Below, piece by piece: positions 1-59,108 of a DNA stretch of 59,108 nt (position 1 is the first letter of the stretch; each line of letters opens with the position of its first letter). The translations under genes were made by a program, and so were the position numbers. Below the pieces are notes generated by a model. It saw only the letters and a list, made by a program, of their open reading frames with translations, was not told where the DNA came from and did not search any database. Source of the stretch: a virus (lineage: Duplodnaviria > Caudoviricetes); the IMG/VR virus record IMGVR_UViG_3300039071_000013, positions 1 through 59,108 of that record. The stretch is one strand, 5' to 3'.

Positions 1-107
1 TTCCTTCATCCAGTTGTCAGTTTGTGAAATTATGCTGCGGTCAGCATCCCAAGGTGTTCGCAGCCGTTTCACCAGTTCTTCGTCACTCATGGCTCTCTCC
101 TTTGATC
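1..107. repeat. 107-bp direct repeat identical to 59002-59108 (circular overlap)
   Basis: Exact match by eye. It falls inside a coding region, so it is probably an assembly overlap rather than a physical terminal repeat. Confidence 0.95.
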
Positions 108-349
108 TCTGCGAGGGTGGCGAGGGCGATGTCGCGCATATCTTTGAATGCTTCTTCCACCTCATAGTCTTCGCCCCAGATCATTTGCTCATCGCGCTTA
201 GCAATGGCGAGCAGCCCAGCTTCCGCCTTCGCCAGCTTGTCAGTCAGAGCCTCGATGCGGGCGGCGGATTTGCGGCACCAATCGCAAGCCATTTCTTTGG
301 TCGCATGTACTGGATAGCCGCAAGCGCCACAGCATGTTTTGTCACTCAT
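83..349 (-). CDS. Mosaic coiled-coil accessory protein with N-terminal CxxC..CxxC
   Basis: MSDKTCCGACG..CDWC..ARIEALT..KLAKAE..ATLAEIKGESHE; AAGGAG RBS; coupled to neighbouring genes. Confidence 0.8.
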   Translation of the reverse strand: MSDKTCCGACGYPVHATKEMACDWCRKSAARIEALTDKLAKAEAGLLAIAKRDEQMIWGEDYEVEEAFKDMRDIALATLAEIKGESHE

Positions 350-689
350 GGCTCTCTCCTTTGATCAACGCGCTGTCAGCTTCTGCCAGTGTTTCTGCTA
401 AATCGCGAACAGGAATGCCGCGCAAAATTCTTTCTGGGATAGGGCGAATGCGGTTTAGTGCAGACCGAAGAGCATTCCGCTCCTTGGTCAGGGCTTCGAT
501 GCGGTCCTCATGCAGTTTCCGCTCGGCTTCCATTGCGTTGGCATAGCCCCGTTGCTCGGCAAGAGTTAACTCGGCGGTCAGGGCTTCGATGCGGTCGGCG
601 GCTTCTTCGCAGGTGTCGTCAATGTTATGCCAGCCACCCTGATCCTTGGCATAGCTTCGCAACCGCTTCACCAGTTCTTCGTCAGTCAT
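342..689 (-). CDS. Mosaic coiled-coil accessory protein (MTDEELVKRLR / AADRIEAL family)
   Basis: Shares modules with three neighbouring ORFs; AAGGAG RBS. Confidence 0.8.
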   Translation of the reverse strand: MTDEELVKRLRSYAKDQGGWHNIDDTCEEAADRIEALTAELTLAEQRGYANAMEAERKLHEDRIEALTKERNALRSALNRIRPIPERILRGIPVRDLAETLAEADSALIKGESHE

Positions 690-1131
690 TGATGTCTCCT
701 TTCAGTTCTGCGAGGACGGCTGGATGCACCCCCAAAATTTTCAACATCTCCACCGCCTTCGCCAGCTTGTCGTTAGCCCCGCTCAGGGCAACGTGCATCT
801 CGCTGTAGGTGTTGTTTGCGTCAGCCAGCTTGAAGGCATAGTCATCTCGCTCCTTCTCCAACTCCTCCGCATAAGCCTCGGCCTCCTTGGCGTCAGCACG
901 GGCGGCTTCGAGTTGCTCGGTCAGGGCGTCTGCCTCCTTCCGCCAATGCACAAACGACTTCCAATGCTCGTCCCGTTCGGCGGTTAGTTTTTCATTAGCC
1001 TCAGCAAGCCGATCAGAAACAGACGACTGCTCTTTGAGGGCTTGTTGAAGTTGCTCGATGCGGTCGGCTGCTTGTTTTGCATATGCACCAGCTTTCCAGC
1101 GCAGCGCCTTGCACAGTTCTTCGTCAGTCAT
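682..1131 (-). CDS. Mosaic coiled-coil accessory protein
   Basis: Start moved to MTDEELCK at 1131 (GGAGG RBS); AADRIEQL and KLAKAVE modules. Confidence 0.8.
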   Translation of the reverse strand: MTDEELCKALRWKAGAYAKQAADRIEQLQQALKEQSSVSDRLAEANEKLTAERDEHWKSFVHWRKEADALTEQLEAARADAKEAEAYAEELEKERDDYAFKLADANNTYSEMHVALSGANDKLAKAVEMLKILGVHPAVLAELKGDIND

Positions 1132-1333
1132 CTCGGCCTCCGCTGTTTGCTGCGTCATATGTCCAGAATTGCCAATCAGGCCCATCAAGGTGGTCGTGCT
1201 TCACGATCCTCGCCCGCATAACGACATGCCACCAAACCCATTTGCCATACCAGAGGCGCACAGGTCTCCATGCAAACCATCTATGAACAGGGCCGATTAC
1301 TTTCCCAAAGGCATAACAGTGTGGCCAAGTCAT
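1124..1333 (-). CDS. Trp-rich hypothetical protein
   Basis: HRWFAWRPVRLWYGKWVW; overlaps the start/stop of both neighbours. Confidence 0.7.
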   Translation of the reverse strand: MTWPHCYAFGKVIGPVHRWFAWRPVRLWYGKWVWWHVVMRARIVKHDHLDGPDWQFWTYDAANSGGRDD

Positions 1334-1746
1334 CCTCGTGGCCTCCGCTGCTTAGAGTCCTTCCAACCACACGTCCCGATCTGCACGATGCCGGGGAAGT
1401 CGTGGAAAGGAATTGCGTACCCTTCGTGATGGACCCACCCACCTCTTTCAAGGTGAGGTTCATACTCAAAAGCCCACACGTGTTCATCATCTTCTCGCGC
1501 CACCCACTCAACCCAATCAGGCAGCTTCTCCCATGCGATCACGTCTTGGGTCTTCTCCGGCAGGGGGAGGGTGCGGTAGATGCTTTCGTCACACCATTCG
1601 GGTAGGGTGTAGCACCACCCGCCAAGGTCTGCTGGGGCATAACGCTCAAACTCCCCACCCGCCTTCTCATGCTCATGCAGCGCAGCCTTTTCCTCGTCGG
1701 TCAGCAGGCCATACGGCACTCGGTTGTTGGTCATGTCTACGGTCAT
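1330..1746 (-). CDS. Hypothetical early protein
   Basis: 138-aa ORF with GAGGAG RBS. Confidence 0.8.
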   Translation of the reverse strand: MTVDMTNNRVPYGLLTDEEKAALHEHEKAGGEFERYAPADLGGWCYTLPEWCDESIYRTLPLPEKTQDVIAWEKLPDWVEWVAREDDEHVWAFEYEPHLERGGWVHHEGYAIPFHDFPGIVQIGTCGWKDSKQRRPRG

Positions 1747-1758
1747 TTGGTTTTCTCC

Positions 1759-2148
1759 TCAGAGTTTGATGTGTGACTGCACACGCTTCCTTTTGTGTGG
1801 TGATTGTGCAGTTGGTATGCCCATGCGATACACCTGATCCAGCACAAGACCATCCTTGATGGTGAGCACGTGGCCTGTGATCGTCACACTGTAGTTGTGG
1901 GCAGGGTCATACGTGGTGGTCAGCCACTTCTTGAGTGTGGGCTTGGGGCTGCGGTAGTGCATCTCTTCACGCACCCTCATGCCCAAGTGAGCAAAGGCAT
2001 CAAGCCTCTCCCACACACTCGTGAAGTCTCGTCTCTTGTGCAGGAGGATGAACACCCTCTCCGCATCTCGGTATGGGATGCCTGCCAGAGTGGCGACAGA
2101 GACAATGCCACAGTTGTCCATCCCGGCAGGCGTATCCTCAGGTATCAT
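1759..2148 (-). CDS. Hypothetical protein with possible papain-like Cys/His pair
   Basis: NCGIVSVA...GHVLTIKDG; GGAGG RBS. Confidence 0.65.
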   Translation of the reverse strand: MIPEDTPAGMDNCGIVSVATLAGIPYRDAERVFILLHKRRDFTSVWERLDAFAHLGMRVREEMHYRSPKPTLKKWLTTTYDPAHNYSVTITGHVLTIKDGLVLDQVYRMGIPTAQSPHKRKRVQSHIKL

Positions 2149-2273
2149 GCTCCCTCCAAACTTTTCCTGATCTCTGATAAGAGTTTCTTGAGTTCAGGAT
2201 TACTACGTTCAGTAGTCTTTGGCAAGAGTTTCTCACACATGTCCAGCAGTTTCAGTTCGAGTGCAGCTTTCAT
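2145..2273 (-). CDS. Small hypothetical protein (42 aa)
   Basis: Read manually (MKAALELKLL...); GGAG RBS; ATGA overlaps. Confidence 0.6.
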   Translation of the reverse strand: MKAALELKLLDMCEKLLPKTTERSNPELKKLLSEIRKSLEGA

Positions 2274-2452
2274 GTTCTCCATCCTTCTGCCAAAAACACT
2301 GAGGGTATCAGTGCTGACACGGTGTCACCCTCTGTGAAGTATACGGTCACACATGAACCAATCTTGTTGCCCCTATCACACAACACATTCACCCTATGCC
2401 AGTGATGAACAGGTTGCAGGGTTGATGGTGCGTTGATCCAGTATCTCTGCAT
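2270..2452 (-). CDS. Hypothetical protein
   Basis: Start placed at MQRYWINAPSTLQP within the ORF-track ORF. Confidence 0.6.
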   Translation of the reverse strand: MQRYWINAPSTLQPVHHWHRVNVLCDRGNKIGSCVTVYFTEGDTVSALIPSVFLAEGWRT

Positions 2453-2456
2453 ACTA

Positions 2457-2681
2457 CTACCCCGCAAAGTGGAAGAGAGCACGAGTGCCAGTATTGTGAC
2501 GCTCAAGGTAGAGGGAACGCTTTCCCCAGTGGATGCCCACCATGCAGCTATCCTTGGTGACAGACAGCGGGCGGGACTTGAACTTGCGCTTACGATACAG
2601 CCCCTTCTGGTTGAAGAAGTTGAAGCGGAAACCCTGAGTGCGATCATTCAGTGGTTTGGTTGCGGCGAGAATGATGAACAT
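2457..2681 (-). CDS. Hypothetical protein
   Basis: 74-aa ORF, AGGAG upstream. Confidence 0.65.
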   Translation of the reverse strand: MFIILAATKPLNDRTQGFRFNFFNQKGLYRKRKFKSRPLSVTKDSCMVGIHWGKRSLYLERHNTGTRALFHFAG

Positions 2682-2687
2682 GGTAGG

Positions 2688-2900
2688 TTACACTCCTGTG
2701 TTGTGGTGGTATGTATGAAATGAGATTTCCCAAACCTCTACCAAAGGGACGATTGCATCCTCTAATCCGTGCTTGTTCTTTTTGAAGTTTAGCATTTCTC
2801 TCACGGCATCTTTGGCAGACACATTGGGTGTGTTTCCGAGTTGCCTATTCAGTTCGTCCAAGTCAAAGGTGACTGTGAGCGTCACTGTTTGCAGGTCCAT
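2688..2900 (-). CDS. Hypothetical protein
   Basis: Start at MDLQTV with AGGAG RBS. Confidence 0.6.
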   Translation of the reverse strand: MDLQTVTLTVTFDLDELNRQLGNTPNVSAKDAVREMLNFKKNKHGLEDAIVPLVEVWEISFHTYHHNTGV

Positions 2901-2914
2901 GGTCACGCTCCTGT

Positions 2915-3505
2915 TCAGATGTTGTGGATACGCTTCCAGACTACCCAAGTGATAGCCTGCAGTTCATAAACCTTCAACCCAATACGCTTAGCAGCACGGT
3001 AGTAAGCAGCCTGCATCTTCTGATACTCAGCCTTACCCATGCCCGTCTCGTTGTCAGTCAGGGTCACACGCTTGCCCTTGGCGATGTTGTATGCGTGACC
3101 ATCAATGGTGCAGTTGTCGTGGCCCATGATGTTGCAGAAGAACGACACAATCTTCTGGCCGTTGAGGATACGCATGACTGCATCATCATCCTCTGGCATC
3201 TGTTCGATCACTGACCATGCCTTGTCACGCATTTTGCTGTAGGTGCAGGGCTTGCACACATCGACAGGATCACCACGCAGGAACACAGCGATCATGTTGC
3301 TGGCATCCATCACGTTGCGTTCCCACTTGTTGTTGGGCGAGAGTGCAGCAATGACACCCACCACAATACGCAGTGGCACATCATGCAGGTTGGCAATGGA
3401 CTGAGCCTGTGCCTTGGCATCAGCATACCACTTGGTGCCACGATCATGTTCCTGCAGGGTGGCTTGGCGATACACCCTGAGGATGTTGCGAACTTCGGTA
3501 GTCAT
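2915..3505 (-). CDS. Conserved phage protein, possibly HhH-GPD/DNA-glycosylase-like fold
   Basis: AALSPNNKWERN, TIDGHA and LQAITW motifs; AGGAG RBS. The fold is an inference. Confidence 0.65.
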   Translation of the reverse strand: MTTEVRNILRVYRQATLQEHDRGTKWYADAKAQAQSIANLHDVPLRIVVGVIAALSPNNKWERNVMDASNMIAVFLRGDPVDVCKPCTYSKMRDKAWSVIEQMPEDDDAVMRILNGQKIVSFFCNIMGHDNCTIDGHAYNIAKGKRVTLTDNETGMGKAEYQKMQAAYYRAAKRIGLKVYELQAITWVVWKRIHNI

Positions 3506-3524
3506 TGCGTCTCTCCTATTGTAT

Positions 3525-3541
3525 TATCGGACCGTCCGATA
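3525..3541. promoter_or_regulatory. Palindrome copy 1, TATCGGAC-C-GTCCGATA
   Basis: Perfect 8-bp arms just upstream of the RBS of 2915-3505. Confidence 0.7.
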
Positions 3542-3548
3542 TTAAGTG

Positions 3549-3770
3549 TCAGTGTTTGGCGTCTCTGTCAAGCTCTGTGCAGAGATCGAGGTCGAAGTCG
3601 TCCAGATCATAGAAGCCTGTGTTGATGAGCCTGCCTCCGGGGGTGGACATGTAGATGGGTGCTGTGTCCCCGTAGGTGGGATGTTCCCAGAGTTTGTAGC
3701 CCTCAATCTCCATGAACAGGTAGGGATCACGGGCAAGGAAACGATCCAGCTTAGATACTGTCTCACTCAT
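3549..3770 (-). CDS. Hypothetical protein
   Basis: MSETVSKLDRF...EHPTYGD. Confidence 0.65.
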   Translation of the reverse strand: MSETVSKLDRFLARDPYLFMEIEGYKLWEHPTYGDTAPIYMSTPGGRLINTGFYDLDDFDLDLCTELDRDAKH

Positions 3771-3945
3771 CCCACACCCCCAGACTTTCCAAGGTTTCCA
3801 AGTATGCCTTTTCTTCCAAGGCTTTGAAGTTGCCATAGGCATCTGGCATCATCCAGCTTCCACCCTGCATTACGATCCACATGATGATGAAGAAGTCTCT
3901 TGCGTCAGCCAACATGTTCTGTCCTTTCTTTCGATATGCCATCAA
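3763..3945 (-). CDS. Small hypothetical protein
   Basis: ORF in a tightly packed operon. Confidence 0.5.
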   Translation of the reverse strand: MMAYRKKGQNMLADARDFFIIMWIVMQGGSWMMPDAYGNFKALEEKAYLETLESLGVWDE

Positions 3946-4109
3946 TCACAAGATGAGTAGCGGGAAGAGTCAAGCACCCACACCTGACCAGAGGTATCAA
4001 ACCACACACGGTATGAGTAACCATATCCCGGTCCAAGCAAAGCCTGACAGCGTTGGCCTTCTTGTTCAGCCTCAACCTCAGTGTCGAAGTATTCTACAGA
4101 GCGGATCAT
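3942..4109 (-). CDS. Small hypothetical protein (55 aa)
   Basis: Read manually (MIRSVEYFDTE...SSCD); fills the gap with overlapping start/stop. Confidence 0.6.
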   Translation of the reverse strand: MIRSVEYFDTEVEAEQEGQRCQALLGPGYGYSYRVWFDTSGQVWVLDSSRYSSCD

Positions 4110-4366
4110 CTCCCATCCCCTTTCATCATTACCTTTTTGAAGAAGAAAGTAACCTCGTCATTCGTGCAGATGTAGTCACGCTTGTGGCCCTTGATCTCAC
4201 GATAGTTATACACACCATCCCAAGTCTCTTCGGCCAACAGGTCCATCTCATCTGTGTTCCACAACATAGCAATCAGACGCTGCGTAGAACCTTCAACTTC
4301 ACGCTCCCAAGTGGTGCTTGTGTATGAGAGTGCAACGGTAGTGGTGGTGGGTTTCCAGTTCGTCAT
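4106..4366 (-). CDS. Hypothetical protein
   Basis: 86-aa ORF, AAGGAG RBS. Confidence 0.7.
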   Translation of the reverse strand: MTNWKPTTTTVALSYTSTTWEREVEGSTQRLIAMLWNTDEMDLLAEETWDGVYNYREIKGHKRDYICTNDEVTFFFKKVMMKGDGR

Positions 4367-4383
4367 TGTCGTTCTCCTTTGTG

Positions 4384-4695
4384 TCAGTAGTAGTCGTATT
4401 CGTAGCAGTCATTCATGCCATCAAGGTAGGCATCCAACTCTTCATCTGTCAAGTCTTTCGTATCCAACCAGAACTGATACTCACGGCAGGCTTCTTCCCA
4501 GTCTTGGAAGGCAGCATTACGTACAGCCTCAAGGCCACAGAACGACCACTCCTCGTATCGTGAGATCACATCATCCAGTGGTCCATCAACAAACACCACC
4601 GCCTCCTCACCAGTCTCCTGCCGAAAGATGGCATTGTAACTCAGCTTGGCCTTAGTATCCTCGACTGCTTGCAGTAGTCCAGCACTATGCACCAT
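4384..4695 (-). CDS. Highly acidic hypothetical protein
   Basis: D/E- and aromatic-rich; GGAGG RBS before MVHSAG. Confidence 0.7.
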   Translation of the reverse strand: MVHSAGLLQAVEDTKAKLSYNAIFRQETGEEAVVFVDGPLDDVISRYEEWSFCGLEAVRNAAFQDWEEACREYQFWLDTKDLTDEELDAYLDGMNDCYEYDYY

Positions 4696-4895
4696 CACAC
4701 TTCCTCCTTCATCTCTGCGTTCCATTCCTCTTCAGTGATACCAGTCATAATGAACTCCCGGTCCACATCAGACAGGTGGGGCATTGCTCTCTGGATCAGC
4801 ATACCACTGCGCCAGCGGTCATACTCTTCCTCGGTCACATCAATGTCACGGGTTCTTACTACGCCACTCAGTATGGACTTGCGAATGAACTGCAT
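4695..4895 (-). CDS. Hypothetical protein
   Basis: MQFIRKS...IQRAMPHLS..DREFIMTGIT; AAGGAG RBS. Confidence 0.75.
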   Translation of the reverse strand: MQFIRKSILSGVVRTRDIDVTEEEYDRWRSGMLIQRAMPHLSDVDREFIMTGITEEEWNAEMKEEV

Positions 4896-4915
4896 TGTCT
4901 TTCTCCTTGGGTTAA

Positions 4916-4932
4916 CCTCGGACCGTCCGAGG
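4916..4932. promoter_or_regulatory. Palindrome copy 2, CCTCGGAC-C-GTCCGAGG
   Basis: Perfect 8-bp arms upstream of the RBS of 4695-4895. Confidence 0.7.
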
Positions 4933-4971
4933 ATAGATTTCAGTGTCACGGGTAGAAGGGTTCTCGCTTCG

Positions 4972-5403
4972 CTACGAGTAGAAGGGTCGCGTCTTGGGGT
5001 AATACATGTCAGGCAGTTGCTCGGTGAAGGCACGGACCACCAGCCTCTCGTCGCCCCTGTCCTTGTTCTCTTCCATGCACCACGCCCACAACTCTTGGCT
5101 GTAGTCGTAGGCATCCTGATACTTGTCAAAGAACTTGATCTTGGCGTGTTCGACTAGGCCACCACAGCTATACCACCAGCCACCCTCTTCGGGTCCACCA
5201 TAGGCACGGTCAGCCGTATACGCAGCGACGCACCACCACTCAGCGGGACGCTCACTCGTCTTTTCAAACCTGCCCTTTATATCGAGACCCGTGTAGCACT
5301 CGTAGAAATCATCCCACTCCACCTCATTGTGCTGGCGCTCATACGTCATTCCGGGTGACACCTCACGGGAATAGATCGGACACATCTCGCTCAGGTATTC
5401 CAT
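4972..5403 (-). CDS. Conserved hypothetical phage protein
   Basis: DRAYGGPEEGGWWY motif. Confidence 0.7.
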   Translation of the reverse strand: MEYLSEMCPIYSREVSPGMTYERQHNEVEWDDFYECYTGLDIKGRFEKTSERPAEWWCVAAYTADRAYGGPEEGGWWYSCGGLVEHAKIKFFDKYQDAYDYSQELWAWCMEENKDRGDERLVVRAFTEQLPDMYYPKTRPFYS

Positions 5404-5404
5404 C

Positions 5405-5614
5405 TCACTTCACCCCCACAATCAGGCCATCCTTCATCTTCACCTCAGCGAAGAACTCACGCCCCATCCCCGTGATGTGAGGACGATTGGCCACCACAAT
5501 GGTGCCGTTGTCCACATACTCAGGACCAAACATGCTCGTCTCTACGTAGCGCAGAGGCTTACCCACACATGCCTTGAGTTCTTTCTTGCTCGGGTAGTAT
5601 GCAATCATCGTCAT
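5405..5614 (-). CDS. Hypothetical protein
   Basis: MTMIAYYPSKKELK..ETSMFGPEY; AAGGAG RBS. Confidence 0.75.
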   Translation of the reverse strand: MTMIAYYPSKKELKACVGKPLRYVETSMFGPEYVDNGTIVVANRPHITGMGREFFAEVKMKDGLIVGVK

Positions 5615-5638
5615 GTCGTTTCTCCTTTGGTTGTATCC

Positions 5639-5651
5639 TCGGACCATCCGA
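5639..5651. promoter_or_regulatory. Palindrome copy 3, TCGGACCATCCGA (1 mismatch)
   Basis: Upstream of the RBS of 5405-5614. Confidence 0.65.
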
Positions 5652-5955
5652 TATTAGATTTGCGTTTCGATTGAGCCTTTAGAAAAGCACGGCCCACATC
5701 GACTGTCAAGTCACTCATGTCGCGCCCACCACACTCACCTCGCGGGTGCATACACATCTGCACATGCCACACGCTGCGCCACCACTTGTCTGCACGTTGC
5801 GCTATACGCTTACGCTTGGGCCACACATCACACCTCATCATCATCATGGCCAGCACACACCAGCCACGCCATGCTCACCACAAAGGCAAACAGGATCACG
5901 CTCAATTCGATTGTCATGGGGTTCTCCTTTCTTCCCCTTTCAGGGGGTTCTATCC

Positions 5956-5968
5956 TCGGACCGTCCGA
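5956..5968. promoter_or_regulatory. Palindrome copy 4, TCGGACCGTCCGA
   Basis: Context TATCCTCGGACCGTCCGATATTA, intergenic. Confidence 0.7.
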
Positions 5969-6009
5969 TATTACCTCGGCCATCCCCCGAAGGGGGACAA
6001 TAGCAATGC

Positions 6010-6047
6010 AAAAAGGCCCCCCGGTCGTCTGACGGACAAGGGAGCCT
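6010..6047 (-). terminator. Putative intrinsic terminator after 6079-6663
   Basis: GC-rich stem followed by T5 on the minus strand. Confidence 0.5.
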
Positions 6048-6078
6048 CGTGCTTTGATGATGGTGTAACCCCGAAGGG

Positions 6079-6663
6079 TTACTTTTTGCGCTTGGCCATC
6101 AGGGCCTTGGTGAAGGCGGCGAAGTCCAGATTGTTATCTGCGATAAGGGTCCAGACCAGATCAGCCAATTCGGTTTCATTCTGCACCTTCGGTGCTTTGG
6201 CCTCAGCCTTCGGTGCAACCTCAGTTTCCCCTTTAGGGGAGGACTTCTGGTCCATCTTACGAACCCCGGCACCATTCGAGGCTTTGCCTTCGGCAGCTTT
6301 GATACGCTTCCGAATTGCCGAAACACCAAGGGTGTCAAGAGCACCGTCTTTGTTCAACTTCTGGACCTTAGTCCAGTTTGCCGCAAGGAACATGGCATCA
6401 GAACGGTCCTGAAAGGACATGGAACCCAGATCGGTCCCGGCAAGATACTGGCCGAAGGCCTTGCGGTTATCGGCAAACAGAGCCTGAAGGCCAAGCAGAA
6501 TCGTTCCGATTTCACGGTAGTGGTCGAGCATCTGCTCTTGCATCAGCCACATGGTGTCATAGACGGCGGAAGCATGTTTGATTGCTTCAGCAATGGTGAA
6601 GGATTTCTTGCCGACTTTGACAGTGGCATCGGCGGCGATAACTACGTTAGCAATATTCGACAT
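6079..6663 (-). CDS. First early gene; Ala/Lys-rich hypothetical protein
   Basis: 194-aa ORF, GGAG RBS, first minus-strand gene after the non-coding region. Confidence 0.8.
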   Translation of the reverse strand: MSNIANVVIAADATVKVGKKSFTIAEAIKHASAVYDTMWLMQEQMLDHYREIGTILLGLQALFADNRKAFGQYLAGTDLGSMSFQDRSDAMFLAANWTKVQKLNKDGALDTLGVSAIRKRIKAAEGKASNGAGVRKMDQKSSPKGETEVAPKAEAKAPKVQNETELADLVWTLIADNNLDFAAFTKALMAKRKK

Positions 6664-6799
6664 GGTGTTTCTCCGGTTTCCCCTAAAGGGGGTTTGGTTT
6701 GCCGCAGCGGAATTGCCTTGGCCCCTTTAGAAGGCACCGGGAAAATCCGGTTGTCAAGGCTTTTTTATCCCGAAGGGATAGGGTCTCGAAATGCTATCC

Positions 6800-6812
6800 T
6801 CGGACGGTCCGA
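6800..6812. promoter_or_regulatory. Palindrome copy 5, TCGGACGGTCCGA
   Basis: Context TATCCTCGGACGGTCCGATAAT, upstream of 6663. Confidence 0.7.
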
Positions 6813-7482
6813 TAATGGGTTACCCTAAAGGGTAAAGATGGCAAAACTTTTCCTGGGCGGGGTTAGGCATTATGCAAGGCGCGGGCAACAAAAAGTCTTG
6901 GGGTTCTGAGCTGGTCTTTTTGGCAAGTCTAAGGGAACCTTAGGAGAGTCCCGGTGGTGAATCCATCTCGCCGCTTGCCGATTGGTCAGAAAACCTTACC
7001 AATTTCTTTCTGCTTTAGCAGGGTCAGGAAAGTTACATTCTCTAGGATTCCTTTTGGAATCAACATGTTAGGCATCATGGCATACATCACGCCTTGCATA
7101 ATGCACCTACCTACCTAGGCATAGCGGGTAGAGGGGGGCGGGCATGGGCCATGCGGGGGGTGCCTGATAGCGTATACCCACAATGACAGCGGGGGGATTT
7201 TTGTAGTTCTGTTAACCAGAAAAAACCTCAGTGGTTAACAACATGTATTTCTTTACCAGTTGGTCAAAAATGGTACCACAGTTGTAGAGAGCGTAGGAGG
7301 GGCCTCAGAGAGCGATCTCTTGTCTTGGCTATGGTGACCTAGAAAAAGTGGAGATGCTTATCTGGCGGCTCTCTATGAGGCTCTTTTAGCTATGTTCGTG
7401 GTGTTACTCCTGAGTGGGGTGAGTCTGGAGGTAGAGAGCTTGGGGAGGAGTAAATATTTCTAGAAAAAGATGAGAAGACCTC

Positions 7483-7510
7483 TTGACAAACGACAGGAAG
7501 GCGGTATATT
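7483..7510 (+). promoter_or_regulatory. Sigma70-like promoter
   Basis: TTGACA-N16-TATATT. Confidence 0.6.
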
Positions 7511-7807
7511 ACATTAAGAGATACATGATGTATAGCTTCAAGAAGCTTAGTGTATCTCATAATGAAGCCTGATGAGATAGCTTCAAGAGTACCTTAAGGT
7601 ATACTTAAGTACTTATTACCTTTAAGTAATTATATAAAAATAAGGTATAACCTTATGAAGCTTAAGGTAGGAGCATTATGTATCTCTTAATGTATATACA
7701 TAGGAAGGAAAAACAGAATTTCAAGTACCCTAAGGTAATTTTTTCTGTCGTTCCTCTTTTGAGGTGTAACCTCTTCCAAACTTTCTCCTGAAAGTACAAG
7801 ATAAGGC

Positions 7808-7835
7808 TTGACTCTAAGAAGCCTAAGGATATAAC
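7808..7835 (+). promoter_or_regulatory. Sigma70-like promoter for the late block
   Basis: TTGACT-N16-TATAAC just before the ATG at 7842 (possibly leaderless). Confidence 0.55.
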
Positions 7836-7841
7836 TAGCAA

Positions 7842-8084
7842 ATGAAATACTTCGCAGACGATGATGTGCTCACCAACTTCTACAATGCCCTTGCAGACAA
7901 GGATGAAGGTAGACTTAAGAGGGTTCACATACCCCGATCTGATGTGTTCTACGTTCGTGAGGCCATCTTCCAGAGGACTGGGGAAAGATACTCCCTAGAC
8001 AGGATTGAGAGAGCCATGTACCTAGAGGGTCACCTGAAGAAGAGTGACGTTTTTGAGCCAGATCGTAAGAGAGAGTGGGAATAA
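7842..8084 (+). CDS. Hypothetical protein
   Basis: 80-aa ORF; stop overlaps the next start. Confidence 0.75.
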   Translation: MKYFADDDVLTNFYNALADKDEGRLKRVHIPRSDVFYVREAIFQRTGERYSLDRIERAMYLEGHLKKSDVFEPDRKREWE

Positions 8085-8374
8085 TGCCCAGTGAAAAAGA
8101 CCCCAGACTGGCCAGAGCAGGTGTTGCAGGCTTCAATAAACCCAAGAGAACCCCAGATCACCCCAAAAAGTCCCACATTGTGGTAGCAAAAGAGGGTGAT
8201 AAGGTCAAAACTATCAGGTTTGGTGAGCAGGGTGCCAGTACTGCAGGTGCTCCCAAGGCTGGTGAGGCTGACAAAATGAAGAAAAAGAGAGCCTCCTTCA
8301 AGGCAAGACACGCCAAGAACATTGCAAAGGGCAAAATGTCTGCTGCGTACTGGGCAGATAAAGAAAAATGGTAG
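8084..8374 (+). CDS. Basic conserved phage protein
   Basis: FNKPKRTP.HPKKSH...IRFGEQG...SAAYWADKEKW. Confidence 0.8.
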   Translation: MPSEKDPRLARAGVAGFNKPKRTPDHPKKSHIVVAKEGDKVKTIRFGEQGASTAGAPKAGEADKMKKKRASFKARHAKNIAKGKMSAAYWADKEKW

Positions 8375-8634
8375 AAAAAACAAGGAATTACAAGTCAGAG
8401 TACGCTAACTATCACGCGAAGCCCGAACAGCGGGAGCGTAACAATGCTCGTAAACGTGCTCGTTATGACTTGGAGAAAAAAGGTGTAGTGTCTAAGGGGG
8501 ATGGTAAAGACGTGGATCATGTCAATGGCAAACCTAAAGACAATAGACCTAAAAACCTTCGTGTAGTCACCAAGACTGCCAATCGGTCTTTCCCCAGAAC
8601 AAAGACTGCAGCCAAGAAAAACCCAAAGGACTAA
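8368..8634 (+). CDS. Small HNH endonuclease-like protein
   Basis: DVDH...N...NLRVV...NRS motif. Confidence 0.7.
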   Translation: MVEKTRNYKSEYANYHAKPEQRERNNARKRARYDLEKKGVVSKGDGKDVDHVNGKPKDNRPKNLRVVTKTANRSFPRTKTAAKKNPKD

Positions 8635-8638
8635 GACT

Positions 8639-9157
8639 ATGGCATCATTTAAAGAGGCGTTTGCTAAGGCGCGTAAAGAACTTGGCGCAGGTAAGACTTT
8701 CACTTGGAATGGTAAATCTTACACGACTGATTATGCTGAAGAGGCTAAGAAAGCTGCCCCTAAGCCTAAGGCTCGTCCCGCCTCTGTGGAAGCTAATGCT
8801 CGTGAAGTAAAAGCAAAGACTGAGATGGCTAAGAAGGCTTCCATGAAGGAGGCTCTTAAAGCTACTTCTGGTACTGTTAAGCCCATTGCTGCCAGTGCTA
8901 GTGCCTCTGCCAAAGTAGATGTGCGTCCCGGTGCTAAGGCTGCTTCTGTTGCAGAATCTCGTAAGGGTATGACTGAGGCTGAGCGTCGTGCTGACCGTAG
9001 AGCCAAGGATGCTGCTGCTACTGCTGCAAGAACTGCTGCAAGAAAGAAGCCTGAAGAGAGTGCAAAGCTTAAGCGTCTTCGGGAAGAGCTTGCAATGCAG
9101 AAGGATCGTAGCGCAGTAAAGCGTGGTATGACCCTCCGTGAGCGTAGTGGTTCGTAA
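8639..9157 (+). CDS. Ala/Lys-rich basic protein
   Basis: SFKEAFAKARK...FTWNGKSYTT N-terminus followed by low-complexity sequence. Confidence 0.8.
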   Translation: MASFKEAFAKARKELGAGKTFTWNGKSYTTDYAEEAKKAAPKPKARPASVEANAREVKAKTEMAKKASMKEALKATSGTVKPIAASASASAKVDVRPGAKAASVAESRKGMTEAERRADRRAKDAAATAARTAARKKPEESAKLKRLREELAMQKDRSAVKRGMTLRERSGS

Positions 9158-9159
9158 TC

Positions 9160-9303
9160 ATGCCTCTTACCGCCAAAGGTAAAAAGATCAAGGCTGCTAT
9201 GCAGAAAGAGTACGGTAAGAAGGCCGGAGAAAAGGTCTTCTACGCCACAGAGAACAAGGGCACCATTAAGGGTGTCACCAAATCCCGGAGGAAAGACAAA
9301 TGA
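9160..9303 (+). CDS. Small basic protein (47 aa)
   Basis: Read manually: MPLTAKGKKIKAAMQKEYGKK.GEKVFYA. Confidence 0.75.
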   Translation: MPLTAKGKKIKAAMQKEYGKKAGEKVFYATENKGTIKGVTKSRRKDK

Positions 9304-9518
9304 TGTACGGCAAGTCAGGCGGCGGTAAAGAAATGAAAAAAGGTATGGCTATGGGTGGTATGCCCATGGTCAACAAGGGTGGCAAGAAGGTTCCTGCATT
9401 TGCTGCAGATGGCATTGGTAAGATGGCCAAAGGTGGTATGACCAAGAAGGGCTACAACAAGGGCGGAATGGCCAATTGCGGTGCTTCGATGAAACCTGCT
9501 CAAGGTAAGGGTAAATAA
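9300..9518 (+). CDS. Small K/G/M-rich protein with repeated xxKGG
   Basis: MAMGG, VNKGG, MAKGG, YNKGG. Confidence 0.75.
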   Translation: MMYGKSGGGKEMKKGMAMGGMPMVNKGGKKVPAFAADGIGKMAKGGMTKKGYNKGGMANCGASMKPAQGKGK

Positions 9519-9520
9519 TC

Positions 9521-9625
9521 ATGGCTAAGAAACCTGCACCTAAATTCACCCCCTGCAAGTCTTGCCCTGCACCAGCCAAGTGTAAGGCAATGGGTTCCTG
9601 CATGGCCAAGAAGAAGTCTAAGTAA
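9521..9625 (+). CDS. Small basic Cys-rich protein (34 aa)
   Basis: Read manually: MAKKPAPKFTPCKSCPAPAKCKAMGSCMAKKKSK. Confidence 0.65.
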   Translation: MAKKPAPKFTPCKSCPAPAKCKAMGSCMAKKKSK

Positions 9626-9978
9626 TGGCAGAAGTTAGGGCAATCTCTCACGTAATTGCGTGTACAACTGCAGCGACCCATGTCCTGTATACGTGTCCGC
9701 TCAATTGCAGGTCAAAGATTCCCCTAGTTTTCTTTACCAATGCTGGTGGAACAAACACAGTCTCACTGAAGTGGTACAGAAAAGCTGACAATGCTACATA
9801 CTACATCATTGGTGGTAAGAATATGAGTACAGGGGAGTTTGTACAACTCTCACAGAGCTACATTGTGCTGGACCCTGAGGACCGTCTAGAGATTGTCTTG
9901 GGGTCTAGTGGGACTGTAGATGCACTCTGCACTGCAGAAGAACTCTTTACTGCCAATACGACAAGGCCACAGTCATGA
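9625..9978 (+). CDS. Hypothetical beta-rich, possibly virion protein
   Basis: 117-aa ORF coupled to its neighbours. Confidence 0.7.
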   Translation: MAEVRAISHVIACTTAATHVLYTCPLNCRSKIPLVFFTNAGGTNTVSLKWYRKADNATYYIIGGKNMSTGEFVQLSQSYIVLDPEDRLEIVLGSSGTVDALCTAEELFTANTTRPQS

Positions 9979-10361
9979 CGAGGACTAACGAAAAGCTTTG
10001 GGAAGCCTCTAAGGCGCAGGCAAAGGCAAAGATGGGTGGCAAACACTCAGCAAGAGCCATGCAACTGGCAGGCAAAATCTACAAAGAAAAGGGTGGTAGT
10101 TACTCTGGGGAGAAGACTGAATCCCAGAAATCTTTGACCAAATGGACAAAAGAAGAGTGGGGCACTAAGTCTGGCAAGAACTCCACCGAAGGCCCAAAAG
10201 CTACTGGGGAACGGTATCTGCCCAAGAAAGCCAGAGAAGCCCTCTCCAAAGAAGAGTATGCCCGTACCAGTGCGAAGAAAAGAGAAGACACCAAGAAAGG
10301 GAAGCAGTTCTCCAAGCAGCCCGAAAGTGTTGCAAAGAAAACAGCGAGGTTCCGCAAATGA
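9975..10361 (+). CDS. Basic conserved phage protein
   Basis: SARAMQL...KWTKEEWGTKSGK...GERYLP. Confidence 0.8.
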   Translation: MTRTNEKLWEASKAQAKAKMGGKHSARAMQLAGKIYKEKGGSYSGEKTESQKSLTKWTKEEWGTKSGKNSTEGPKATGERYLPKKAREALSKEEYARTSAKKREDTKKGKQFSKQPESVAKKTARFRK

Positions 10362-10726
10362 CTACTCCTAGACAGCTTACCGAGATGCAACAGAAGTTCC
10401 TTGATGTCCTCTTCGAAGAGGCTCGGGGTGACTACGTTAAGGCCAAGAAGCTGGCTGGCTATAGCGACACATACTCCACCAAGCACATCGTTGAGTCCAT
10501 TGAGGATGAGATTGCAGAACTCACCAAGAAGTTCATCACTCGTGTTGGTGTTAAGGCTGCATACAGCATGTACGAAGTGATTGTTGACCCTACTGCACTC
10601 GGCAACAAAGAGAAGATGGCTGCAGCTAAGGATTTGCTTGATCGTGGTGGCTTCAAGGCCAAGGATGAAGTCAAGGTGGAGTCTGATGTCCCACTCTTTA
10701 TTCTCCCTTCTAAGAAAAGTGATTGA
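10358..10726 (+). CDS. Putative terminase small subunit
   Basis: LTEMQQKFL...AKKLAGYS HTH-like N-terminus; lies upstream of the large subunit. Confidence 0.6.
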   Translation: MTTPRQLTEMQQKFLDVLFEEARGDYVKAKKLAGYSDTYSTKHIVESIEDEIAELTKKFITRVGVKAAYSMYEVIVDPTALGNKEKMAAAKDLLDRGGFKAKDEVKVESDVPLFILPSKKSD

Positions 10727-10751
10727 CAGTTTGTGTCGTTGATAGTATAAG
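10723..10751 (+). promoter_or_regulatory. Sigma70-like promoter
   Basis: TTGACA-N17-TATAAG just before the ATG at 10758. Confidence 0.6.
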
Positions 10752-10757
10752 TAACTC

Positions 10758-11216
10758 ATGCCAAAAATCAAAACAGAATGGAAACTCCCAAAACCCATCG
10801 ACCATGGTGACCACTTCGAGTGGAAGCCTGTTGTCAGAAGCGGCAGGATTATGCCCTTCGGGTACAGAGAAGACCCCAACGACCCGGATGTGCTGCTCCC
10901 CATTCCAGAAGAGTTAGAACTCCTTGAGCAAGCAAAGAAGCACCTCAAGAAGTACTCCTACAGAGCAGTTGCAGCTTGGTTGAGTGAGCAGAGTGGTAGA
11001 CCCATCTCTCACGTAGGTCTGTATAAGAGGATTAAGCTTGAGTACAAACGTAAGACAGACGCTGCAAACCAACGCTTCTTTGCCGAGAAGTACAAAGCGG
11101 CCCTCGAAAAAGCCGAAAGACTTGAAGCAAAAATCGGTGGAAGTGCAGTCAGAACCAGTGGTAATAGTGCCAGCGGAGAGCAAAACCTACGCACAAGCGA
11201 TTCCAGCGAAGTTTGA
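10758..11216 (+). CDS. DNA-binding protein (serine-recombinase-type DNA-binding/HTH-like)
   Basis: PFGY...SYRAVAAWL...GRPISHVGL. Confidence 0.6.
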   Translation: MPKIKTEWKLPKPIDHGDHFEWKPVVRSGRIMPFGYREDPNDPDVLLPIPEELELLEQAKKHLKKYSYRAVAAWLSEQSGRPISHVGLYKRIKLEYKRKTDAANQRFFAEKYKAALEKAERLEAKIGGSAVRTSGNSASGEQNLRTSDSSEV

Positions 11217-12621
11217 TGTTGAGAAGGCTAGGGAAGTTATCTTCCAACCCAACCCCGGACCTCAGACAGAGTTCTTGTCTGCAGATGAGCAAGAGGTTCT
11301 CTATGGTGGTGCAGCGGGTGGTGGTAAGTCCTACGCCATGTTGGCAGACCCAGTACGATATTTGAACAACGAACATGCCAAGATGCTCTTGGTACGTAAG
11401 TCTACAGAAGAACTTCGAGAACTGGTTTCTGTTTCAAAGATGTTGTACCCCAGAGCCATTCCGGGGATTAAGTTTTTAGAAAGAGACAAGACTTGGGTAG
11501 CACCGTCTGGAGCAACACTCTGGATGAGCTACCTTGACGCAGATGATGACGTTACTCGCTATCAGGGTCAAGCATACAACTGGATTGGTTTCGACGAACT
11601 TACCCAGTGGTCTAGTCCCTACGCTTGGAACTACATGCGTTCTCGTCTCAGAACAACTCGTGATAGCGGTCTAAAGCTGTATCAGAGAGCTACAACCAAC
11701 CCCGGAGGGGCAGGACATCACTGGGTTAAGAAAGCCTTCATTGATCCCTCACCTCCCGGTAAAGCTTTCTGGGCTATCGACCCGGAGACAGGTGAAACCC
11801 TCCAGTGGCCCAAGGGTCATTCTCGTGAGGGTGAGCCTCTCTTACAAAGACGTTTTATCCCTGCAACCCTCTTCGATAACCCATATCTGGCTGATGATGG
11901 TATGTACGAAGCCAACCTCTTGTCTCTTCCTGAGCACCAGAGGAAGCAGCTTCTAGAAGGTAACTGGGATACTGCAGAGGGTGCTGCTTTTCCAGAGTTT
12001 AACCGTAAGCTTCACGTTATTGACCCGTTTGAAATCCCTACTAGCTGGCCAAGGTTTCGTGCGGCTGACTACGGCTACAGTTCTTATACTGGTGTTCTTT
12101 GGTTTGCTGTGGCTCCTGACGAGCAGTTGATTGTGTACCGTGAGTTGTACGTCTCCAAGGTTCTTGCAGAGGATTTGGCAGACAGAGTTCTTGAAGAAGA
12201 GTCGGGGGAGAAGATGCGCTACGGTGTACTTGACTCCTCCCTCTGGCACAAGCGTGGTGATACTGGCCCCAGCATTGCTGAACGCATGATCCTCAAGGGG
12301 TGCCGCTGGCGTCCTGCAGACAGGAGTAAGGGTTCTCGTATCGCAGGTAAGAACGAAATCCACAGACGTTTGCAGCACGATACTTACACAGATGCACCCA
12401 GAATGGTTATCTTTAATACCTGTAAGAACCTGATCTCTCAACTGCCATCTCTTCCCCTAGATAAGTCTAACCCAGAAGATGTGGACACTAAGGCAGAAGA
12501 TCACTTGTACGATGCCCTGAGATACGGGGTTATGACTCGCCCGAGGAGTGGTCTATTCGATCTGGACCCTAACTCTGGCAGGACTGGCTTTCAAATCGCT
12601 GACAGTACCTTCGGCTACTAA
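11038..12621 (+). CDS. terL: Terminase large subunit (start uncertain)
   Basis: Walker A GGAAGGGKS, Walker B IGFDE, TTNPGG, nuclease motifs DYG and DHLYDALRY. Confidence 0.92.
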   Translation: MSTNVRQTLQTNASLPRSTKRPSKKPKDLKQKSVEVQSEPVVIVPAESKTYAQAIPAKFDVEKAREVIFQPNPGPQTEFLSADEQEVLYGGAAGGGKSYAMLADPVRYLNNEHAKMLLVRKSTEELRELVSVSKMLYPRAIPGIKFLERDKTWVAPSGATLWMSYLDADDDVTRYQGQAYNWIGFDELTQWSSPYAWNYMRSRLRTTRDSGLKLYQRATTNPGGAGHHWVKKAFIDPSPPGKAFWAIDPETGETLQWPKGHSREGEPLLQRRFIPATLFDNPYLADDGMYEANLLSLPEHQRKQLLEGNWDTAEGAAFPEFNRKLHVIDPFEIPTSWPRFRAADYGYSSYTGVLWFAVAPDEQLIVYRELYVSKVLAEDLADRVLEEESGEKMRYGVLDSSLWHKRGDTGPSIAERMILKGCRWRPADRSKGSRIAGKNEIHRRLQHDTYTDAPRMVIFNTCKNLISQLPSLPLDKSNPEDVDTKAEDHLYDALRYGVMTRPRSGLFDLDPNSGRTGFQIADSTFGY

Positions 12622-12639
12622 CACAAATTGGAAATGAGA

Positions 12640-14724
12640 ATGGAAGAAGACAACATCTCCCCCGATAGCATTAAGATGCTTGCAGTCGAGGATACCTCTG
12701 GCGACACGAACACTGATAAAAAAGCAGGTACGATTGTCTCCTACGTGGAAGAGCGTTTCTCTAAGGCTGAGACTGCGAGAGAGACGGAGGAGCAGCGTTG
12801 GATTATGGCCTACCGCAATTACCGTGGTTTGTATGGCCCTGATGTCAAATTTACTGACACCGAGAAGTCCAGAGTTTTTGTGAAAGTTACTAAAACTAAA
12901 GTGCTTGCTGCCTTTGGGCAGATGACCGAGGTGCTCTTCGGTGGTAATAAGTTTCCTATCACTATTGATCCTACTACGCTCCCTGAGGGTGTGGTAGATA
13001 CAGTCCACATTGAGACTAACGACGAAGTGAAGAAGGCAGAGAAGGCTGCTGGTATTGAGCCTTTGCTTCCCGGCGAGACCATGCAGGACTACCGTGAGCG
13101 TCTTGGTGGACTCAAGAAAGAGCTTGAGCCTATCGAAGAGGTTCGTCCCGGCCCCGGCATGACTCCCTCTCAGATTACCTTTGAGCCTGCTATGATTGCA
13201 GCCAAAAAGATGGAAAAGAAAATCCACGACCAGCTTGAAGAGTCTCATGCCTCTAAGCACCTGCGGTCTACTGCCTTTGAGTGTGCTTTGTTTGGTACTG
13301 GCGTAATGAAGGGTCCGTTTGCGGTGGATAAAGAGTATCCTCGCTGGAACGATGAGGGCACTTACGATCCTGTGATTAAGACTGTTCCCATGGTCTCCAA
13401 CGTGTCTATCTGGAACTTCTACCCGGACCCAGATGCCAACAATATGGAAGAGTCTGAGTTTGCCATTGAGCGTCACAAGATGTCTCGCAGTGATCTCCGT
13501 AAGCTTGCTACCCGTCCCTACTTCCGTAAGAATGAGATTGAAGCTGCAATCAAGTCTGGCCCCAACTACATCAAAGAGTGGTGGGAGCAGGTCATGGAAG
13601 ATGATGCCCAACAGCCCAGCACAGAGCGTTACGAGGTTCTGGAGTTCTGGGGCAATGTGGACAAAGACATCCTTGAGAACCACAATGTAACCATTCCTTC
13701 GGAACTCAAAAACAAACTTCAAGTCTCGGTCAATATTTGGGTCTGCAATGGCAGAGTTCTTCGTCTTGTGATGAACCCCTTCACACCCACGATCATCCCC
13801 TTCTACGTTGTGCCCTATGAGATCAATCCCTATTCGATGTGGGGCGTTGGTGTTGCAGAGAATATGGATGACACTCAGACCCTGATGAACGGGTTTATGC
13901 GTATGGCAGTGGACAATGCTGCTCTGAGTGGCAACCTGATTATTGAAGTGGACGAGACAAACCTTGTTCCGGGTCAAGACCTGACTGTATATCCCGGTAA
14001 AGTCTTCCGGCGTCAGGGTGGTGCTCCGGGTCAGGCCATCTTCGGTACGAAGTTTCCTAACGTCTCCAACGAAAATATGCAGATGTTTGATAAAGCCAGA
14101 GTATTGGCCGATGAATCCACTGGTTTCCCGTCGTTTGCTCATGGCCAGACTGGTGTGAGTGGTGTCGGTCGTACAGCTTCTGGTATTTCCATGCTTATGT
14201 CTGCCGCTAACGGTTCTATCCGTACTGTGGTCAAGAACATCGACGACTACCTGCTTGCACCTCTGGGTAAAGCACTGTTTAGCTTCAACATGCAGTTTGA
14301 CTTTGATCCTGAGATCAAGGGTGACTTGGAAGTCAAGGCTGCTGGTACTGAATCCCTGATGGCCAACGAAGTTCGTTCTCAGCGTCTGATGCAGTTCCTT
14401 GGTGTTGTTCAGAACCCTGTCCTCGCTCCGTTTGCTCGTATGGATTACATCGTCCGTGAGATTGCTAAGTCTATGGACCTTGATCCCGATAAGGTTGCAA
14501 ATTCCATGCAACGTGCAGCCATTCAAGCTGAAATTCTCAAGAGCTTCCAAGCAACTCAGCCCCCTGCACCTCAGGCTCCTCAACCGGGACAGCCTCCTGC
14601 CGCTCCTGCAGGGGTTCAGGCTCAGGATACGACAGGCTCTGGTGGAGGTAACATGGGTACTGGCTCTGTCCCTACTCCGGGTGAGCCGGGTTTTGCAGCC
14701 AATACTGGTGAGGGCCAGCAGTGA
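12640..14724 (+). CDS. Portal protein
   Basis: Follows TerL; FGTGVMKGP and RTASGISML motifs; alternative starts at 12628/12634. Confidence 0.85.
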   Translation: MEEDNISPDSIKMLAVEDTSGDTNTDKKAGTIVSYVEERFSKAETARETEEQRWIMAYRNYRGLYGPDVKFTDTEKSRVFVKVTKTKVLAAFGQMTEVLFGGNKFPITIDPTTLPEGVVDTVHIETNDEVKKAEKAAGIEPLLPGETMQDYRERLGGLKKELEPIEEVRPGPGMTPSQITFEPAMIAAKKMEKKIHDQLEESHASKHLRSTAFECALFGTGVMKGPFAVDKEYPRWNDEGTYDPVIKTVPMVSNVSIWNFYPDPDANNMEESEFAIERHKMSRSDLRKLATRPYFRKNEIEAAIKSGPNYIKEWWEQVMEDDAQQPSTERYEVLEFWGNVDKDILENHNVTIPSELKNKLQVSVNIWVCNGRVLRLVMNPFTPTIIPFYVVPYEINPYSMWGVGVAENMDDTQTLMNGFMRMAVDNAALSGNLIIEVDETNLVPGQDLTVYPGKVFRRQGGAPGQAIFGTKFPNVSNENMQMFDKARVLADESTGFPSFAHGQTGVSGVGRTASGISMLMSAANGSIRTVVKNIDDYLLAPLGKALFSFNMQFDFDPEIKGDLEVKAAGTESLMANEVRSQRLMQFLGVVQNPVLAPFARMDYIVREIAKSMDLDPDKVANSMQRAAIQAEILKSFQATQPPAPQAPQPGQPPAAPAGVQAQDTTGSGGGNMGTGSVPTPGEPGFAANTGEGQQ

Positions 14725-14912
14725 ACCTAAAGCCTTTCGTCAACAACAAAGAACTCTGGACTGACTTCCAGCAAGAGTTGGGCAACAGAATCCAAGCCTG
14801 CTACAAGAAGCTTGAACAGGTCACAGACACTGTAGATATTTACCGGACTCAAGGAGAGATTCAAGCCTTGAAGAACCTGATGAAACTCCGTGACAAGGTG
14901 AATGCAGAATGA
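14721..14912 (+). CDS. Small portal-adjacent protein
   Basis: YRTQGEIQAL motif; coupled to neighbours. Confidence 0.75.
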   Translation: MNLKPFVNNKELWTDFQQELGNRIQACYKKLEQVTDTVDIYRTQGEIQALKNLMKLRDKVNAE

Positions 14913-17900
14913 GACTCAAGGACCAAACAGAAGAAGCTTTTGCAGAAGACTTTGGAACCTTTCCTGACACTGGTGAAGCCCCTAAGGGTAAAGGTTACAT
15001 TGAGCTTCTTGTAGACAATATTGTGGGTCTTGATAACGAGTATGAATCTTTTGGGGAAGCCTTCGGTAAGTCCTTCAATGAGGATGAACTTGGTACCCTA
15101 AAGAACATGGCTCTTAGTGCCTACGAAGGTGCCAAGGAGTTTGTCACAAGCCCTATTGAGACGACAAAAGATGTTGCTACAGAAATTTCCGATAGCGTTT
15201 CCAGACTTGGTGCAGAGAGCCTTGATGGAAGAATCAAGCGGATGTATGGTGTAGGCTATCAGGATGCTACTGAGGAGCAGGTCACTAAAGCACGAGAAGC
15301 TGTCATTGGTGATGCTATTACTGCTTCCTCTTTGGTCCCTGCTGCCAAGGGTGCAACGACAGTGGCTAAGGCTGCTATCCCCGGCAAGGTTCAGGCTGAC
15401 GTTGTAGGCCAGATGCGGTCCATTCTTGATGGTGACACAGAGTTCAGAACCGAATCTAAGAACCCTCCCGTAGGCCTGAGTGCAGACGTTGTGGGTTCTC
15501 AAGAGATTAAAACACCTCAGAGATTTCAAGCTGGTGAGTATACTAAAGCTCCTCCAAGCTATAAAGTGCCGGAAGCTGAGATCACTAAGTTTGAAACCCT
15601 TGTAGCATCTCCTGCAAGTTCAGTTGTCACACACCGTGTAGCTAAAGACCTTGAAGCTATCTCTAATCTTGGAGAGATTCCCGTAGGTAAGTTTATTGAT
15701 TTACAGGAAGACCTTGCATTTGTTGCTGACTCTCAACGAGATAAAGTTGTTGACTCCTTCCTTAAGAATAACAATGTTACGTTTGGAGATGTAAAGGACG
15801 CTGGCTACACTGGTGAAAAAGAGGCTTTGAAATATTACGCAATGGGAGTGCAATTCTCAGAGGCGAACAAAGAGTACCAAAGATTTCTAAATCAAAACAA
15901 CCTCCTTCATCAAAGTGATATTCGCACTCCACTACAAAAGCCCTTTGAGATTTCTTACAGAGACCCTGTTATGGAAATTGCAGAAGGTCTATCTTTCCCT
16001 AAGAATGGGATGAAGGGGTCTGACTTTATCAAAGTACTTGACAAATCCCCTGCTGCAAAGTCTGCTCTCTACAACTCTGCTGACCTTGGTATTGATAAAA
16101 GTAAGTTTTACACCAAAGAGGATTTGCTTTCGACCATTGAGCCAAAGACTTGGAAAGGCTCTTTTGCTGTTCAGGACTATCCACGCTATCGTAGGACTCA
16201 AATTCAAGAGTTTGATGACATGGAAGCAGATGGAGATTACAAAGAAATCCTTTTCAACGTAGAGCGCAAAGACAAAAGCCTGCCTACCTTTGATATCCCT
16301 GAAGAACTCAGAAAAGAATATGGCTCCTACCATTTCCCTGAGAACACTCTCGCACATGCTCGTATTTCTACGAATGAGAACTTTGGTACAGGGCAGAAAG
16401 AGTTGCTTGTCCATGAGTTTCAGAGTGACTACTTGCAAAAAGGTGCAAAGAAAGCAGGTCCGGGTGCAGACATTGCGGCTGTTAGGGCTTCTGCAAAAGA
16501 AGTAGCTACACGGGACATTGATAAAGAACTGCTTACACCAGATGTGCAGGCTGTTGTTGACAGGGCTTTGAACGACCCAGAATCAAACAGGTTGGGCTGG
16601 ATTGACGGAGGTCTTGAGAGGGAACTTAGAGAAGACCTCAAAAAAGCGGGGTTGAGTTTTGACGACAGAAATGCTCTCTTGCTTAATATTCAAGACGGAC
16701 TTGTAGAGATTGCATCTGCTGACACAAGGGGTGCCACAAAACTTCCAGTAGGCAATGTGAGTGACGCAGTAGAAAATCTTCTTGACGGTGTTCTTGGTTA
16801 CGCTCAAGATACTGGTGTTGATAAAGTCTTTATCCCCTCTCTTGAGCAGATTGTAGGGCATGAAGGTAGATTTAAGCCGGGGTCTTTTGAGTTTTTTGAG
16901 CAGACTCAACCGGGTTCTTTCTTCTATCAGACTTATGTCACAGGTTTGGACAAGGCGACAAGAGACCTGTCTGACACTACAAATGCAACTGTTACCCGTG
17001 AAGTCAAGACTACGGGCGGTTCTGCAGGACAACCTAGAATGTATGTAGGTCTTCCTGATGATATTGCAGCAGCTTTTACAAAAGACATGAAGGTTGCAAA
17101 GCTTTATAACGATATGTTGAATGACAGGATTACTGAGGAGCAGCTTCTTAAGGCTTCCGGTTTGGAAAAAGAAGGTCTGAAATCTTTCAGAGATAACTAC
17201 AGAGAAGAGTTTGACAAGGCTTCTAAAGCACGAGACAGAGACTGGTTAAAGACGTTTAAGAAAACTGCATACAATGACGCAGTTAAAACCTATGGTGAAC
17301 TTAAGACTTTAGACACTCCCGGCACGATGATTGATATCTCCGAGGCTAAGACGCGGTTTGACTTCACTAAACCTAAGATGGCCAAGGGCGGTCTTGTAAA
17401 AACCTTTGCCGAGGGTGGCATGATAGAGGATGACCAAATGAATAGACTGATGCAAGAAGGTGGCATGGCTGATGACGGAATGAGCCGTGAGCCTGTCACT
17501 GGTAATGAAATCCCTCCGGGTTCCTTGGTTTCGGAAGTGCGGGATGATATTCCTGCTCAACTCTCTGAGGGTGAGTATGTTGTCCCTGCAGACGTGTTGC
17601 GCTACTACGGTGTGCGGTTCTTCGAAGACCTTCGTGCTCAGGCTAAGCAAGGCATGATGGAGATGGAGTCTGATGGCCGTATTGGTGGTACCCCCGTAGA
17701 CGCTCAGGGAGTGCCCGCAGGAGGGATGGACGAAGAGCTTACCCCTGAGGAAGAGCAGATGCTCATGGAGGCCCTAGGAGGCTCTAGAACTGCGCCTACG
17801 GGTATGGCTTACGGTGGTATGACTGAGCAGCCTATCTCCACTCCGTACCAAGATCAAGCTACCATGTACCAAATGCCTACGGGTATGCAAGAGGGTGGTA

Positions 17901-18976
17901 TGGCTTTTGACCGCACTAAATTTACTCTGGGTGATGACACTTCCTCCGGTATTGAAGCAAGACGCTACATTAATCCAACGACCAAAGAAGAACGCACTGT
18001 GAACTTCTTGAATGGTATTCCGCTTGGGATTATCCCCGAGGGTTTTGTCCCTTGGACCAAAGAGCTTGCAGATCAACCTAAACCCGGAACAGAGACTGGT
18101 ACTACTACTGGTACCCCTGAGGTTAAGACTGAACGTGATGACAGAGGAAGGGACAGAGATCAAACCCCTACTACTGGTGAAGGTTCTACGGGTTGGGCAG
18201 AGAAGAACTACGACGCATTCACTGCAGACCCTTATGGCTTTGGGATGAAGGCTCTTGAAGGTGCAAATAAAAACAACATGGGTGTCCTTGGTAAAGTAGG
18301 TGCACTTGGTGTTTTTGGGGATGCCGGAAAGGTTAAGGCTATCTCAGAAGCTAACTTAGCTCTTTCTAGAGTAACGGACGAAGCTCAGAGGGAGATTTTG
18401 CAGGAAGGTATTGCAAATCTCACTGAAAGTATCTCTAGTCCCCTTGTCTATGGAGGTGTTAAGAGCGGTCTTTTAGGTAGCGGAAAAAATTTGATTAAAC
18501 AAGTTGAAGAATACACATCCACCAAAACACCAACTACCTCTGCTGCTGCACCTACAGTAGGAACTCCAACAACGAGTACCCAAAAAGACAACAAACCCTC
18601 TACCACAGATTCAGGTAATAGGCTTGGTTTCAGTCCAAGTACCCCGTCTAAGGATGTTGGTGTAACCCGTACTGGTGGTGATAGGAAAAGCATTGGCTTT
18701 GGTACTTCTGTTGGAAAAGTTGATACCAAGTCTACCAGTGATAAAGGTTTGAGCATGGGAACTTCTGGTGGAACTCCCGGCAGAACCAACACTGGCAACA
18801 ATCCCGGAAATCCGAATGCCCCCGGCTACAGCGGGAGGAGTGGTACTGGTAATGTAGGTACTGGGACTTCTGGCAGCTACGGTCAAGGTGGGTCAAATGC
18901 AACTCGTCGTGCAGAGGGTGGCCTCATCTCCAAACCTAAAAAGACTACTCGCGGTAAAAAAGGTCTTGCCTCCTAA
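14909..18976 (+). CDS. Large multidomain probable virion protein
   Basis: 1355 aa; DDIPAQLSEGEYVVPADV domain, six x-x-GG motifs, HAR...EFQSD region. Confidence 0.8.
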   Translation: MRLKDQTEEAFAEDFGTFPDTGEAPKGKGYIELLVDNIVGLDNEYESFGEAFGKSFNEDELGTLKNMALSAYEGAKEFVTSPIETTKDVATEISDSVSRLGAESLDGRIKRMYGVGYQDATEEQVTKAREAVIGDAITASSLVPAAKGATTVAKAAIPGKVQADVVGQMRSILDGDTEFRTESKNPPVGLSADVVGSQEIKTPQRFQAGEYTKAPPSYKVPEAEITKFETLVASPASSVVTHRVAKDLEAISNLGEIPVGKFIDLQEDLAFVADSQRDKVVDSFLKNNNVTFGDVKDAGYTGEKEALKYYAMGVQFSEANKEYQRFLNQNNLLHQSDIRTPLQKPFEISYRDPVMEIAEGLSFPKNGMKGSDFIKVLDKSPAAKSALYNSADLGIDKSKFYTKEDLLSTIEPKTWKGSFAVQDYPRYRRTQIQEFDDMEADGDYKEILFNVERKDKSLPTFDIPEELRKEYGSYHFPENTLAHARISTNENFGTGQKELLVHEFQSDYLQKGAKKAGPGADIAAVRASAKEVATRDIDKELLTPDVQAVVDRALNDPESNRLGWIDGGLERELREDLKKAGLSFDDRNALLLNIQDGLVEIASADTRGATKLPVGNVSDAVENLLDGVLGYAQDTGVDKVFIPSLEQIVGHEGRFKPGSFEFFEQTQPGSFFYQTYVTGLDKATRDLSDTTNATVTREVKTTGGSAGQPRMYVGLPDDIAAAFTKDMKVAKLYNDMLNDRITEEQLLKASGLEKEGLKSFRDNYREEFDKASKARDRDWLKTFKKTAYNDAVKTYGELKTLDTPGTMIDISEAKTRFDFTKPKMAKGGLVKTFAEGGMIEDDQMNRLMQEGGMADDGMSREPVTGNEIPPGSLVSEVRDDIPAQLSEGEYVVPADVLRYYGVRFFEDLRAQAKQGMMEMESDGRIGGTPVDAQGVPAGGMDEELTPEEEQMLMEALGGSRTAPTGMAYGGMTEQPISTPYQDQATMYQMPTGMQEGGMAFDRTKFTLGDDTSSGIEARRYINPTTKEERTVNFLNGIPLGIIPEGFVPWTKELADQPKPGTETGTTTGTPEVKTERDDRGRDRDQTPTTGEGSTGWAEKNYDAFTADPYGFGMKALEGANKNNMGVLGKVGALGVFGDAGKVKAISEANLALSRVTDEAQREILQEGIANLTESISSPLVYGGVKSGLLGSGKNLIKQVEEYTSTKTPTTSAAAPTVGTPTTSTQKDNKPSTTDSGNRLGFSPSTPSKDVGVTRTGGDRKSIGFGTSVGKVDTKSTSDKGLSMGTSGGTPGRTNTGNNPGNPNAPGYSGRSGTGNVGTGTSGSYGQGGSNATRRAEGGLISKPKKTTRGKKGLAS

Positions 18977-18994
18977 TCAAGACTGTGCTATACA
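18966..18994 (+). promoter_or_regulatory. Putative promoter for the scaffold gene
   Basis: TTGCCT-N17-TATACA with TG extension. Confidence 0.45.
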
Positions 18995-19043
18995 AATAAT
19001 AAGGCTACCCAGCCAAGGCTGGCCCCAACATAAAGGATAAAGA

Positions 19044-19901
19044 ATGTCTGTAACTAAAGTCTACGTTGATTCCTCATTCAGCAGCCGTAACCGTAAACGT
19101 ATTGAGAATGAAGAAAAAGAACTTGAAGAGCTTATCAATAGAACAAAGGCCCCAGAAGAAGAGCCTACGGAAGACGTAGAGGTCAAGACCCAAGAGGTTG
19201 AGCCTGAACCTAACGACCCGGAAGAGAAGTCTTTTAAGAAACGCTATGGTGATCTGCGTAGACACCTTTCTGAAAAAGAAAAAGAGTGGGAAGCAAAGTT
19301 CGAGGAGTTGAAGAACTCTGTGACACCCAGTGCACGTATTTTGCCTCCTAAGTCTGATGAAGACATTGCAGCATGGGCAAGTAAGTACCCCGATGTTGCA
19401 TCTATTGTTGAGACGATTGCAACTAAGAAAGCAGAAGAAAAGCTCTCTCAGTACAAAAACAAGTTTGATGAGTACGAGAAGATGTCTGTTGAGGCTGTGC
19501 GGAGTAAGGCCCTTGATGCTATCCGGGTGTCTCACCCTGACTTTGATGCTCTCCGTAAGTCTGACGAGTTCCACAATTGGGCAGAAGAACAACCTAAGTG
19601 GGTTCAAGATGCTCTCTATGAGAACGAAGAAGATGCTCGTGCAGTAATCCGTGTTATTGACCTGTACAAAGTCGATAAGGGTTTGACCCCCTCGGCCCTC
19701 AAGGCAAAGAACAAAGAAGCTGCCTCTCTCGTTCCGACCAAGACCAAAGCCAATGTAGACTTTGATAAGGACGGTGAGAAGATTTACGAATCCCGTGTTG
19801 CTAAGATGAACATGGATGAATACGCCAAGAACGAGAACAAGATCATGGAAGCTATCCGCAAGGGTAATTTTGTGTACGATCTCTCTGGCGGTGCAAGATA
19901 G
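19044..19901 (+). CDS. Capsid scaffolding protein
   Basis: Acidic coiled coil with FKKRYGDLRRH, directly upstream of the capsid gene. Confidence 0.75.
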   Translation: MSVTKVYVDSSFSSRNRKRIENEEKELEELINRTKAPEEEPTEDVEVKTQEVEPEPNDPEEKSFKKRYGDLRRHLSEKEKEWEAKFEELKNSVTPSARILPPKSDEDIAAWASKYPDVASIVETIATKKAEEKLSQYKNKFDEYEKMSVEAVRSKALDAIRVSHPDFDALRKSDEFHNWAEEQPKWVQDALYENEEDARAVIRVIDLYKVDKGLTPSALKAKNKEAASLVPTKTKANVDFDKDGEKIYESRVAKMNMDEYAKNENKIMEAIRKGNFVYDLSGGAR

Positions 19902-19904
19902 TTC

Positions 19905-19932
19905 TTGACAAGTAAGGACTTCTTCATATAAC
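19905..19932 (+). promoter_or_regulatory. Sigma70-like promoter for the capsid operon
   Basis: TTGACA-N16-TATAAC. Confidence 0.6.
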
Positions 19933-20152
19933 TACCTCAAATAGCTGTGGCCTCTCAGTGACACCCATGGCTATTTGTTTTCCCTTAAAGCTTAACCATC
20001 AAGTAAGACTTACCTGACTAAGTACAGGCCCATATTCCTTGAACCATAACTGATCCTTATAGTTCATAGACGATGCACCCTAGAAACCCGTCAGCCTCTT
20101 ATAGACATGTTTTGCTTCTAATCAAAGCCAAATATCATAGGAGGATTTTCTC

Positions 20153-21226
20153 ATGGCTTTCCAAACTGCTCCGGGCTACGGCTCGCTTCCTAATGGAAAT
20201 TTTTCTTCGGTCATCTACTCGAAGAAAGTTCAACTCGCTCTCCGTAAAGCAACTGTGGTTGGTGACATCACTAACTCGGATTACTTCGGTGAAATCTCGG
20301 CTCAGGGTGATACCGTCCGTATCATCAAAGAACCGGAAATCTCGGTCTCGTCCTACGCACGTGGCACCCAGATTCAAGCTCAAGACCTTGACGACGAAGA
20401 CTTCTCGCTGGTTATTGACAAGGCCAACTACTTCGCCTTCAAAGTTGATGACATCGAAGAAGCTCACTCGCACGTCAACTTCATGGACCTTGCTACCAAC
20501 CGTGCGGCTTACCGCTTGGCTGACCAGCATGACCAAGAAGTTCTGGGCTATCTGTCGGGCTACAAGCAGACCGCTCTCCATGCTAATGCTGGTGCAGTGA
20601 ATGACGTTGTGAATGGCACCAAAGCTATCACCACGGCTGGTTCGGACGAACTGCTGACTTCGATGAAGCTCATCAAGTCCTCGTTCGGCAACATCACCAC
20701 GGCTTCGGCTGGCGACCACTCGATTCCGGTTGCTGCTCGTCTTCCGGGTGCTACTGCTCTCCCGACCGAATACGTCTCGCCCGTCATGCTGATTAACCGC
20801 ATGGGCCGTCTGCTCGACCAGCAGAATGTGGACAAGACTGGCCGTTGGTTGGTGATTGACCCCGTGATGATGGAAGTCCTGATGGATGAAGACTCGCGCT
20901 TCCTGAACGCCGACTTCGGTGACTCGGGTGCTCTGCGTAATGGTCTGGTCCTGACGAACTGGAACGGCTTCCGCGTCTACGTGTCGAACAACCTGCCGCA
21001 AGTCGGTACGGGTTCCTCGACCACGGGTGTTGCCAACCAGAACTCGAACTACGGTGTGATCGTTGCTGGTCATGACTCGGCTGTGGCTACCGCTGAGCAG
21101 ATCAACAAGACCGAGACCTACCGTGACCCGGACTCGTTCGCTGACATCGTGCGTGGTATGCACCTGTACGGTCGTAAGATTCTGCGCCCGGAAGCTATCA
21201 CCACTGCGAAGTACAACCTCGCCTAA
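20153..21226 (+). CDS. Major capsid protein
   Basis: GDTVRIIKEP, FAFKVDDIE, DIVRGMHLYGRKILRPEA; GGAGG RBS; strong codon bias. Confidence 0.9.
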   Translation: MAFQTAPGYGSLPNGNFSSVIYSKKVQLALRKATVVGDITNSDYFGEISAQGDTVRIIKEPEISVSSYARGTQIQAQDLDDEDFSLVIDKANYFAFKVDDIEEAHSHVNFMDLATNRAAYRLADQHDQEVLGYLSGYKQTALHANAGAVNDVVNGTKAITTAGSDELLTSMKLIKSSFGNITTASAGDHSIPVAARLPGATALPTEYVSPVMLINRMGRLLDQQNVDKTGRWLVIDPVMMEVLMDEDSRFLNADFGDSGALRNGLVLTNWNGFRVYVSNNLPQVGTGSSTTGVANQNSNYGVIVAGHDSAVATAEQINKTETYRDPDSFADIVRGMHLYGRKILRPEAITTAKYNLA

Positions 21227-21287
21227 TATAGACCCTAGGGTATCCCTCTGTGGGGTACCCTTAACCGCCATAGGAAAGGACACTTAA

Positions 21288-21773
21288 ATGGCTACTGTTA
21301 CCACTCTCGCGGGCGGGTCTGTTGATGGCTTCACCGCTGGGCGTATGCCCTACTTCAAAGAAGTCTTGGTTGACTTCGCTGCTGCTGCTACTGCTAAAGG
21401 CTCGGCTCTGGCTGCTGCTGACGTGATCGAAGCTATCTCGGTTCCGGCCAATAGCATGATCCTGAACGCTGGTCTGGAAGTTATCACCGTTGCTGGTGGT
21501 GAGTCCTCGGACAACACTCTGGACCTCGGCACTGGCGTTGACGCTGACAACTTCGTTGATGGTTTCGACCTTGACGCTGCTGCTGCTGGCGCTTATGCTC
21601 AGAATGCTGCTGCTTTCCAGCCCATCGTGGTTGGCACTGCTGACACCATTGACCTGACGATTGCTACCGCTACGACTGCCCCGACCTCGGGTGTTGTTCG
21701 TGTGTGGGCTGTTCTGATTGACATTGATGCACGTAAGACCGCTGCAGAAGTTGACCGCGACACTCTCGCATAA
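21288..21773 (+). CDS. Probable capsid decoration/minor structural protein
   Basis: Ala/Thr-rich, directly after the capsid gene, same codon bias. Confidence 0.65.
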   Translation: MATVTTLAGGSVDGFTAGRMPYFKEVLVDFAAAATAKGSALAAADVIEAISVPANSMILNAGLEVITVAGGESSDNTLDLGTGVDADNFVDGFDLDAAAAGAYAQNAAAFQPIVVGTADTIDLTIATATTAPTSGVVRVWAVLIDIDARKTAAEVDRDTLA

Positions 21774-21784
21774 TTAAGAGCTTG

Positions 21785-21810
21785 AGGGGACTGCTTAGGT
21801 GGTCCCCTTC
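21785..21810 (+). terminator. Hairpin, possible terminator or processing site
   Basis: GAGGGGACTGC-TTAG-GTGGTCCCCTT; weak U-tract. Confidence 0.4.
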
Positions 21811-21827
21811 ACCCCAAGGAGAAACTA

Positions 21828-22265
21828 ATGGCCATTACGACAGCAATGTGTGCAAGCTTTAAGCAAGAACTTCTTGGCGGCACCCACGACCTTGATACCG
21901 ATATCCTTAAGATGGCCTTGATTAAGGCATCTCCCACTGGTACATATGGTGCCTCTACAACGAATTACTCTGACGTGACTGGCAACTCTGACGAGGCTAG
22001 TGGCACGAACTACACGACTGGTGGACAGACCTTGGATGGGGCCACAATCTCCCTAGATGGAACCACTGCCATCGTAGACTTCACCGACGAGGTTTTTTCT
22101 AACGTCACTGTGTCCGCAGATGGTTGCATCATCTATAATAGCTCTAAGTCTGACCGTGCAATCTGTGTAATCGACTTTGGTGGTACCGTGAGTGCTACCG
22201 CTGGTGACCTGACAATCCAATTCCCTACTGCTGACGCAACTAACGCCATTATCCGCATCGCCTAA
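21828..22265 (+). CDS. Structural protein (head/tail fibre-associated)
   Basis: SFKQELL...YTTGG...VIDFGG..SATAGDLTIQFP. Confidence 0.7.
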   Translation: MAITTAMCASFKQELLGGTHDLDTDILKMALIKASPTGTYGASTTNYSDVTGNSDEASGTNYTTGGQTLDGATISLDGTTAIVDFTDEVFSNVTVSADGCIIYNSSKSDRAICVIDFGGTVSATAGDLTIQFPTADATNAIIRIA

Positions 22266-22276
22266 AAGGACACAAG

Positions 22277-23116
22277 ATGTCTTTCTACGACTCCTCAGAC
22301 GCTATTTATGGGGTCGGTAGGTACGGCTCAGCCCGATACGGTGTGGTCACTCCCGTTGTACTCCTGACTGGTGTTAGTGCCACAGGTCTTACCAGAGAAC
22401 CACACCTTGATGGCTTTGAGATTGACATCCATGAGATAGTCCATGGGGTTGCTGCAACAGGCAGCGTTGGGTCTCTCACCCTACACGTAGTAGAGAAACT
22501 TGATAGCACACCTGCAACTGCATCCGTAGGCACTGTTGTCCCTGTAGTCACTGTCTTTATAGGCTCAGTAGAAGCCTTCGAAGGTGTCAATGAGGTTCAA
22601 GTAAACGTCTCTGAAGTACTTGAGTCTGTCTCTGCAACCTTTACTATCAACGCCGCAGGGCTAGATATTAGGTCTATTAACAGAGTTGATATCTTTGGTC
22701 CAGATGTTTTTGGTGAGGTTGGTACCCCAGAGGTTCAAGTCAGAGAATACGTCAGCGGTGATAGTGCCACTACCTCTGTCTCTTCGACTAAGCAGAACCT
22801 CAAGAAAGTTCCTACAGGAGTTTCTGCACAGGGCTTGGTTGGAAACCTCACCCACAGCAACCTGACAAGAGTTACTTCTGTTACACTGATTGCGAGTGCT
22901 GGTGTCACCAAGGAAAACATTGTTGATCGTGTTGTTGGTCAGCAGCTAAGCTCCGCAATTGGGTCCCTCACACACAGCAACACAGAGCGTTTGGTCAGTG
23001 TAGGTATGATAGCTTCTGTGGGTACACCCTCAAAGACTGCAGTGAACTTTGACTTCTACGCTGTTAGAGGTTTGTACAGTGCCCAGCGCACAATCCTGAT
23101 CCCGAGGGCCGCATAA
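22277..23116 (+). CDS. Repetitive beta-rich fibre-like protein
   Basis: GVSATG/SVG repeats; N-terminal YGxxRYG. Confidence 0.7.
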   Translation: MSFYDSSDAIYGVGRYGSARYGVVTPVVLLTGVSATGLTREPHLDGFEIDIHEIVHGVAATGSVGSLTLHVVEKLDSTPATASVGTVVPVVTVFIGSVEAFEGVNEVQVNVSEVLESVSATFTINAAGLDIRSINRVDIFGPDVFGEVGTPEVQVREYVSGDSATTSVSSTKQNLKKVPTGVSAQGLVGNLTHSNLTRVTSVTLIASAGVTKENIVDRVVGQQLSSAIGSLTHSNTERLVSVGMIASVGTPSKTAVNFDFYAVRGLYSAQRTILIPRAA

Positions 23117-23289
23117 TGCTCTCATCCGCTGAAAGAACATATCTGGTCCCACAAGAAGACAGGATAGTGGTACTAGAACTAAGAGACCTGAACCGTACTG
23201 TAAGCGTACCACAAGAGAACAGGCTTGTTGTCGTTGTAGAGAAGAAGACAGACTCGTTTGAGAGAACTGTGTACGCAACTGAGGATTAA
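23116..23289 (+). CDS. Small protein (57 aa) with RTxxVP repeats
   Basis: Read manually; TAATG overlap with the previous gene. Confidence 0.65.
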   Translation: MLSSAERTYLVPQEDRIVVLELRDLNRTVSVPQENRLVVVVEKKTDSFERTVYATED

Positions 23290-23291
23290 AG

Positions 23292-23642
23292 ATGAGCTTT
23301 CGCTGGCCAAACAAAGACCCTGATGAGACTCTAGACTACAGCGTTGACTGGACTCGGTTTTTGGGGGATGGTGTCACTGTCTCTACTGTACAATGGTATG
23401 TGAAGACGACAACCTACACGACGAAAACTCTGCTTGGAAGTGGTCAAACTCTGGCTACAGCCTCTAGTGGTGCAAGCACAGACACGATCCAGAACGTCTC
23501 TCAATCCACAACTAACACTGTTGCAACCATTAATATTGGTGGTGGATCAAACAATGAAGAGTATACTTTCTTCTGCAGAATGACAGATAGCTCTGGCTCT
23601 ACCGCAGAAAGATCAATCAAGCTGCGTGTGAGGGATCGGTAA
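23292..23642 (+). CDS. Structural/fibre adaptor protein
   Basis: WPNKDPDETLDYSVDW motif. Confidence 0.7.
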   Translation: MSFRWPNKDPDETLDYSVDWTRFLGDGVTVSTVQWYVKTTTYTTKTLLGSGQTLATASSGASTDTIQNVSQSTTNTVATINIGGGSNNEEYTFFCRMTDSSGSTAERSIKLRVRDR

Positions 23643-24343
23643 TGGCTTACAATTTCCTTGGTCTGGTCAACGATGTAAATAGAAAGCTGAACGAAGTAGA
23701 ACTTACTTCTATCAACTTTGATGCTGCTACAGGCTTCTACAGTGCTGCAAAAGACTCTGTGAACTCTGCCATCCGCTTCATCAATCAGAGTGCCTATGAG
23801 TGGCCCTTCAACCACGTAGAAGCAGAAGACACACTCTCTGCAGGTGATGTGAGATACGCTCTTCCTTCTGATGTTAAGACCGTAGACTTTGACACTTTCC
23901 GTATCAAGAGAAACAACGCTCTTGGGAACGACACCAAGAAACTCAGGATCATCTCCTACGAAGATTACCTTGAGAGATTTGTTGATGCAGAATACTCTGC
24001 GGATACTACAATCAGAGGTGTCCCAGACTACGTGTTCCGTACTCCCAGCCAGCAGTATGGTGTGTATCCGCCACCGAATGCAGCCTATGAACTTGTATAC
24101 GAATACTACCGTTTGCCCGTAGACCTGTTGAAGTACACTGATGTCCCTAGCCTGCCAGAGCAGTTTCGTTCTATAATCATTGATGGAGCGATGCACTACG
24201 CATACTTCTTCCGTGGTAACAGTCAGGACGCCACGATCCACTTCCAGAAGTTTGAGGATGGAATCAAGAATATGCGGTCCATCTACATCAACAGATACGA
24301 ATACGTCCGTGACACCAGAGTGATGCACCCGAGGATTTTCTGA
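23642..24343 (+). CDS. Tail tubular/adaptor protein
   Basis: FLGLVNDVNRKLNE..., YPPP...YY...LPEQF; position in the operon. Confidence 0.7.
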   Translation: MAYNFLGLVNDVNRKLNEVELTSINFDAATGFYSAAKDSVNSAIRFINQSAYEWPFNHVEAEDTLSAGDVRYALPSDVKTVDFDTFRIKRNNALGNDTKKLRIISYEDYLERFVDAEYSADTTIRGVPDYVFRTPSQQYGVYPPPNAAYELVYEYYRLPVDLLKYTDVPSLPEQFRSIIIDGAMHYAYFFRGNSQDATIHFQKFEDGIKNMRSIYINRYEYVRDTRVMHPRIF

Positions 24344-26319
24344 TGCCGACTTCTTGGCAAACATTTCCTGTTGAAGTTAAAGGTGGTCTCATCTCTAACC
24401 TTGCCCCCCTGCAGCAGGGTCTTTTGGCTCCGGGGTCCGCTCGTCGTCTTGTGAACTTTGAACCTTCTATTGAGGGTGGTTACCGCAGGATTCAGGGCTA
24501 CACAAAATTTAGCAGCAGCTTCATTCCCCCCTACGGAGAACCTGTAGTTCAGGGCAGTGGTCAGACTGGTACGACACTCAATATTGCAAACATCTTCTAT
24601 GCACCTGTTGCTGGGGACACTTTCACTGTTGCTGGTGTTACTGGTACCTATACTATCAACGCTGTTATATTCAACTCCACAAACAAGACAGCCGCTCTGA
24701 CACTCTCTACATCCCTTGCGTCTTCTCCTGCAGACAAAGCAGTAATCACCTTTGCAAACAATGTCACGCTCCCTGTAGAGGGTATCATCTACTTCCAACA
24801 GAAGGCCATTGCTTACCGTGGTAGTGATTTGTGGCAGTCCAGTGGTTCTGCGTGGACCAAAATCAATAAGCCCAGCTATGGCACTGTGTTGGTTAATGGT
24901 GGTTCCCAAACTGGTAACAGCCTCATTGTAGACGGATTGACTGGTACACCCCAAGTTGGTGATACGTTCTCTGTCGCTGGTATTGAGAAAGTTTATACGA
25001 TCATCTCCCCGGTCACCGTGACATCTGGTGGTGCCACACTCTCAATCACCCCAAGCTTGGCATCTTCTCCTGCAGACAATGCGGCCATCACTATCCTTAG
25101 CTGTGACAGGTCTTTGGGAGATAGCCTAGTCTTTACCCGTTACAATATTGCAGGTGGGAGCAGGATCATTGGTGTTGATGGGGCAAGAGACCCTTTCCGC
25201 TATGATGGAACTAATTTTGTCGAACTCACAGGGGCACCCGCTGATGTTGTTGGTGCAGAACATGTAGTAGAGTTCAAGAACCATTTCTTCTTTGCTAAAG
25301 ACAACACCCTTACCTTTACCGCTCCCTACAACGAATCTGACTTTACCCCTGCAAATGGTGCAGGAAGTATCGTAATCCCGCACAGGGTCACTGGTCTCAT
25401 CGTATTTCGTGAACAACTCATCATCTTTAGCACTAATACCATCCACAGACTTGTAGGCAACACTATCGCAGACTTCCAATTGCAGCCAATCTCTCAGGAC
25501 ATTGGGTGTGTCCGTAAGAATACGGTTCAGGAAGTAGGTGGTGACATTGCTTTTCTAGGACCAGATGGTATTCGTCTTTTAAGTGCAACGGATCGTATCG
25601 GTGACTTTGGCCTTGCCGTTGCTTCTAGACCCATCCAATCAGAGGTTAAAGCTTTCGTTAGCGGTAACACTCAGTTTAGTTCTTGTGTTATCCGTGGAAA
25701 GAACCAGTACAGGCTCTTTGGTTTCTCTGCAAGCAAAACAAGAGACACCTCTGAAGCTATCCTTGGTACACAGTTTGCTGATCAGACTGCACAGGGTATG
25801 GCTTGGGCTGAACTCCGTGGGATCATGGTGACTGCTGTTGACAGTATCTACTCAAATGCTGACAGTGAGGAAGTTATCATCTTTGCAAACAAGGATGGGT
25901 ATGCCTACACTATGGAGTCAGGGAACAGTTTCGACAGTGAAGATATTCTCGCTGTGTACTACACCCCCTTCTTTTCTATGGAAGATGCCAGACTCCGCAA
26001 GACTTTCTACAAACTCACTACTTTCCTAGACCCAGATGCCACTGTTACAGGCGTAGTGACCCCCAAGCTGGACTTTGATGATGAGGGTCTGATCCAACCT
26101 CCCAGTGTGGACATCATCAGTACTTCTGGTGGAGGCTCTTACTACGGTTCTTCTGAGTATGGTTTTGGCAGATACGGGGCTAACCTCAAGAGCACTTTTA
26201 ACTCCCAGATCATTGGTTCTGGCTACACCGTTAGCTTCCAGTATGTGTTTGATGGAGATGACCCTCCGTTCTCTCTGGACGCTTTGGTAGTAGAATACCT
26301 CACAAACGATAGGCAGTAA
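24343..26319 (+). CDS. Tail nozzle/DNA stabilisation protein with two inserted repeats
   Basis: NFEPSIEGGYRRI, DIGC, FLGPDGIR; podoviral synteny. Confidence 0.7.
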   Translation: MPTSWQTFPVEVKGGLISNLAPLQQGLLAPGSARRLVNFEPSIEGGYRRIQGYTKFSSSFIPPYGEPVVQGSGQTGTTLNIANIFYAPVAGDTFTVAGVTGTYTINAVIFNSTNKTAALTLSTSLASSPADKAVITFANNVTLPVEGIIYFQQKAIAYRGSDLWQSSGSAWTKINKPSYGTVLVNGGSQTGNSLIVDGLTGTPQVGDTFSVAGIEKVYTIISPVTVTSGGATLSITPSLASSPADNAAITILSCDRSLGDSLVFTRYNIAGGSRIIGVDGARDPFRYDGTNFVELTGAPADVVGAEHVVEFKNHFFFAKDNTLTFTAPYNESDFTPANGAGSIVIPHRVTGLIVFREQLIIFSTNTIHRLVGNTIADFQLQPISQDIGCVRKNTVQEVGGDIAFLGPDGIRLLSATDRIGDFGLAVASRPIQSEVKAFVSGNTQFSSCVIRGKNQYRLFGFSASKTRDTSEAILGTQFADQTAQGMAWAELRGIMVTAVDSIYSNADSEEVIIFANKDGYAYTMESGNSFDSEDILAVYYTPFFSMEDARLRKTFYKLTTFLDPDATVTGVVTPKLDFDDEGLIQPPSVDIISTSGGGSYYGSSEYGFGRYGANLKSTFNSQIIGSGYTVSFQYVFDGDDPPFSLDALVVEYLTNDRQ

Positions 26320-26321
26320 TA

Positions 26322-28409
26322 ATGGCAGGCTATATCCGTAACGACACAAGTAATAACATTGCTACTGGTAACATCATCAACTCCGCTGACTTGGACGGTG
26401 AATTTGATGCTCTCCAGAGTGCTTTTGTTGCTACCACAGGTCACAATCACGATGGGACTACTGGCAGTGGTGCACCCATCTCTACTATCGGACCTACTCA
26501 AGAAATAATTGTAACTACTACTGCCATCAGACCTTCTGCAGATAATACCCTTGACTTGGGAACTAGCCTTCTTGAGTTTAAGGACTTGTACATTGATGGC
26601 ACTGCAAACATTGATTCTCTCGTCGCTGATACTGCTGATATTAACGGCGGAACAATTGATAACGCTACCATTGCGACCTCTAATATTACCGTGGGTTCCG
26701 GCAAGACACTTGATGTCTCTGCAGGTACACTGACGCTGGCTAACGATCAAATTTCTGGTGACAAGGTTGAGGGCGGCACAATCGCAGCTACGACCATTAC
26801 CACCCTGACTTCTACAACTGTCAATGCTACAACTGTTGACACTACAAACCTTGAAGTCACCTCTCTCAAAGCCAAGGACGGAACCACTGCAGGTACGGTA
26901 GCGAACACCACTGGCGTTGTTACACTCACTTCTCTCGTTGCTACCACAGCAGACATTAACGGGGGTACAGTTGATGGCACTACAGTTGGTGCCTCTGTCC
27001 CTGCTGCGGGTACCTTCACTACGCTCTCTTCCACTGGTACAGCCACCCTGAATGCGATGAATACGGGTTCTGCTACCATCACTGGTGGTTCTATCTCTGG
27101 TATCACCGATTTGGCTGTGGCTGATGGTGGTACTGGGGCTTCAGATGCTGGAACCGCTAGAACCAATCTGGGCCTAGCTATTGGTACCAATGTGCAGGCT
27201 TATGATGCTGGGTTGCAGTCTATCTCTGGGCTTACCACTACAGCGGACAGAATGATTTACACCACGGCATCTGACGTGTATGCAGTGACGACCCTGACAG
27301 CCGCAGGTCGAGCCATTCTAGATGATGCTGATGCTGCCACACAAAGAAACACCCTTGGCCTTGGTAGCATTGCAACTCAGAGTGCATCCTCAGTGTCAAT
27401 TACCGGAGGTAGTATCTCGGGTATTTCAGACCTAGCTGTGACTGACGGTGGTACGGGTGCTTCGGATGCTAGTACTGCGCGTACCAACCTTGGTGTTGCT
27501 ATCGGCACTAACGTGCAGGCATGGGATGCAAATCTAGATCAGATCGCGGCTCTCGCTCCAACCGCTGACAACTTCATCGTAGGAAATGGCACACAGTGGG
27601 TTCTTGAGACCCCAGCCCAAGCATTGACAAGTCTTGGTGTGACCTCAACTGCTGCCGAGTTGAACATTCTTGACGGCGTGACTGCGACCACAGCCGAAAT
27701 CAACATCCTCGACGGCGTCACATCCACCACCGCAGAGCTTAACTTGGTTGATGGTTCTGCGGCTGGCACGATTGTCAACAGCAAGGCCGTGGTCTACGGG
27801 GCTGCTGGGCAGGTCAACGCCACGACGCTTCAGATCGCCGGGACCAGCATCACCGCAACGGCTGCCGAATTGAACTTTGTGGATGGCGTCACCTCTGCAA
27901 TCCAGACGCAGCTTAACGGAAAGGCGGCACTGGCATCTCCGACTTTCACGGGAACCCCAGCCGCGCCGACAGCAACGGCAGGCACGAACACGACGCAGCT
28001 TGCGACGACGGCATTTGTGCAGACAGCACTGGGCGGCGTGGAGTCTGTCACTCACCTCGGAACGATTACGACAACAAGCGGCACGACGGTCACTCTGTCA
28101 GGACTGACGCTGACTTCATATAAGTTTTTGGTTTTTGCTTATGCTGGGGTTTCTTTTGGCTCGGCAGTATATCTTCGGCTTAACAACCAAAGGGTGTCCC
28201 CGACAATGTCCGGCGGTTCCAGCACTCTTACGGGTGGTGGGCAAATTGACTTGAGCAACGGAGCGTTTTGGGCTGGGGGCTATGAAAGTGGCGGTAACAC
28301 ACAAGGTGGCTTTGGCGGACCCTCCGGGCTAACGACCGCAAGCACTAGCATAAGTTTTACTGGCGGCACCTTCGACGCAGGCTCCATCCGCATCTACGGG
28401 GTGAAATAA
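26322..28409 (+). CDS. Tail fibre protein
   Basis: GHNHDG N-terminus, GGTGAS..ARTNLG repeats, AELNILDGV repeats, ASPTFTGTP.APT. Confidence 0.85.
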   Translation: MAGYIRNDTSNNIATGNIINSADLDGEFDALQSAFVATTGHNHDGTTGSGAPISTIGPTQEIIVTTTAIRPSADNTLDLGTSLLEFKDLYIDGTANIDSLVADTADINGGTIDNATIATSNITVGSGKTLDVSAGTLTLANDQISGDKVEGGTIAATTITTLTSTTVNATTVDTTNLEVTSLKAKDGTTAGTVANTTGVVTLTSLVATTADINGGTVDGTTVGASVPAAGTFTTLSSTGTATLNAMNTGSATITGGSISGITDLAVADGGTGASDAGTARTNLGLAIGTNVQAYDAGLQSISGLTTTADRMIYTTASDVYAVTTLTAAGRAILDDADAATQRNTLGLGSIATQSASSVSITGGSISGISDLAVTDGGTGASDASTARTNLGVAIGTNVQAWDANLDQIAALAPTADNFIVGNGTQWVLETPAQALTSLGVTSTAAELNILDGVTATTAEINILDGVTSTTAELNLVDGSAAGTIVNSKAVVYGAAGQVNATTLQIAGTSITATAAELNFVDGVTSAIQTQLNGKAALASPTFTGTPAAPTATAGTNTTQLATTAFVQTALGGVESVTHLGTITTTSGTTVTLSGLTLTSYKFLVFAYAGVSFGSAVYLRLNNQRVSPTMSGGSSTLTGGGQIDLSNGAFWAGGYESGGNTQGGFGGPSGLTTASTSISFTGGTFDAGSIRIYGVK

Positions 28410-28410
28410 C

Positions 28411-28659
28411 ATGGACTATTTCGAGGTCATCACAGACGCAAACACGGGCGAACAGACGATCCGCCCTTACACCGCCGAGGAAATCGCTGCGGCTACAGCA
28501 CCACCCTCAAAGGAGGAGCAAGAAGCTAAGCGCAAGGCGGCATATACCGCAGAGGCTGACCCACTGTTCTTCATGAGCCAGCGCGGCGAGGTTACTGTAG
28601 AAGAATGGCAGGCCAAGGTCGCTGAGATTAAGGCCCGCTACCCGTATCCTGCGGAGTAA
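28411..28659 (+). CDS. Tail fibre assembly chaperone-like protein
   Basis: AYTAEADPLF...WQAKVAEIKARYP; follows the fibre gene. Confidence 0.65.
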   Translation: MDYFEVITDANTGEQTIRPYTAEEIAAATAPPSKEEQEAKRKAAYTAEADPLFFMSQRGEVTVEEWQAKVAEIKARYPYPAE

Positions 28660-28662
28660 ACC

Positions 28663-28887
28663 ATGGAAGTCTTAGACACCATCATGCAGTGGATTGTAGC
28701 TCCTGTTGCTGGTTTTGTATTCTTGATCTATAGAACTCAACAGGATCATGCTACAAAGCTGGCAGTGCTTTCTGCTGTACATGATGCTAACAAAGAGGCT
28801 TACGACAGGGAGTTCAAAGAGATGCGAGAAAACTTCAAGAACGTAATGTCTAAGTTAGATAATATCGAACAGGCACTACGGAAATGA
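28663..28887 (+). CDS. Small membrane/coiled-coil protein
   Basis: N-terminal hydrophobic segment. Confidence 0.7.
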   Translation: MEVLDTIMQWIVAPVAGFVFLIYRTQQDHATKLAVLSAVHDANKEAYDREFKEMRENFKNVMSKLDNIEQALRK

Positions 28888-29027
28888 AACTCCCTCTGGT
28901 TTGGATAGGCTACACGCACATCTGGATCAACGACACCAACACATTTGTCAAGGTTTGCAGATACACTATGGATGTGGCCTTGGCGATACACCCGCAATCT
29001 CTCTGCCCACCCTTCTGGAGCTTTTAG
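28884..29027 (+). CDS. Small hypothetical protein (47 aa)
   Basis: Read manually (MKLPLVWIGY...); fills the gap. Confidence 0.5.
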   Translation: MKLPLVWIGYTHIWINDTNTFVKVCRYTMDVALAIHPQSLCPPFWSF

Positions 29028-29519
29028 ATGTTTGACCCAGTTTCGATTAGTATGGCTATCAGTGTTGGGGGTAAAGCCTTTAGCTTGCTGAAACAAGGCA
29101 TTGCGGCTGGTCGTGAAATCCAAGACATGGCATCTCAACTCTCAGAGTGGGGAAAAGCTGTTTCAGACATTGCCTATGCTGCTGAGAAAGCAAATGAACC
29201 TCCGGGTGTATTCAAGACGCTGTTTGGTGGTGGGCCTCAGAAGAGTGCTATTGATATCTTTGCCGCTCAGAAGCAGTGCGAACAGCAGCGGAAAGAGTTG
29301 CGCCAGCTTATCAGCTACACGTATGGCAATGACGCTTGGTTAGAGTTTCAGGCAATTGAGCGTAGAGTAAGAGAACAACAGAGAGAGCAAGTGTACCGCC
29401 GCCGCGAGATCATTGAGTCTATCACAGAGTTTTTACTCTGGACAGGTGTCATCTTAGTGACAGTGGCTGTGTGCGGTGTTGGCCTGTATCTGTGGGGCCG
29501 CTACTTAGGGAGATGGTGA
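29028..29519 (+). CDS. Membrane-anchored hypothetical protein
   Basis: MFDPVSI N-terminus; C-terminal transmembrane segment. Confidence 0.75.
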   Translation: MFDPVSISMAISVGGKAFSLLKQGIAAGREIQDMASQLSEWGKAVSDIAYAAEKANEPPGVFKTLFGGGPQKSAIDIFAAQKQCEQQRKELRQLISYTYGNDAWLEFQAIERRVREQQREQVYRRREIIESITEFLLWTGVILVTVAVCGVGLYLWGRYLGRW

Positions 29520-29710
29520 TGGTACTAGAACATTGGGTGTGGCCTTTTTTTGCTTTGGCTATCGGATTAGTGTTTTACTTTAGTGGGGATGGATTTTACC
29601 GCTACCCCTGTCAAGACCCAGAGAATTGGGCAGCACTAGAATGCAATCCACCTGTTTGCCTACGTACAAAGAACTGCGCTACTGATTTGACTGGAGGGGC
29701 TGCGCCATGA
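29519..29710 (+). CDS. Small secreted Cys-rich protein
   Basis: Hydrophobic segment then YRYPCQDPENW...CNPPVC. Confidence 0.65.
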   Translation: MVLEHWVWPFFALAIGLVFYFSGDGFYRYPCQDPENWAALECNPPVCLRTKNCATDLTGGAAP

Positions 29711-29982
29711 GTAAAACTGATCCAGATTTTCTGGAAGCCAAACTGCGTTACTTTATTGGGGTATCTTTGACCCTGATTCTGGGTGGAAGCATCTTTATCA
29801 TCTTGTACAGCTTGGTTTTTGTTACCCAACCTTTGGGCGAAAGCTCTGAAAATGACCGTGCACTGTTTTCCATCCTTACCCCCATTGCCAGCTTCATTAC
29901 TGGTGCTCTGGGTGGTGTGATGGCTGCAGGCAATAACCGTAAAAAGAACGAAGAAGCATCGCCGCAGGGGCCACAAGAATGA
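29707..29982 (+). CDS. Two-TM membrane protein
   Basis: Two hydrophobic segments; in the lysis cluster. Confidence 0.7.
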   Translation: MSKTDPDFLEAKLRYFIGVSLTLILGGSIFIILYSLVFVTQPLGESSENDRALFSILTPIASFITGALGGVMAAGNNRKKNEEASPQGPQE

Positions 29983-30009
29983 TCGGACACAAGTCGGGAG
30001 ATAACAAAG

Positions 30010-30405
30010 ATGCTAAATAATCTGATCGGTCCTGTCACTGGGCTTCTCGACAAGTTTATTGAGGACAAAGATCAAAAAGCCAAATTGGCCTACGAACTCT
30101 CCACGATGGCTGAACGACACGCGCAAGAACTGGCCGTCGCGCAGATCGACGTAAACAAAGCAGAGGCTGCATCTGGCTCCCTTTTCAAAGGTGGATGGCG
30201 CCCCTTTATTGGTTGGGTCTGTGGGGGTGCGTTTGCCTACCACTTCGTCCTCCAGCCGGTCATTGTTTTTAGCGTTTTGACTGCTGGGATGGAACTGCCG
30301 CCTTTGCCTGAGTTTGACATGGCATCGCTGATGACCGTAATGATGGGTATGCTTGGCCTTGGTGGGCTTCGGACATACGAAAAGCAAAAAGGAATTACCA
30401 AATGA
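30010..30405 (+). CDS. Holin (GTA-type 3TM family)
   Basis: GGWRPFIGWVCG and GMLGLGGLRTYEK motifs. Confidence 0.8.
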   Translation: MLNNLIGPVTGLLDKFIEDKDQKAKLAYELSTMAERHAQELAVAQIDVNKAEAASGSLFKGGWRPFIGWVCGGAFAYHFVLQPVIVFSVLTAGMELPPLPEFDMASLMTVMMGMLGLGGLRTYEKQKGITK

Positions 30406-30662
30406 GACTTATCAAAGCCCAACTGAGCGCGATGATCGGACGCATCGTAGGAATGTTCATGGGGCGCAATCTCAAAGAGAAAGCCGTAGACGCTGTGCTG
30501 GACAAGGTGAACTTGCCTGATCCGGTAGAGAATGCAATCAAGGCTGCTGTCACTGGTAACCCGACAGACTTGCTTGGTGACATGGGCAAAGACATGACTA
30601 AGGAAGCTGTGTTGGGTGCAATCACAAAGAAGGCACCAGCTAAGAGAGCAAAAAGTAAATGA
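30402..30662 (+). CDS. Hypothetical protein
   Basis: ORF between holin and endolysin. Confidence 0.6.
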   Translation: MRLIKAQLSAMIGRIVGMFMGRNLKEKAVDAVLDKVNLPDPVENAIKAAVTGNPTDLLGDMGKDMTKEAVLGAITKKAPAKRAKSK

Positions 30663-31519
30663 GCCTACTGACAGAGGCCCAACTGGCCGCAATGATCCCC
30701 ACCAACAAAGAAGTTGCAGAGTGGTGTGCTGCCCTGAACGAGATGTTGCCTAAGTACAACATTACGACCGACAAACGTATTGCAGGTTTCATTTCTCAGT
30801 GTGCTCACGAGAGCATGGACTTCCGGGTACTGCAAGAGAACCTGAACTACAAAGAAGCAACCTTGCTCAGAGTGTTTCCTAGATACTTTGGTCCCGGCAA
30901 AGAGAATGCTGCTGAGTATGCAGGTAAGCCTGAGAAAATTGCCAACTATGTTTACATGGATAAGAACCGCTCCAAGGCTGGTGCTTTAGGCAATGTGAAG
31001 GATGGTGACGGGTGGTTATTTTCTGGAAAAGGTCTGAAACAAGTTACTGGCCGTTCAAATACAACTGCCTTTGGTAAGACTGTTGGCATGACTGCTGAAG
31101 AGGCTGCTGCTTACCTGTTGACCAAGAAGGGTGCTCTGGAGAGTGCTCTGTGGTTCTGGAACAGCCGTAACCTGAATGAGGTTGCTGACACTGGCGACGT
31201 GACAAGACTGACCAAAATCATTAATGGTGGTGACATTGGTTTGGCTGATCGTCAGACTCGTTACGCTAAGGCAATGGCTGCTCTTGGAGGTAAGATTGAA
31301 GCCTCTATCAATTCTCAGATTACTGATGCAGTGACTCAAATTCTGCGTCGTGGTTCGAAGGGTGATGTGGTCAAGAAGATGCAGGCCAAGCTTGGTCTCA
31401 CTGCTGACGGTGATTTTGGTCCGGGAACTGAAGCTGCTCTGAAGAAGTGGCAGACTGCAAACGGACTGACCGCTGATGGTGTGGCTGGACCTAAGACTCT
31501 GACTAAGTTGCTTGGATAA
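30659..31519 (+). CDS. Endolysin: GH19-like catalytic domain plus peptidoglycan-binding domain
   Basis: QCAHES, ENLNY, GLKQVTG, INGG..GLADR; C-terminal DGDFGPGT...DGVAGPKT. Confidence 0.9.
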   Translation: MSLLTEAQLAAMIPTNKEVAEWCAALNEMLPKYNITTDKRIAGFISQCAHESMDFRVLQENLNYKEATLLRVFPRYFGPGKENAAEYAGKPEKIANYVYMDKNRSKAGALGNVKDGDGWLFSGKGLKQVTGRSNTTAFGKTVGMTAEEAAAYLLTKKGALESALWFWNSRNLNEVADTGDVTRLTKIINGGDIGLADRQTRYAKAMAALGGKIEASINSQITDAVTQILRRGSKGDVVKKMQAKLGLTADGDFGPGTEAALKKWQTANGLTADGVAGPKTLTKLLG

Positions 31520-31526
31520 ATAGTAC

Positions 31527-31555
31527 TTGCAAAACTGCAAAGCTTGTAATAATAT
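31527..31555 (+). promoter_or_regulatory. Putative promoter for internal virion genes
   Basis: TTGCAA-N17-TAATAT. Confidence 0.5.
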
Positions 31556-31579
31556 AGACGAATAAATTGGAGAGCCTCT

Positions 31580-33400
31580 GTGGATTTCGATACTAATCAA
31601 AAATATAGCCTACTCTCTAAGATGGGTTACACTGGTCCCGCAGAAGGTCCAGCCATGGAGGCTTTCATTCAATCTAGTCCGGGTGTAGCTGCTCGTATGG
31701 GTAAGTTCTCTCGTGCTTTGCAGAAACGTACTAGTGTGAATACTGCTGGTATGGCTGCAGGTGGTACCACTAAAAACCCCGGAACACAACTTGCAGAAGC
31801 AGCTATCCAAAACCCAGCCAGTCTAATTGAAGAGGCAGAAGTAGCTAAGGTCACTGAGACTCCCGGAACCACTATTGCTGCTGGTACAGGACAAGTGACT
31901 ACACCCACTGTTGCTACCACTGCTGTTACTGCTGATACCACTACTGCTGCTGCACCTAAAGCTACTGCTCCTGCTACCATGACTGCAGACACTGTTGCGG
32001 ATGATGTCTCTAAGGCTGTCAAGGGTGTTAAAGGAGAACAGGGTACAGTCTCTAAGGGTGCTCAAGTAACAGCGGCACAACAGACTACAAGCTCTATCTC
32101 TGGCATGGAAGCTGCTCAGGGTGAAGCCTTCCTCATGACTAACCCTGTTCAGAGGGAGATTGAGGCTGGTGAGCTAGTCTCTGGTAGTGCCGTTGATGCT
32201 GCCAAAGTCAATAAGCTGATGAACAACGTCAAGGCAGCTACAGCCACACCCTCAGAAAAGGCTACAGTTCAGGGCCAGCTTGAAGGTCTGATGACTCAGT
32301 TCGAGGGTGGTAATACACCTGCTTGGGCTGCTGGTGCTATGCGCAATGCTCAGGCCATGCTATCCCAGAGAGGTCTTGGTGCATCCTCACTTGCTGGTCA
32401 GGCAGTTATTCAGGCTGCTATGGAATCTGCACTCCCTATTGCTCAGGCTGATGCCTCTACCTTTGCTCAGTTTGAAGCACAGAACCTCTCCAACAGACAA
32501 CAGACTGCTCTCTTTGCCGCCCAGCAACGTGCTGCTTTCTTGCAGATGGACTTCGATCAGGCTTTCCAGACAAGAGTTCTAAACGCAGCTAAGATTTCTG
32601 ACATCGCTAACATGAACTTTACTGCAGAACAGAACATTGCTCTGGAGAATAGCCGTGCAGTGAACACAATGAACCTTGCCAACCTTGATGCTCGTCAGGG
32701 TATGGTTATGGCTCAGGCTGCTGCACTTGCAAACCTTGATATTGCAAACTTGAGCAACCGTCAACAGGCTGCAGTGCAGAACGCTCAGGCTTTCTTGCAG
32801 ATGGACATGGCTAACTTGGACAACAGACAGCAGGCGACAATGTTCCGTGCTCAGTCTAATGTTCAGGCTCTCTTTACAGATCAGGCTGCTATCAATGCTG
32901 CCCGTCAGTTCAATGCTGCCAGTAAGAACCAGACTGACCAGTTCTTCGCTGACCTTGGTTCTCGTGTGTCTATGTTCAACTCAGAGCAGAAGAATGCCAT
33001 GTCTCAGTTCAATGCTGGGGAGAAGAATGCCACCTCTCGTTTTAACGCTCAGCTTGAAGCCTCAAGAAAACAGTTCAATTCTGCAAATGCCCTTGTGATT
33101 GCACAGGCCAATGCTCAGTGGAGACAAAACATCACTCTCACTAACACTGCTGCACAGAACGAAGCCAATGCAGAAAAAGCAAAGAGTATGAATGCTCTTA
33201 CCGCAAAGGCTATGGATGAGATTTGGATGCGGGAGAGAGATGTTCTGGCATACGCCTTTACTGCACTAGAGTCTGACGAGGATCGTGCACTCGAACTCTT
33301 ACTTCAGGATAAAAAGATTGACATGGAAAAATGGAACGCTCGTCAGGCAGAGAAGACTGCAAGAGGCAATGCTATTCGCAAACTTCTTCTGGGTTGGTAA
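31580..33400 (+). CDS. Internal virion/ejection protein
   Basis: A/Q/N-rich helical repeats (NLSNRQQ, QFNA); GTG start with GGAG. Confidence 0.7.
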   Translation: MDFDTNQKYSLLSKMGYTGPAEGPAMEAFIQSSPGVAARMGKFSRALQKRTSVNTAGMAAGGTTKNPGTQLAEAAIQNPASLIEEAEVAKVTETPGTTIAAGTGQVTTPTVATTAVTADTTTAAAPKATAPATMTADTVADDVSKAVKGVKGEQGTVSKGAQVTAAQQTTSSISGMEAAQGEAFLMTNPVQREIEAGELVSGSAVDAAKVNKLMNNVKAATATPSEKATVQGQLEGLMTQFEGGNTPAWAAGAMRNAQAMLSQRGLGASSLAGQAVIQAAMESALPIAQADASTFAQFEAQNLSNRQQTALFAAQQRAAFLQMDFDQAFQTRVLNAAKISDIANMNFTAEQNIALENSRAVNTMNLANLDARQGMVMAQAAALANLDIANLSNRQQAAVQNAQAFLQMDMANLDNRQQATMFRAQSNVQALFTDQAAINAARQFNAASKNQTDQFFADLGSRVSMFNSEQKNAMSQFNAGEKNATSRFNAQLEASRKQFNSANALVIAQANAQWRQNITLTNTAAQNEANAEKAKSMNALTAKAMDEIWMRERDVLAYAFTALESDEDRALELLLQDKKIDMEKWNARQAEKTARGNAIRKLLLGW

Positions 33401-33403
33401 AAA

Positions 33404-34138
33404 ATGAAATACGCTAGAAATTACTTGAATGCTTCGACTCTCGCAGATCGTATCAAGGCATCTGTAGCTCAGGGCAGTACAGCCAAGGCTGCTGGTGGTC
33501 TTGCTGCAAGACAAGAAAGACGTGCGGAACGGGAGCAGGGTGACTTGGATTTTGAAGCCATTCGAGCAAAATACATGAACGACATCAGGAGTATGTTTGA
33601 AGAGTCCGCACCGCCACAGGAAGAGAGGGCCTCAGAGATTGAGAATTACCTTGCTTTTAAAGATGGCTCCCCTATGCCCAAGAGGAACCCTGAGTACTGG
33701 AAGACTGAACCACTCCTTGCCCCCATCACTGCTGCTGAGACTGACGAGAACGTGAGGGCCATCCTTGAGACTATTAAGGAGAAAGAGTCGAGCGGTAATT
33801 ACACTGTTCAGAACCAAACTCCGGGACAGACTGCTTCTGGGGCATACGGGTACACGAATGGTACTTGGCGCATGATGACTGAAAAGTATGGCATTGGCAC
33901 TGAGTACAAGTCTGCAAAGGAGGCACCACCTGAAGTTCAGGACATGATTGCCGCAAACAATGTCAGAGAAATCTTGCTCGAAAACGACAATGACATTACT
34001 AAAGTCCCCCTTGTGTGGTATACTGGAAATCCTCGGGGTGAGATCAGCCAGAAAGCACTAGATGTCAATAAAGGTCTTACTCCCGCAGAGTACCAGAATG
34101 ACTGGATGAGAAGATTTAATAAGATGCTTGGAGGTTGA
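33404..34138 (+). CDS. Virion lytic transglycosylase-like protein
   Basis: KESSGNY...TASGAYGY...TW...APPEVQD. Confidence 0.7.
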   Translation: MKYARNYLNASTLADRIKASVAQGSTAKAAGGLAARQERRAEREQGDLDFEAIRAKYMNDIRSMFEESAPPQEERASEIENYLAFKDGSPMPKRNPEYWKTEPLLAPITAAETDENVRAILETIKEKESSGNYTVQNQTPGQTASGAYGYTNGTWRMMTEKYGIGTEYKSAKEAPPEVQDMIAANNVREILLENDNDITKVPLVWYTGNPRGEISQKALDVNKGLTPAEYQNDWMRRFNKMLGG

Positions 34139-34139
34139 C

Positions 34140-34658
34140 ATGCAAGAACTCAACGGACCCATTCCCGGTCAATCACTGACCACAGAGCCTAAAAACTTTC
34201 CTTGGGAAAGACCTCCAGAGATTGTTGACCCCGAAGAAGCAATCCAGATGCACATTGTCCGTCTGTCTGACCCAGAGATGCTTGGGGATGTTTTGGACAT
34301 TCTTGAATTTGAAGAAATAGACATTCAGACGCTCGTTGTTGGGATGATGCGTGGCGCTGTGGCAAACGGTATTCACAGCATTGACGTTGGCATGATGGTT
34401 GCCCCTGTTGTCCACGAGTTCATCAAACAGGCTGCTAAGGCTGCTGGCATTGATGCTGAGGATGGCTTTGAAGACAAAGAAGCCAAGAAGGAAAAAGAAC
34501 AGTACAGGATTAATTCCCGTGCCAGAAAGATGTTGAAAGAGATGGGTGCTAAGCCTAAAGAAGTTGTAAAAGAGATTGAAATGGAAGAGTCCTCTGAAGA
34601 AGAGGAAGAAGGTATTTCTGTGGCACCTAGAGGTCTCATGGCTCGGGGGGATATGTAA
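34140..34658 (+). CDS. Conserved hypothetical virion protein
   Basis: PIPGQSLT.EP...PWERPP; GGAGG RBS. Confidence 0.75.
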   Translation: MQELNGPIPGQSLTTEPKNFPWERPPEIVDPEEAIQMHIVRLSDPEMLGDVLDILEFEEIDIQTLVVGMMRGAVANGIHSIDVGMMVAPVVHEFIKQAAKAAGIDAEDGFEDKEAKKEKEQYRINSRARKMLKEMGAKPKEVVKEIEMEESSEEEEEGISVAPRGLMARGDM

Positions 34659-35665
34659 TGGGTTTCTGGCAAGGATTGGATGCAGGACTGACTGCACATC
34701 TTGAAGAGAAAGCTCGTCAAAAAGAACGGCAGCAAGAAATTGATCTGCGTATTGCTGAGCGCGATGAGGAACGAAGCTGGAGGGAAAAGCAAGAGACTGC
34801 GAATTTTATCCGTCAACAAGGTCTTGCTGCTATCCCTCTGCTTGTTGAAAGGAAAGAGCAGGAGAAGACTATTGCTGCCCAAAGAGCACAGCTTGGGGGA
34901 TTCTTTAAGAATCGCCTCACAGATTTGCCGGAAGAAACTCGTGATGCGTTTTCTAACTTGGCCCTGCAAGCCCCTAGCTACTCTGAGGCGCTGATTAGCG
35001 AAGTAAAAAAAGTAGAGACGGAGGTTGGTCGTCAGATTACAGGCTCTGAAATCCTAAAGATGACTAGCCTTATTGAGACTACAAAGCCAGAGGGAATGTC
35101 CCTTGAAGAGTGGACAAAGCAAGCCGCAAGCATGACCGTGACCTCAGGCTCAAGCATTGATTTTGACGAGACGCTTGCAAACCTTCTGTCGGGAGATTTG
35201 GGAGTTCAAGACCTTCAAGAAATACAGGTAGGTCTTATGACGCCATTGGGGGGCGATTTGAGTGTTATTCCAGACTTTGACACTTCTGCCGTAATAGGCG
35301 CTGACCCTCAAGTATCAATCCAACTGAGAAATCTTGCAGTAACAACTATGCAGGATCAGTTTCAAGCTGACCGTGCTGCTACCGACCAACAGTACAAAAT
35401 TGCAACTGAGGGTGGTAGTATGCCAGATGAAGCTCTGGAGGCTAAGAACATGGAGTTGGGACGTATTGCGGCACTTGAGGGTGAGGAGAAAGAGGCTGCA
35501 CTCTTTAACTACTACGCACCTACCATACTGCCGCAACTAGCAGTCACGTACCCTAGAGTTAGGGCGGTCTTCCCTCAGTATTTCCCGTCTACCAATCAAG
35601 CAGAGGCTCAACCAACCATCAGCTATGACTGGGTCGATGGTAAGCTTGTAGCGGTGACGCAATGA
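34658..35665 (+). CDS. Probable internal virion protein
   Basis: MGFWQGL N-terminus; position. Confidence 0.65.
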   Translation: MGFWQGLDAGLTAHLEEKARQKERQQEIDLRIAERDEERSWREKQETANFIRQQGLAAIPLLVERKEQEKTIAAQRAQLGGFFKNRLTDLPEETRDAFSNLALQAPSYSEALISEVKKVETEVGRQITGSEILKMTSLIETTKPEGMSLEEWTKQAASMTVTSGSSIDFDETLANLLSGDLGVQDLQEIQVGLMTPLGGDLSVIPDFDTSAVIGADPQVSIQLRNLAVTTMQDQFQADRAATDQQYKIATEGGSMPDEALEAKNMELGRIAALEGEEKEAALFNYYAPTILPQLAVTYPRVRAVFPQYFPSTNQAEAQPTISYDWVDGKLVAVTQ

Positions 35666-38600
35666 TTACAGTAAAGTTGCCTGATGGGCGCACTGTGCAG
35701 TTTCCTGAGGGTACTCCCCCAGAAGCTATTGAAGAGGCATTGCGTAGAGACTTCCCTCAACAGGAGGACTCTCTTGAAGCTACACAACCTGCTGCAGCAG
35801 AAGAGGCCCCTGTAACTGTGGCAGAGGCTCCTAATGCTATGGAAACCTTCCAAGAAGACTACGATTTTACTGGCACTTTTACTAAACCCTCCGAAGAAGA
35901 TCAAGCACTGCTTGATGAGGCGCTCCCTAACACTCAACCTAAAACTGGTCTAACTCCCACGTCTGTTCTTGAAGATGCTGAGGCTATGCAGAATATTCGC
36001 AAGTACATGATCCGTTTGCAGGGTAAGAGTGCAGATGTCTCTGATGAAGAGATGGTTGAAGACTTTTTGTCCCACAGTCGTAAGTTTGCAGCAGGTCAGT
36101 CTGTTGTGACTCTGGGGGAACTCTTCTCCTTACAGAAGGCTGATGAAGAGACCCTAGCAATTGCTTATAATGCCTACGATACCTTTGATAGGTTTGAGGG
36201 TGTTTTTAGTGATGACTACACTTGGGGCGAGATGTTTGATGGTATGGGTAGCTATGCTCGTGCTGTCATCATTGACCCTACGAACCTCCTTGGAGTTGGT
36301 GTGGGCCGTCTGATTGCTGGTGGTAGCTCTAAGGCTGGCACTGTTGCACTCAAGGCTGTTGCACAAGAGGCTGCTGAGAAGCAGATGAAAAAGACCCTAG
36401 TTAAGAAGCTGGGGGCCAAGGGTGCTAGGACTGTCCTAGAGAAACAGGCTGCAGGAGAGGCCCTCACGACACCTGCTCAGAAGGCTGCTGTGGGTTCCGC
36501 TACTCAAGCCTCTAGATTGGCTGAAAGAGAAGTTCTGCGTAAAGCAGCCACTACCTCTACCGTCAGTTCTGCCCTCAAAAACCAAGCACTCAAAGAGACT
36601 GCAATCGCAACAGGGGTAGACTCTGCTGTGGCCGTTGGTATTGATGCCGCCTATCAGGAAGGAATGATGCTCGTTGGCAGACAGGAAGAGTATGACGCCG
36701 TACAGTCTGGTCTTGCTGCTCTTGGTGGTGTCGTGGGTGGTTCTATCGCCTATGGTGTTGCTCGTCGTCCTAGTGCTCTCACTAGACAGTCTGAGGGCAT
36801 TCTTTCTGCCGCACAGAAGTACAACCCCATTGACACACCTGCACAGGAAGCCGCTAAGAAACTCTCCACTGGTGATGGTTTTATGGCAGACATAGAAAAA
36901 AACTTCACCACGTTTTCGGAAAGAGTTTCTGAGGGTCGTTCTTTGACAGAGGAGGGAGACCTTCTGCGTGGAGTGAATGAACAAGAGTTTTTCCGTATGT
37001 TCATGCTTGGTAATGACAAGCTTGGTGTCAGAGGTTTGGCCCACTCTATGAAGGATTTGGGGGTACAACTCCCTAACAGACCTCGCTACGAGGGGGACAA
37101 TGTGACCTCTTTCATGGCAGACACACTGGAAAGATTGCCAAAGGAGCAGCTTGATAGATTCGAAGAATTGTTCAGGGAGAATGTAGGTAAGCATCTACCT
37201 AACTACAAAGACGCATCCATGAAGGATGTTGCAAACCTGATGTCTTACCAAACCAGTGTCGCTGCTCAACAGTTGCAAATCTTCTCTAAGGTTAAGGACA
37301 TCCTTGGTGTTGCTGTTGGGGAGAAAGGAGAGTTCTTGGATGCTACGGTTGAGGATGCCGTGAATGCTTTGAACCCTGCTATGGGTTTGAACAACCCTAT
37401 GTTCTCCAAATTTCAAAAAGCGGCAGATGATTTGCAGGACAAGCCCCGGCCTATCTCGTATTACCAAAATCTTCTTGTGCAGACGATTGTTACCCATCCG
37501 GGAACCACTGCATTGAACATTAAGGGTTCAGTTTTCAGGGGTGCTATTGATACTGTATCTGATTTTGCAGAGGGTGCCTTGTACACAGGTTACGGCATGA
37601 GAGGTTTTGTTACAGGCAACATGGACGACCTGAAAAAGGGTGTGGGTATTATGAAAGCCGCTGCAAGACGTACTGTGCAGTTGGTACCTTCACGTGCCAC
37701 CCTCTCAGAGGCTGAAGACTATATTGCTCTGAGACCAGAGGTAGAGGATGTATTGTTTCGATTCCGCAGTGGTGGGGTGGAAAATGCAGACGTATACAAA
37801 GCCTTTAATATGGACAAGGCAGGTAAGTTCAATCAGGGTACTGCTAAAGCCCTAGAGGCATATAAAAACTTTGGACAAAAGGTTTACCTCACAGAGATTC
37901 AGGATCGTCTTTTCAAGAACCTGAACATGATGTACTACCTCGACAAGAACATTGAGATTGAGTTTGGCATGAGCTACAAGAAGTTCATCCAACAACCCAA
38001 TGCTGCAGAAATCATGCAGAGTGAACGGTATCTTGCTCGGGAATTTAAGGCTGTAGAAGAGACTCTCTCCTCTGTCTTTGCAAAATCCTATAGCTCTCGT
38101 GACACACTCTCTGAGAACCCCCTCAGCTATGCTGCAACTTTCATTGAAGACATTAGGAAAATTCCTATTGTGGGTGCTGCTGTTCCTTTTGGACAGTTCT
38201 TCAACAACACTATAGACATGATGGCAGACTACACGGGGGCAAAACTCCTGTATAGAGCTTTCGGTGCAGGTGAGGGTAGGACCAAAGAAGCTATCATGGA
38301 GTCCATGGCAAAGGGTGCTGTTGGTTGGGCTGCAATCTGGAACATGTCTAGCACTGAGATGAACTACGTCGATGAAGGTCTCGGTGTTTTTGAAGCAAGA
38401 GACAGCGATGGTCAGGTAGTTTCAAAGCAGTACGACTTCCCAGAGTCTTTCTTCAAAGGCATGGCCCGTGTCGTTGCGTATAAGCGTATGGACCAAGAAG
38501 TACCAGATGAATTGGTGCAGAACCTTACAGAGACCTTTGGTCCTGAAAACCTTTTCCGCAGTGCAGGTCAGGGTGTTGAGAAGTTCAAAGACTACTTCGG

Positions 38601-39387
38601 TGGAACTCTTGATAATGGCGTCGTTGAGGGTGCAAAGAACATCGTCGAGGCTGTCGGTGCTATCGGTGGTTCTGCTTGGATCAGTGGGTTCACTCGTCCT
38701 CTTGATCCCTTGAACCAGATGGCAGGTTTCTTTAAAGAGGAGGGAGCTACAATTCTTGACCGTCGTCAGGGCTTCCGTGCGCTCAACGAGTCTGCCAGAT
38801 ACATTGACCAGTTCCCCGGTGTTAGTGAGGGTTTGATGTCTCTTGGTTCAGAGGAACGCAGTGTTGCCTCTCGCGCTGCTCCTGTTGGAGAAGTAGGTAA
38901 GCTTGTCGGCTATCGTACAATCCCAGAACAGTCTTACACTCAGCGTATGATGAATGGTATTGAACGGCAAGAATGGCAGTCTGGTTTTGCTGGATTGCAG
39001 AGTACAGGTAGCCCTGAGCTTGACAATAGACTGAACTCTTTTATCTTTGACCATATTGAACCTCGTGCTGCAAGGCTGTTGCTTGGGCCACGCTGGAAAG
39101 ATATGAACATCAACGAGAGACAGAAAGCTGTGGACCTTGCATGGCAGGAAGCTAGAAAGGCTGCGCGTAGGAACCTCTTGAGTTCCCCTGATGTAGAGGA
39201 TTTTAAACTGCTCATGGCTGACAAAGCAATCTCCAAGGCAGGCTCTCAGAAGGCCCTTTCAAGAGCTATGAGTGAATTGGGTTTGAGTGGGGACATCACC
39301 GATTACGATGCCTTCCAGATACAAGCAGTAATTCAAGAGCTTGATAAGATCGAAAGGTCAGACCTACTGGCTCCTTACAAAGAATGA
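35662..39387 (+). CDS. Large internal virion/ejection protein
   Basis: 1241 aa, last late gene; DPTNLLGVG and PFGQFFNN motifs. Confidence 0.75.
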   Translation: MITVKLPDGRTVQFPEGTPPEAIEEALRRDFPQQEDSLEATQPAAAEEAPVTVAEAPNAMETFQEDYDFTGTFTKPSEEDQALLDEALPNTQPKTGLTPTSVLEDAEAMQNIRKYMIRLQGKSADVSDEEMVEDFLSHSRKFAAGQSVVTLGELFSLQKADEETLAIAYNAYDTFDRFEGVFSDDYTWGEMFDGMGSYARAVIIDPTNLLGVGVGRLIAGGSSKAGTVALKAVAQEAAEKQMKKTLVKKLGAKGARTVLEKQAAGEALTTPAQKAAVGSATQASRLAEREVLRKAATTSTVSSALKNQALKETAIATGVDSAVAVGIDAAYQEGMMLVGRQEEYDAVQSGLAALGGVVGGSIAYGVARRPSALTRQSEGILSAAQKYNPIDTPAQEAAKKLSTGDGFMADIEKNFTTFSERVSEGRSLTEEGDLLRGVNEQEFFRMFMLGNDKLGVRGLAHSMKDLGVQLPNRPRYEGDNVTSFMADTLERLPKEQLDRFEELFRENVGKHLPNYKDASMKDVANLMSYQTSVAAQQLQIFSKVKDILGVAVGEKGEFLDATVEDAVNALNPAMGLNNPMFSKFQKAADDLQDKPRPISYYQNLLVQTIVTHPGTTALNIKGSVFRGAIDTVSDFAEGALYTGYGMRGFVTGNMDDLKKGVGIMKAAARRTVQLVPSRATLSEAEDYIALRPEVEDVLFRFRSGGVENADVYKAFNMDKAGKFNQGTAKALEAYKNFGQKVYLTEIQDRLFKNLNMMYYLDKNIEIEFGMSYKKFIQQPNAAEIMQSERYLAREFKAVEETLSSVFAKSYSSRDTLSENPLSYAATFIEDIRKIPIVGAAVPFGQFFNNTIDMMADYTGAKLLYRAFGAGEGRTKEAIMESMAKGAVGWAAIWNMSSTEMNYVDEGLGVFEARDSDGQVVSKQYDFPESFFKGMARVVAYKRMDQEVPDELVQNLTETFGPENLFRSAGQGVEKFKDYFGGTLDNGVVEGAKNIVEAVGAIGGSAWISGFTRPLDPLNQMAGFFKEEGATILDRRQGFRALNESARYIDQFPGVSEGLMSLGSEERSVASRAAPVGEVGKLVGYRTIPEQSYTQRMMNGIERQEWQSGFAGLQSTGSPELDNRLNSFIFDHIEPRAARLLLGPRWKDMNINERQKAVDLAWQEARKAARRNLLSSPDVEDFKLLMADKAISKAGSQKALSRAMSELGLSGDITDYDAFQIQAVIQELDKIERSDLLAPYKE

Positions 39388-39398
39388 TACAAAAAGTA

Positions 39399-39418
39399 AA
39401 GGCCCCTCGCGGGGCCTT
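39399..39418. terminator. Bidirectional terminator between convergent blocks
   Basis: AAGGCCCC-TCGC-GGGGCCTT with A-rich and T-rich flanks. Confidence 0.75.
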
Positions 39419-39429
39419 CTTCATTAGGT

Positions 39430-39624
39430 TTAATCTTCAAGCATGTAGTCAGCCCACTCTTCGGCTTCTCTCTTGATCTCTTCCCTTCTTACGAGGCCAG
39501 TAGACCTTGAGAGGAGTGCATTCATGGCCATTCCCATCAAGTAGATTTTGGAAGTCATGGGCTTGGGAGGGACACTATGCCTCTTCTTTGCTCTGAACTC
39601 CTTGGCCTCTTCTTCGATGTTCAT
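39430..39624 (-). CDS. Hypothetical protein
   Basis: Start at MNIEEEAK; YLMGMAMNALL. Confidence 0.65.
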   Translation of the reverse strand: MNIEEEAKEFRAKKRHSVPPKPMTSKIYLMGMAMNALLSRSTGLVRREEIKREAEEWADYMLED

Positions 39625-39766
39625 TGTCTCTGACCCACTCCAAGTTTCGAGAGTAGGCTTTGTTGAATCCAAACTCCCAGTCTCTGTACTTTGTTGTGTC
39701 CTTGTGGTACGGGTTTGTGGTCTGCCCTTTGCCAAAATCTTTGTATCCTTGTTCAAATGCGTTCAT
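39575..39766 (-). CDS. Small protein resembling phage Rmf-like family
   Basis: AFEQGY...NPY...W..GF pattern. Confidence 0.5.
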   Translation of the reverse strand: MNAFEQGYKDFGKGQTTNPYHKDTTKYRDWEFGFNKAYSRNLEWVRDNEHRRRGQGVQSKEEA

Positions 39767-39830
39767 CAGTCGTCTCCATTGAGCGCCCAGATTGTAAATA
39801 CTACCAGTGCTAAGAGCAGCAAACCCTCAG

Positions 39831-40070
39831 TCATACTTGCTTCTCCATGAAAGCTAGGAGCCGCTTGTGATACCACTCTGCCTTACGCAAGTCTTCTAGA
39901 CCATTCTTGTAACGCCAGCGATGATTGTACTTAGCAATGTTCCCACGCAGGTAACCAATGTACTCGTCTGGGCTGAGGAAATCTTCAATGTAGTCGATAC
40001 ACTCAATCTTCCCTTGGCCGTAGTGTGCAGGGCTATTCACCATGTCTGTCGTCGTCTGACTGTCTGTCAT
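39831..40070 (-). CDS. DUF3310 / T7 gp1.7-like protein
   Basis: VNSPAHY..G.IECID...GNIAKY..R..YKNG.EDL.KA.WY. Confidence 0.85.
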   Translation of the reverse strand: MTDSQTTTDMVNSPAHYGQGKIECIDYIEDFLSPDEYIGYLRGNIAKYNHRWRYKNGLEDLRKAEWYHKRLLAFMEKQV

Positions 40071-40774
40071 AGCTTCTCTTCCTCGAATGCCACGATCCAC
40101 TGCTTACAGATGTCACTGCGAACAATGTCATCCACTCCGAACTCAACGATAGGCACAGGCAGGTTGTGCTTCTTAACAAGATGGATAATCGCTGCTAGGC
40201 CCGACTTACCACCAATATCTGACTGCTTTATGTCACCGTTGATTACAACTTTACAATCTTTTCCAATCCGAGTCAAGAACATTTTGACCTCAGCGATGGA
40301 AGTGTTTTGTGCTTCGTCTAAGATAATGAAAGCATTCTTGAACGACCGTCCCCGCATAGTAGATAGGGGTGCCATTTCGATATTGCCATTCTTGATCCCA
40401 GTCTCTACCGTACCTTTGCCCAACTGCTCATTAAGAACATCAAGCACAGGTGCAGCCCAAGGAGCAAACTTCTCTTCGAGTGTACCGGGGAAGTAGCCCA
40501 AGTCCTTACCTACAGAGACGTTGGGGCGGGTCAGAATGATCTTGGTGATCTCTCTGTTGGCATACATGTTGGCTGCATAGGTAGCTGCAATGAAGGTCTT
40601 ACCTGTACCAGAGAACCCACAAACAATCACCTGATCTGAGCCATCCAGATGTTTGAGGTAGAGTGCTTGATTGTCGTTGAGTGGCTTAATGGCAACAGTA
40701 CGCATTGCGCCTTCTTGTTCAGCGTTCTTGTACCGTGATACCCGTTTGCCCTTAGGCTTCTCCAGAGTCATCAT
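40067..40774 (-). CDS. phoH: PhoH family ATPase
   Basis: GFSGTGKT, MRGRSF, ILDEAQN, LTRIG, GDIKQSD. Confidence 0.92.
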   Translation of the reverse strand: MMTLEKPKGKRVSRYKNAEQEGAMRTVAIKPLNDNQALYLKHLDGSDQVIVCGFSGTGKTFIAATYAANMYANREITKIILTRPNVSVGKDLGYFPGTLEEKFAPWAAPVLDVLNEQLGKGTVETGIKNGNIEMAPLSTMRGRSFKNAFIILDEAQNTSIAEVKMFLTRIGKDCKVVINGDIKQSDIGGKSGLAAIIHLVKKHNLPVPIVEFGVDDIVRSDICKQWIVAFEEEKL

Positions 40775-41006
40775 CAACCTCCACGTTTAAGATACCTTGT
40801 TTACCCAGATCAAGGAGCATCTGCACCACGACCTGTTCTATTTCATCTAAGTCCCTTTTAATCAACCAAGAGAGTAAGACGTTCGCTGTGAGTCCAGCTA
40901 GGATAGCTATTTCAACGGTCACTGTGTGCTCCACAAGGGTTTGTTGTGAACAGTTTACACACATGTTCAGGTGCTGACAAGAGGGGGCCTTGCGGCGCAG
41001 TCTCAA
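40752..41006 (-). CDS. Small membrane protein (start uncertain)
   Basis: Hydrophobic segment IAILAGLTANVLLSWLI. Confidence 0.45.
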   Translation of the reverse strand: MRLRRKAPSCQHLNMCVNCSQQTLVEHTVTVEIAILAGLTANVLLSWLIKRDLDEIEQVVVQMLLDLGKQGILNVEVDDDSGEA

Positions 41007-42913
41007 GTCAAGTCAACGATCTCACAAGAGCCAACACAGGCAAAGGTTTGAGTCCCTTTGGAAGTGTCTTCTTTCTCGTAATCACTCAGCTTAGTCCAAT
41101 CAATCTTCGGTGGCATGACAGCAAGTAGGTCTTCATACTCCCGTTGATTGATCTCCTGATAGGGTGCCTGTTGGTAGCTGTGGTCAGAGTGCGGCAAGAA
41201 AGACACACCAGATACTTCATCGAAGTACTTATAGACCCAAGCACCAACCTCCATCCACTCATTGTCACGAACAGTCACCGTGATAGAAGGCTTATGCTCA
41301 CACCAGTGACGCTGATAGACCAACCACAACTCCAACTGTTCGATAGCTGTCATGTCGTTACGGGTGATAGCACCTTCGGGAGACTTCTGTGGGAAGCTAA
41401 AGACTGTGGTAGTCTCAGGCTTAATCACACAAGGCTCACTAGGAATACCCTGATCCTTCATAAGCTGCGTCAGAGGGTCTTTGTTGTCACCCCTTACGGT
41501 GCGGATATAATACTGGCTGTGACGAGCATGAATACCAGAAGCGGAATCCACAAGCTGGCTAACAGTTCCGCTTGGTTTGACACAAGTAATGGCCGCACTA
41601 GCAGGAATACCAAGATGATTAGCCCACTCAGCGTTAGTAGCAACAGCGACATCCTTAAGACACTCCAAGACAGATTTCAGATCACGTTGAAGCTTATCAA
41701 CACCATTCAAGAATACGTTGTCCATGATGCCAGTCAACGACACACCCAACAGCCGCTCTTCCTCAGTGTTCTTCTGCCAAATCTTACGCAGATAGGGGAA
41801 GTGAGTGTACGTCGATTGGATAGTGCCAAGGATCGTAGCCAGCTTTACTTTCCGCTCCAAGTCCTCAAGTGTATCCGTAGCTCTGACCACGACTTCTGTG
41901 AGGTTACAGAACTGATACGGACGAAGGATAATTTCAGAGCACGGATTCGTACCAAAATCTTGGTTAGCATCACGACGACCATTCTTTCCAGCTTGTTTCT
42001 TAGATGCCTGACGAGAGAAGATACCACGCTCACCAGACTTGCTTTCCACCAGAGAGAGCCACTCACGCATGAAGGTTTCCATGTCAGGCTTCTCAGTGTA
42101 GGCCACAGAGTTGTTAGCCAAAGCACGTTGAGCATTACCTTCCCACCACATACCTGACTTAGCATGACGCATACGATCATCAGACAGGTTCGACAGAGAG
42201 ATCATTGCAGAGCGACGAACACCGCCAACCACAACAACTTCACCGATCTTACACATGATGTCGTGGCACTCAATCGAAGACAGCTTACGACCAGCAGCGC
42301 CCTTGAACTTCTCAATCGTGTACTGGAACAATTCTACCAGAGGGGCAGGACCAGATGCACGACCACCAAAGGTCTTGAGTTTAGCGCCAGCAGGACGAAC
42401 TTTAGACACATCCCACTTAGGGATTTCCCCTGCATAGAGCATAGCAATCAGCTTACGCAGAGCCTTAGCCCAACCCTCTTTGCTATCGTGGACAACGATC
42501 ACATCTTCCGAAGCAAACAGTTGCTCAGGAACCTCAGGCAGCTTGCTGATGTATTGACGCTCCACAGAGAAGCCAACACCAGTGCCACACAGGAGGATGA
42601 ACATAGCCTCGTCAAAGGATTTGGGGTCGTCCACAGGCAGGTAGGAACAGTTGTATCCAGCCGTGTTGTCACGCTCCAAGGCAGGGCCAGCAGTCATCAC
42701 AGCCCGCATCGAAGGCATAATCTCAAGACCAAGAATAGCCTCTTCGATTTCGTCAAGGATGATCTCGTCACGGGTTTTAGGTACAACAACATTAGTCATG
42801 TAGCGAGAGACAGTCTCACCCCAACCCTCACGCCGCTTATACTCTTCGAGCCAACGAGCATAGCGTGATGTGTGAATGAAGGACTGATAGTCAGTAGGCA
42901 GGTGGTTACTCAT
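41003..42913 (-). CDS. nrdJ: Class II (B12-dependent) ribonucleotide reductase
   Basis: NCS, GTNPCSEI, TCVKPSGT, C-terminal CxxxC; no beta-subunit gene seen. Confidence 0.9.
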   Translation of the reverse strand: MSNHLPTDYQSFIHTSRYARWLEEYKRREGWGETVSRYMTNVVVPKTRDEIILDEIEEAILGLEIMPSMRAVMTAGPALERDNTAGYNCSYLPVDDPKSFDEAMFILLCGTGVGFSVERQYISKLPEVPEQLFASEDVIVVHDSKEGWAKALRKLIAMLYAGEIPKWDVSKVRPAGAKLKTFGGRASGPAPLVELFQYTIEKFKGAAGRKLSSIECHDIMCKIGEVVVVGGVRRSAMISLSNLSDDRMRHAKSGMWWEGNAQRALANNSVAYTEKPDMETFMREWLSLVESKSGERGIFSRQASKKQAGKNGRRDANQDFGTNPCSEIILRPYQFCNLTEVVVRATDTLEDLERKVKLATILGTIQSTYTHFPYLRKIWQKNTEEERLLGVSLTGIMDNVFLNGVDKLQRDLKSVLECLKDVAVATNAEWANHLGIPASAAITCVKPSGTVSQLVDSASGIHARHSQYYIRTVRGDNKDPLTQLMKDQGIPSEPCVIKPETTTVFSFPQKSPEGAITRNDMTAIEQLELWLVYQRHWCEHKPSITVTVRDNEWMEVGAWVYKYFDEVSGVSFLPHSDHSYQQAPYQEINQREYEDLLAVMPPKIDWTKLSDYEKEDTSKGTQTFACVGSCEIVDLT

Positions 42914-42950
42914 TTTTTCACTTTCTTTTTGAGGCCAGTTCGATCACGAT

Positions 42951-43115
42951 CTAGCTCATTATGATTGCAACGCGATGTGCTTGCACCACGATACGGTTTG
43001 TGCTGAGGTCATACTTGGCTGTCAGTGGGTTCTGGATGGACCAGTCAACCAATACAACTGGAACCCCCTTGTCCTGCACTTTCTGCAGCTTGTCGATAAG
43101 CTCTTGCACTGTCAT
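42951..43115 (-). CDS. Small hypothetical protein (54 aa)
   Basis: Read manually (MTVQELIDKLQ...); TTGACA-N16-TAAAAC directly upstream. Confidence 0.6.
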   Translation of the reverse strand: MTVQELIDKLQKVQDKGVPVVLVDWSIQNPLTAKYDLSTNRIVVQAHRVAIIMS

Positions 43116-43173
43116 GTGATCGAACCGAGTAGTTTTAGTCCAATGAAGGGAGTTGTCAAGAGATAGATCGACA

Positions 43174-43560
43174 TCAGATCAAATCCTTTAAGTAGACCGC
43201 AGGGTAGTCAGGGTTCTTTATGATCTTCCCATCCTCCCTTCGCTTGACAGTCCCATCCGGCTGCACACAACGACCAAGATTGTTGTCATGCACACGCTCC
43301 ACAGCCTCGTCCAGATTGTATCCAGCGGCATGGGCATAGCCGTAGATCACATACACAAGGTCTGCAAGCTCCTTCAAGTCCTTTACGGTGTGTGGCGCTT
43401 CTTTACACCACTCCTCGTACTCCTCACAGATCAATCTCTGATACAGGGCCACATCAGGTTTTTGATCCAGAACTTTAGAGAACTCCCTCACCATAGCGGA
43501 GGGGGTGTAGTGCTTCTCTTGTTCAAAGTAGTCTAGTCCTGTGTCTTTCCACTTAGCCAT
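43174..43560 (-). CDS. MazG/PRA-PH-like nucleotide pyrophosphohydrolase
   Basis: EEYEE...KELADLVYV...REDGKIIK. Confidence 0.85.
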   Translation of the reverse strand: MAKWKDTGLDYFEQEKHYTPSAMVREFSKVLDQKPDVALYQRLICEEYEEWCKEAPHTVKDLKELADLVYVIYGYAHAAGYNLDEAVERVHDNNLGRCVQPDGTVKRREDGKIIKNPDYPAVYLKDLI

Positions 43561-43717
43561 TTCCTGCCTCCATTACATCCAGTGTGTGCAGCGTCAGATC
43601 ATCAATATCAAACACTGCTGATTCAATCAAGCTGTAGACATTCTCCATCTCGTCGTCGGTACCAGCAAAGGCTGCTTCGGGATGGACTTCAACAAGGATT
43701 GTCACTTCGTAGTTCAT
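43553..43717 (-). CDS. Small acidic protein (54 aa)
   Basis: Read manually (MNYEVTILVEV...); overlaps both neighbours. Confidence 0.65.
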   Translation of the reverse strand: MNYEVTILVEVHPEAAFAGTDDEMENVYSLIESAVFDIDDLTLHTLDVMEAGNG

Positions 43718-44493
43718 TCAGCATACTCTCGCATGATCTGGTTGAGGGAAACAAACTCAGGCTCGTACATGCCATCCTCCAACTCACGCTTCACCACAAC
43801 ACCGTGCCACCACTGTCTGTTTGCCTGCCCAGCCCAGTGCTCCTCTGCGCCCTTATAGCAGCCCACCACGAGGCCAATGTTGCCATGAGGTAGCCCACCA
43901 TCCTTGAAGTACATGTCACGCTTGTGAGAGTGCCCACAGGTGGCAGAACAGCCAAGGTTATTCACCATCGTATAAGCGTGATGGATGCCGCTAGTAGCAG
44001 TAGAAGAATTACCAGAAGTGAAGTAGTGCGCGTAGGCCACCTTGTCGTAGAGGGCGATGGCTGGTCCACTGTTTTCATACTCGTGGTATTCGTCGAAGTA
44101 GTGGTCTGTTTGAAGATGGCTAAAGGAAACCCCGTACTTTTCTCCCTCATTCCTTGGGTTAAGGGCGAGGTACTTTTTAATTCGGTTCTCGTGGTTTCCT
44201 TCGAATCCCACCCAAAAAGGTCGCTTCTTCCGGTGATGTCTGAACGGATGTCGGAGGAGTTCTTGGGCTGTGTTGTAGGACTCAATGTCCTTCTCATAGC
44301 TCTGTGTAGCCAGTGCTTTAGGGTATCTTTCATCATAGCTGTTGAGAGACCTCATGTCTGCTCCATCACCCAAATCAAACACCATGTCTGGCTTGAGATC
44401 ATAGAGGAAATTTCCCAGTGCTTTGAACCGCAGGCTGCTTGTTGCAGGGTCGGCATGTGCACACGAGAATACTACGACTGTTTTAGTAGCCAT
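43714..44493 (-). CDS. Calcineurin-like metallophosphoesterase
   Basis: GDGAD, GNHE and GHSH motifs. Confidence 0.85.
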   Translation of the reverse strand: MATKTVVVFSCAHADPATSSLRFKALGNFLYDLKPDMVFDLGDGADMRSLNSYDERYPKALATQSYEKDIESYNTAQELLRHPFRHHRKKRPFWVGFEGNHENRIKKYLALNPRNEGEKYGVSFSHLQTDHYFDEYHEYENSGPAIALYDKVAYAHYFTSGNSSTATSGIHHAYTMVNNLGCSATCGHSHKRDMYFKDGGLPHGNIGLVVGCYKGAEEHWAGQANRQWWHGVVVKRELEDGMYEPEFVSLNQIMREYAE

Positions 44494-44494
44494 A

Positions 44495-44767
44495 CTAAGG
44501 CTCCTTGTTGTTGAGAACGATTGGGTACAGGTTGGTCTGGAAGTGCTTCACCAAGACATACGCCTCGTCGAGATCATCAAACCAGAACTCTGCATCAAAC
44601 ACATCTTCACCACGGGAAACTTTCAGAATCAGCATCGTCGATTCAGGCGGGAACCCGCAGTCTGGGATTTCTTTTGCAGAGAATGGTCCCTCTACGACAC
44701 CCCAGAGTAGTGTTTGGTCAGGCTTTTCTTCTTCTTTTGAGAACTTCTTTCGTAGCCAGTTGAACAT
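44495..44767 (-). CDS. Hypothetical protein
   Basis: Start at MFNWLRKK; WGVVEGP. Confidence 0.65.
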   Translation of the reverse strand: MFNWLRKKFSKEEEKPDQTLLWGVVEGPFSAKEIPDCGFPPESTMLILKVSRGEDVFDAEFWFDDLDEAYVLVKHFQTNLYPIVLNNKEP

Positions 44768-45173
44768 TCTTGTCGCCTTTCTCTGAGACCCAAGACTCTG
44801 GGATAAGTTTGTCTGCGAAGATGAAGCCATATTTGTTACACCAGTCAGCGTAAGAGGTGGATGATCCCTTGTTGATCTTTGCAGAACTGTTGGAGAACAC
44901 AAACCTAATATCTAACTCTGGTCTCTGGGATTGCAAGAGCAAGTGCTTCTTCCTGTCTGCCAGAACAAACCTCCCCTTGGTTTCGACGATGATCCCATTG
45001 GGAAGCACGAAGTCAGGTGAGTACTTGTGAGAGCTTTCTGGAATGACATAGGGGATTTTGTAGGCTTCATACTCTACTTTGATCCCCAGTGTCTCCAGTT
45101 GTTGAGCAACTCTGCCCTCCAAGCCCGACCTGTAACCCCTAGCTTCGGGTGAAACTTTGGGTCTTCTACTCAC
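44718..45173 (-). CDS. T7 gp3-like endonuclease I (Holliday junction resolvase)
   Basis: YRSGLE, YSPDF, ETKGRF..DRKKHL, DIRFVF. Confidence 0.9.
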   Translation of the reverse strand: MSRRPKVSPEARGYRSGLEGRVAQQLETLGIKVEYEAYKIPYVIPESSHKYSPDFVLPNGIIVETKGRFVLADRKKHLLLQSQRPELDIRFVFSNSSAKINKGSSTSYADWCNKYGFIFADKLIPESWVSEKGDKNVQLATKEVLKRRRKA

Positions 45174-46024
45174 TCAATTAACTCCGTCACTCGGGGTTCA
45201 TTAACGACATCAACCATGAATACTGGTCCGGTAGAGTATAGAAAAGTTCTGGCTTCTGGCCAACATACCTTCCTAAAGTCGCAGTACCCACAAGTAGTAG
45301 AGAGCACCGTGTTCTCAGAAGTCTTAGATTGAGGGACAGGTGGAATACGATCCTCTGGGATTGACCCAGCAACCAGCTTCTTGACTCTCTCAATCTCTTC
45401 TTCCTTCTTGGCAATCTCTTCTGTGAAGTCGTAACGATCCAAGCAGAGTTTGAACCTGTCCTTCTGAACGACAAGGAAAGCACCCTCGGTCTTGTTCTTC
45501 ACCAGAGGATCATCCTTGCCTGCGTAGACATACGAACTCAACTGGCTGATGTACCCGAAGGGATCGTCTTCTCGCAGGTTGTGCTTACGGAACTTCTCAA
45601 ACCCATACTTGGATGCAGACTTAACATCGACTGTCACCCCATCAATCACAGCGTCACGAGAGCCGGGGATACCGAAGACTTCAACCCTGTCCTGCATACC
45701 CTCGACACTGTGTCCTGCTGCCTTTGCCAGTGACAGCACGAGGGCTTCGAGTAAGTCTCCGTAGAAGAAGGTTCCAAGAGCCTCGGCAGTGAGTGGCTCT
45801 GAGGATTCGGTTTGGTTGATCTTGTACCACAGCCTACGGTCACAGGGTGAGCCTATGCCAGAGAGACTGAGGTAATCTCGGGGGACTTGCTCCTGAGAAA
45901 ACCTAGCCTCTGCGATACTAGAAAGGGAGGACGAGAAGAACTCTGTGACAGTTGCATCCCACCCTCCCTTCCCTTCGACAACCCTGTAGATGTCCTCTAC
46001 GATGGTGTCTAGGTTTTTACTCAA
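45170..46024 (-). CDS. PD-(D/E)xK exonuclease
   Basis: C.RRLWY, D...DVKS, Q...Y, CGYC...C. Confidence 0.8.
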   Translation of the reverse strand: MSKNLDTIVEDIYRVVEGKGGWDATVTEFFSSSLSSIAEARFSQEQVPRDYLSLSGIGSPCDRRLWYKINQTESSEPLTAEALGTFFYGDLLEALVLSLAKAAGHSVEGMQDRVEVFGIPGSRDAVIDGVTVDVKSASKYGFEKFRKHNLREDDPFGYISQLSSYVYAGKDDPLVKNKTEGAFLVVQKDRFKLCLDRYDFTEEIAKKEEEIERVKKLVAGSIPEDRIPPVPQSKTSENTVLSTTCGYCDFRKVCWPEARTFLYSTGPVFMVDVVNEPRVTELIE

Positions 46025-46545
46025 AATGGAATCTCATCCTCAAGTTCCATCTTGGCAGATGCTTTGGCCTTGGCTACGGGCTTCACCTCTTCTTCCTCAT
46101 CGTCGTCACCATCAGGGTTGTAGGCTTTGTGTTCCAGAACCTTAACCTTGTCGAGACGAGTACCCACGATGGCCTTGCGTGATGTGTCGTAGACAGAGAG
46201 GACAACTTCAACAGTCGAACCATTCCCAATCGGACCATCCTCGTCGTAGTCCCACTTGGTGCCATCAGCCTTGACCACAGTGGGTTCACCACCACCATAC
46301 TCTTCGGTCCACTTACGGGTGAAGCGCACTCGGGTCATACCATCGTTGTCATTGCTTGGCGAACCGCGCTTCATGGACTTGGACTTCTTGAGCTTTTCCA
46401 TGTTCTCAGTGTCGAGGTCCATGTCGATAGTGGTCTGACCACCAATCTCAACCAGCGCATTCTCGAAGCCAGTCTTGTCGCGGTTGTCTTCAAACACCTT
46501 GGCCCAGTATGCGTAGCCAGTCAGTTTTACTTTACGAGTTCCCAT
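46021..46545 (-). CDS. Single-stranded DNA-binding protein
   Basis: WAKVF, IGNGS, acidic tail ending EDEIPF. Confidence 0.8.
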   Translation of the reverse strand: MGTRKVKLTGYAYWAKVFEDNRDKTGFENALVEIGGQTTIDMDLDTENMEKLKKSKSMKRGSPSNDNDGMTRVRFTRKWTEEYGGGEPTVVKADGTKWDYDEDGPIGNGSTVEVVLSVYDTSRKAIVGTRLDKVKVLEHKAYNPDGDDDEEEEVKPVAKAKASAKMELEDEIPF

Positions 46546-46555
46546 GTTTAGCTCC

Positions 46556-46783
46556 TTACTGCTTCGTTGCTGCTTTTACTGCCCACATAGCAGCATCTTC
46601 AATGTGTGTCATGGCCAGAGCCTTGAGACGTTTGCGTTCGTTATCTTTGTTAGGGTCCATTGAACTGTCTTCGATGCCATATACTGCATCAATCAGGTCA
46701 GCCGCCATACGTTTGATTTTACCAACTGTATCATCGTTGGAGGGATTGAAGTTGATGCCAACCCTGTATTCACCTACAGTCAT
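46556..46783 (-). CDS. Small helical-hairpin protein, Acb2/Tad1-like candidate
   Basis: RLKALAMTHIEDAAMWAVKAAT; AAGGAG RBS; TTGCCT-N18-TACAAT upstream. Confidence 0.55.
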   Translation of the reverse strand: MTVGEYRVGINFNPSNDDTVGKIKRMAADLIDAVYGIEDSSMDPNKDNERKRLKALAMTHIEDAAMWAVKAATKQ

Positions 46784-46840
46784 GTTTAGCTCCTTTGCTA
46801 TTCGGGTATTGTAGCAGATTCTTCAAAGCAGAGGCAAGAA

Positions 46841-46975
46841 CTATTTCTCACCAGCCACCTTGTATTTGCGTTGTTTGCTGTTGTCCCTCTCGTACTCCTT
46901 ACCACCCTTGGCCAGACGCACAGGGATGCTGTAAGGTTTCGTGAGTTGCTTGAGGCCCTTAGTCTTCTTTTCCAT
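46841..46975 (-). CDS. Small basic protein (44 aa)
   Basis: Read manually; GAGGAG RBS. Confidence 0.5.
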   Translation of the reverse strand: MEKKTKGLKQLTKPYSIPVRLAKGGKEYERDNSKQRKYKVAGEK

Positions 46976-46987
46976 CTGTCTTACTCC

Positions 46988-47557
46988 TCAGTGGATAAGT
47001 GAGTAGTTGATACCAAACTGCACGTCGATGTCCAGCTTGATGTTGAGTTTCAGCTTCTCGTTGACCTTGTTGATTGCCCAACGAAGAACCGCTTCGTGTT
47101 CCTTCTCTTCACCCTTCTTGACCCTGTTGATGGATTCGTCGTGGAACTGTCCAACAATGTTTGGTCGTTTGGTCAGGTAGTGTGCAACCCACTGATCGAA
47201 GCAGTATGCACCTGTGCCTTGGTTGAGGGTTGAGAAGATGTCTTTCTCGTAGCGCAGCGTGTACCAGAAACCATTCACAGGGTTCTTGACCCACATCTGC
47301 CCGTTCACAGTCTTGACCTCCTGATCCTTGGCGAACTGTCTCACAGCCCAGTTCAGTTGCCAAAAACTCTCTAACAGACTTGCAGCTTCTGCCTCTGTCA
47401 TACCAGAAGACCTAGCTAGTTTTGCCTTACCTACTCCGTAGGTGGCGCTATAAGTCACTACCTTGGCCTTCTTACGTTTTGCCGTAAGGCTTTTGAAGAG
47501 CTTCTCCTGTTGGTCCTTTGGAAGGTTCTTCATTTCCTCTAGCGTTAGATTCGACAT
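46988..47557 (-). CDS. DNA polymerase A, C-terminal fragment
   Basis: Motif B R..AKVVTYSATYG, LNQGTG, motif C FHDE; own ATG with AGGAG upstream. Confidence 0.88.
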   Translation of the reverse strand: MSNLTLEEMKNLPKDQQEKLFKSLTAKRKKAKVVTYSATYGVGKAKLARSSGMTEAEAASLLESFWQLNWAVRQFAKDQEVKTVNGQMWVKNPVNGFWYTLRYEKDIFSTLNQGTGAYCFDQWVAHYLTKRPNIVGQFHDESINRVKKGEEKEHEAVLRWAINKVNEKLKLNIKLDIDVQFGINYSLIH

Positions 47558-47975
47558 AGCTTGCAGCTCTCCTGAGTAGCTCTGGGTTATCCTGAAAGAG
47601 ACCTAGACCCCTATTACAATTGTGACACAAGAGTCCTCTAGGTTTACCTGTAACGTGATCGTGGTCTAGGTTCATACCTGTGGTATGGTCTTCCCTCATC
47701 TTAAACCCCACAGTGTTACAAATAGCACACTTATAGTCTTGCTCTTGCAACTTTTCTTTTACCCATTTCAAATCCACCCCATAGGTTCTCTTGTAGTGTT
47801 TGTCAGCATACACTTCTCTCCTACAGTCGTCCTTGCAGTAATGGTGTGAAGGACCGATAGGTAGAAAAGATGTCTTGCACCATCTGCAAGCTTTCTCCTT
47901 AAAGTTTTTCTGGGGGTATTTATTTGGATTGGCAGAGAATGCCTTTTCCATGGGGTTGGGATTTTTAATGACCAT
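47472..47975 (-). mobile_element. Endonuclease VII-type HNH homing endonuclease gene inside polA
   Basis: CAIC...DHDHVTGKPRGLLCHNCNRGLG; overlaps both pol fragments. Confidence 0.88.
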
Positions 47976-49326
47976 GCTTTTTGTACCACGAGTAGAATTG
48001 ATATTCGTCCTCAGTGATACTACCAGCAATAACCAACAACTTCAAGTGGGGATCGAAGTCATCAGTAGCCATCTCGTCAACATACTCAGGATCATAAGGG
48101 TAGATGAAGTGGCGCTTGGTTGTGTCCTCCAAAGAAGTCATGTCAGCACCGCATAGTATAGTGCCTTCGTCAGCAATGAGTGAACCCCTAATCTCTTTGC
48201 CCCAAGGCTTATCAACACCGGGGAGGTTGACCAGAGGCTTCTTGTGCTTGAAGCGTAGTGTGTTGGTCAGGCCAGCAATCTCAGCCTTCACATAACCACC
48301 CACCTCAGATTCAAGCATACCCTCGAAAATAGACTTGCGGTGCTGGATCACGGTCAACCCATCAAGCAATCCCACACCGGGGTTCTTCTCAATCAGGAGT
48401 TTGACTGAGGGTGCAAGCTCTCCATCCTTGCGGACCTGAGGGATCATACGCTCAGTGCCATCCTCGTTCTTCTTGTAGTCGTGAGTACAAGGTTCCCAGC
48501 CCATAGAAAAGAGCCAGTCCTTGACCTGATCGGACGAGTTGGGGTTGGGCTGTTCGACACTCTTAACGACAAGCACAGGGTCTTCGTGGAAGAGGGGTAG
48601 GTCGTGCTCTTCCAGAAGTTTGAACCAGTCGATAGCAGCCTTGCTGTGTGTGCCATCCTTCTTAGTCATCTTCTCTGGCTTGGTCTTCTCAGCATACTTA
48701 GTCACAGGTGGCATGACCTGACGCAGTTCCTCGACCTTCTCTTCCTGAGCCTTCTCCAAGGTTGCCAGAGATTGCTCTACAAGCTCCTTGTTGATGCGCC
48801 AGCCAGCCTGTTCAGCCATAGCAGCAGACTTCATCTTGAAGGTCAGGTACTGGAAGAACTTGTCCATAGACAGCTTGTCGTCCTTGTAGACCATCTTGAA
48901 ACGCTTGATGAGGTCTTTCCAGAGGAGCCAGTTGATCTTCACATCCTCTTCACAGCGATGCTTGTACTGCTCGTAGGTCAGACCTTCCCAGTCAGTGATC
49001 TCAGGCTTAGGCACCCCGAAGTCTTCCCCGAAGGACTCAAGCCCGTGGAGTTGACGTTGAGGATACATGACCCAAGACATAGGCAGCGTGTCGTACAGCT
49101 TGGCCTTGATACTGATGCCAAGGATTTTCTCCAAGACAAGAATATCAAAGCGGGCACCGTTGTGGATAACCAAAGTTTTCGCAGATTGTAAAAAGGCCCT
49201 CATGTCGGGGTAAGTAGACAAGGATTTTGGTTCTAACCTATCTAGGGGGGAAAAGGAAATCACATGAACCTTTGTCGCCCCCTCAAGGAGTCCGTCAGTC
49301 TCGCAATCCATTACATATGCCGACAC
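47965..49326 (-). CDS. DNA polymerase A, N-terminal fragment (3'-5' exonuclease through motif A)
   Basis: DCETDG, HNGARFD, TNTLRF.H, NLPGV, GADMTSLED, DPH. Confidence 0.9.
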   Translation of the reverse strand: MSAYVMDCETDGLLEGATKVHVISFSPLDRLEPKSLSTYPDMRAFLQSAKTLVIHNGARFDILVLEKILGISIKAKLYDTLPMSWVMYPQRQLHGLESFGEDFGVPKPEITDWEGLTYEQYKHRCEEDVKINWLLWKDLIKRFKMVYKDDKLSMDKFFQYLTFKMKSAAMAEQAGWRINKELVEQSLATLEKAQEEKVEELRQVMPPVTKYAEKTKPEKMTKKDGTHSKAAIDWFKLLEEHDLPLFHEDPVLVVKSVEQPNPNSSDQVKDWLFSMGWEPCTHDYKKNEDGTERMIPQVRKDGELAPSVKLLIEKNPGVGLLDGLTVIQHRKSIFEGMLESEVGGYVKAEIAGLTNTLRFKHKKPLVNLPGVDKPWGKEIRGSLIADEGTILCGADMTSLEDTTKRHFIYPYDPEYVDEMATDDFDPHLKLLVIAGSITEDEYQFYSWYKKHGH

Positions 49327-49756
49327 TTTCTTGATGCTCCTCTATGTACGCTATCATCTTACGAAGTATTTCCGTGTCTTCTCTTACTCCCCCTAATGCG
49401 GTGTTACACCCATTGCAGAGAAGTTTACGAACTCGTCCTGTCACATGGTTATGGTCAACAGAGAGAAATTTTATTTTTGGACTACTCTCCATCAGCCCAC
49501 AAATGTAACATCTACCACCCTGCAATTCAAGCATCGTATCATAATCTTCTAGGGTTATCCCATACTTGACTCTTAAAGAGTGTTTCCTAGAAGCCTTGTG
49601 GTGAGATGCTTTTACCTCCTCATATGTGTGGTACCTGCTTAGGTTACGCGTATTGGTACACTCTTTACAGTGCGACCTCCTCTTAGTCTTGTTGTCTTTC
49701 CTTGTATGGAAAGCGTCTTCAGTTTTTTCCACTTTGCATTTTGTACACACGGGCAT
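49295..49756 (-). mobile_element. Second endonuclease VII-type HNH endonuclease gene
   Basis: CTKC..CKEC..KYGIT..CYIC..VDHNHVTGRVRKLLCNGCN. Confidence 0.85.
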
Positions 49757-49809
49757 TATTCTCTCCTTCTGGACACAACAGTTTTACACATTATGCCCAA
49801 CAAGTCAAG

Positions 49810-51381
49810 TCAGAAACCTTCACGCAATAATGTCGTGTCAGGGTCGTAAAATAAGGAACCTGCTGCCCCAAGCCTTGCGAAGGGTCTATTCTTTGAGACT
49901 TTGAAGTGCGTTGTATTTTGCTCTACTTCATCTTCGCTGTCGACTTCCCTAGAGATTTCTAGGCAGATGATAGCCTCTTCTTCCAAGGCCGCAGCATACT
50001 TTGTCCGTCCATCCTCGTTCACCTGTGAGATAAAGATCACACCAATGTTCAGTTCCTTGGCAAGCTGTGCCATCTGAGAACCGAGAGCGGTCAGCAGGGA
50101 AGTTGCACCATCAACACCAGCAGTGGAGAGGTAGGCCAGACGCTGAACGTGGTCGATGAAGATGAAGCCTGCACCATAGACTGAGGCAGCAAGACGCACA
50201 TACTCCAACAGCTTCATAGGATCGTCGTGGAGACGCATCTCGAAGATGATGGTGCGTTCCCCCTTGGTGGCCTTGATTGCTGCCTCAATGACCTCCTTCT
50301 CGTCCACAGCGTTGTACTTGGCATCGTCCTTAGTGCGGACATTAACACCCAACTCGTAGGTGGCCATAGCACGGTAGGTGGTGGACTTCATCTCTTCCAT
50401 GTGCAGCAGGGCAATGCGTTCATCAGGATCACGCAGCATGGCAGTCTCGAAGTAACGGATCACTTCTGTCTTACCTGTACCACGAGGGGCTTTGATGAAT
50501 GTAATGCCACCCTTGACCAGACCCCTGCACTTCTCGTCGATCCCAGTGTGCCCTGTAGGAACGTACTCGTAGGGGTTCTCGGTGAGGATTGCTTTCTCCA
50601 CATCCAACGACGAACAGAAGAAGTTGTCTGGGGTGTAGCGTTGGGGTTTGATTGCAGCCCACTTGAGTGCATCACCAGCGCCAGCCATCAGGAACTCATT
50701 GGCGTCCTTGTGCTGAGACATGGGGACATACCAGAACTTCTGGGGGAAGGCACCATACAGAACCTCTGCGGCTCTCTTGCCTGCCTCATCCAGTTCACCT
50801 GCATACACAACCTCTTGGAAGGTGTTGAGGTATGCGTAGTTCTTCTTGACAAACTTCTCCCCAATGCCAGCACTGGGAAGTGACTTAACCGGATAGGTCT
50901 TGCCAAGGATTTGGTAGAGGGAAGCAGAATCGAACTCCCCCTCAGTGATGTAGATACGCTTGGAGGTGCCAGCATTGAACTCAGGTCCAAACAAATCCTC
51001 GAAAGGCTTGCCCTTCTCCTTGGTCCAGAACACCTTCTCGTCGTAGCCACGGTACTTCACATTGTCCGTATGCTTGAAGGCATAGCGCACAGGTTTGTCA
51101 TTGTCGTCAAGGTGAAGCTGAATACCGTACAGCTTGCACACATCAGGGTCCAGCCCACGAATATCCTCGTAGCTAACCTTGGAGACTGGCAGACTTCTCA
51201 CATCGACTTGTTGCTTCACTGGGTAGGTCTCCTTTGCCCAATCTTTCAGTCCCTTCATACCCTTAGTTGGGTAACTCTGTCCACAAGATTTGCACTGTCC
51301 ATACCCGTTGTCGTTCCAAGAGAATGCGTCAGAGCTTTTGCAATTCTCGAAGGGGCATGGTTTATGTGGGTGCTCCGTCAC
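49810..51381 (-). CDS. T7 gp4-like primase-helicase
   Basis: N-terminal Zn finger, TOPRIM ITEGEFD and KDANE, Walker A PRGTGKT, FIDH, KNR. Confidence 0.9.
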   Translation of the reverse strand: MTEHPHKPCPFENCKSSDAFSWNDNGYGQCKSCGQSYPTKGMKGLKDWAKETYPVKQQVDVRSLPVSKVSYEDIRGLDPDVCKLYGIQLHLDDNDKPVRYAFKHTDNVKYRGYDEKVFWTKEKGKPFEDLFGPEFNAGTSKRIYITEGEFDSASLYQILGKTYPVKSLPSAGIGEKFVKKNYAYLNTFQEVVYAGELDEAGKRAAEVLYGAFPQKFWYVPMSQHKDANEFLMAGAGDALKWAAIKPQRYTPDNFFCSSLDVEKAILTENPYEYVPTGHTGIDEKCRGLVKGGITFIKAPRGTGKTEVIRYFETAMLRDPDERIALLHMEEMKSTTYRAMATYELGVNVRTKDDAKYNAVDEKEVIEAAIKATKGERTIIFEMRLHDDPMKLLEYVRLAASVYGAGFIFIDHVQRLAYLSTAGVDGATSLLTALGSQMAQLAKELNIGVIFISQVNEDGRTKYAAALEEEAIICLEISREVDSEDEVEQNTTHFKVSKNRPFARLGAAGSLFYDPDTTLLREGF

Positions 51382-51595
51382 GTTCGTCTTCCTCTATCTT
51401 GTTTAGGGTGCGAATACTATCGAAGGCATCCTGAATGTCAACCCCGTATGCTGCACAGAGAAGGATAAGCTGCAGGCCATAGTTCGCCATAGATTGTGTA
51501 GCTGCATGGTCCATGTCGAAGGTGTAAGTAGCACCACCATCCTCATGCTCCAACACTTTGTCTACGATGATGCGGAAGGGTCCATCTTCAAGCAT
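51362..51595 (-). CDS. Hypothetical protein
   Basis: EHEDGGATYTFD motif; AAGGAG RBS. Confidence 0.7.
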   Translation of the reverse strand: MLEDGPFRIIVDKVLEHEDGGATYTFDMDHAATQSMANYGLQLILLCAAYGVDIQDAFDSIRTLNKIEEDERDGAPT

Positions 51596-51672
51596 TTGAT
51601 TCTCTCCTTTATGGGCTTATGACTGCGATTAAAAACACCCAACCCACTACTGTAGCACAGGCAGCGGCTACA

Positions 51673-51900
51673 CTATTCATCGCCATCGTCCTCCATCAGT
51701 CTCTTTTTACAATGTTCAAGTAACCACAGAACAGTTCCCCCATCTGCAATAGAGGATGCGAAGTAGAGGTCTCCCCCTTCGTCAAACCCCATAATTACCA
51801 CACCGTCAGGGCAATGCCCCTTAGCTGCCTCTAAAACTCGGTCTGTCGGTAGGTTTAGACGGGTGACATTCCCAAGAGGTATTACGTTGTTAGTGTTCAT
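51673..51900 (-). CDS. Hypothetical protein
   Basis: TRLNLPTDRVL..VVIMGFD; GGAGG RBS. Confidence 0.7.
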   Translation of the reverse strand: MNTNNVIPLGNVTRLNLPTDRVLEAAKGHCPDGVVIMGFDEGGDLYFASSIADGGTVLWLLEHCKKRLMEDDGDE

Positions 51901-52114
51901 CGTCTTCCTCCTTGTGGATGTAGTAGTCACAATCTTTGCTTGGCTTAGGGTGAAAGATTGTCTGGTAGGTTGGATGCCCCGGTGTCTTACGCATACACGT
52001 CTTCTCTAGGGGGCAGTCCTGTGTGTAGCATCTTGCGTAGTCGTAGGGTAGAACTCTCCATCTCATGCTTGTAAATCCCGGTGCCAGCCCATTCAGATCA
52101 TCCTCGTTCAGCAT
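51890..52114 (-). CDS. Small Cys-rich protein
   Basis: DYARC...CPL..TCMR...C. Confidence 0.6.
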   Translation of the reverse strand: MLNEDDLNGLAPGFTSMRWRVLPYDYARCYTQDCPLEKTCMRKTPGHPTYQTIFHPKPSKDCDYYIHKEEDDEH

Positions 52115-52280
52115 CTCGGCGTTTCCCTGTGTAGATAAGCTCAATGTCATTCCTGACCAGCAACTCTATCAGATCAGGTGGAAACAACTCAATAGCCCAA
52201 GGTCCACCACCAGCCTCTTGGATAGCTCTTTGTGCAGTGATGTACCACTTGTGCAGCTTCTTGAAGTCTTTACTCAGCAT
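52098..52280 (-). CDS. Hypothetical protein
   Basis: 60-aa ORF overlapping the end of thyX. Confidence 0.55.
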   Translation of the reverse strand: MLSKDFKKLHKWYITAQRAIQEAGGGPWAIELFPPDLIELLVRNDIELIYTGKRRDAERG

Positions 52281-52977
52281 CTACCAAAGCCCTCCATGAC
52301 ACAGGGAATAGGTCTTCCATTATCACGCTGATCTGATCCGCAACTAGACGTGTCTCGTATTGGGTATCATCCTTGAGTCGCAGCTTACACATATCTGCGA
52401 AGGCATCAAGGCTTCCCGACCAGTACCACTCAGTCATTGTCGATTGAGGTAGAACCATACGGGCTTGTTCAGGTGCTACTCCAGATTCGATCATCCTGTG
52501 GTACGTTGCAGAGATAGCGGGGTAACGGTGTTCAAGCAGATACGCAGAACCAGTGCCTTCTGGTGGCCAATCCGATACACCATCACTCCCCTGCTTCTTG
52601 TCCTTGCTACGTCCACGCCATACCTCAGGTACATAGAACTCTGGTTCATCATCTACGTAACGACGAGAGATTTCATTCCACCGAAGAAACTTATGCTTCA
52701 CAAGCTGTCGTGCTACGAAGATGGGTGCCTTGACGTGGAAGGATGCGAAGGCATGACCGAAGGGGGACATGTGCTTGTGCTTGGCGAGGTAGTGGATCAG
52801 CTTAGTGTCTTTGTCGGACAGATGTTTTTTCGTTGGGGTATTAACCCACTCTCCATCCCCCATACGAAGCTCTTTGTAATCCCAATCCCACTCACTCTTC
52901 TTACCAAAGCTGACCCGTGCAGCATTAACGACAGACAGGTCACTGCCCATGTGGTCGATGTAAGTAGCCTTAATCAT
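52270..52977 (-). CDS. thyX: Flavin-dependent thymidylate synthase
   Basis: AARVSF, H.SPF.H, RQLVKH...NEISRRY, EQARMVLP. Confidence 0.93.
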   Translation of the reverse strand: MIKATYIDHMGSDLSVVNAARVSFGKKSEWDWDYKELRMGDGEWVNTPTKKHLSDKDTKLIHYLAKHKHMSPFGHAFASFHVKAPIFVARQLVKHKFLRWNEISRRYVDDEPEFYVPEVWRGRSKDKKQGSDGVSDWPPEGTGSAYLLEHRYPAISATYHRMIESGVAPEQARMVLPQSTMTEWYWSGSLDAFADMCKLRLKDDTQYETRLVADQISVIMEDLFPVSWRALVDAE

Positions 52978-53270
52978 TAGTAAAGCTCCTCAATCTTGAG
53001 TGAGTATTCGTTAGCACGTACCTGTTCTTCGGTGTAGTCGTTCACAGAGAAGTACCGAAGAACCTTGATGCAAGAGTGAACATACTGCAAGCAATCAGCG
53101 TAGTCCTGCCAGTGGTGAGCCTCAAGATACTTTCTCTGGGATAGCTTCTCCAACTCCTCGAAGTTGGTCTCCAAGGAACTCTCCAACACTGCCAAGACAA
53201 TCTCATCCATAGCACCATTGTTGATGAGCTTCTCTACGATAGAAGCCACTGCGTCTTTCTCTCTGGTCAT
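52977..53270 (-). CDS. Hypothetical protein
   Basis: 97-aa ORF, GAGGAG RBS. Confidence 0.7.
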   Translation of the reverse strand: MTREKDAVASIVEKLINNGAMDEIVLAVLESSLETNFEELEKLSQRKYLEAHHWQDYADCLQYVHSCIKVLRYFSVNDYTEEQVRANEYSLKIEELY

Positions 53271-53280
53271 GTCTGTCTCC

Positions 53281-53472
53281 TCAGAAGTTTGGGTAGAAGT
53301 TGCTGCCTGTGTGGCTGTGGTACTCAGATACTGTCTTGTACTCTTGTCTCAGATGTTCACAGGGTTTCCCATCCCACTCAGCCTGCTCCACCTGTTGCCC
53401 TAGTTTCTTTAGCAGGGTGTGGATGCTGACGAGGGATGTGTCCTTGTTGCGGTCATACTTGTTATGCTCCAC
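53281..53472 (-). CDS. Hypothetical protein
   Basis: 63-aa ORF in the operon. Confidence 0.6.
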   Translation of the reverse strand: MEHNKYDRNKDTSLVSIHTLLKKLGQQVEQAEWDGKPCEHLRQEYKTVSEYHSHTGSNFYPNF

Positions 53473-53475
53473 CCT

Positions 53476-53823
53476 TTACTCCACAGCCAGCTTTGCAAGA
53501 GGCTTGAACTCTTTGGTGGCATTAACATTCTTGGTGTCCACTGCCGTGATCTGCACAACAGCACGACCGTGAGGAGCATCAAGGATGTAGAACTCACCAA
53601 CTTGGTACCGCCCAGCATCTGCAAGGTAATGATACACTTGTTTGCCCGTCTCGAACTGAACCCCAATGCTGTGTGGCATGACCTCTTCAATATAGGGCTT
53701 ATCAACCGCAAGCACTTCGCCAGTGCCTTTGATTTCCATCACCCACAAACCTTGGCTGTTCACTGCCAGCTTGTGACCATAGAGAGTCTTTTCGAGGTGC
53801 CGAATTTCGTAGAGCTTGGTCAT
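53476..53823 (-). CDS. Hypothetical protein (start may be further upstream)
   Basis: MTKLYEI with AAGGA RBS. Confidence 0.65.
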   Translation of the reverse strand: MTKLYEIRHLEKTLYGHKLAVNSQGLWVMEIKGTGEVLAVDKPYIEEVMPHSIGVQFETGKQVYHYLADAGRYQVGEFYILDAPHGRAVVQITAVDTKNVNATKEFKPLAKLAVE

Positions 53824-53926
53824 ATCGGTTTCCTTCGGTTGTTGTTGCTGTGAGATAATTTTGTACACGGGCTTATTGCCATACTTTTGGCTGTAAATGT
53901 CATAGGCTCTTGGTACAAACCAATCA

Positions 53927-55012
53927 TCATGTTCCATCCTTGTACCCTTTCCTGACGTTTTGTGCTGTCTTAGCACCCTCGTATGTGTGCCTCATGTATG
54001 GGTTGAGGCTGGCGATGTTCTTGTGTCCTGTGACCTGCATGATGCCTGTGCTGTCAACTCCCGCAGCTACAAACTCTGTGATGGCAGTCTTTCTCAGGTG
54101 TCCAATCTTCAACTCTTCTGGCAAGCCACATGCCTGCTTTATCTGGCGAAGTATAGGCCCAAACGATTCAGGTTTCAAGGGGACATAGGCATTATCACTG
54201 GCCCTGTGGTGTGGCACCACGTACTTCTGGAAGCCCCAATCATCCTTCTGTTCCTTGAGCATGGTCAGCAGGGGTTCCTCAATGGGCATCTCTACCTCTG
54301 CACCTCTCTTGGATTGCTTGACCTTCATCCTTGCATTGTCGAGGTCGAGGTTGTCCCACTTGAGGTGGCAGATGTCTGTAGGTCTTTGCGCCCACTCGTA
54401 GCACATCATCACCAGCAGACCTACGTTTCTCCACTCGAACTTGGTGAAGGCAGTATCAAGGAAGACTTCAACCTGATCCCTCGTCCAGATCGGTGTCTTG
54501 GGTTCGTGCCTCAGCTTCTTCACCTTGGACATTGGGTTGTCGTTGATAAGGTCGAGAGATCGGGCAAAGTTGAGTACGATGGAGAGTATCCTTGCCCTCT
54601 CATTGGCCCTCGCAACCGAGTGTGCTTGAACCCAATCCTCGTAGGCTTCCTTGCATATCTTCGCAGTCAATTTGTTAATTGAGATGTGGCCAAGGTCTGA
54701 ACGAGAAACACTCTTCAAGTCTGCCTCATACTTGATCTGAGACCTGTTAGCGAGAGAGGCAAACTGCTTGGACGACAGGTAGTAATTGATGACATGGATG
54801 ACCTTGGAGTTAGGGCCAACATTCCCTTCCTTGATCTCTCCCCTTCGATAAGCCTCCACCTTCTCCATCAGTCTAGGGACTTCGTAACGTGCAGCCCTAC
54901 CGTCCTTGAAGGTCTGAGACTTAACGACACCAGCCTTGAGAACCTCTGGTGGTGGGACGAACCTGTGAACGACAGACCCATCCTTGTTCTTGACTTTACG
55001 AGTGTATTTCAT
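53927..55012 (-). CDS. Tyrosine recombinase/integrase
   Basis: AQRPTDI (R), QSKRG (K), GHLRKT (R), TGH (H), PY (Y); GAGG RBS before the ATG at 55012. Confidence 0.88.
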   Translation of the reverse strand: MKYTRKVKNKDGSVVHRFVPPPEVLKAGVVKSQTFKDGRAARYEVPRLMEKVEAYRRGEIKEGNVGPNSKVIHVINYYLSSKQFASLANRSQIKYEADLKSVSRSDLGHISINKLTAKICKEAYEDWVQAHSVARANERARILSIVLNFARSLDLINDNPMSKVKKLRHEPKTPIWTRDQVEVFLDTAFTKFEWRNVGLLVMMCYEWAQRPTDICHLKWDNLDLDNARMKVKQSKRGAEVEMPIEEPLLTMLKEQKDDWGFQKYVVPHHRASDNAYVPLKPESFGPILRQIKQACGLPEELKIGHLRKTAITEFVAAGVDSTGIMQVTGHKNIASLNPYMRHTYEGAKTAQNVRKGYKDGT

Positions 55013-55051
55013 GTCGTCCTCTAGCCCAGAGAAAATAGTTGAAGGTAGCAC

Positions 55052-55080
55052 TTGCCATGAAGAAAGACCTGTGCTACCCT
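55052..55080 (+). promoter_or_regulatory. Plus-strand promoter-like sequence facing an AT-rich palindromic tract
   Basis: TTGCCA-N17-TACCCT with TG extension; antisense to local genes. Confidence 0.4.
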
Positions 55081-55135
55081 CTATCTCTTTATGTATACCT
55101 TAAGGTACTTTTACTTCTTTAAGAAGTAATAATAC

Positions 55136-55351
55136 TTAAGGATATTCTTTATGGTTCTCTTCAAGGATGTACGTAGAGAGAACTTCATCAAGGTCCAGAA
55201 TCTTTCCCGTAGCATCTTGAACTGAGTCATGGATGCTGATACGATTCCCTTTCTGTCCCAAAGACCTGCCGTAAGCCACTGCATCAGCCAACCCCTCTTG
55301 GAGAGAACTTGCAATGACCTTTTCGTTGTCGCTCACCCTGACATGGTACAT
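55136..55351 (-). CDS. Hypothetical protein
   Basis: 71-aa ORF, GGAG RBS. Confidence 0.6.
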   Translation of the reverse strand: MYHVRVSDNEKVIASSLQEGLADAVAYGRSLGQKGNRISIHDSVQDATGKILDLDEVLSTYILEENHKEYP

Positions 55352-55421
55352 GTTCTACTCCACAAGCATTACCATTGCAAGAACTGCGATGAAGGCGAGA
55401 CCCATTACAAACTCTGGCATC

Positions 55422-56201
55422 TTAAACCCAATCATCCAGTTCCTCTCTGGTATCAAAGTCGTACATCTCCTCAGAGAGAATGTCAGGGATTTCCTTGGGT
55501 TCAATCTCCTCAAGAACCTTGTACTCGCACACTCGCATCTTCGAGAAGTTGTAGTCGTAGGGAACAGCAACCACATTGGCAGGGTTCACCTCAACCACCA
55601 GAGTGCGATTGTTTGCGCCAGTGGCATAGCCCTTGAGGTACTCGTCAGCACAGACATGAAGGCCAGACGAACAGGTGTGCTGGGGATCATCATCGACCTT
55701 GCTGCGATCCATCTTCACCACAGTGCCAATGCTGTTGTCCATCTTGCCAGTGTGCAGGTCTTTCCAGTTAGAACCAACACGCTTGAAGGCGATGAAGTTA
55801 CCTTCTGGGGTGATCGGGGCATTGAAGTGCTCAAGGAACCCGTAGAGGCAGTTGCGAGAGCGGAACGAGGGGTTGTCCATCAGCTTCTCAAGGAACTTGA
55901 TCCAAGGGGTAGCATCGAAGCCATCGTCCAGCAGGTTCAGCAGCTTGTTGGTCAGAGCGTTGTGAAGCTCTTCGCCCTTGTAGTAGACCGTGCCGTTGAT
56001 AACCTCAACAGACTTGCCAGCAGACTGACGGATAGTCTCTTCACGATCAGACAGGGTGAGGATGGTGGCAGCGTCATGCTCAGGCCCACGAAGGTGCTCA
56101 CGCAGCTTCTCGAAGTTCTTGTTGCCAGAGAGGACGGTACGCATCTTGCCGCTAACAAATACGGTGACGCTTTCGGCAGAGAGGGTGTAGGGGACACGCA
56201 T
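55422..56201 (-). CDS. rIIB: rIIB-like protein
   Basis: LMDNPS, ITPEGNFIAFK, CSSGLHV, VAVPYDY..KMRVC; paired with rIIA-like gene. Confidence 0.85.
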   Translation of the reverse strand: MRVPYTLSAESVTVFVSGKMRTVLSGNKNFEKLREHLRGPEHDAATILTLSDREETIRQSAGKSVEVINGTVYYKGEELHNALTNKLLNLLDDGFDATPWIKFLEKLMDNPSFRSRNCLYGFLEHFNAPITPEGNFIAFKRVGSNWKDLHTGKMDNSIGTVVKMDRSKVDDDPQHTCSSGLHVCADEYLKGYATGANNRTLVVEVNPANVVAVPYDYNFSKMRVCEYKVLEEIEPKEIPDILSEEMYDFDTREELDDWV

Positions 56202-56205
56202 TGGG

Positions 56206-58146
56206 TTACTCCTTTGCTGCGTTGTCGATCAGTTGGACGTAACGGACAAACTCTTTGATGTTGTTGTTGCCACTGCATAGTGCAAGCAGGGGGTACTTGT
56301 CAAGAAGGTTCTTGTACTGAACCTCAACACTCTGGTTGGAGAACATGGGCAAGCAGTAATGACGAAGAAGATCAGACCACCGGGAAGAGTTAAGCCCAAG
56401 GTGGAGGTTAGGTCGAACCTCATTCACTTTGTCGGCAAACTCTCCCACAACACCACCAGCCTCAGACAGATTTCGGAAGTTGTTGAAGGGATGTATGTTG
56501 TACACGTTGCCAAAGGTCTTCCTGACAGTGGTTGCCTCTTCCTGCACCAACTTCTCAAGGGCAGGCTCGAAGCTGATCCAGTTGGACTGAGCCTCGAACT
56601 TCTTCCAGAGGGTCTTAGGGACGAACACTACATCTTTCCCGAACTTGTCCTTGGATACCATGTGTGCGCTGCGGATGTGGTACGGGATGTCATTGTTTGA
56701 CATGGGGAAATAGTACCCACCAGCCTTGAAGGTTGCATCATCCATGTCGTGCTTGTTGAAACCATTGTTGTAGAGAGACACCATGATCTTTGCACGAGGA
56801 CCAGACTGCTTGGGGCCATCGTCCTGCAAGTCCTTCACGTATAGCACAGGGAAGTCAAGCTCTGCAATCAGGGTGTCAACCTCAGCCTTCTGTTCTTTGT
56901 CTGTCAGATCAGCCCTGACCCAGACGTAGTGCTTGTAACTGTCAATAGCACTACAGATACGGGTTGCAGCACGAGCACAGCCCTTCTTGTCAGAGGTATC
57001 CTGAATGAAGATGGTGTGGTCCGCATCCACACTCAGGTCTTTGTCGATACCAAACCCCGCAGTCTTCTGGCGGTAGCCCTTGTAACCACAGTGCAGAGAA
57101 ACCTTCTGATACTTCGCAAGGTTCCACACCTTCGGGATTTGCCGACCCTGCCACTTGAACTCACCACTACGAATGAACCTACGCAGTCTGGGTGCCAGCT
57201 TGGCTGCAAGGAACAGCTTGGGCTGTGCGTCAACCTCAGCCTGTAGTGCATCAAACAGTTGCTGTTCAACTACCTCAGTCTTGGCCCTGATGCTGGCAGC
57301 AGTAGGATCATTGGGACCGAAAGACAGGGCTTCACGTGATGCAGTGACTTCCAGATCACCAATGTCAAACTTGTAGACAATGCTGCGACCATACCACGAG
57401 CTTTTCGGGAGATACTCGTAGGGAATAGGGTAGAGGACACAGCCCATCTGAGCAAAGGCACCAGACATCGACTCGTGTTCGTACAGGTAGTAGTCCTTGC
57501 CCTCGTACAGCTTCTTGAGGGGGCTGAAAGACTTCTCCTTGGAGTTGGTGACAACAGGAGGAACATCAAAGCCCACAGAGATAACATTGGCTGCGGTCTG
57601 GAACTGTTGGATGTCCTGACGCTTCACAGGGAAGGATACTTCAAGACCATCTGGCTCGTTGGTGGGCTGAGGCTCAGCAAGGACATGGAGTTGCGGCGAT
57701 CCGTCAGGACCGAGTTGAACCGCATAGTAGCTGACCATGCCCTTGTGACGGGAAACGACAGAGAAGGTATCAGTGTAGGACATGGGGGACATACGCCCAA
57801 CGCCCCACTTACCTACAGCCTTGTTGGTATTCTCCTTGGTGGAGTGACCCAGCACAGTGTAGAAACCTTCCATGTCATCGTGGGCAATCCCCGGCCCGAA
57901 GTCACGGCAGGTGAAGGTGGGTGTGATGGCAGTAGGGAAAGTCACCTCGAATGGGACAGCCTCCTTGCCCACCATAGCATGTGCATCAAAGGCATTGGAC
58001 CAGATTTCTCTCGTGATGGACTTGGGCTTGTCTGAGTAGAGGCCAGAGATCACCATGTGGAACATCTTGCCTGATGCTTGGATGGTGAAGTCTTTGGTCG
58101 TCTGGCTGTTGGTCTCTACGACACGCAGGTTGCTATTGCTCTTCAT
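56206..58146 (-). CDS. rIIA: rIIA-like protein (GHKL ATPase N-terminus)
   Basis: LYSDK...REIWSNAFDAH, RDFGPGI, GKWGVG, TASREAL. Confidence 0.85.
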   Translation of the reverse strand: MKSNSNLRVVETNSQTTKDFTIQASGKMFHMVISGLYSDKPKSITREIWSNAFDAHAMVGKEAVPFEVTFPTAITPTFTCRDFGPGIAHDDMEGFYTVLGHSTKENTNKAVGKWGVGRMSPMSYTDTFSVVSRHKGMVSYYAVQLGPDGSPQLHVLAEPQPTNEPDGLEVSFPVKRQDIQQFQTAANVISVGFDVPPVVTNSKEKSFSPLKKLYEGKDYYLYEHESMSGAFAQMGCVLYPIPYEYLPKSSWYGRSIVYKFDIGDLEVTASREALSFGPNDPTAASIRAKTEVVEQQLFDALQAEVDAQPKLFLAAKLAPRLRRFIRSGEFKWQGRQIPKVWNLAKYQKVSLHCGYKGYRQKTAGFGIDKDLSVDADHTIFIQDTSDKKGCARAATRICSAIDSYKHYVWVRADLTDKEQKAEVDTLIAELDFPVLYVKDLQDDGPKQSGPRAKIMVSLYNNGFNKHDMDDATFKAGGYYFPMSNNDIPYHIRSAHMVSKDKFGKDVVFVPKTLWKKFEAQSNWISFEPALEKLVQEEATTVRKTFGNVYNIHPFNNFRNLSEAGGVVGEFADKVNEVRPNLHLGLNSSRWSDLLRHYCLPMFSNQSVEVQYKNLLDKYPLLALCSGNNNIKEFVRYVQLIDNAAKE

Positions 58147-58315
58147 GGTTGACTATCTCCCATAGTCTGATGGTTGCTGTTACAGCGGCGTCAAGTTCTT
58201 CCTTGTTCGAGGAAAGCATAACACAATCAACCAGTTCCTCGAACTTCAAGTCTGAGAAGTAGGCATTACACACCGTAGACAGTATGTAGTCCCAATCGTC
58301 TGGTTCATAACCCAT
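58133..58315 (-). CDS. Hypothetical protein
   Basis: Start at MGYEPDD, downstream of the tRNAs. Confidence 0.55.
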   Translation of the reverse strand: MGYEPDDWDYILSTVCNAYFSDLKFEELVDCVMLSSNKEELDAAVTATIRLWEIVNHEEQ

Positions 58316-58332
58316 TGAAAACCCTGTGGAAA

Positions 58333-58408
58333 TGGTGCTGGTGGAGAGGCTTGAACTCCCGACCTGATGCTTACAAGGCAACTACTCTACCAACTGAGTT
58401 ACACCAGC
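58333..58408 (-). tRNA. tRNA-Thr(UGU)
   Basis: GCTGGTG acceptor stem, anticodon loop CTTGTAA, GTTCAA T-loop, encoded CCA. Confidence 0.93.
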
Positions 58409-58409
58409 A

Positions 58410-58486
58410 TGGCCTACCCGGAGCGACTCGAACGCCCGACCCAGTGCTTAGAAGGCACTTGCTCTATCCAACTGAGCTACGGGTAG
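58410..58486 (-). tRNA. tRNA-Arg(UCU)
   Basis: CTACCCG acceptor stem, anticodon loop CTTCTAA, GTTCGA T-loop, encoded CCA. Confidence 0.93.
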
Positions 58487-58495
58487 TATCTCTAT

Positions 58496-58525
58496 ACACT
58501 ACACCCTATTGGTTAACAGTGTCAA
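58496..58525 (-). promoter_or_regulatory. Putative tRNA promoter
   Basis: TTGACA-N18-TAGTGT, about 10 bp before tRNA-Arg. Confidence 0.5.
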
Positions 58526-59091
58526 CCAGTTTGTTTAACACCTAAACCCTCAACCTCGGCCAGCGTGGCGCGGGTCATTTCATCTGCTTCATCCAGCGCG
58601 GGCCACGGGTATGCAAGGCCGCTGTCAAGACGGACACACGCAGCAAAGCCTGTCTCACCACATACGGCATGATGGAGCTTCCGCAGCGCCTCCACCGCCT
58701 TCGCCAGCTTGGCTTCAAGGTCTTCGATCTTCTCCCCGTTGATGGCGTCGAGGTCATCCATAAGTTTGACCTTGGCAAGTAAGGCTTCGATGCGGTCGTG
58801 GGGCTGGTTGCGGATGCACCACGCGATAGCCTCACCGGGCGGGGTTTCCTTGTCATGCGTCCACTCGGTGCCATGTCCGCGCGCAATCGCCGCATCCACC
58901 TCGATCTGCGCGGCCAGTGCTGCCTCTGCCGCATCGGCGCGGGCGTTGGCGGCGGTGAGGGCGGCAGTCAGGGCTTCGATGCGGTCGGCTGCTTCTTGCC
59001 GTTCCTTCATCCAGTTGTCAGTTTGTGAAATTATGCTGCGGTCAGCATCCCAAGGTGTTCGCAGCCGTTTCACCAGTTCTTCGTCACTCAT
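58522..59091 (-). CDS. Mosaic coiled-coil accessory protein (follows 83-349 across the join)
   Basis: MSDEELVKRLR, DRIEAL twice, KLAKAVE, RATLAE modules. Confidence 0.8.
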   Translation of the reverse strand: MSDEELVKRLRTPWDADRSIISQTDNWMKERQEAADRIEALTAALTAANARADAAEAALAAQIEVDAAIARGHGTEWTHDKETPPGEAIAWCIRNQPHDRIEALLAKVKLMDDLDAINGEKIEDLEAKLAKAVEALRKLHHAVCGETGFAACVRLDSGLAYPWPALDEADEMTRATLAEVEGLGVKQTG

Positions 59092-59108
59092 GGCTCTCTC
59101 CTTTGATC
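59002..59108. repeat. Second copy of the 107-bp overlap
   Basis: Identical to 1-107. Confidence 0.95.

What the first reader, a model, noticed from the sequence alone, without database searches (positions are those of the whole stretch)
68..1351. Array of mosaic paralogous genes built from short conserved DNA joints (continues at 58522-59108)
Seen: four coupled ORFs (682-1131, 342-689, 83-349, 58522-59091) alternate unrelated segments with near-identical joints. J1, GTCACTCATGGCTCTCTCCTTTGATC (82-107, 341-366), on the coding strand holds the C-terminus IKGESHE, the stop, an RBS and the next start. J2, CAGTTCTTCGTCA(C/G)TCAT, encodes M(S/T)DEEL (ends at 90, 689, 1131). J3, GTCAGGGCTTCGATGCGGTC, encodes DRIEALT (487-506, 577-596, 58967-58986; variants near 243, 1055, 58783). 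J4, CCGCCTTCGCCAGCTTG, encodes KLAKA (223-239, 753-769, 58695-58711). CAGCGGAGGCC (minus strand) precedes two further starts. The joints keep identity at synonymous positions while the spacers share nothing. Inference: a recombinational domain-shuffling system in which crossovers at any joint keep frame and translational coupling, producing variable host-interaction proteins. It loosely recalls the modular Ead/Ea22-type early genes of lambdoid phages.
Basis: partly seen in the sequence, partly recalled or inferred. Interest (0 to 1): 0.8.

Follow-up and report, generated by a model that had tools for sequence, protein, structure and literature searches.

The report
Phage gene array shuffled at short joints
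Four neighbouring early genes of an uncultured freshwater-type phage are patchworks of protein segments stitched together at short DNA stretches that stay nearly identical, and related phages carry the same segments in other combinations, showing that recombination at these stitches keeps reshuffling the proteins.

Summary
The window is a complete phage record whose first and last 107 bp are the same DNA, so the four minus-strand genes (1131-682, 689-342, 349-83, 59091-58522) form one translationally coupled array. Exact 15-26 bp repeats (J1-J4) occur only inside this array, where shuffles give 0.09 copies or fewer. Sixty-seven IMG/VR loci and Logan contigs from other studies carry the same modules at 92-100% identity in other orders. 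Their flanking genes are only about 74-87% identical. Segment ends cluster at the joints, and four-gamete combinations occur at J3 and J2. One relative differs from gene B by an exact 90-bp J3-to-J3 deletion. Joint codons are nearly fixed at synonymous sites, far beyond codon bias, and some modules show strong purifying selection.

The best reading is a mosaic family of helical early proteins diversified by homologous exchange at short, codon-aligned joints. J1/J2 also carries the stop, the ribosome-binding site and the next start. I found no dedicated recombination enzyme. Protein function is unknown. Leads are fusions of one module to Lar anti-restriction domains and an Ea22-like architecture, but Ead/Ea22 membership was tested and not met. 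This is a new variant of known phage mosaicism.

The parts
682..1131 (-). Gene A (149 aa from the ATG at 1131). It starts with MTDEEL (J2) and contains a J3 variant, the EQLEAARADAKEAEAYAEELE module and J4 (KLAKA). It ends ...AELKGDIND and overlaps the start of gene B by 8 nt (ATGACTGA).
   Evidence: its modules at 850-930 and 931-987 occur in other contexts in relatives
342..689 (-). Gene B (115 aa). Layout: J2 start, N module, J3, middle module, J3, C module, ending IKGESHE inside J1.
   Evidence: L002 lacks exactly the 90 bp between the two J3 copies
83..349 (-). Gene C (88 aa). It has a four-cysteine N-terminus (CxxC...CxxC), a J3 variant (ARIEALT), J4 (KLAKA) and a C module ending IKGESHE inside J1.
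   Evidence: its C module is 97-100% identical in 9 loci, where it follows unrelated N-termini in L012, L014 and L025
58522..59091 (-). Gene D (189 aa), last gene of the array. It has a J2 start, two J3 copies, J4, and the C module LRKLHHAVCGETGF...YPWPALDEAD. It is predicted to be mostly long helices.
341..366 (-). J1, the gene-boundary joint (second copy at 82-107, which equals 59083-59108). On the coding strand it reads GATCAAAGGAGAGAGCCATGAGTGAC. It holds the C-terminal IKGESHE, the stop codon, the Shine-Dalgarno AAGGAG 6 nt before the ATG, and the next start.
   Evidence: 26-bp exact repeat; reading; the related C-terminal joint TLAEIEGE has 13 unrelated left and 11 unrelated right flanks
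672..689 (-). J2, the start-of-gene joint encoding M(T/S)DEEL (other copies at 1114-1131 and at 73-90, which equals 59074-59091).
   Evidence: 37 left and 33 right flank clusters, 54 combinations, 2 four-gamete squares; the GAA-GAA codons are used in 39 and 40 of 41 contexts against a background of 0.49
576..599 (-). J3, an internal joint encoding (A)ADRIEALT. Other copies are at 486-506, 58967-58989 and 58783-58798; variants are at 1055-1073 and 243-258.
   Evidence: 30 left and 23 right flank clusters, 48 combinations, 3 four-gamete squares; the identical 21-mer occurs in 23 of 47 distinct contexts
748..771 (-). J4, an internal joint encoding (E)AKLAKA(VEA). Other copies are at 223-241 and 58690-58711.
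   Evidence: the identical 18-mer occurs in 31 of 35 contexts, with Ala = GCG in 33 and 32 of 35 against a background of 0.24; 15 unrelated left and 19 unrelated right flanks; no four-gamete square
848..987 (-). Ends of high-identity segments cluster at 848-864, 906-927 and 984.
1..107 (.). Terminal overlap, identical to 59002-59108. It closes the array across the record's ends and stops exactly at the end of J1.
   Evidence: the record is classed as having direct terminal repeats, completeness estimate 100; a source-run contig spans 58962-59108
1124..1746 (-). Two conserved, non-mosaic upstream genes of the same operon (138 aa at 1746-1330, 69 aa at 1333-1124). They serve as the ordinary-divergence comparator.
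   Evidence: PHROGs of unknown function; the 138-aa gene is 70-84% identical in 21 loci
58333..58486 (-). tRNA-Arg(TCT) and tRNA-Thr(TGT), directly downstream of gene D.
55422..58146 (-). rIIA-like gene (58146-56206) and rIIB-like gene (56201-55422). They give the downstream context and a second flank comparator, 84-85% identical over the gene in L004, L026 and L027 (85-87% over the wider 56000-58400 flank).

Best explanation
The array is a tandem family of small, mostly alpha-helical early phage proteins. Their genes are mosaics of interchangeable coding modules. Modules are exchanged, duplicated and deleted by homologous recombination at short (about 15-35 bp) codon-aligned stretches of near-identical DNA. 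These are J2 (start, MTDEEL), J3 (AADRIEALT), J4 (EAKLAKAVEA) and the gene-end joint (TLAEI[K/E]GE, of which J1 is a version), plus further joints in gene A.

Every copy of a joint is read in the same frame, and in the gene D model the internal joints lie inside long predicted helices. A crossover therefore gives an in-frame product, which I infer is probably foldable. The gene-end joint also carries the stop codon, the ribosome-binding site and the next start, so whole genes can be swapped or lost without breaking translational coupling. Repeated exchange through the joints homogenises them (gene conversion), which explains why synonymous sites in them are nearly fixed. In J1/J2, ribosome-binding and start-region constraints add to this.

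Shown here: the repeats, their confinement to the array, alternative module combinations in relatives, four-gamete configurations at J3 and J2, an exact joint-to-joint indel, module identity far above flank identity, and purifying selection on one module.

Inferred: exchange happens both within a genome (unequal crossing-over between tandem paralogues) and between co-infecting relatives. It uses general recombination functions rather than a dedicated enzyme. The diversity is maintained because the proteins meet variable host targets; anti-defence or host take-over is my best guess for function, at about 35%. The confidence given applies to the recombination core, not to the function.
For: 1. 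Repeats far above chance and confined to the array.
2. Mosaic matches in relatives. Of 67 IMG/VR loci, many match only residues 62-115 (94-100%), 1-40 (95-98%), 1-72 (96%) or 40-79 (70-85%) of gene B. Of 323 homologues of gene D, many are 90-98% identical over only about 30% of it.
3. Modules are 92-100% identical, including at third codon positions, in contigs whose flanking genes are about 74-76% identical at third positions. In L012 the 138-aa gene scores 83/81/74 at codon positions 1/2/3, while the gene C module scores 100/100/100.
4. The rest cluster at three further sites.
5. Flank-cluster test: J3 has 30 left and 23 right clusters, 48 combinations and 3 four-gamete squares. J2 has 37 and 33 clusters, 54 combinations and 2 squares.
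6. An unbiased scan of all loci for 14-mers with at least 4 unrelated flanks on both sides gives 124 such 14-mers. The top four classes are J4, J3, J2 and the gene-end joint.
7. L002 equals gene B minus exactly the 90 bp between the two J3 copies. L004 and L009 share the 3' module behind unrelated 5' modules. L003 switches to a gene-A module after the second J3.
8. Synonymous fixation in the joints. In J3, Arg is CGC in 45 of 47 contexts (background 0.34) and Glu is GAA in 42 of 47 (0.49). In J4, Ala is GCG in 33 and 32 of 35 (0.24).
9. The same arrangements recur in contigs from different metagenomes: L015 = L016 = L017, L009 = L010, L011 = L012, L019-L021. Logan k=31 contigs of other studies join 975 to 570 (X3, side 69) and 1054 to 586 (X8, side 51), and end at 506, 224, 856 and 927.
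10. Purifying selection: the gene B middle module in L030-L037 is 100/100/47-59% identical at codon positions 1/2/3.
11. The gene D model (pLDDT 77) has helices at 18-72 and 98-144 that contain J3 and J4.
12. Function leads: the array sits in an operon with rIIA/rIIB. Gene D's C module is fused to Lar restriction-alleviation domains in 3 of 74 aligned homologues (E 4e-12 to 3e-10).
Against: - J4 gave no four-gamete square.
- The loci were collected by similarity to gene B, so module sharing with this window is favoured by the sampling. 'Distinct contexts' are not phylogenetically independent.
- In the probable source run every short-k contig stops at a joint, and none bridges one with 31 nt on both sides. 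The exact module order of this genome therefore rests on the original assembly. Partial outside support: 4 loci cover 82-506 at 90% identity or more (99.3% in the locus whose row was visible), and L003 covers 478-690.
- No annealing or strand-exchange protein was recognised in the phage. ERF, RecT and AAA_24 each gave 0 matches. The ORF next to the Cas4-domain exonuclease has no family.
- Part of the synonymous conservation in J1/J2 can be explained by ribosome-binding and start-region constraints without any recombination.
- Function is unsupported by any family match. No Pfam hit reaches its cut-off for genes A-D. Fold and atlas searches were uninformative.
Confidence: 0.75

Rival explanations
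1. A dedicated diversification system: the joints are recognition sites for a specific enzyme that cuts or recombines at them. Candidates are the tyrosine integrase at 55051-53927, one of the endonuclease VII/HNH-type nucleases, or a Chi-like hotspot for the host's RecBCD/AddAB. It would work like a shufflon or integron, or like homing-nuclease-stimulated exchange.
For: - Synonymous sites in four different joints are nearly fixed, which could also reflect selection on a DNA signal.
- A tyrosine integrase lies about 3.5 kb from the array on the same strand.
- The phage carries two endonuclease VII/HNH-type genes and a resolvase-like endonuclease.
- In relatives, endonuclease-looking ORFs sit in or beside the array: L018 4451-5005, which ends in the family's C-terminal motif, and L004 3393-3875. 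Those domain names are my reading of the sequences and were not tested with a family search.
Against: - All joint copies are direct repeats on one strand, so inversion shuffling is excluded.
- There are at least four unrelated joint sequences. By my reading (not a computed test), none has the inverted-repeat core typical of tyrosine-recombinase sites.
- Crossover ends spread over several bases (570/575/576/586 and 848-864), as in homologous exchange, not at one phosphodiester bond.
- Many relatives keep arrays in other contexts without an integrase-sized ORF in the listed part of the fetched loci (the output was cut and no family search was run on those ORFs).
- No reverse transcriptase is present.
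Confidence: 0.1
2. An ordinary diverged paralogue family. The short identical stretches are conserved peptide motifs and translation signals kept by purifying selection and codon preference, and the joints play no special part in recombination.
For: - All joints encode conserved peptides.
- J1/J2 overlaps the Shine-Dalgarno sequence and the start codon.
- The proteins align over their whole length at 24-37% identity.
- J4 shows no four-gamete square.
Against: - Codon choice in the joints departs strongly from the family's own usage, for example Ala = GCG in 33 of 35 contexts against a background of 0.24. Other copies of the gene B middle module vary freely at third positions (47-59% identity there).
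- Four-gamete squares occur at J3 and J2.
- There is an exact joint-to-joint 90-bp indel.
- Modules are 97-100% identical inside backgrounds that are 74-85% identical.
Confidence: 0.07
3. Assembly artefact: the window's array, and the variants in relatives, are chimeric paths through a repeat-rich assembly graph of mixed phage populations.
For: - The record's ends fall in the array, and the terminal overlap stops exactly at J1.
- In the probable source run the region is fragmented into contigs that break at each joint: 1-107, 78-122, 93-370, 341-606 and 577-1800. Their depths differ (about 12 for 93-606 against 21-25 beside it).
Against: - The joints (26 bp or less) are shorter than the k of 31 used for the Logan contigs, so by my knowledge of de Bruijn assembly they should not cause collapse in a single genome. 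The branching indicates co-occurring variants instead.
- Identical arrangements recur in contigs from different metagenomes.
- Four loci cover 82-506 across J4 and J1 at 90% identity or more, 99.3% in the locus whose row was visible.
- Products are always in frame with intact coupling, which random chimeras through other repeats would not guarantee.
Confidence: 0.03

Closest known systems
Ea22 (Ead/Ea22-like) proteins of lambdoid phages. Sources: passages read in PMC7093339 and PMC10834534; lambda record NC_001416.
   Same: - Both are early, non-essential phage genes.
- Ea22 has a short N-terminal segment, a central coiled coil and unrelated C-terminal domains, and its authors describe it as mosaic.
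[quoted passage not shown] Genes B and C here end ...IKGESHE, and relatives end ...IEGE...
- Lambda Ea22 ends I-K-G-E-stop, encoded ATCAAAGGAGAG, the same 12 nt as in J1.
   Different: - There is no sequence relationship. PF13935 is absent from genes A-D at E <= 1 and from the fused relatives at E <= 10. BLASTP of lambda Ea22 against gene D gives E = 39.
- Here there is a tandem array of several paralogues with at least four internal nucleotide-conserved joints. Ea22 is a single gene whose described variation is mainly a swapped C-terminal domain.
- In lambda no coupled gene follows the KGE codons.
PeSL regulatory cassettes mediating modular shuffling in T4-type phages (Arbiol et al. 2010, PMC2839356, abstract read; Comeau et al. 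2014, PMC4122927, search listing only).
   Same: - Short conserved sequences recur between small non-essential genes of hyperplastic regions.
- Recombination between them causes insertion, deletion and replacement of genes.
- Direct repeats could also excise circles.
   Different: - PeSLs are intergenic promoter-plus-terminator cassettes. The joints here are coding and codon-aligned, mostly inside genes, and carry no promoter-like site.
- They shuffle parts of proteins, not only whole genes.
- A PeSL-like promoter-leader cassette does occur in the relatives but not in this window.
gp38/gp37 tail-fibre adhesins of T-even phages: conserved glycine-rich motifs separating hypervariable segments (Trojet et al. 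2011, PMC3157838, passages read; Tetart et al. 1998, seen only in that paper's reference list).
   Same: [quoted passage not shown]
   Different: Those are virion receptor-binding proteins with a glycine-rich core. The proteins here are small helical early proteins in a multi-gene array, and one joint also spans the gene boundary with its translation signals.
HsdS specificity subunits of Type I restriction systems: variable target-recognition domains between conserved helical regions. This comparison rests on my own knowledge; PMC6158711 and PMC3874165 were seen in a search listing only.
   Same: Conserved helical (coiled-coil) spacers serve as in-frame crossover points that recombine variable domains.
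   Different: Those are host defence proteins with two fixed positions for variable domains. There is no sequence relationship, and no comparison was run here.

Membership tests
Ead/Ea22-like (Pfam PF13935 / IPR025153) | Significant match to the family model | tested here: not met
   hmmscan of genes A-D at E <= 1 lists no PF13935. Four fused relatives at E <= 10 list none either.
Ead/Ea22-like (Pfam PF13935 / IPR025153) | Pairwise similarity to lambda Ea22 | tested here: not met
   BLASTP of lambda Ea22 against gene D: best E = 39. Only gene D was compared.
Ead/Ea22-like (Pfam PF13935 / IPR025153) | Architecture of a short N-terminal segment, coiled coil and variable C-terminal domain, with a terminal K/RGE | tested here: met
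   The gene D model has long helices at 18-72 and 98-144 and a small C-terminal helical domain. Genes B and C end IKGESHE. The Ea22 features come from passages read. This is a resemblance, not homology.
Ead/Ea22-like (Pfam PF13935 / IPR025153) | Pro-lysogenic effect on phage development | not testable with these tools
   This needs a cultured phage and host.
PeSL mobile regulatory cassettes (T4-type phages) | Intergenic sigma-70-like early promoter followed by a stem-loop terminator | tested here: not met
   The scan of 1-4000 found 3 promoter-like sites, all at 3499-3552 and none in the array. No minus-strand terminator-like site lies in the array. The joints lie inside coding sequence.
Shufflon / invertible-segment systems (Rci, Hin/Gin/Cin type) | Inverted copies of the crossover site flanking invertible segments | tested here: not met
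   All joint copies in the array lie on one strand. The only minus-strand match is a 2-mismatch hit at 42702-42716, far from the array.
Shufflon / invertible-segment systems (Rci, Hin/Gin/Cin type) | Cognate site-specific recombinase encoded beside the segments | tested here: inconclusive
   A tyrosine integrase is encoded at 55051-53927, about 3.5 kb away. Relatives keep arrays in contexts without an integrase-sized ORF in the listed part of the fetched loci (the output was cut and no family search was run there).
Diversity-generating retroelement | Reverse transcriptase in the genome | tested here: not met
   PF00078 gave 0 matches in the complete record.
Diversity-generating retroelement | Template/variable repeat pair differing at adenines only | tested here: not met
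   Variants differ by whole-module replacement or by joint-to-joint indels, not by point changes at adenines.
Lar restriction-alleviation protein (Pfam PF14354) | Match to the Lar zinc-ribbon model | tested here: not met
   No PF14354 hit for genes A-D, including the four-cysteine N-terminus of gene C. The domain is present in 3 of 74 aligned homologues that share gene D's C module.
Mosaic phage genes formed by recombination at short conserved sequences (general kind) | The same segments occur in different combinations in related genomes, with breakpoints at conserved stretches | tested here: met

The most novel reading that the evidence does not exclude
The joints are not just by-products of exchange. 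They are selected recombination signals of a phage-borne combinatorial cassette locus. In this reading a standing pool of interchangeable helical and globular modules circulates among diverged phages, possibly as excised joint-to-joint mini-circles. It is reassorted in frame to generate new early counter-defence proteins, a viral analogue of antigenic-variation cassettes. On this view the terminal K/RGE of Ea22-type proteins would be the footprint of the same gene-end joint.
Probability: 0.18. Interest if true: 0.85.

Novelty: new variant of a known kind. Interest (0 to 1): 0.6.

Why it matters
Phage mosaicism is usually described at the level of whole genes or large domains. Here exchange operates on 20-50-residue pieces of small early proteins, through several nucleotide-conserved in-frame joints. 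Modules pass between phages whose neighbouring genes have diverged by 15-25%. That gives a concrete, testable case of how phages can explore protein sequence space quickly without losing frame, fold or operon translation.

The finding marks a large uncharacterised protein family. Parts of the 1-1800 stretch (genes A-C and the two conserved upstream genes) were found in public runs of 14 studies, counting the probable source study, and gene D has 323 homologues. This family is a candidate set of fast-evolving host-interaction or anti-defence factors.

It also offers a simple explanation for one feature here: the conserved ...KGE/...EGE protein ends are the in-frame reading of the next gene's ribosome-binding site. 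Whether that applies to Ea22's unexplained terminal motif is an open lead.

Tried and rejected
- Family searches gave nothing for genes A-D. Pfam returned only sub-threshold hits to helical or coiled-coil-type families, the best being TMP_3 at 21.5 bits against a cut-off of 41. PHROGs gave tape-measure noise and hits of unknown function.
- Fold search of the gene D model against BFVD found 1 match at E <= 0.001, to an unnamed protein that is 49% identical and therefore a family member. The rest had E above 1.
- The ESM Atlas gave only 'hypothetical protein' clusters at scores of 0.90 or less. Of 10 structural rows, 9 had TM below 0.5 and one reached 0.58 by query; no family was named.
- I recalled that the 'TPGPW...ANA.FIAAA' N-termini fused to gene D's C module are Ead/Ea22-like, but no Pfam hit supports this. 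PHROGs returned only families of unknown function, phrog_722 and phrog_1273. Their precomputed label PF27050 is not in my Pfam copy, so I cannot name it.
- DNA search of 1-1800 against GenBank phages found one record, MW202675.1. It matched only the J2/J1 joint, and its genes there are annotated as hypothetical.
- The scan of bacterial and archaeal genomes found one weak locus on a 2.7-kb MAG contig. There is therefore no host assignment, and I name none.
- ERF, RecT and AAA_24 (the Sak4 type) gave 0 matches each. Rad52 and RecA/UvsX models were not searched.
- No-cover bins and small word shares and one search are not used as evidence of absence or of habitat.
- The lower depth of the source-run contigs 93-370 and 341-606 (about 12 against 21-25) may mean that only part of that population carries this arrangement. 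Contig depths are too crude to claim it.
- Complex prediction was not used, because I make no binding claim. The second structure job, the search of protein representatives and the listing of cluster members were also not used.
- Paper supplements were closed and not consulted. Supplementary Fig. S9 of PMC10834534 (the Ea22 block alignment) may bear on how Ea22 mosaic boundaries compare with the joints here.
- Five literature searches returned no description of this family or of multi-joint intragenic shuffling in phage early genes. That is the whole basis for saying I found none in print.

Full report
**What is there**

The window is a complete virus record of 59,108 bp. Its first 107 bases are identical to its last 107. 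IMG/VR classes it as having direct terminal repeats, with a completeness estimate of 100. Read as a circle, four minus-strand ORFs form one uninterrupted array: gene A 1131-682 (149 aa), gene B 689-342 (115 aa), gene C 349-83 (88 aa) and gene D 59091-58522 (189 aa).

Each start overlaps the previous stop by 8 nt (ATGAsTGA). A Shine-Dalgarno sequence lies inside the last codons of the upstream gene.

Upstream on the same strand are two conserved small genes (138 aa and 69 aa; PHROGs of unknown function). Downstream are tRNA-Arg and tRNA-Thr, a small ORF, and then rIIA- and rIIB-like genes and a tyrosine integrase. The only promoter-like sites in 1-4000 lie at 3499-3552, so the array sits inside a longer leftward operon.

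The rest of that strand encodes ribonucleotide reductase, a Cas4-domain exonuclease, a split family-A DNA polymerase, primase/helicase, thymidylate synthase, MazG-like and endonuclease genes. The nearest GenBank relatives of the rIIA-like protein are only 32-36% identical.

**The observation**

- **J1:** 26 bp, at 82-107 and 341-366.
- **J3:** 20-23 bp, at 486-506, 576-599 and 58967-58989, with a 16-bp copy at 58783-58798 and variants at 1055-1073 and 243-258.
- **J4:** 17-22 bp, at 223-241, 748-771 and 58690-58711.
- **J2:** 18 bp, at 73-90, 672-689 and 1114-1131.

The cores occur 3-5 times in 59 kb, where dinucleotide-preserving shuffles give a mean of 0.09 copies or fewer. All exact copies are inside the array.

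Corrections:
- The copies at 73-107 are the same DNA as 59074-59108.
- The 11-mer CAGCGGAGGCC seen twice is about what chance gives (my arithmetic: about 0.7 expected in 2.4 kb).

**What relatives show**

A pattern scan of IMG/VR with gene B returned 67 loci. Their matches are partial in a telling way: residues 62-115 at 94-100% identity, residues 1-40 at 95-98%, residues 1-72 at 96%, or residues 40-79 at 70-85%, each in different contigs.

At DNA level the syntenic flanks are moderately diverged. The rIIA side is 85-87% identical in L004, L026 and L027. The 138-aa gene is 70-84% identical in 21 loci. Array segments recur at 92-100% identity, in other orders and other genes.

By codon position, flanks are about 74-76% identical at third positions in the same contigs, while many modules are 92-100% identical there. 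In L012 the 138-aa gene scores 83/81/74 at positions 1/2/3, and the gene C C-terminal module scores 100/100/100. That pattern means recent transfer of modules between lineages that are otherwise well separated.

Other copies of the gene B middle module (L030-L037) are 100/100/47-59 at positions 1/2/3. The peptide is therefore under strong purifying selection, and these are working protein segments.

Concrete cases:
- L002 is gene B minus exactly the 90 bp between its two J3 copies.
- L004, L009, L012 and L013 put four unrelated N modules in front of the same or nearly the same C module.
- L003 follows gene B through the second J3 and continues with a gene-A module.
- L012, L014 and L025 attach gene C's C module, after KLAKA or a close variant (KLSKA in L025), to unrelated N-terminal parts.

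In the loci I listed, arrays range from one family gene to about five to seven; this is my count from a listing whose output was cut.

Gene D behaves the same way. Of its 323 homologues, many are 90-98% identical over about 30% of its length.

**Are the joints the crossover points?**

With stringent scoring, 83 segments of at least 90% identity and at least 40 bp (49 unique intervals) map to the array. Most of the rest pile up at 848-864, 906-927 and 984.

I clustered the 45 nt on each side of every joint copy.

| Joint | Left clusters | Right clusters | Combinations | Four-gamete squares |
|---|---|---|---|---|
| J3 | 30 | 23 | 48 | 3 |
| J2 | 37 | 33 | 54 | 2 |
| J4 | 35 | 32 | 42 | 0 |

I also scanned all fetched loci, flanking genes included, for 14-mers flanked on both sides by at least four unrelated sequences. 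This gave 124 such words. The four top classes are J4 (15 unrelated left and 19 unrelated right flanks), J3 (16 and 12), J2 (14 and 11) and the gene-end joint TLAEIEGE (13 and 11). Among the listed classes I recognised none from the conserved flanking genes; that is my reading of the printed words, which I did not map back to genes.

**Nucleotide-level conservation**

I tallied codons in the family's own ORFs across contexts that differ in their 30-nt flanks.

| Joint | Residue | Codon | Contexts | Background frequency |
|---|---|---|---|---|
| J3 | Arg | CGC | 45 of 47 | 0.34 |
| J3 | Glu | GAA | 42 of 47 | 0.49 |
| J4 | Ala (position 3) | GCG | 33 of 35 | 0.24 |
| J4 | Ala (position 5) | GCG | 32 of 35 | 0.24 |
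| J4 | Ala (position 0) | GCC | 35 of 35 | 0.44 |
| J2 | Glu-Glu | GAA GAA | 39 and 40 of 41 | 0.49 |

The gene-end joint exists in two nucleotide versions, found in 17 and 7 of 30 contexts. Codon bias cannot produce this pattern.

The simplest cause is repeated exchange through the joints, which copies them from genome to genome. For J1/J2 there is a second, non-exclusive cause that the sequence shows directly: ...ATC AAA GGA GAG... is both the peptide I-K-G-E and the Shine-Dalgarno AAGGAG, 6 nt before the next ATG.

**Not an assembly artefact, with one caveat**

Identical arrangements recur in contigs from different metagenomes (L015/L016/L017, L009/L010, L011/L012, L019-L021).

Logan contigs (k = 31, longer than any joint) from three other studies carry single modules ending at 224, 506, 856 and 927. 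They also join 975 to 570 (X3) and 1054 to 586 (X8). Parts of the stretch were found in runs of 14 studies, counting the probable source study.

The caveat concerns the probable source run. There the region is split into contigs that stop at each joint (58962-59108, 78-122, 93-370, 341-606, 577-1800), and none bridges a joint. The graph therefore branches there, presumably because variants co-occur. The window's exact order rests on the original assembly. It has outside support for 82-506 (four loci at 90% identity or more) and for 478-690 (L003).

**The proteins**

No Pfam family reaches its cut-off for genes A-D, and PHROGs give noise.

The gene D model (AlphaFold2 with 74 sequences; mean pLDDT 77, pTM 0.40) has helices at 3-11, 18-72, 85-94 and 98-144, plus a small helical C-terminal domain. 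J3 and J4 lie inside the long helices. Fold and atlas searches add nothing.

The C module of gene D is the most conserved part of its homologues, with nearly invariant positions at L136 to L177. In 3 of 74 aligned homologues it follows a Lar restriction-alleviation domain (E 4e-12 to 3e-10). In others it follows N-termini that I recalled as Ea22-like, but no family match supports that.

**Mechanism, and how sure**

*Shown:* the repeats, their in-frame use, alternative combinations, incompatible combinations at two joints, an exact joint-to-joint indel, young modules in old backgrounds, and selection on one module.

*Inferred, about 0.75 for the core:* homologous exchange at short codon-aligned identities, both between tandem paralogues (indels, changes in copy number) and between co-infecting relatives (module import). 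The joints are kept uniform by that same traffic.

Crossover ends are spread over several bases. All joints are direct repeats. There are at least four unrelated joint sequences. No reverse transcriptase, ERF, RecT or Sak4-type protein was found. I therefore see no dedicated enzyme (rival, 0.1). A Cas4-domain exonuclease, a resolvase-like endonuclease and two endonuclease VII/HNH-type genes are present, and host RecA is a possible actor.

Function is the weakest part. My best guess is early host-interaction or counter-defence proteins, at about 35%. It rests on the position in an rIIA/rIIB operon, the Lar fusions, rapid turnover combined with purifying selection, and the analogy with Ea22.

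**Comparison with what is known**

- **Ea22 of lambdoid phages.** This is the closest in kind. It is an early gene with a short N-terminal segment, a coiled coil and unrelated C-terminal domains. Its authors describe it as mosaic, and it ends in an R/KGE motif 'of unknown significance' (passages read). Lambda Ea22 ends with the same 12 nt as J1, but no coupled gene follows. Membership was tested and not met.
- **PeSL cassettes of T4-type phages** (abstract). They share the logic of short repeated sequences driving shuffling in regions of small non-essential genes, but they are intergenic promoter-terminator units.
- **gp38 adhesins** (passages). They share intragenic exchange at conserved motifs, but they are virion proteins.
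- **Type I HsdS subunits.** These are a further analogue, from my own knowledge.

New here are the combination of a multi-gene array, several in-frame nucleotide-conserved joints inside helices, a gene-end joint that carries the translation signals, and the movement of 20-50-residue modules between diverged phages. I found no description of this in five literature searches.

**Limits**

- The loci were gathered by similarity to gene B.
- Counts of 'distinct contexts' are not independent events.
- No long reads were available.
- Paper supplements were closed.
- The host is unknown.

Noticed in passing
L009:1704-1841 and nine further distinct contexts (L010, L014, L015, L022, L038, L041, L043, L054, L066); absent from the window: Relatives carry a conserved cassette of about 80 bp: a promoter-like TTGCA...TATGGT, the leader ACGAACTAGCAAACAAGG, and a start codon. 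It precedes unrelated genes (7 unrelated left and 6 unrelated right flanks; contexts). It resembles the PeSL idea of a mobile regulatory cassette. The window has no match with up to 3 mismatches.
   Followed up: partly
window 46988-49326 (-): The family-A DNA polymerase is split into two ORFs (49326-47965 and 47557-46988). An endonuclease VII/HNH-type ORF (48029-47472) lies between and overlaps them, as if a homing-type nuclease had been inserted. A second endonuclease VII-type gene lies at 49756-49295.
   Followed up: partly
L018:4451-5005 and L004:3393-3875: In two relatives, ORFs that look to me like HNH/AP2-type homing endonucleases sit in or next to the array. The L018 ORF ends with the family's own C-terminal motif ...ATLAEVEGEKG, as if inserted in frame into an array gene. 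The domain names are my reading of the sequences; no family search was run on them.
   Followed up: no
L069 (lambda NC_001416) 548-562, minus strand: Lambda Ea22 ends I-K-G-E-stop, encoded ATCAAAGGAGAG, the same 12 nt as in J1 of the window. No plausible coupled ORF follows it. The published 'R/KGE motif of unknown significance' may be a relic of a ribosome-binding gene-end joint. With only four codons, the identity could also be chance.
   Followed up: partly
window 93-606: In the probable source run, the two short contigs covering 93-370 and 341-606 have mean depths of about 12, against 21-25 for the contigs on either side. This may mean that only part of that phage population carries genes B and C in this form. 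Contig depths are too crude to claim it.
   Followed up: no
window 107 / 59108: The 107-bp terminal overlap ends exactly at the last base of J1. I suggest the assembler stopped where the repeated joint makes the graph branch. The overlap may then reflect circular closure rather than physical terminal repeats.
   Followed up: partly
window 83-349 (-), residues 6-26 of gene C: Gene C replaces the usual MTDEELVKRLR start with a four-cysteine segment (CCGAC...CDWC) that looks like a small zinc ribbon. It has no Lar or other Pfam match. The same module precedes different C-terminal modules in L004, L012 and the window.
   Followed up: partly
L001 (MW202675.1) 3001-3465: A GenBank record of a 61-kb uncultured myovirus shares only the joints with the window: J2/J1 at 89%, J3 at 94% and J4 at 94%. 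Nothing else in window 56000-4000 matches the fetched 6-kb stretch, and the 1-1800 query matched the whole record only at the J2/J1 joint. Its genes there are annotated as hypothetical. The family therefore reaches phages that are not otherwise recognisably related at DNA level.
   Followed up: partly
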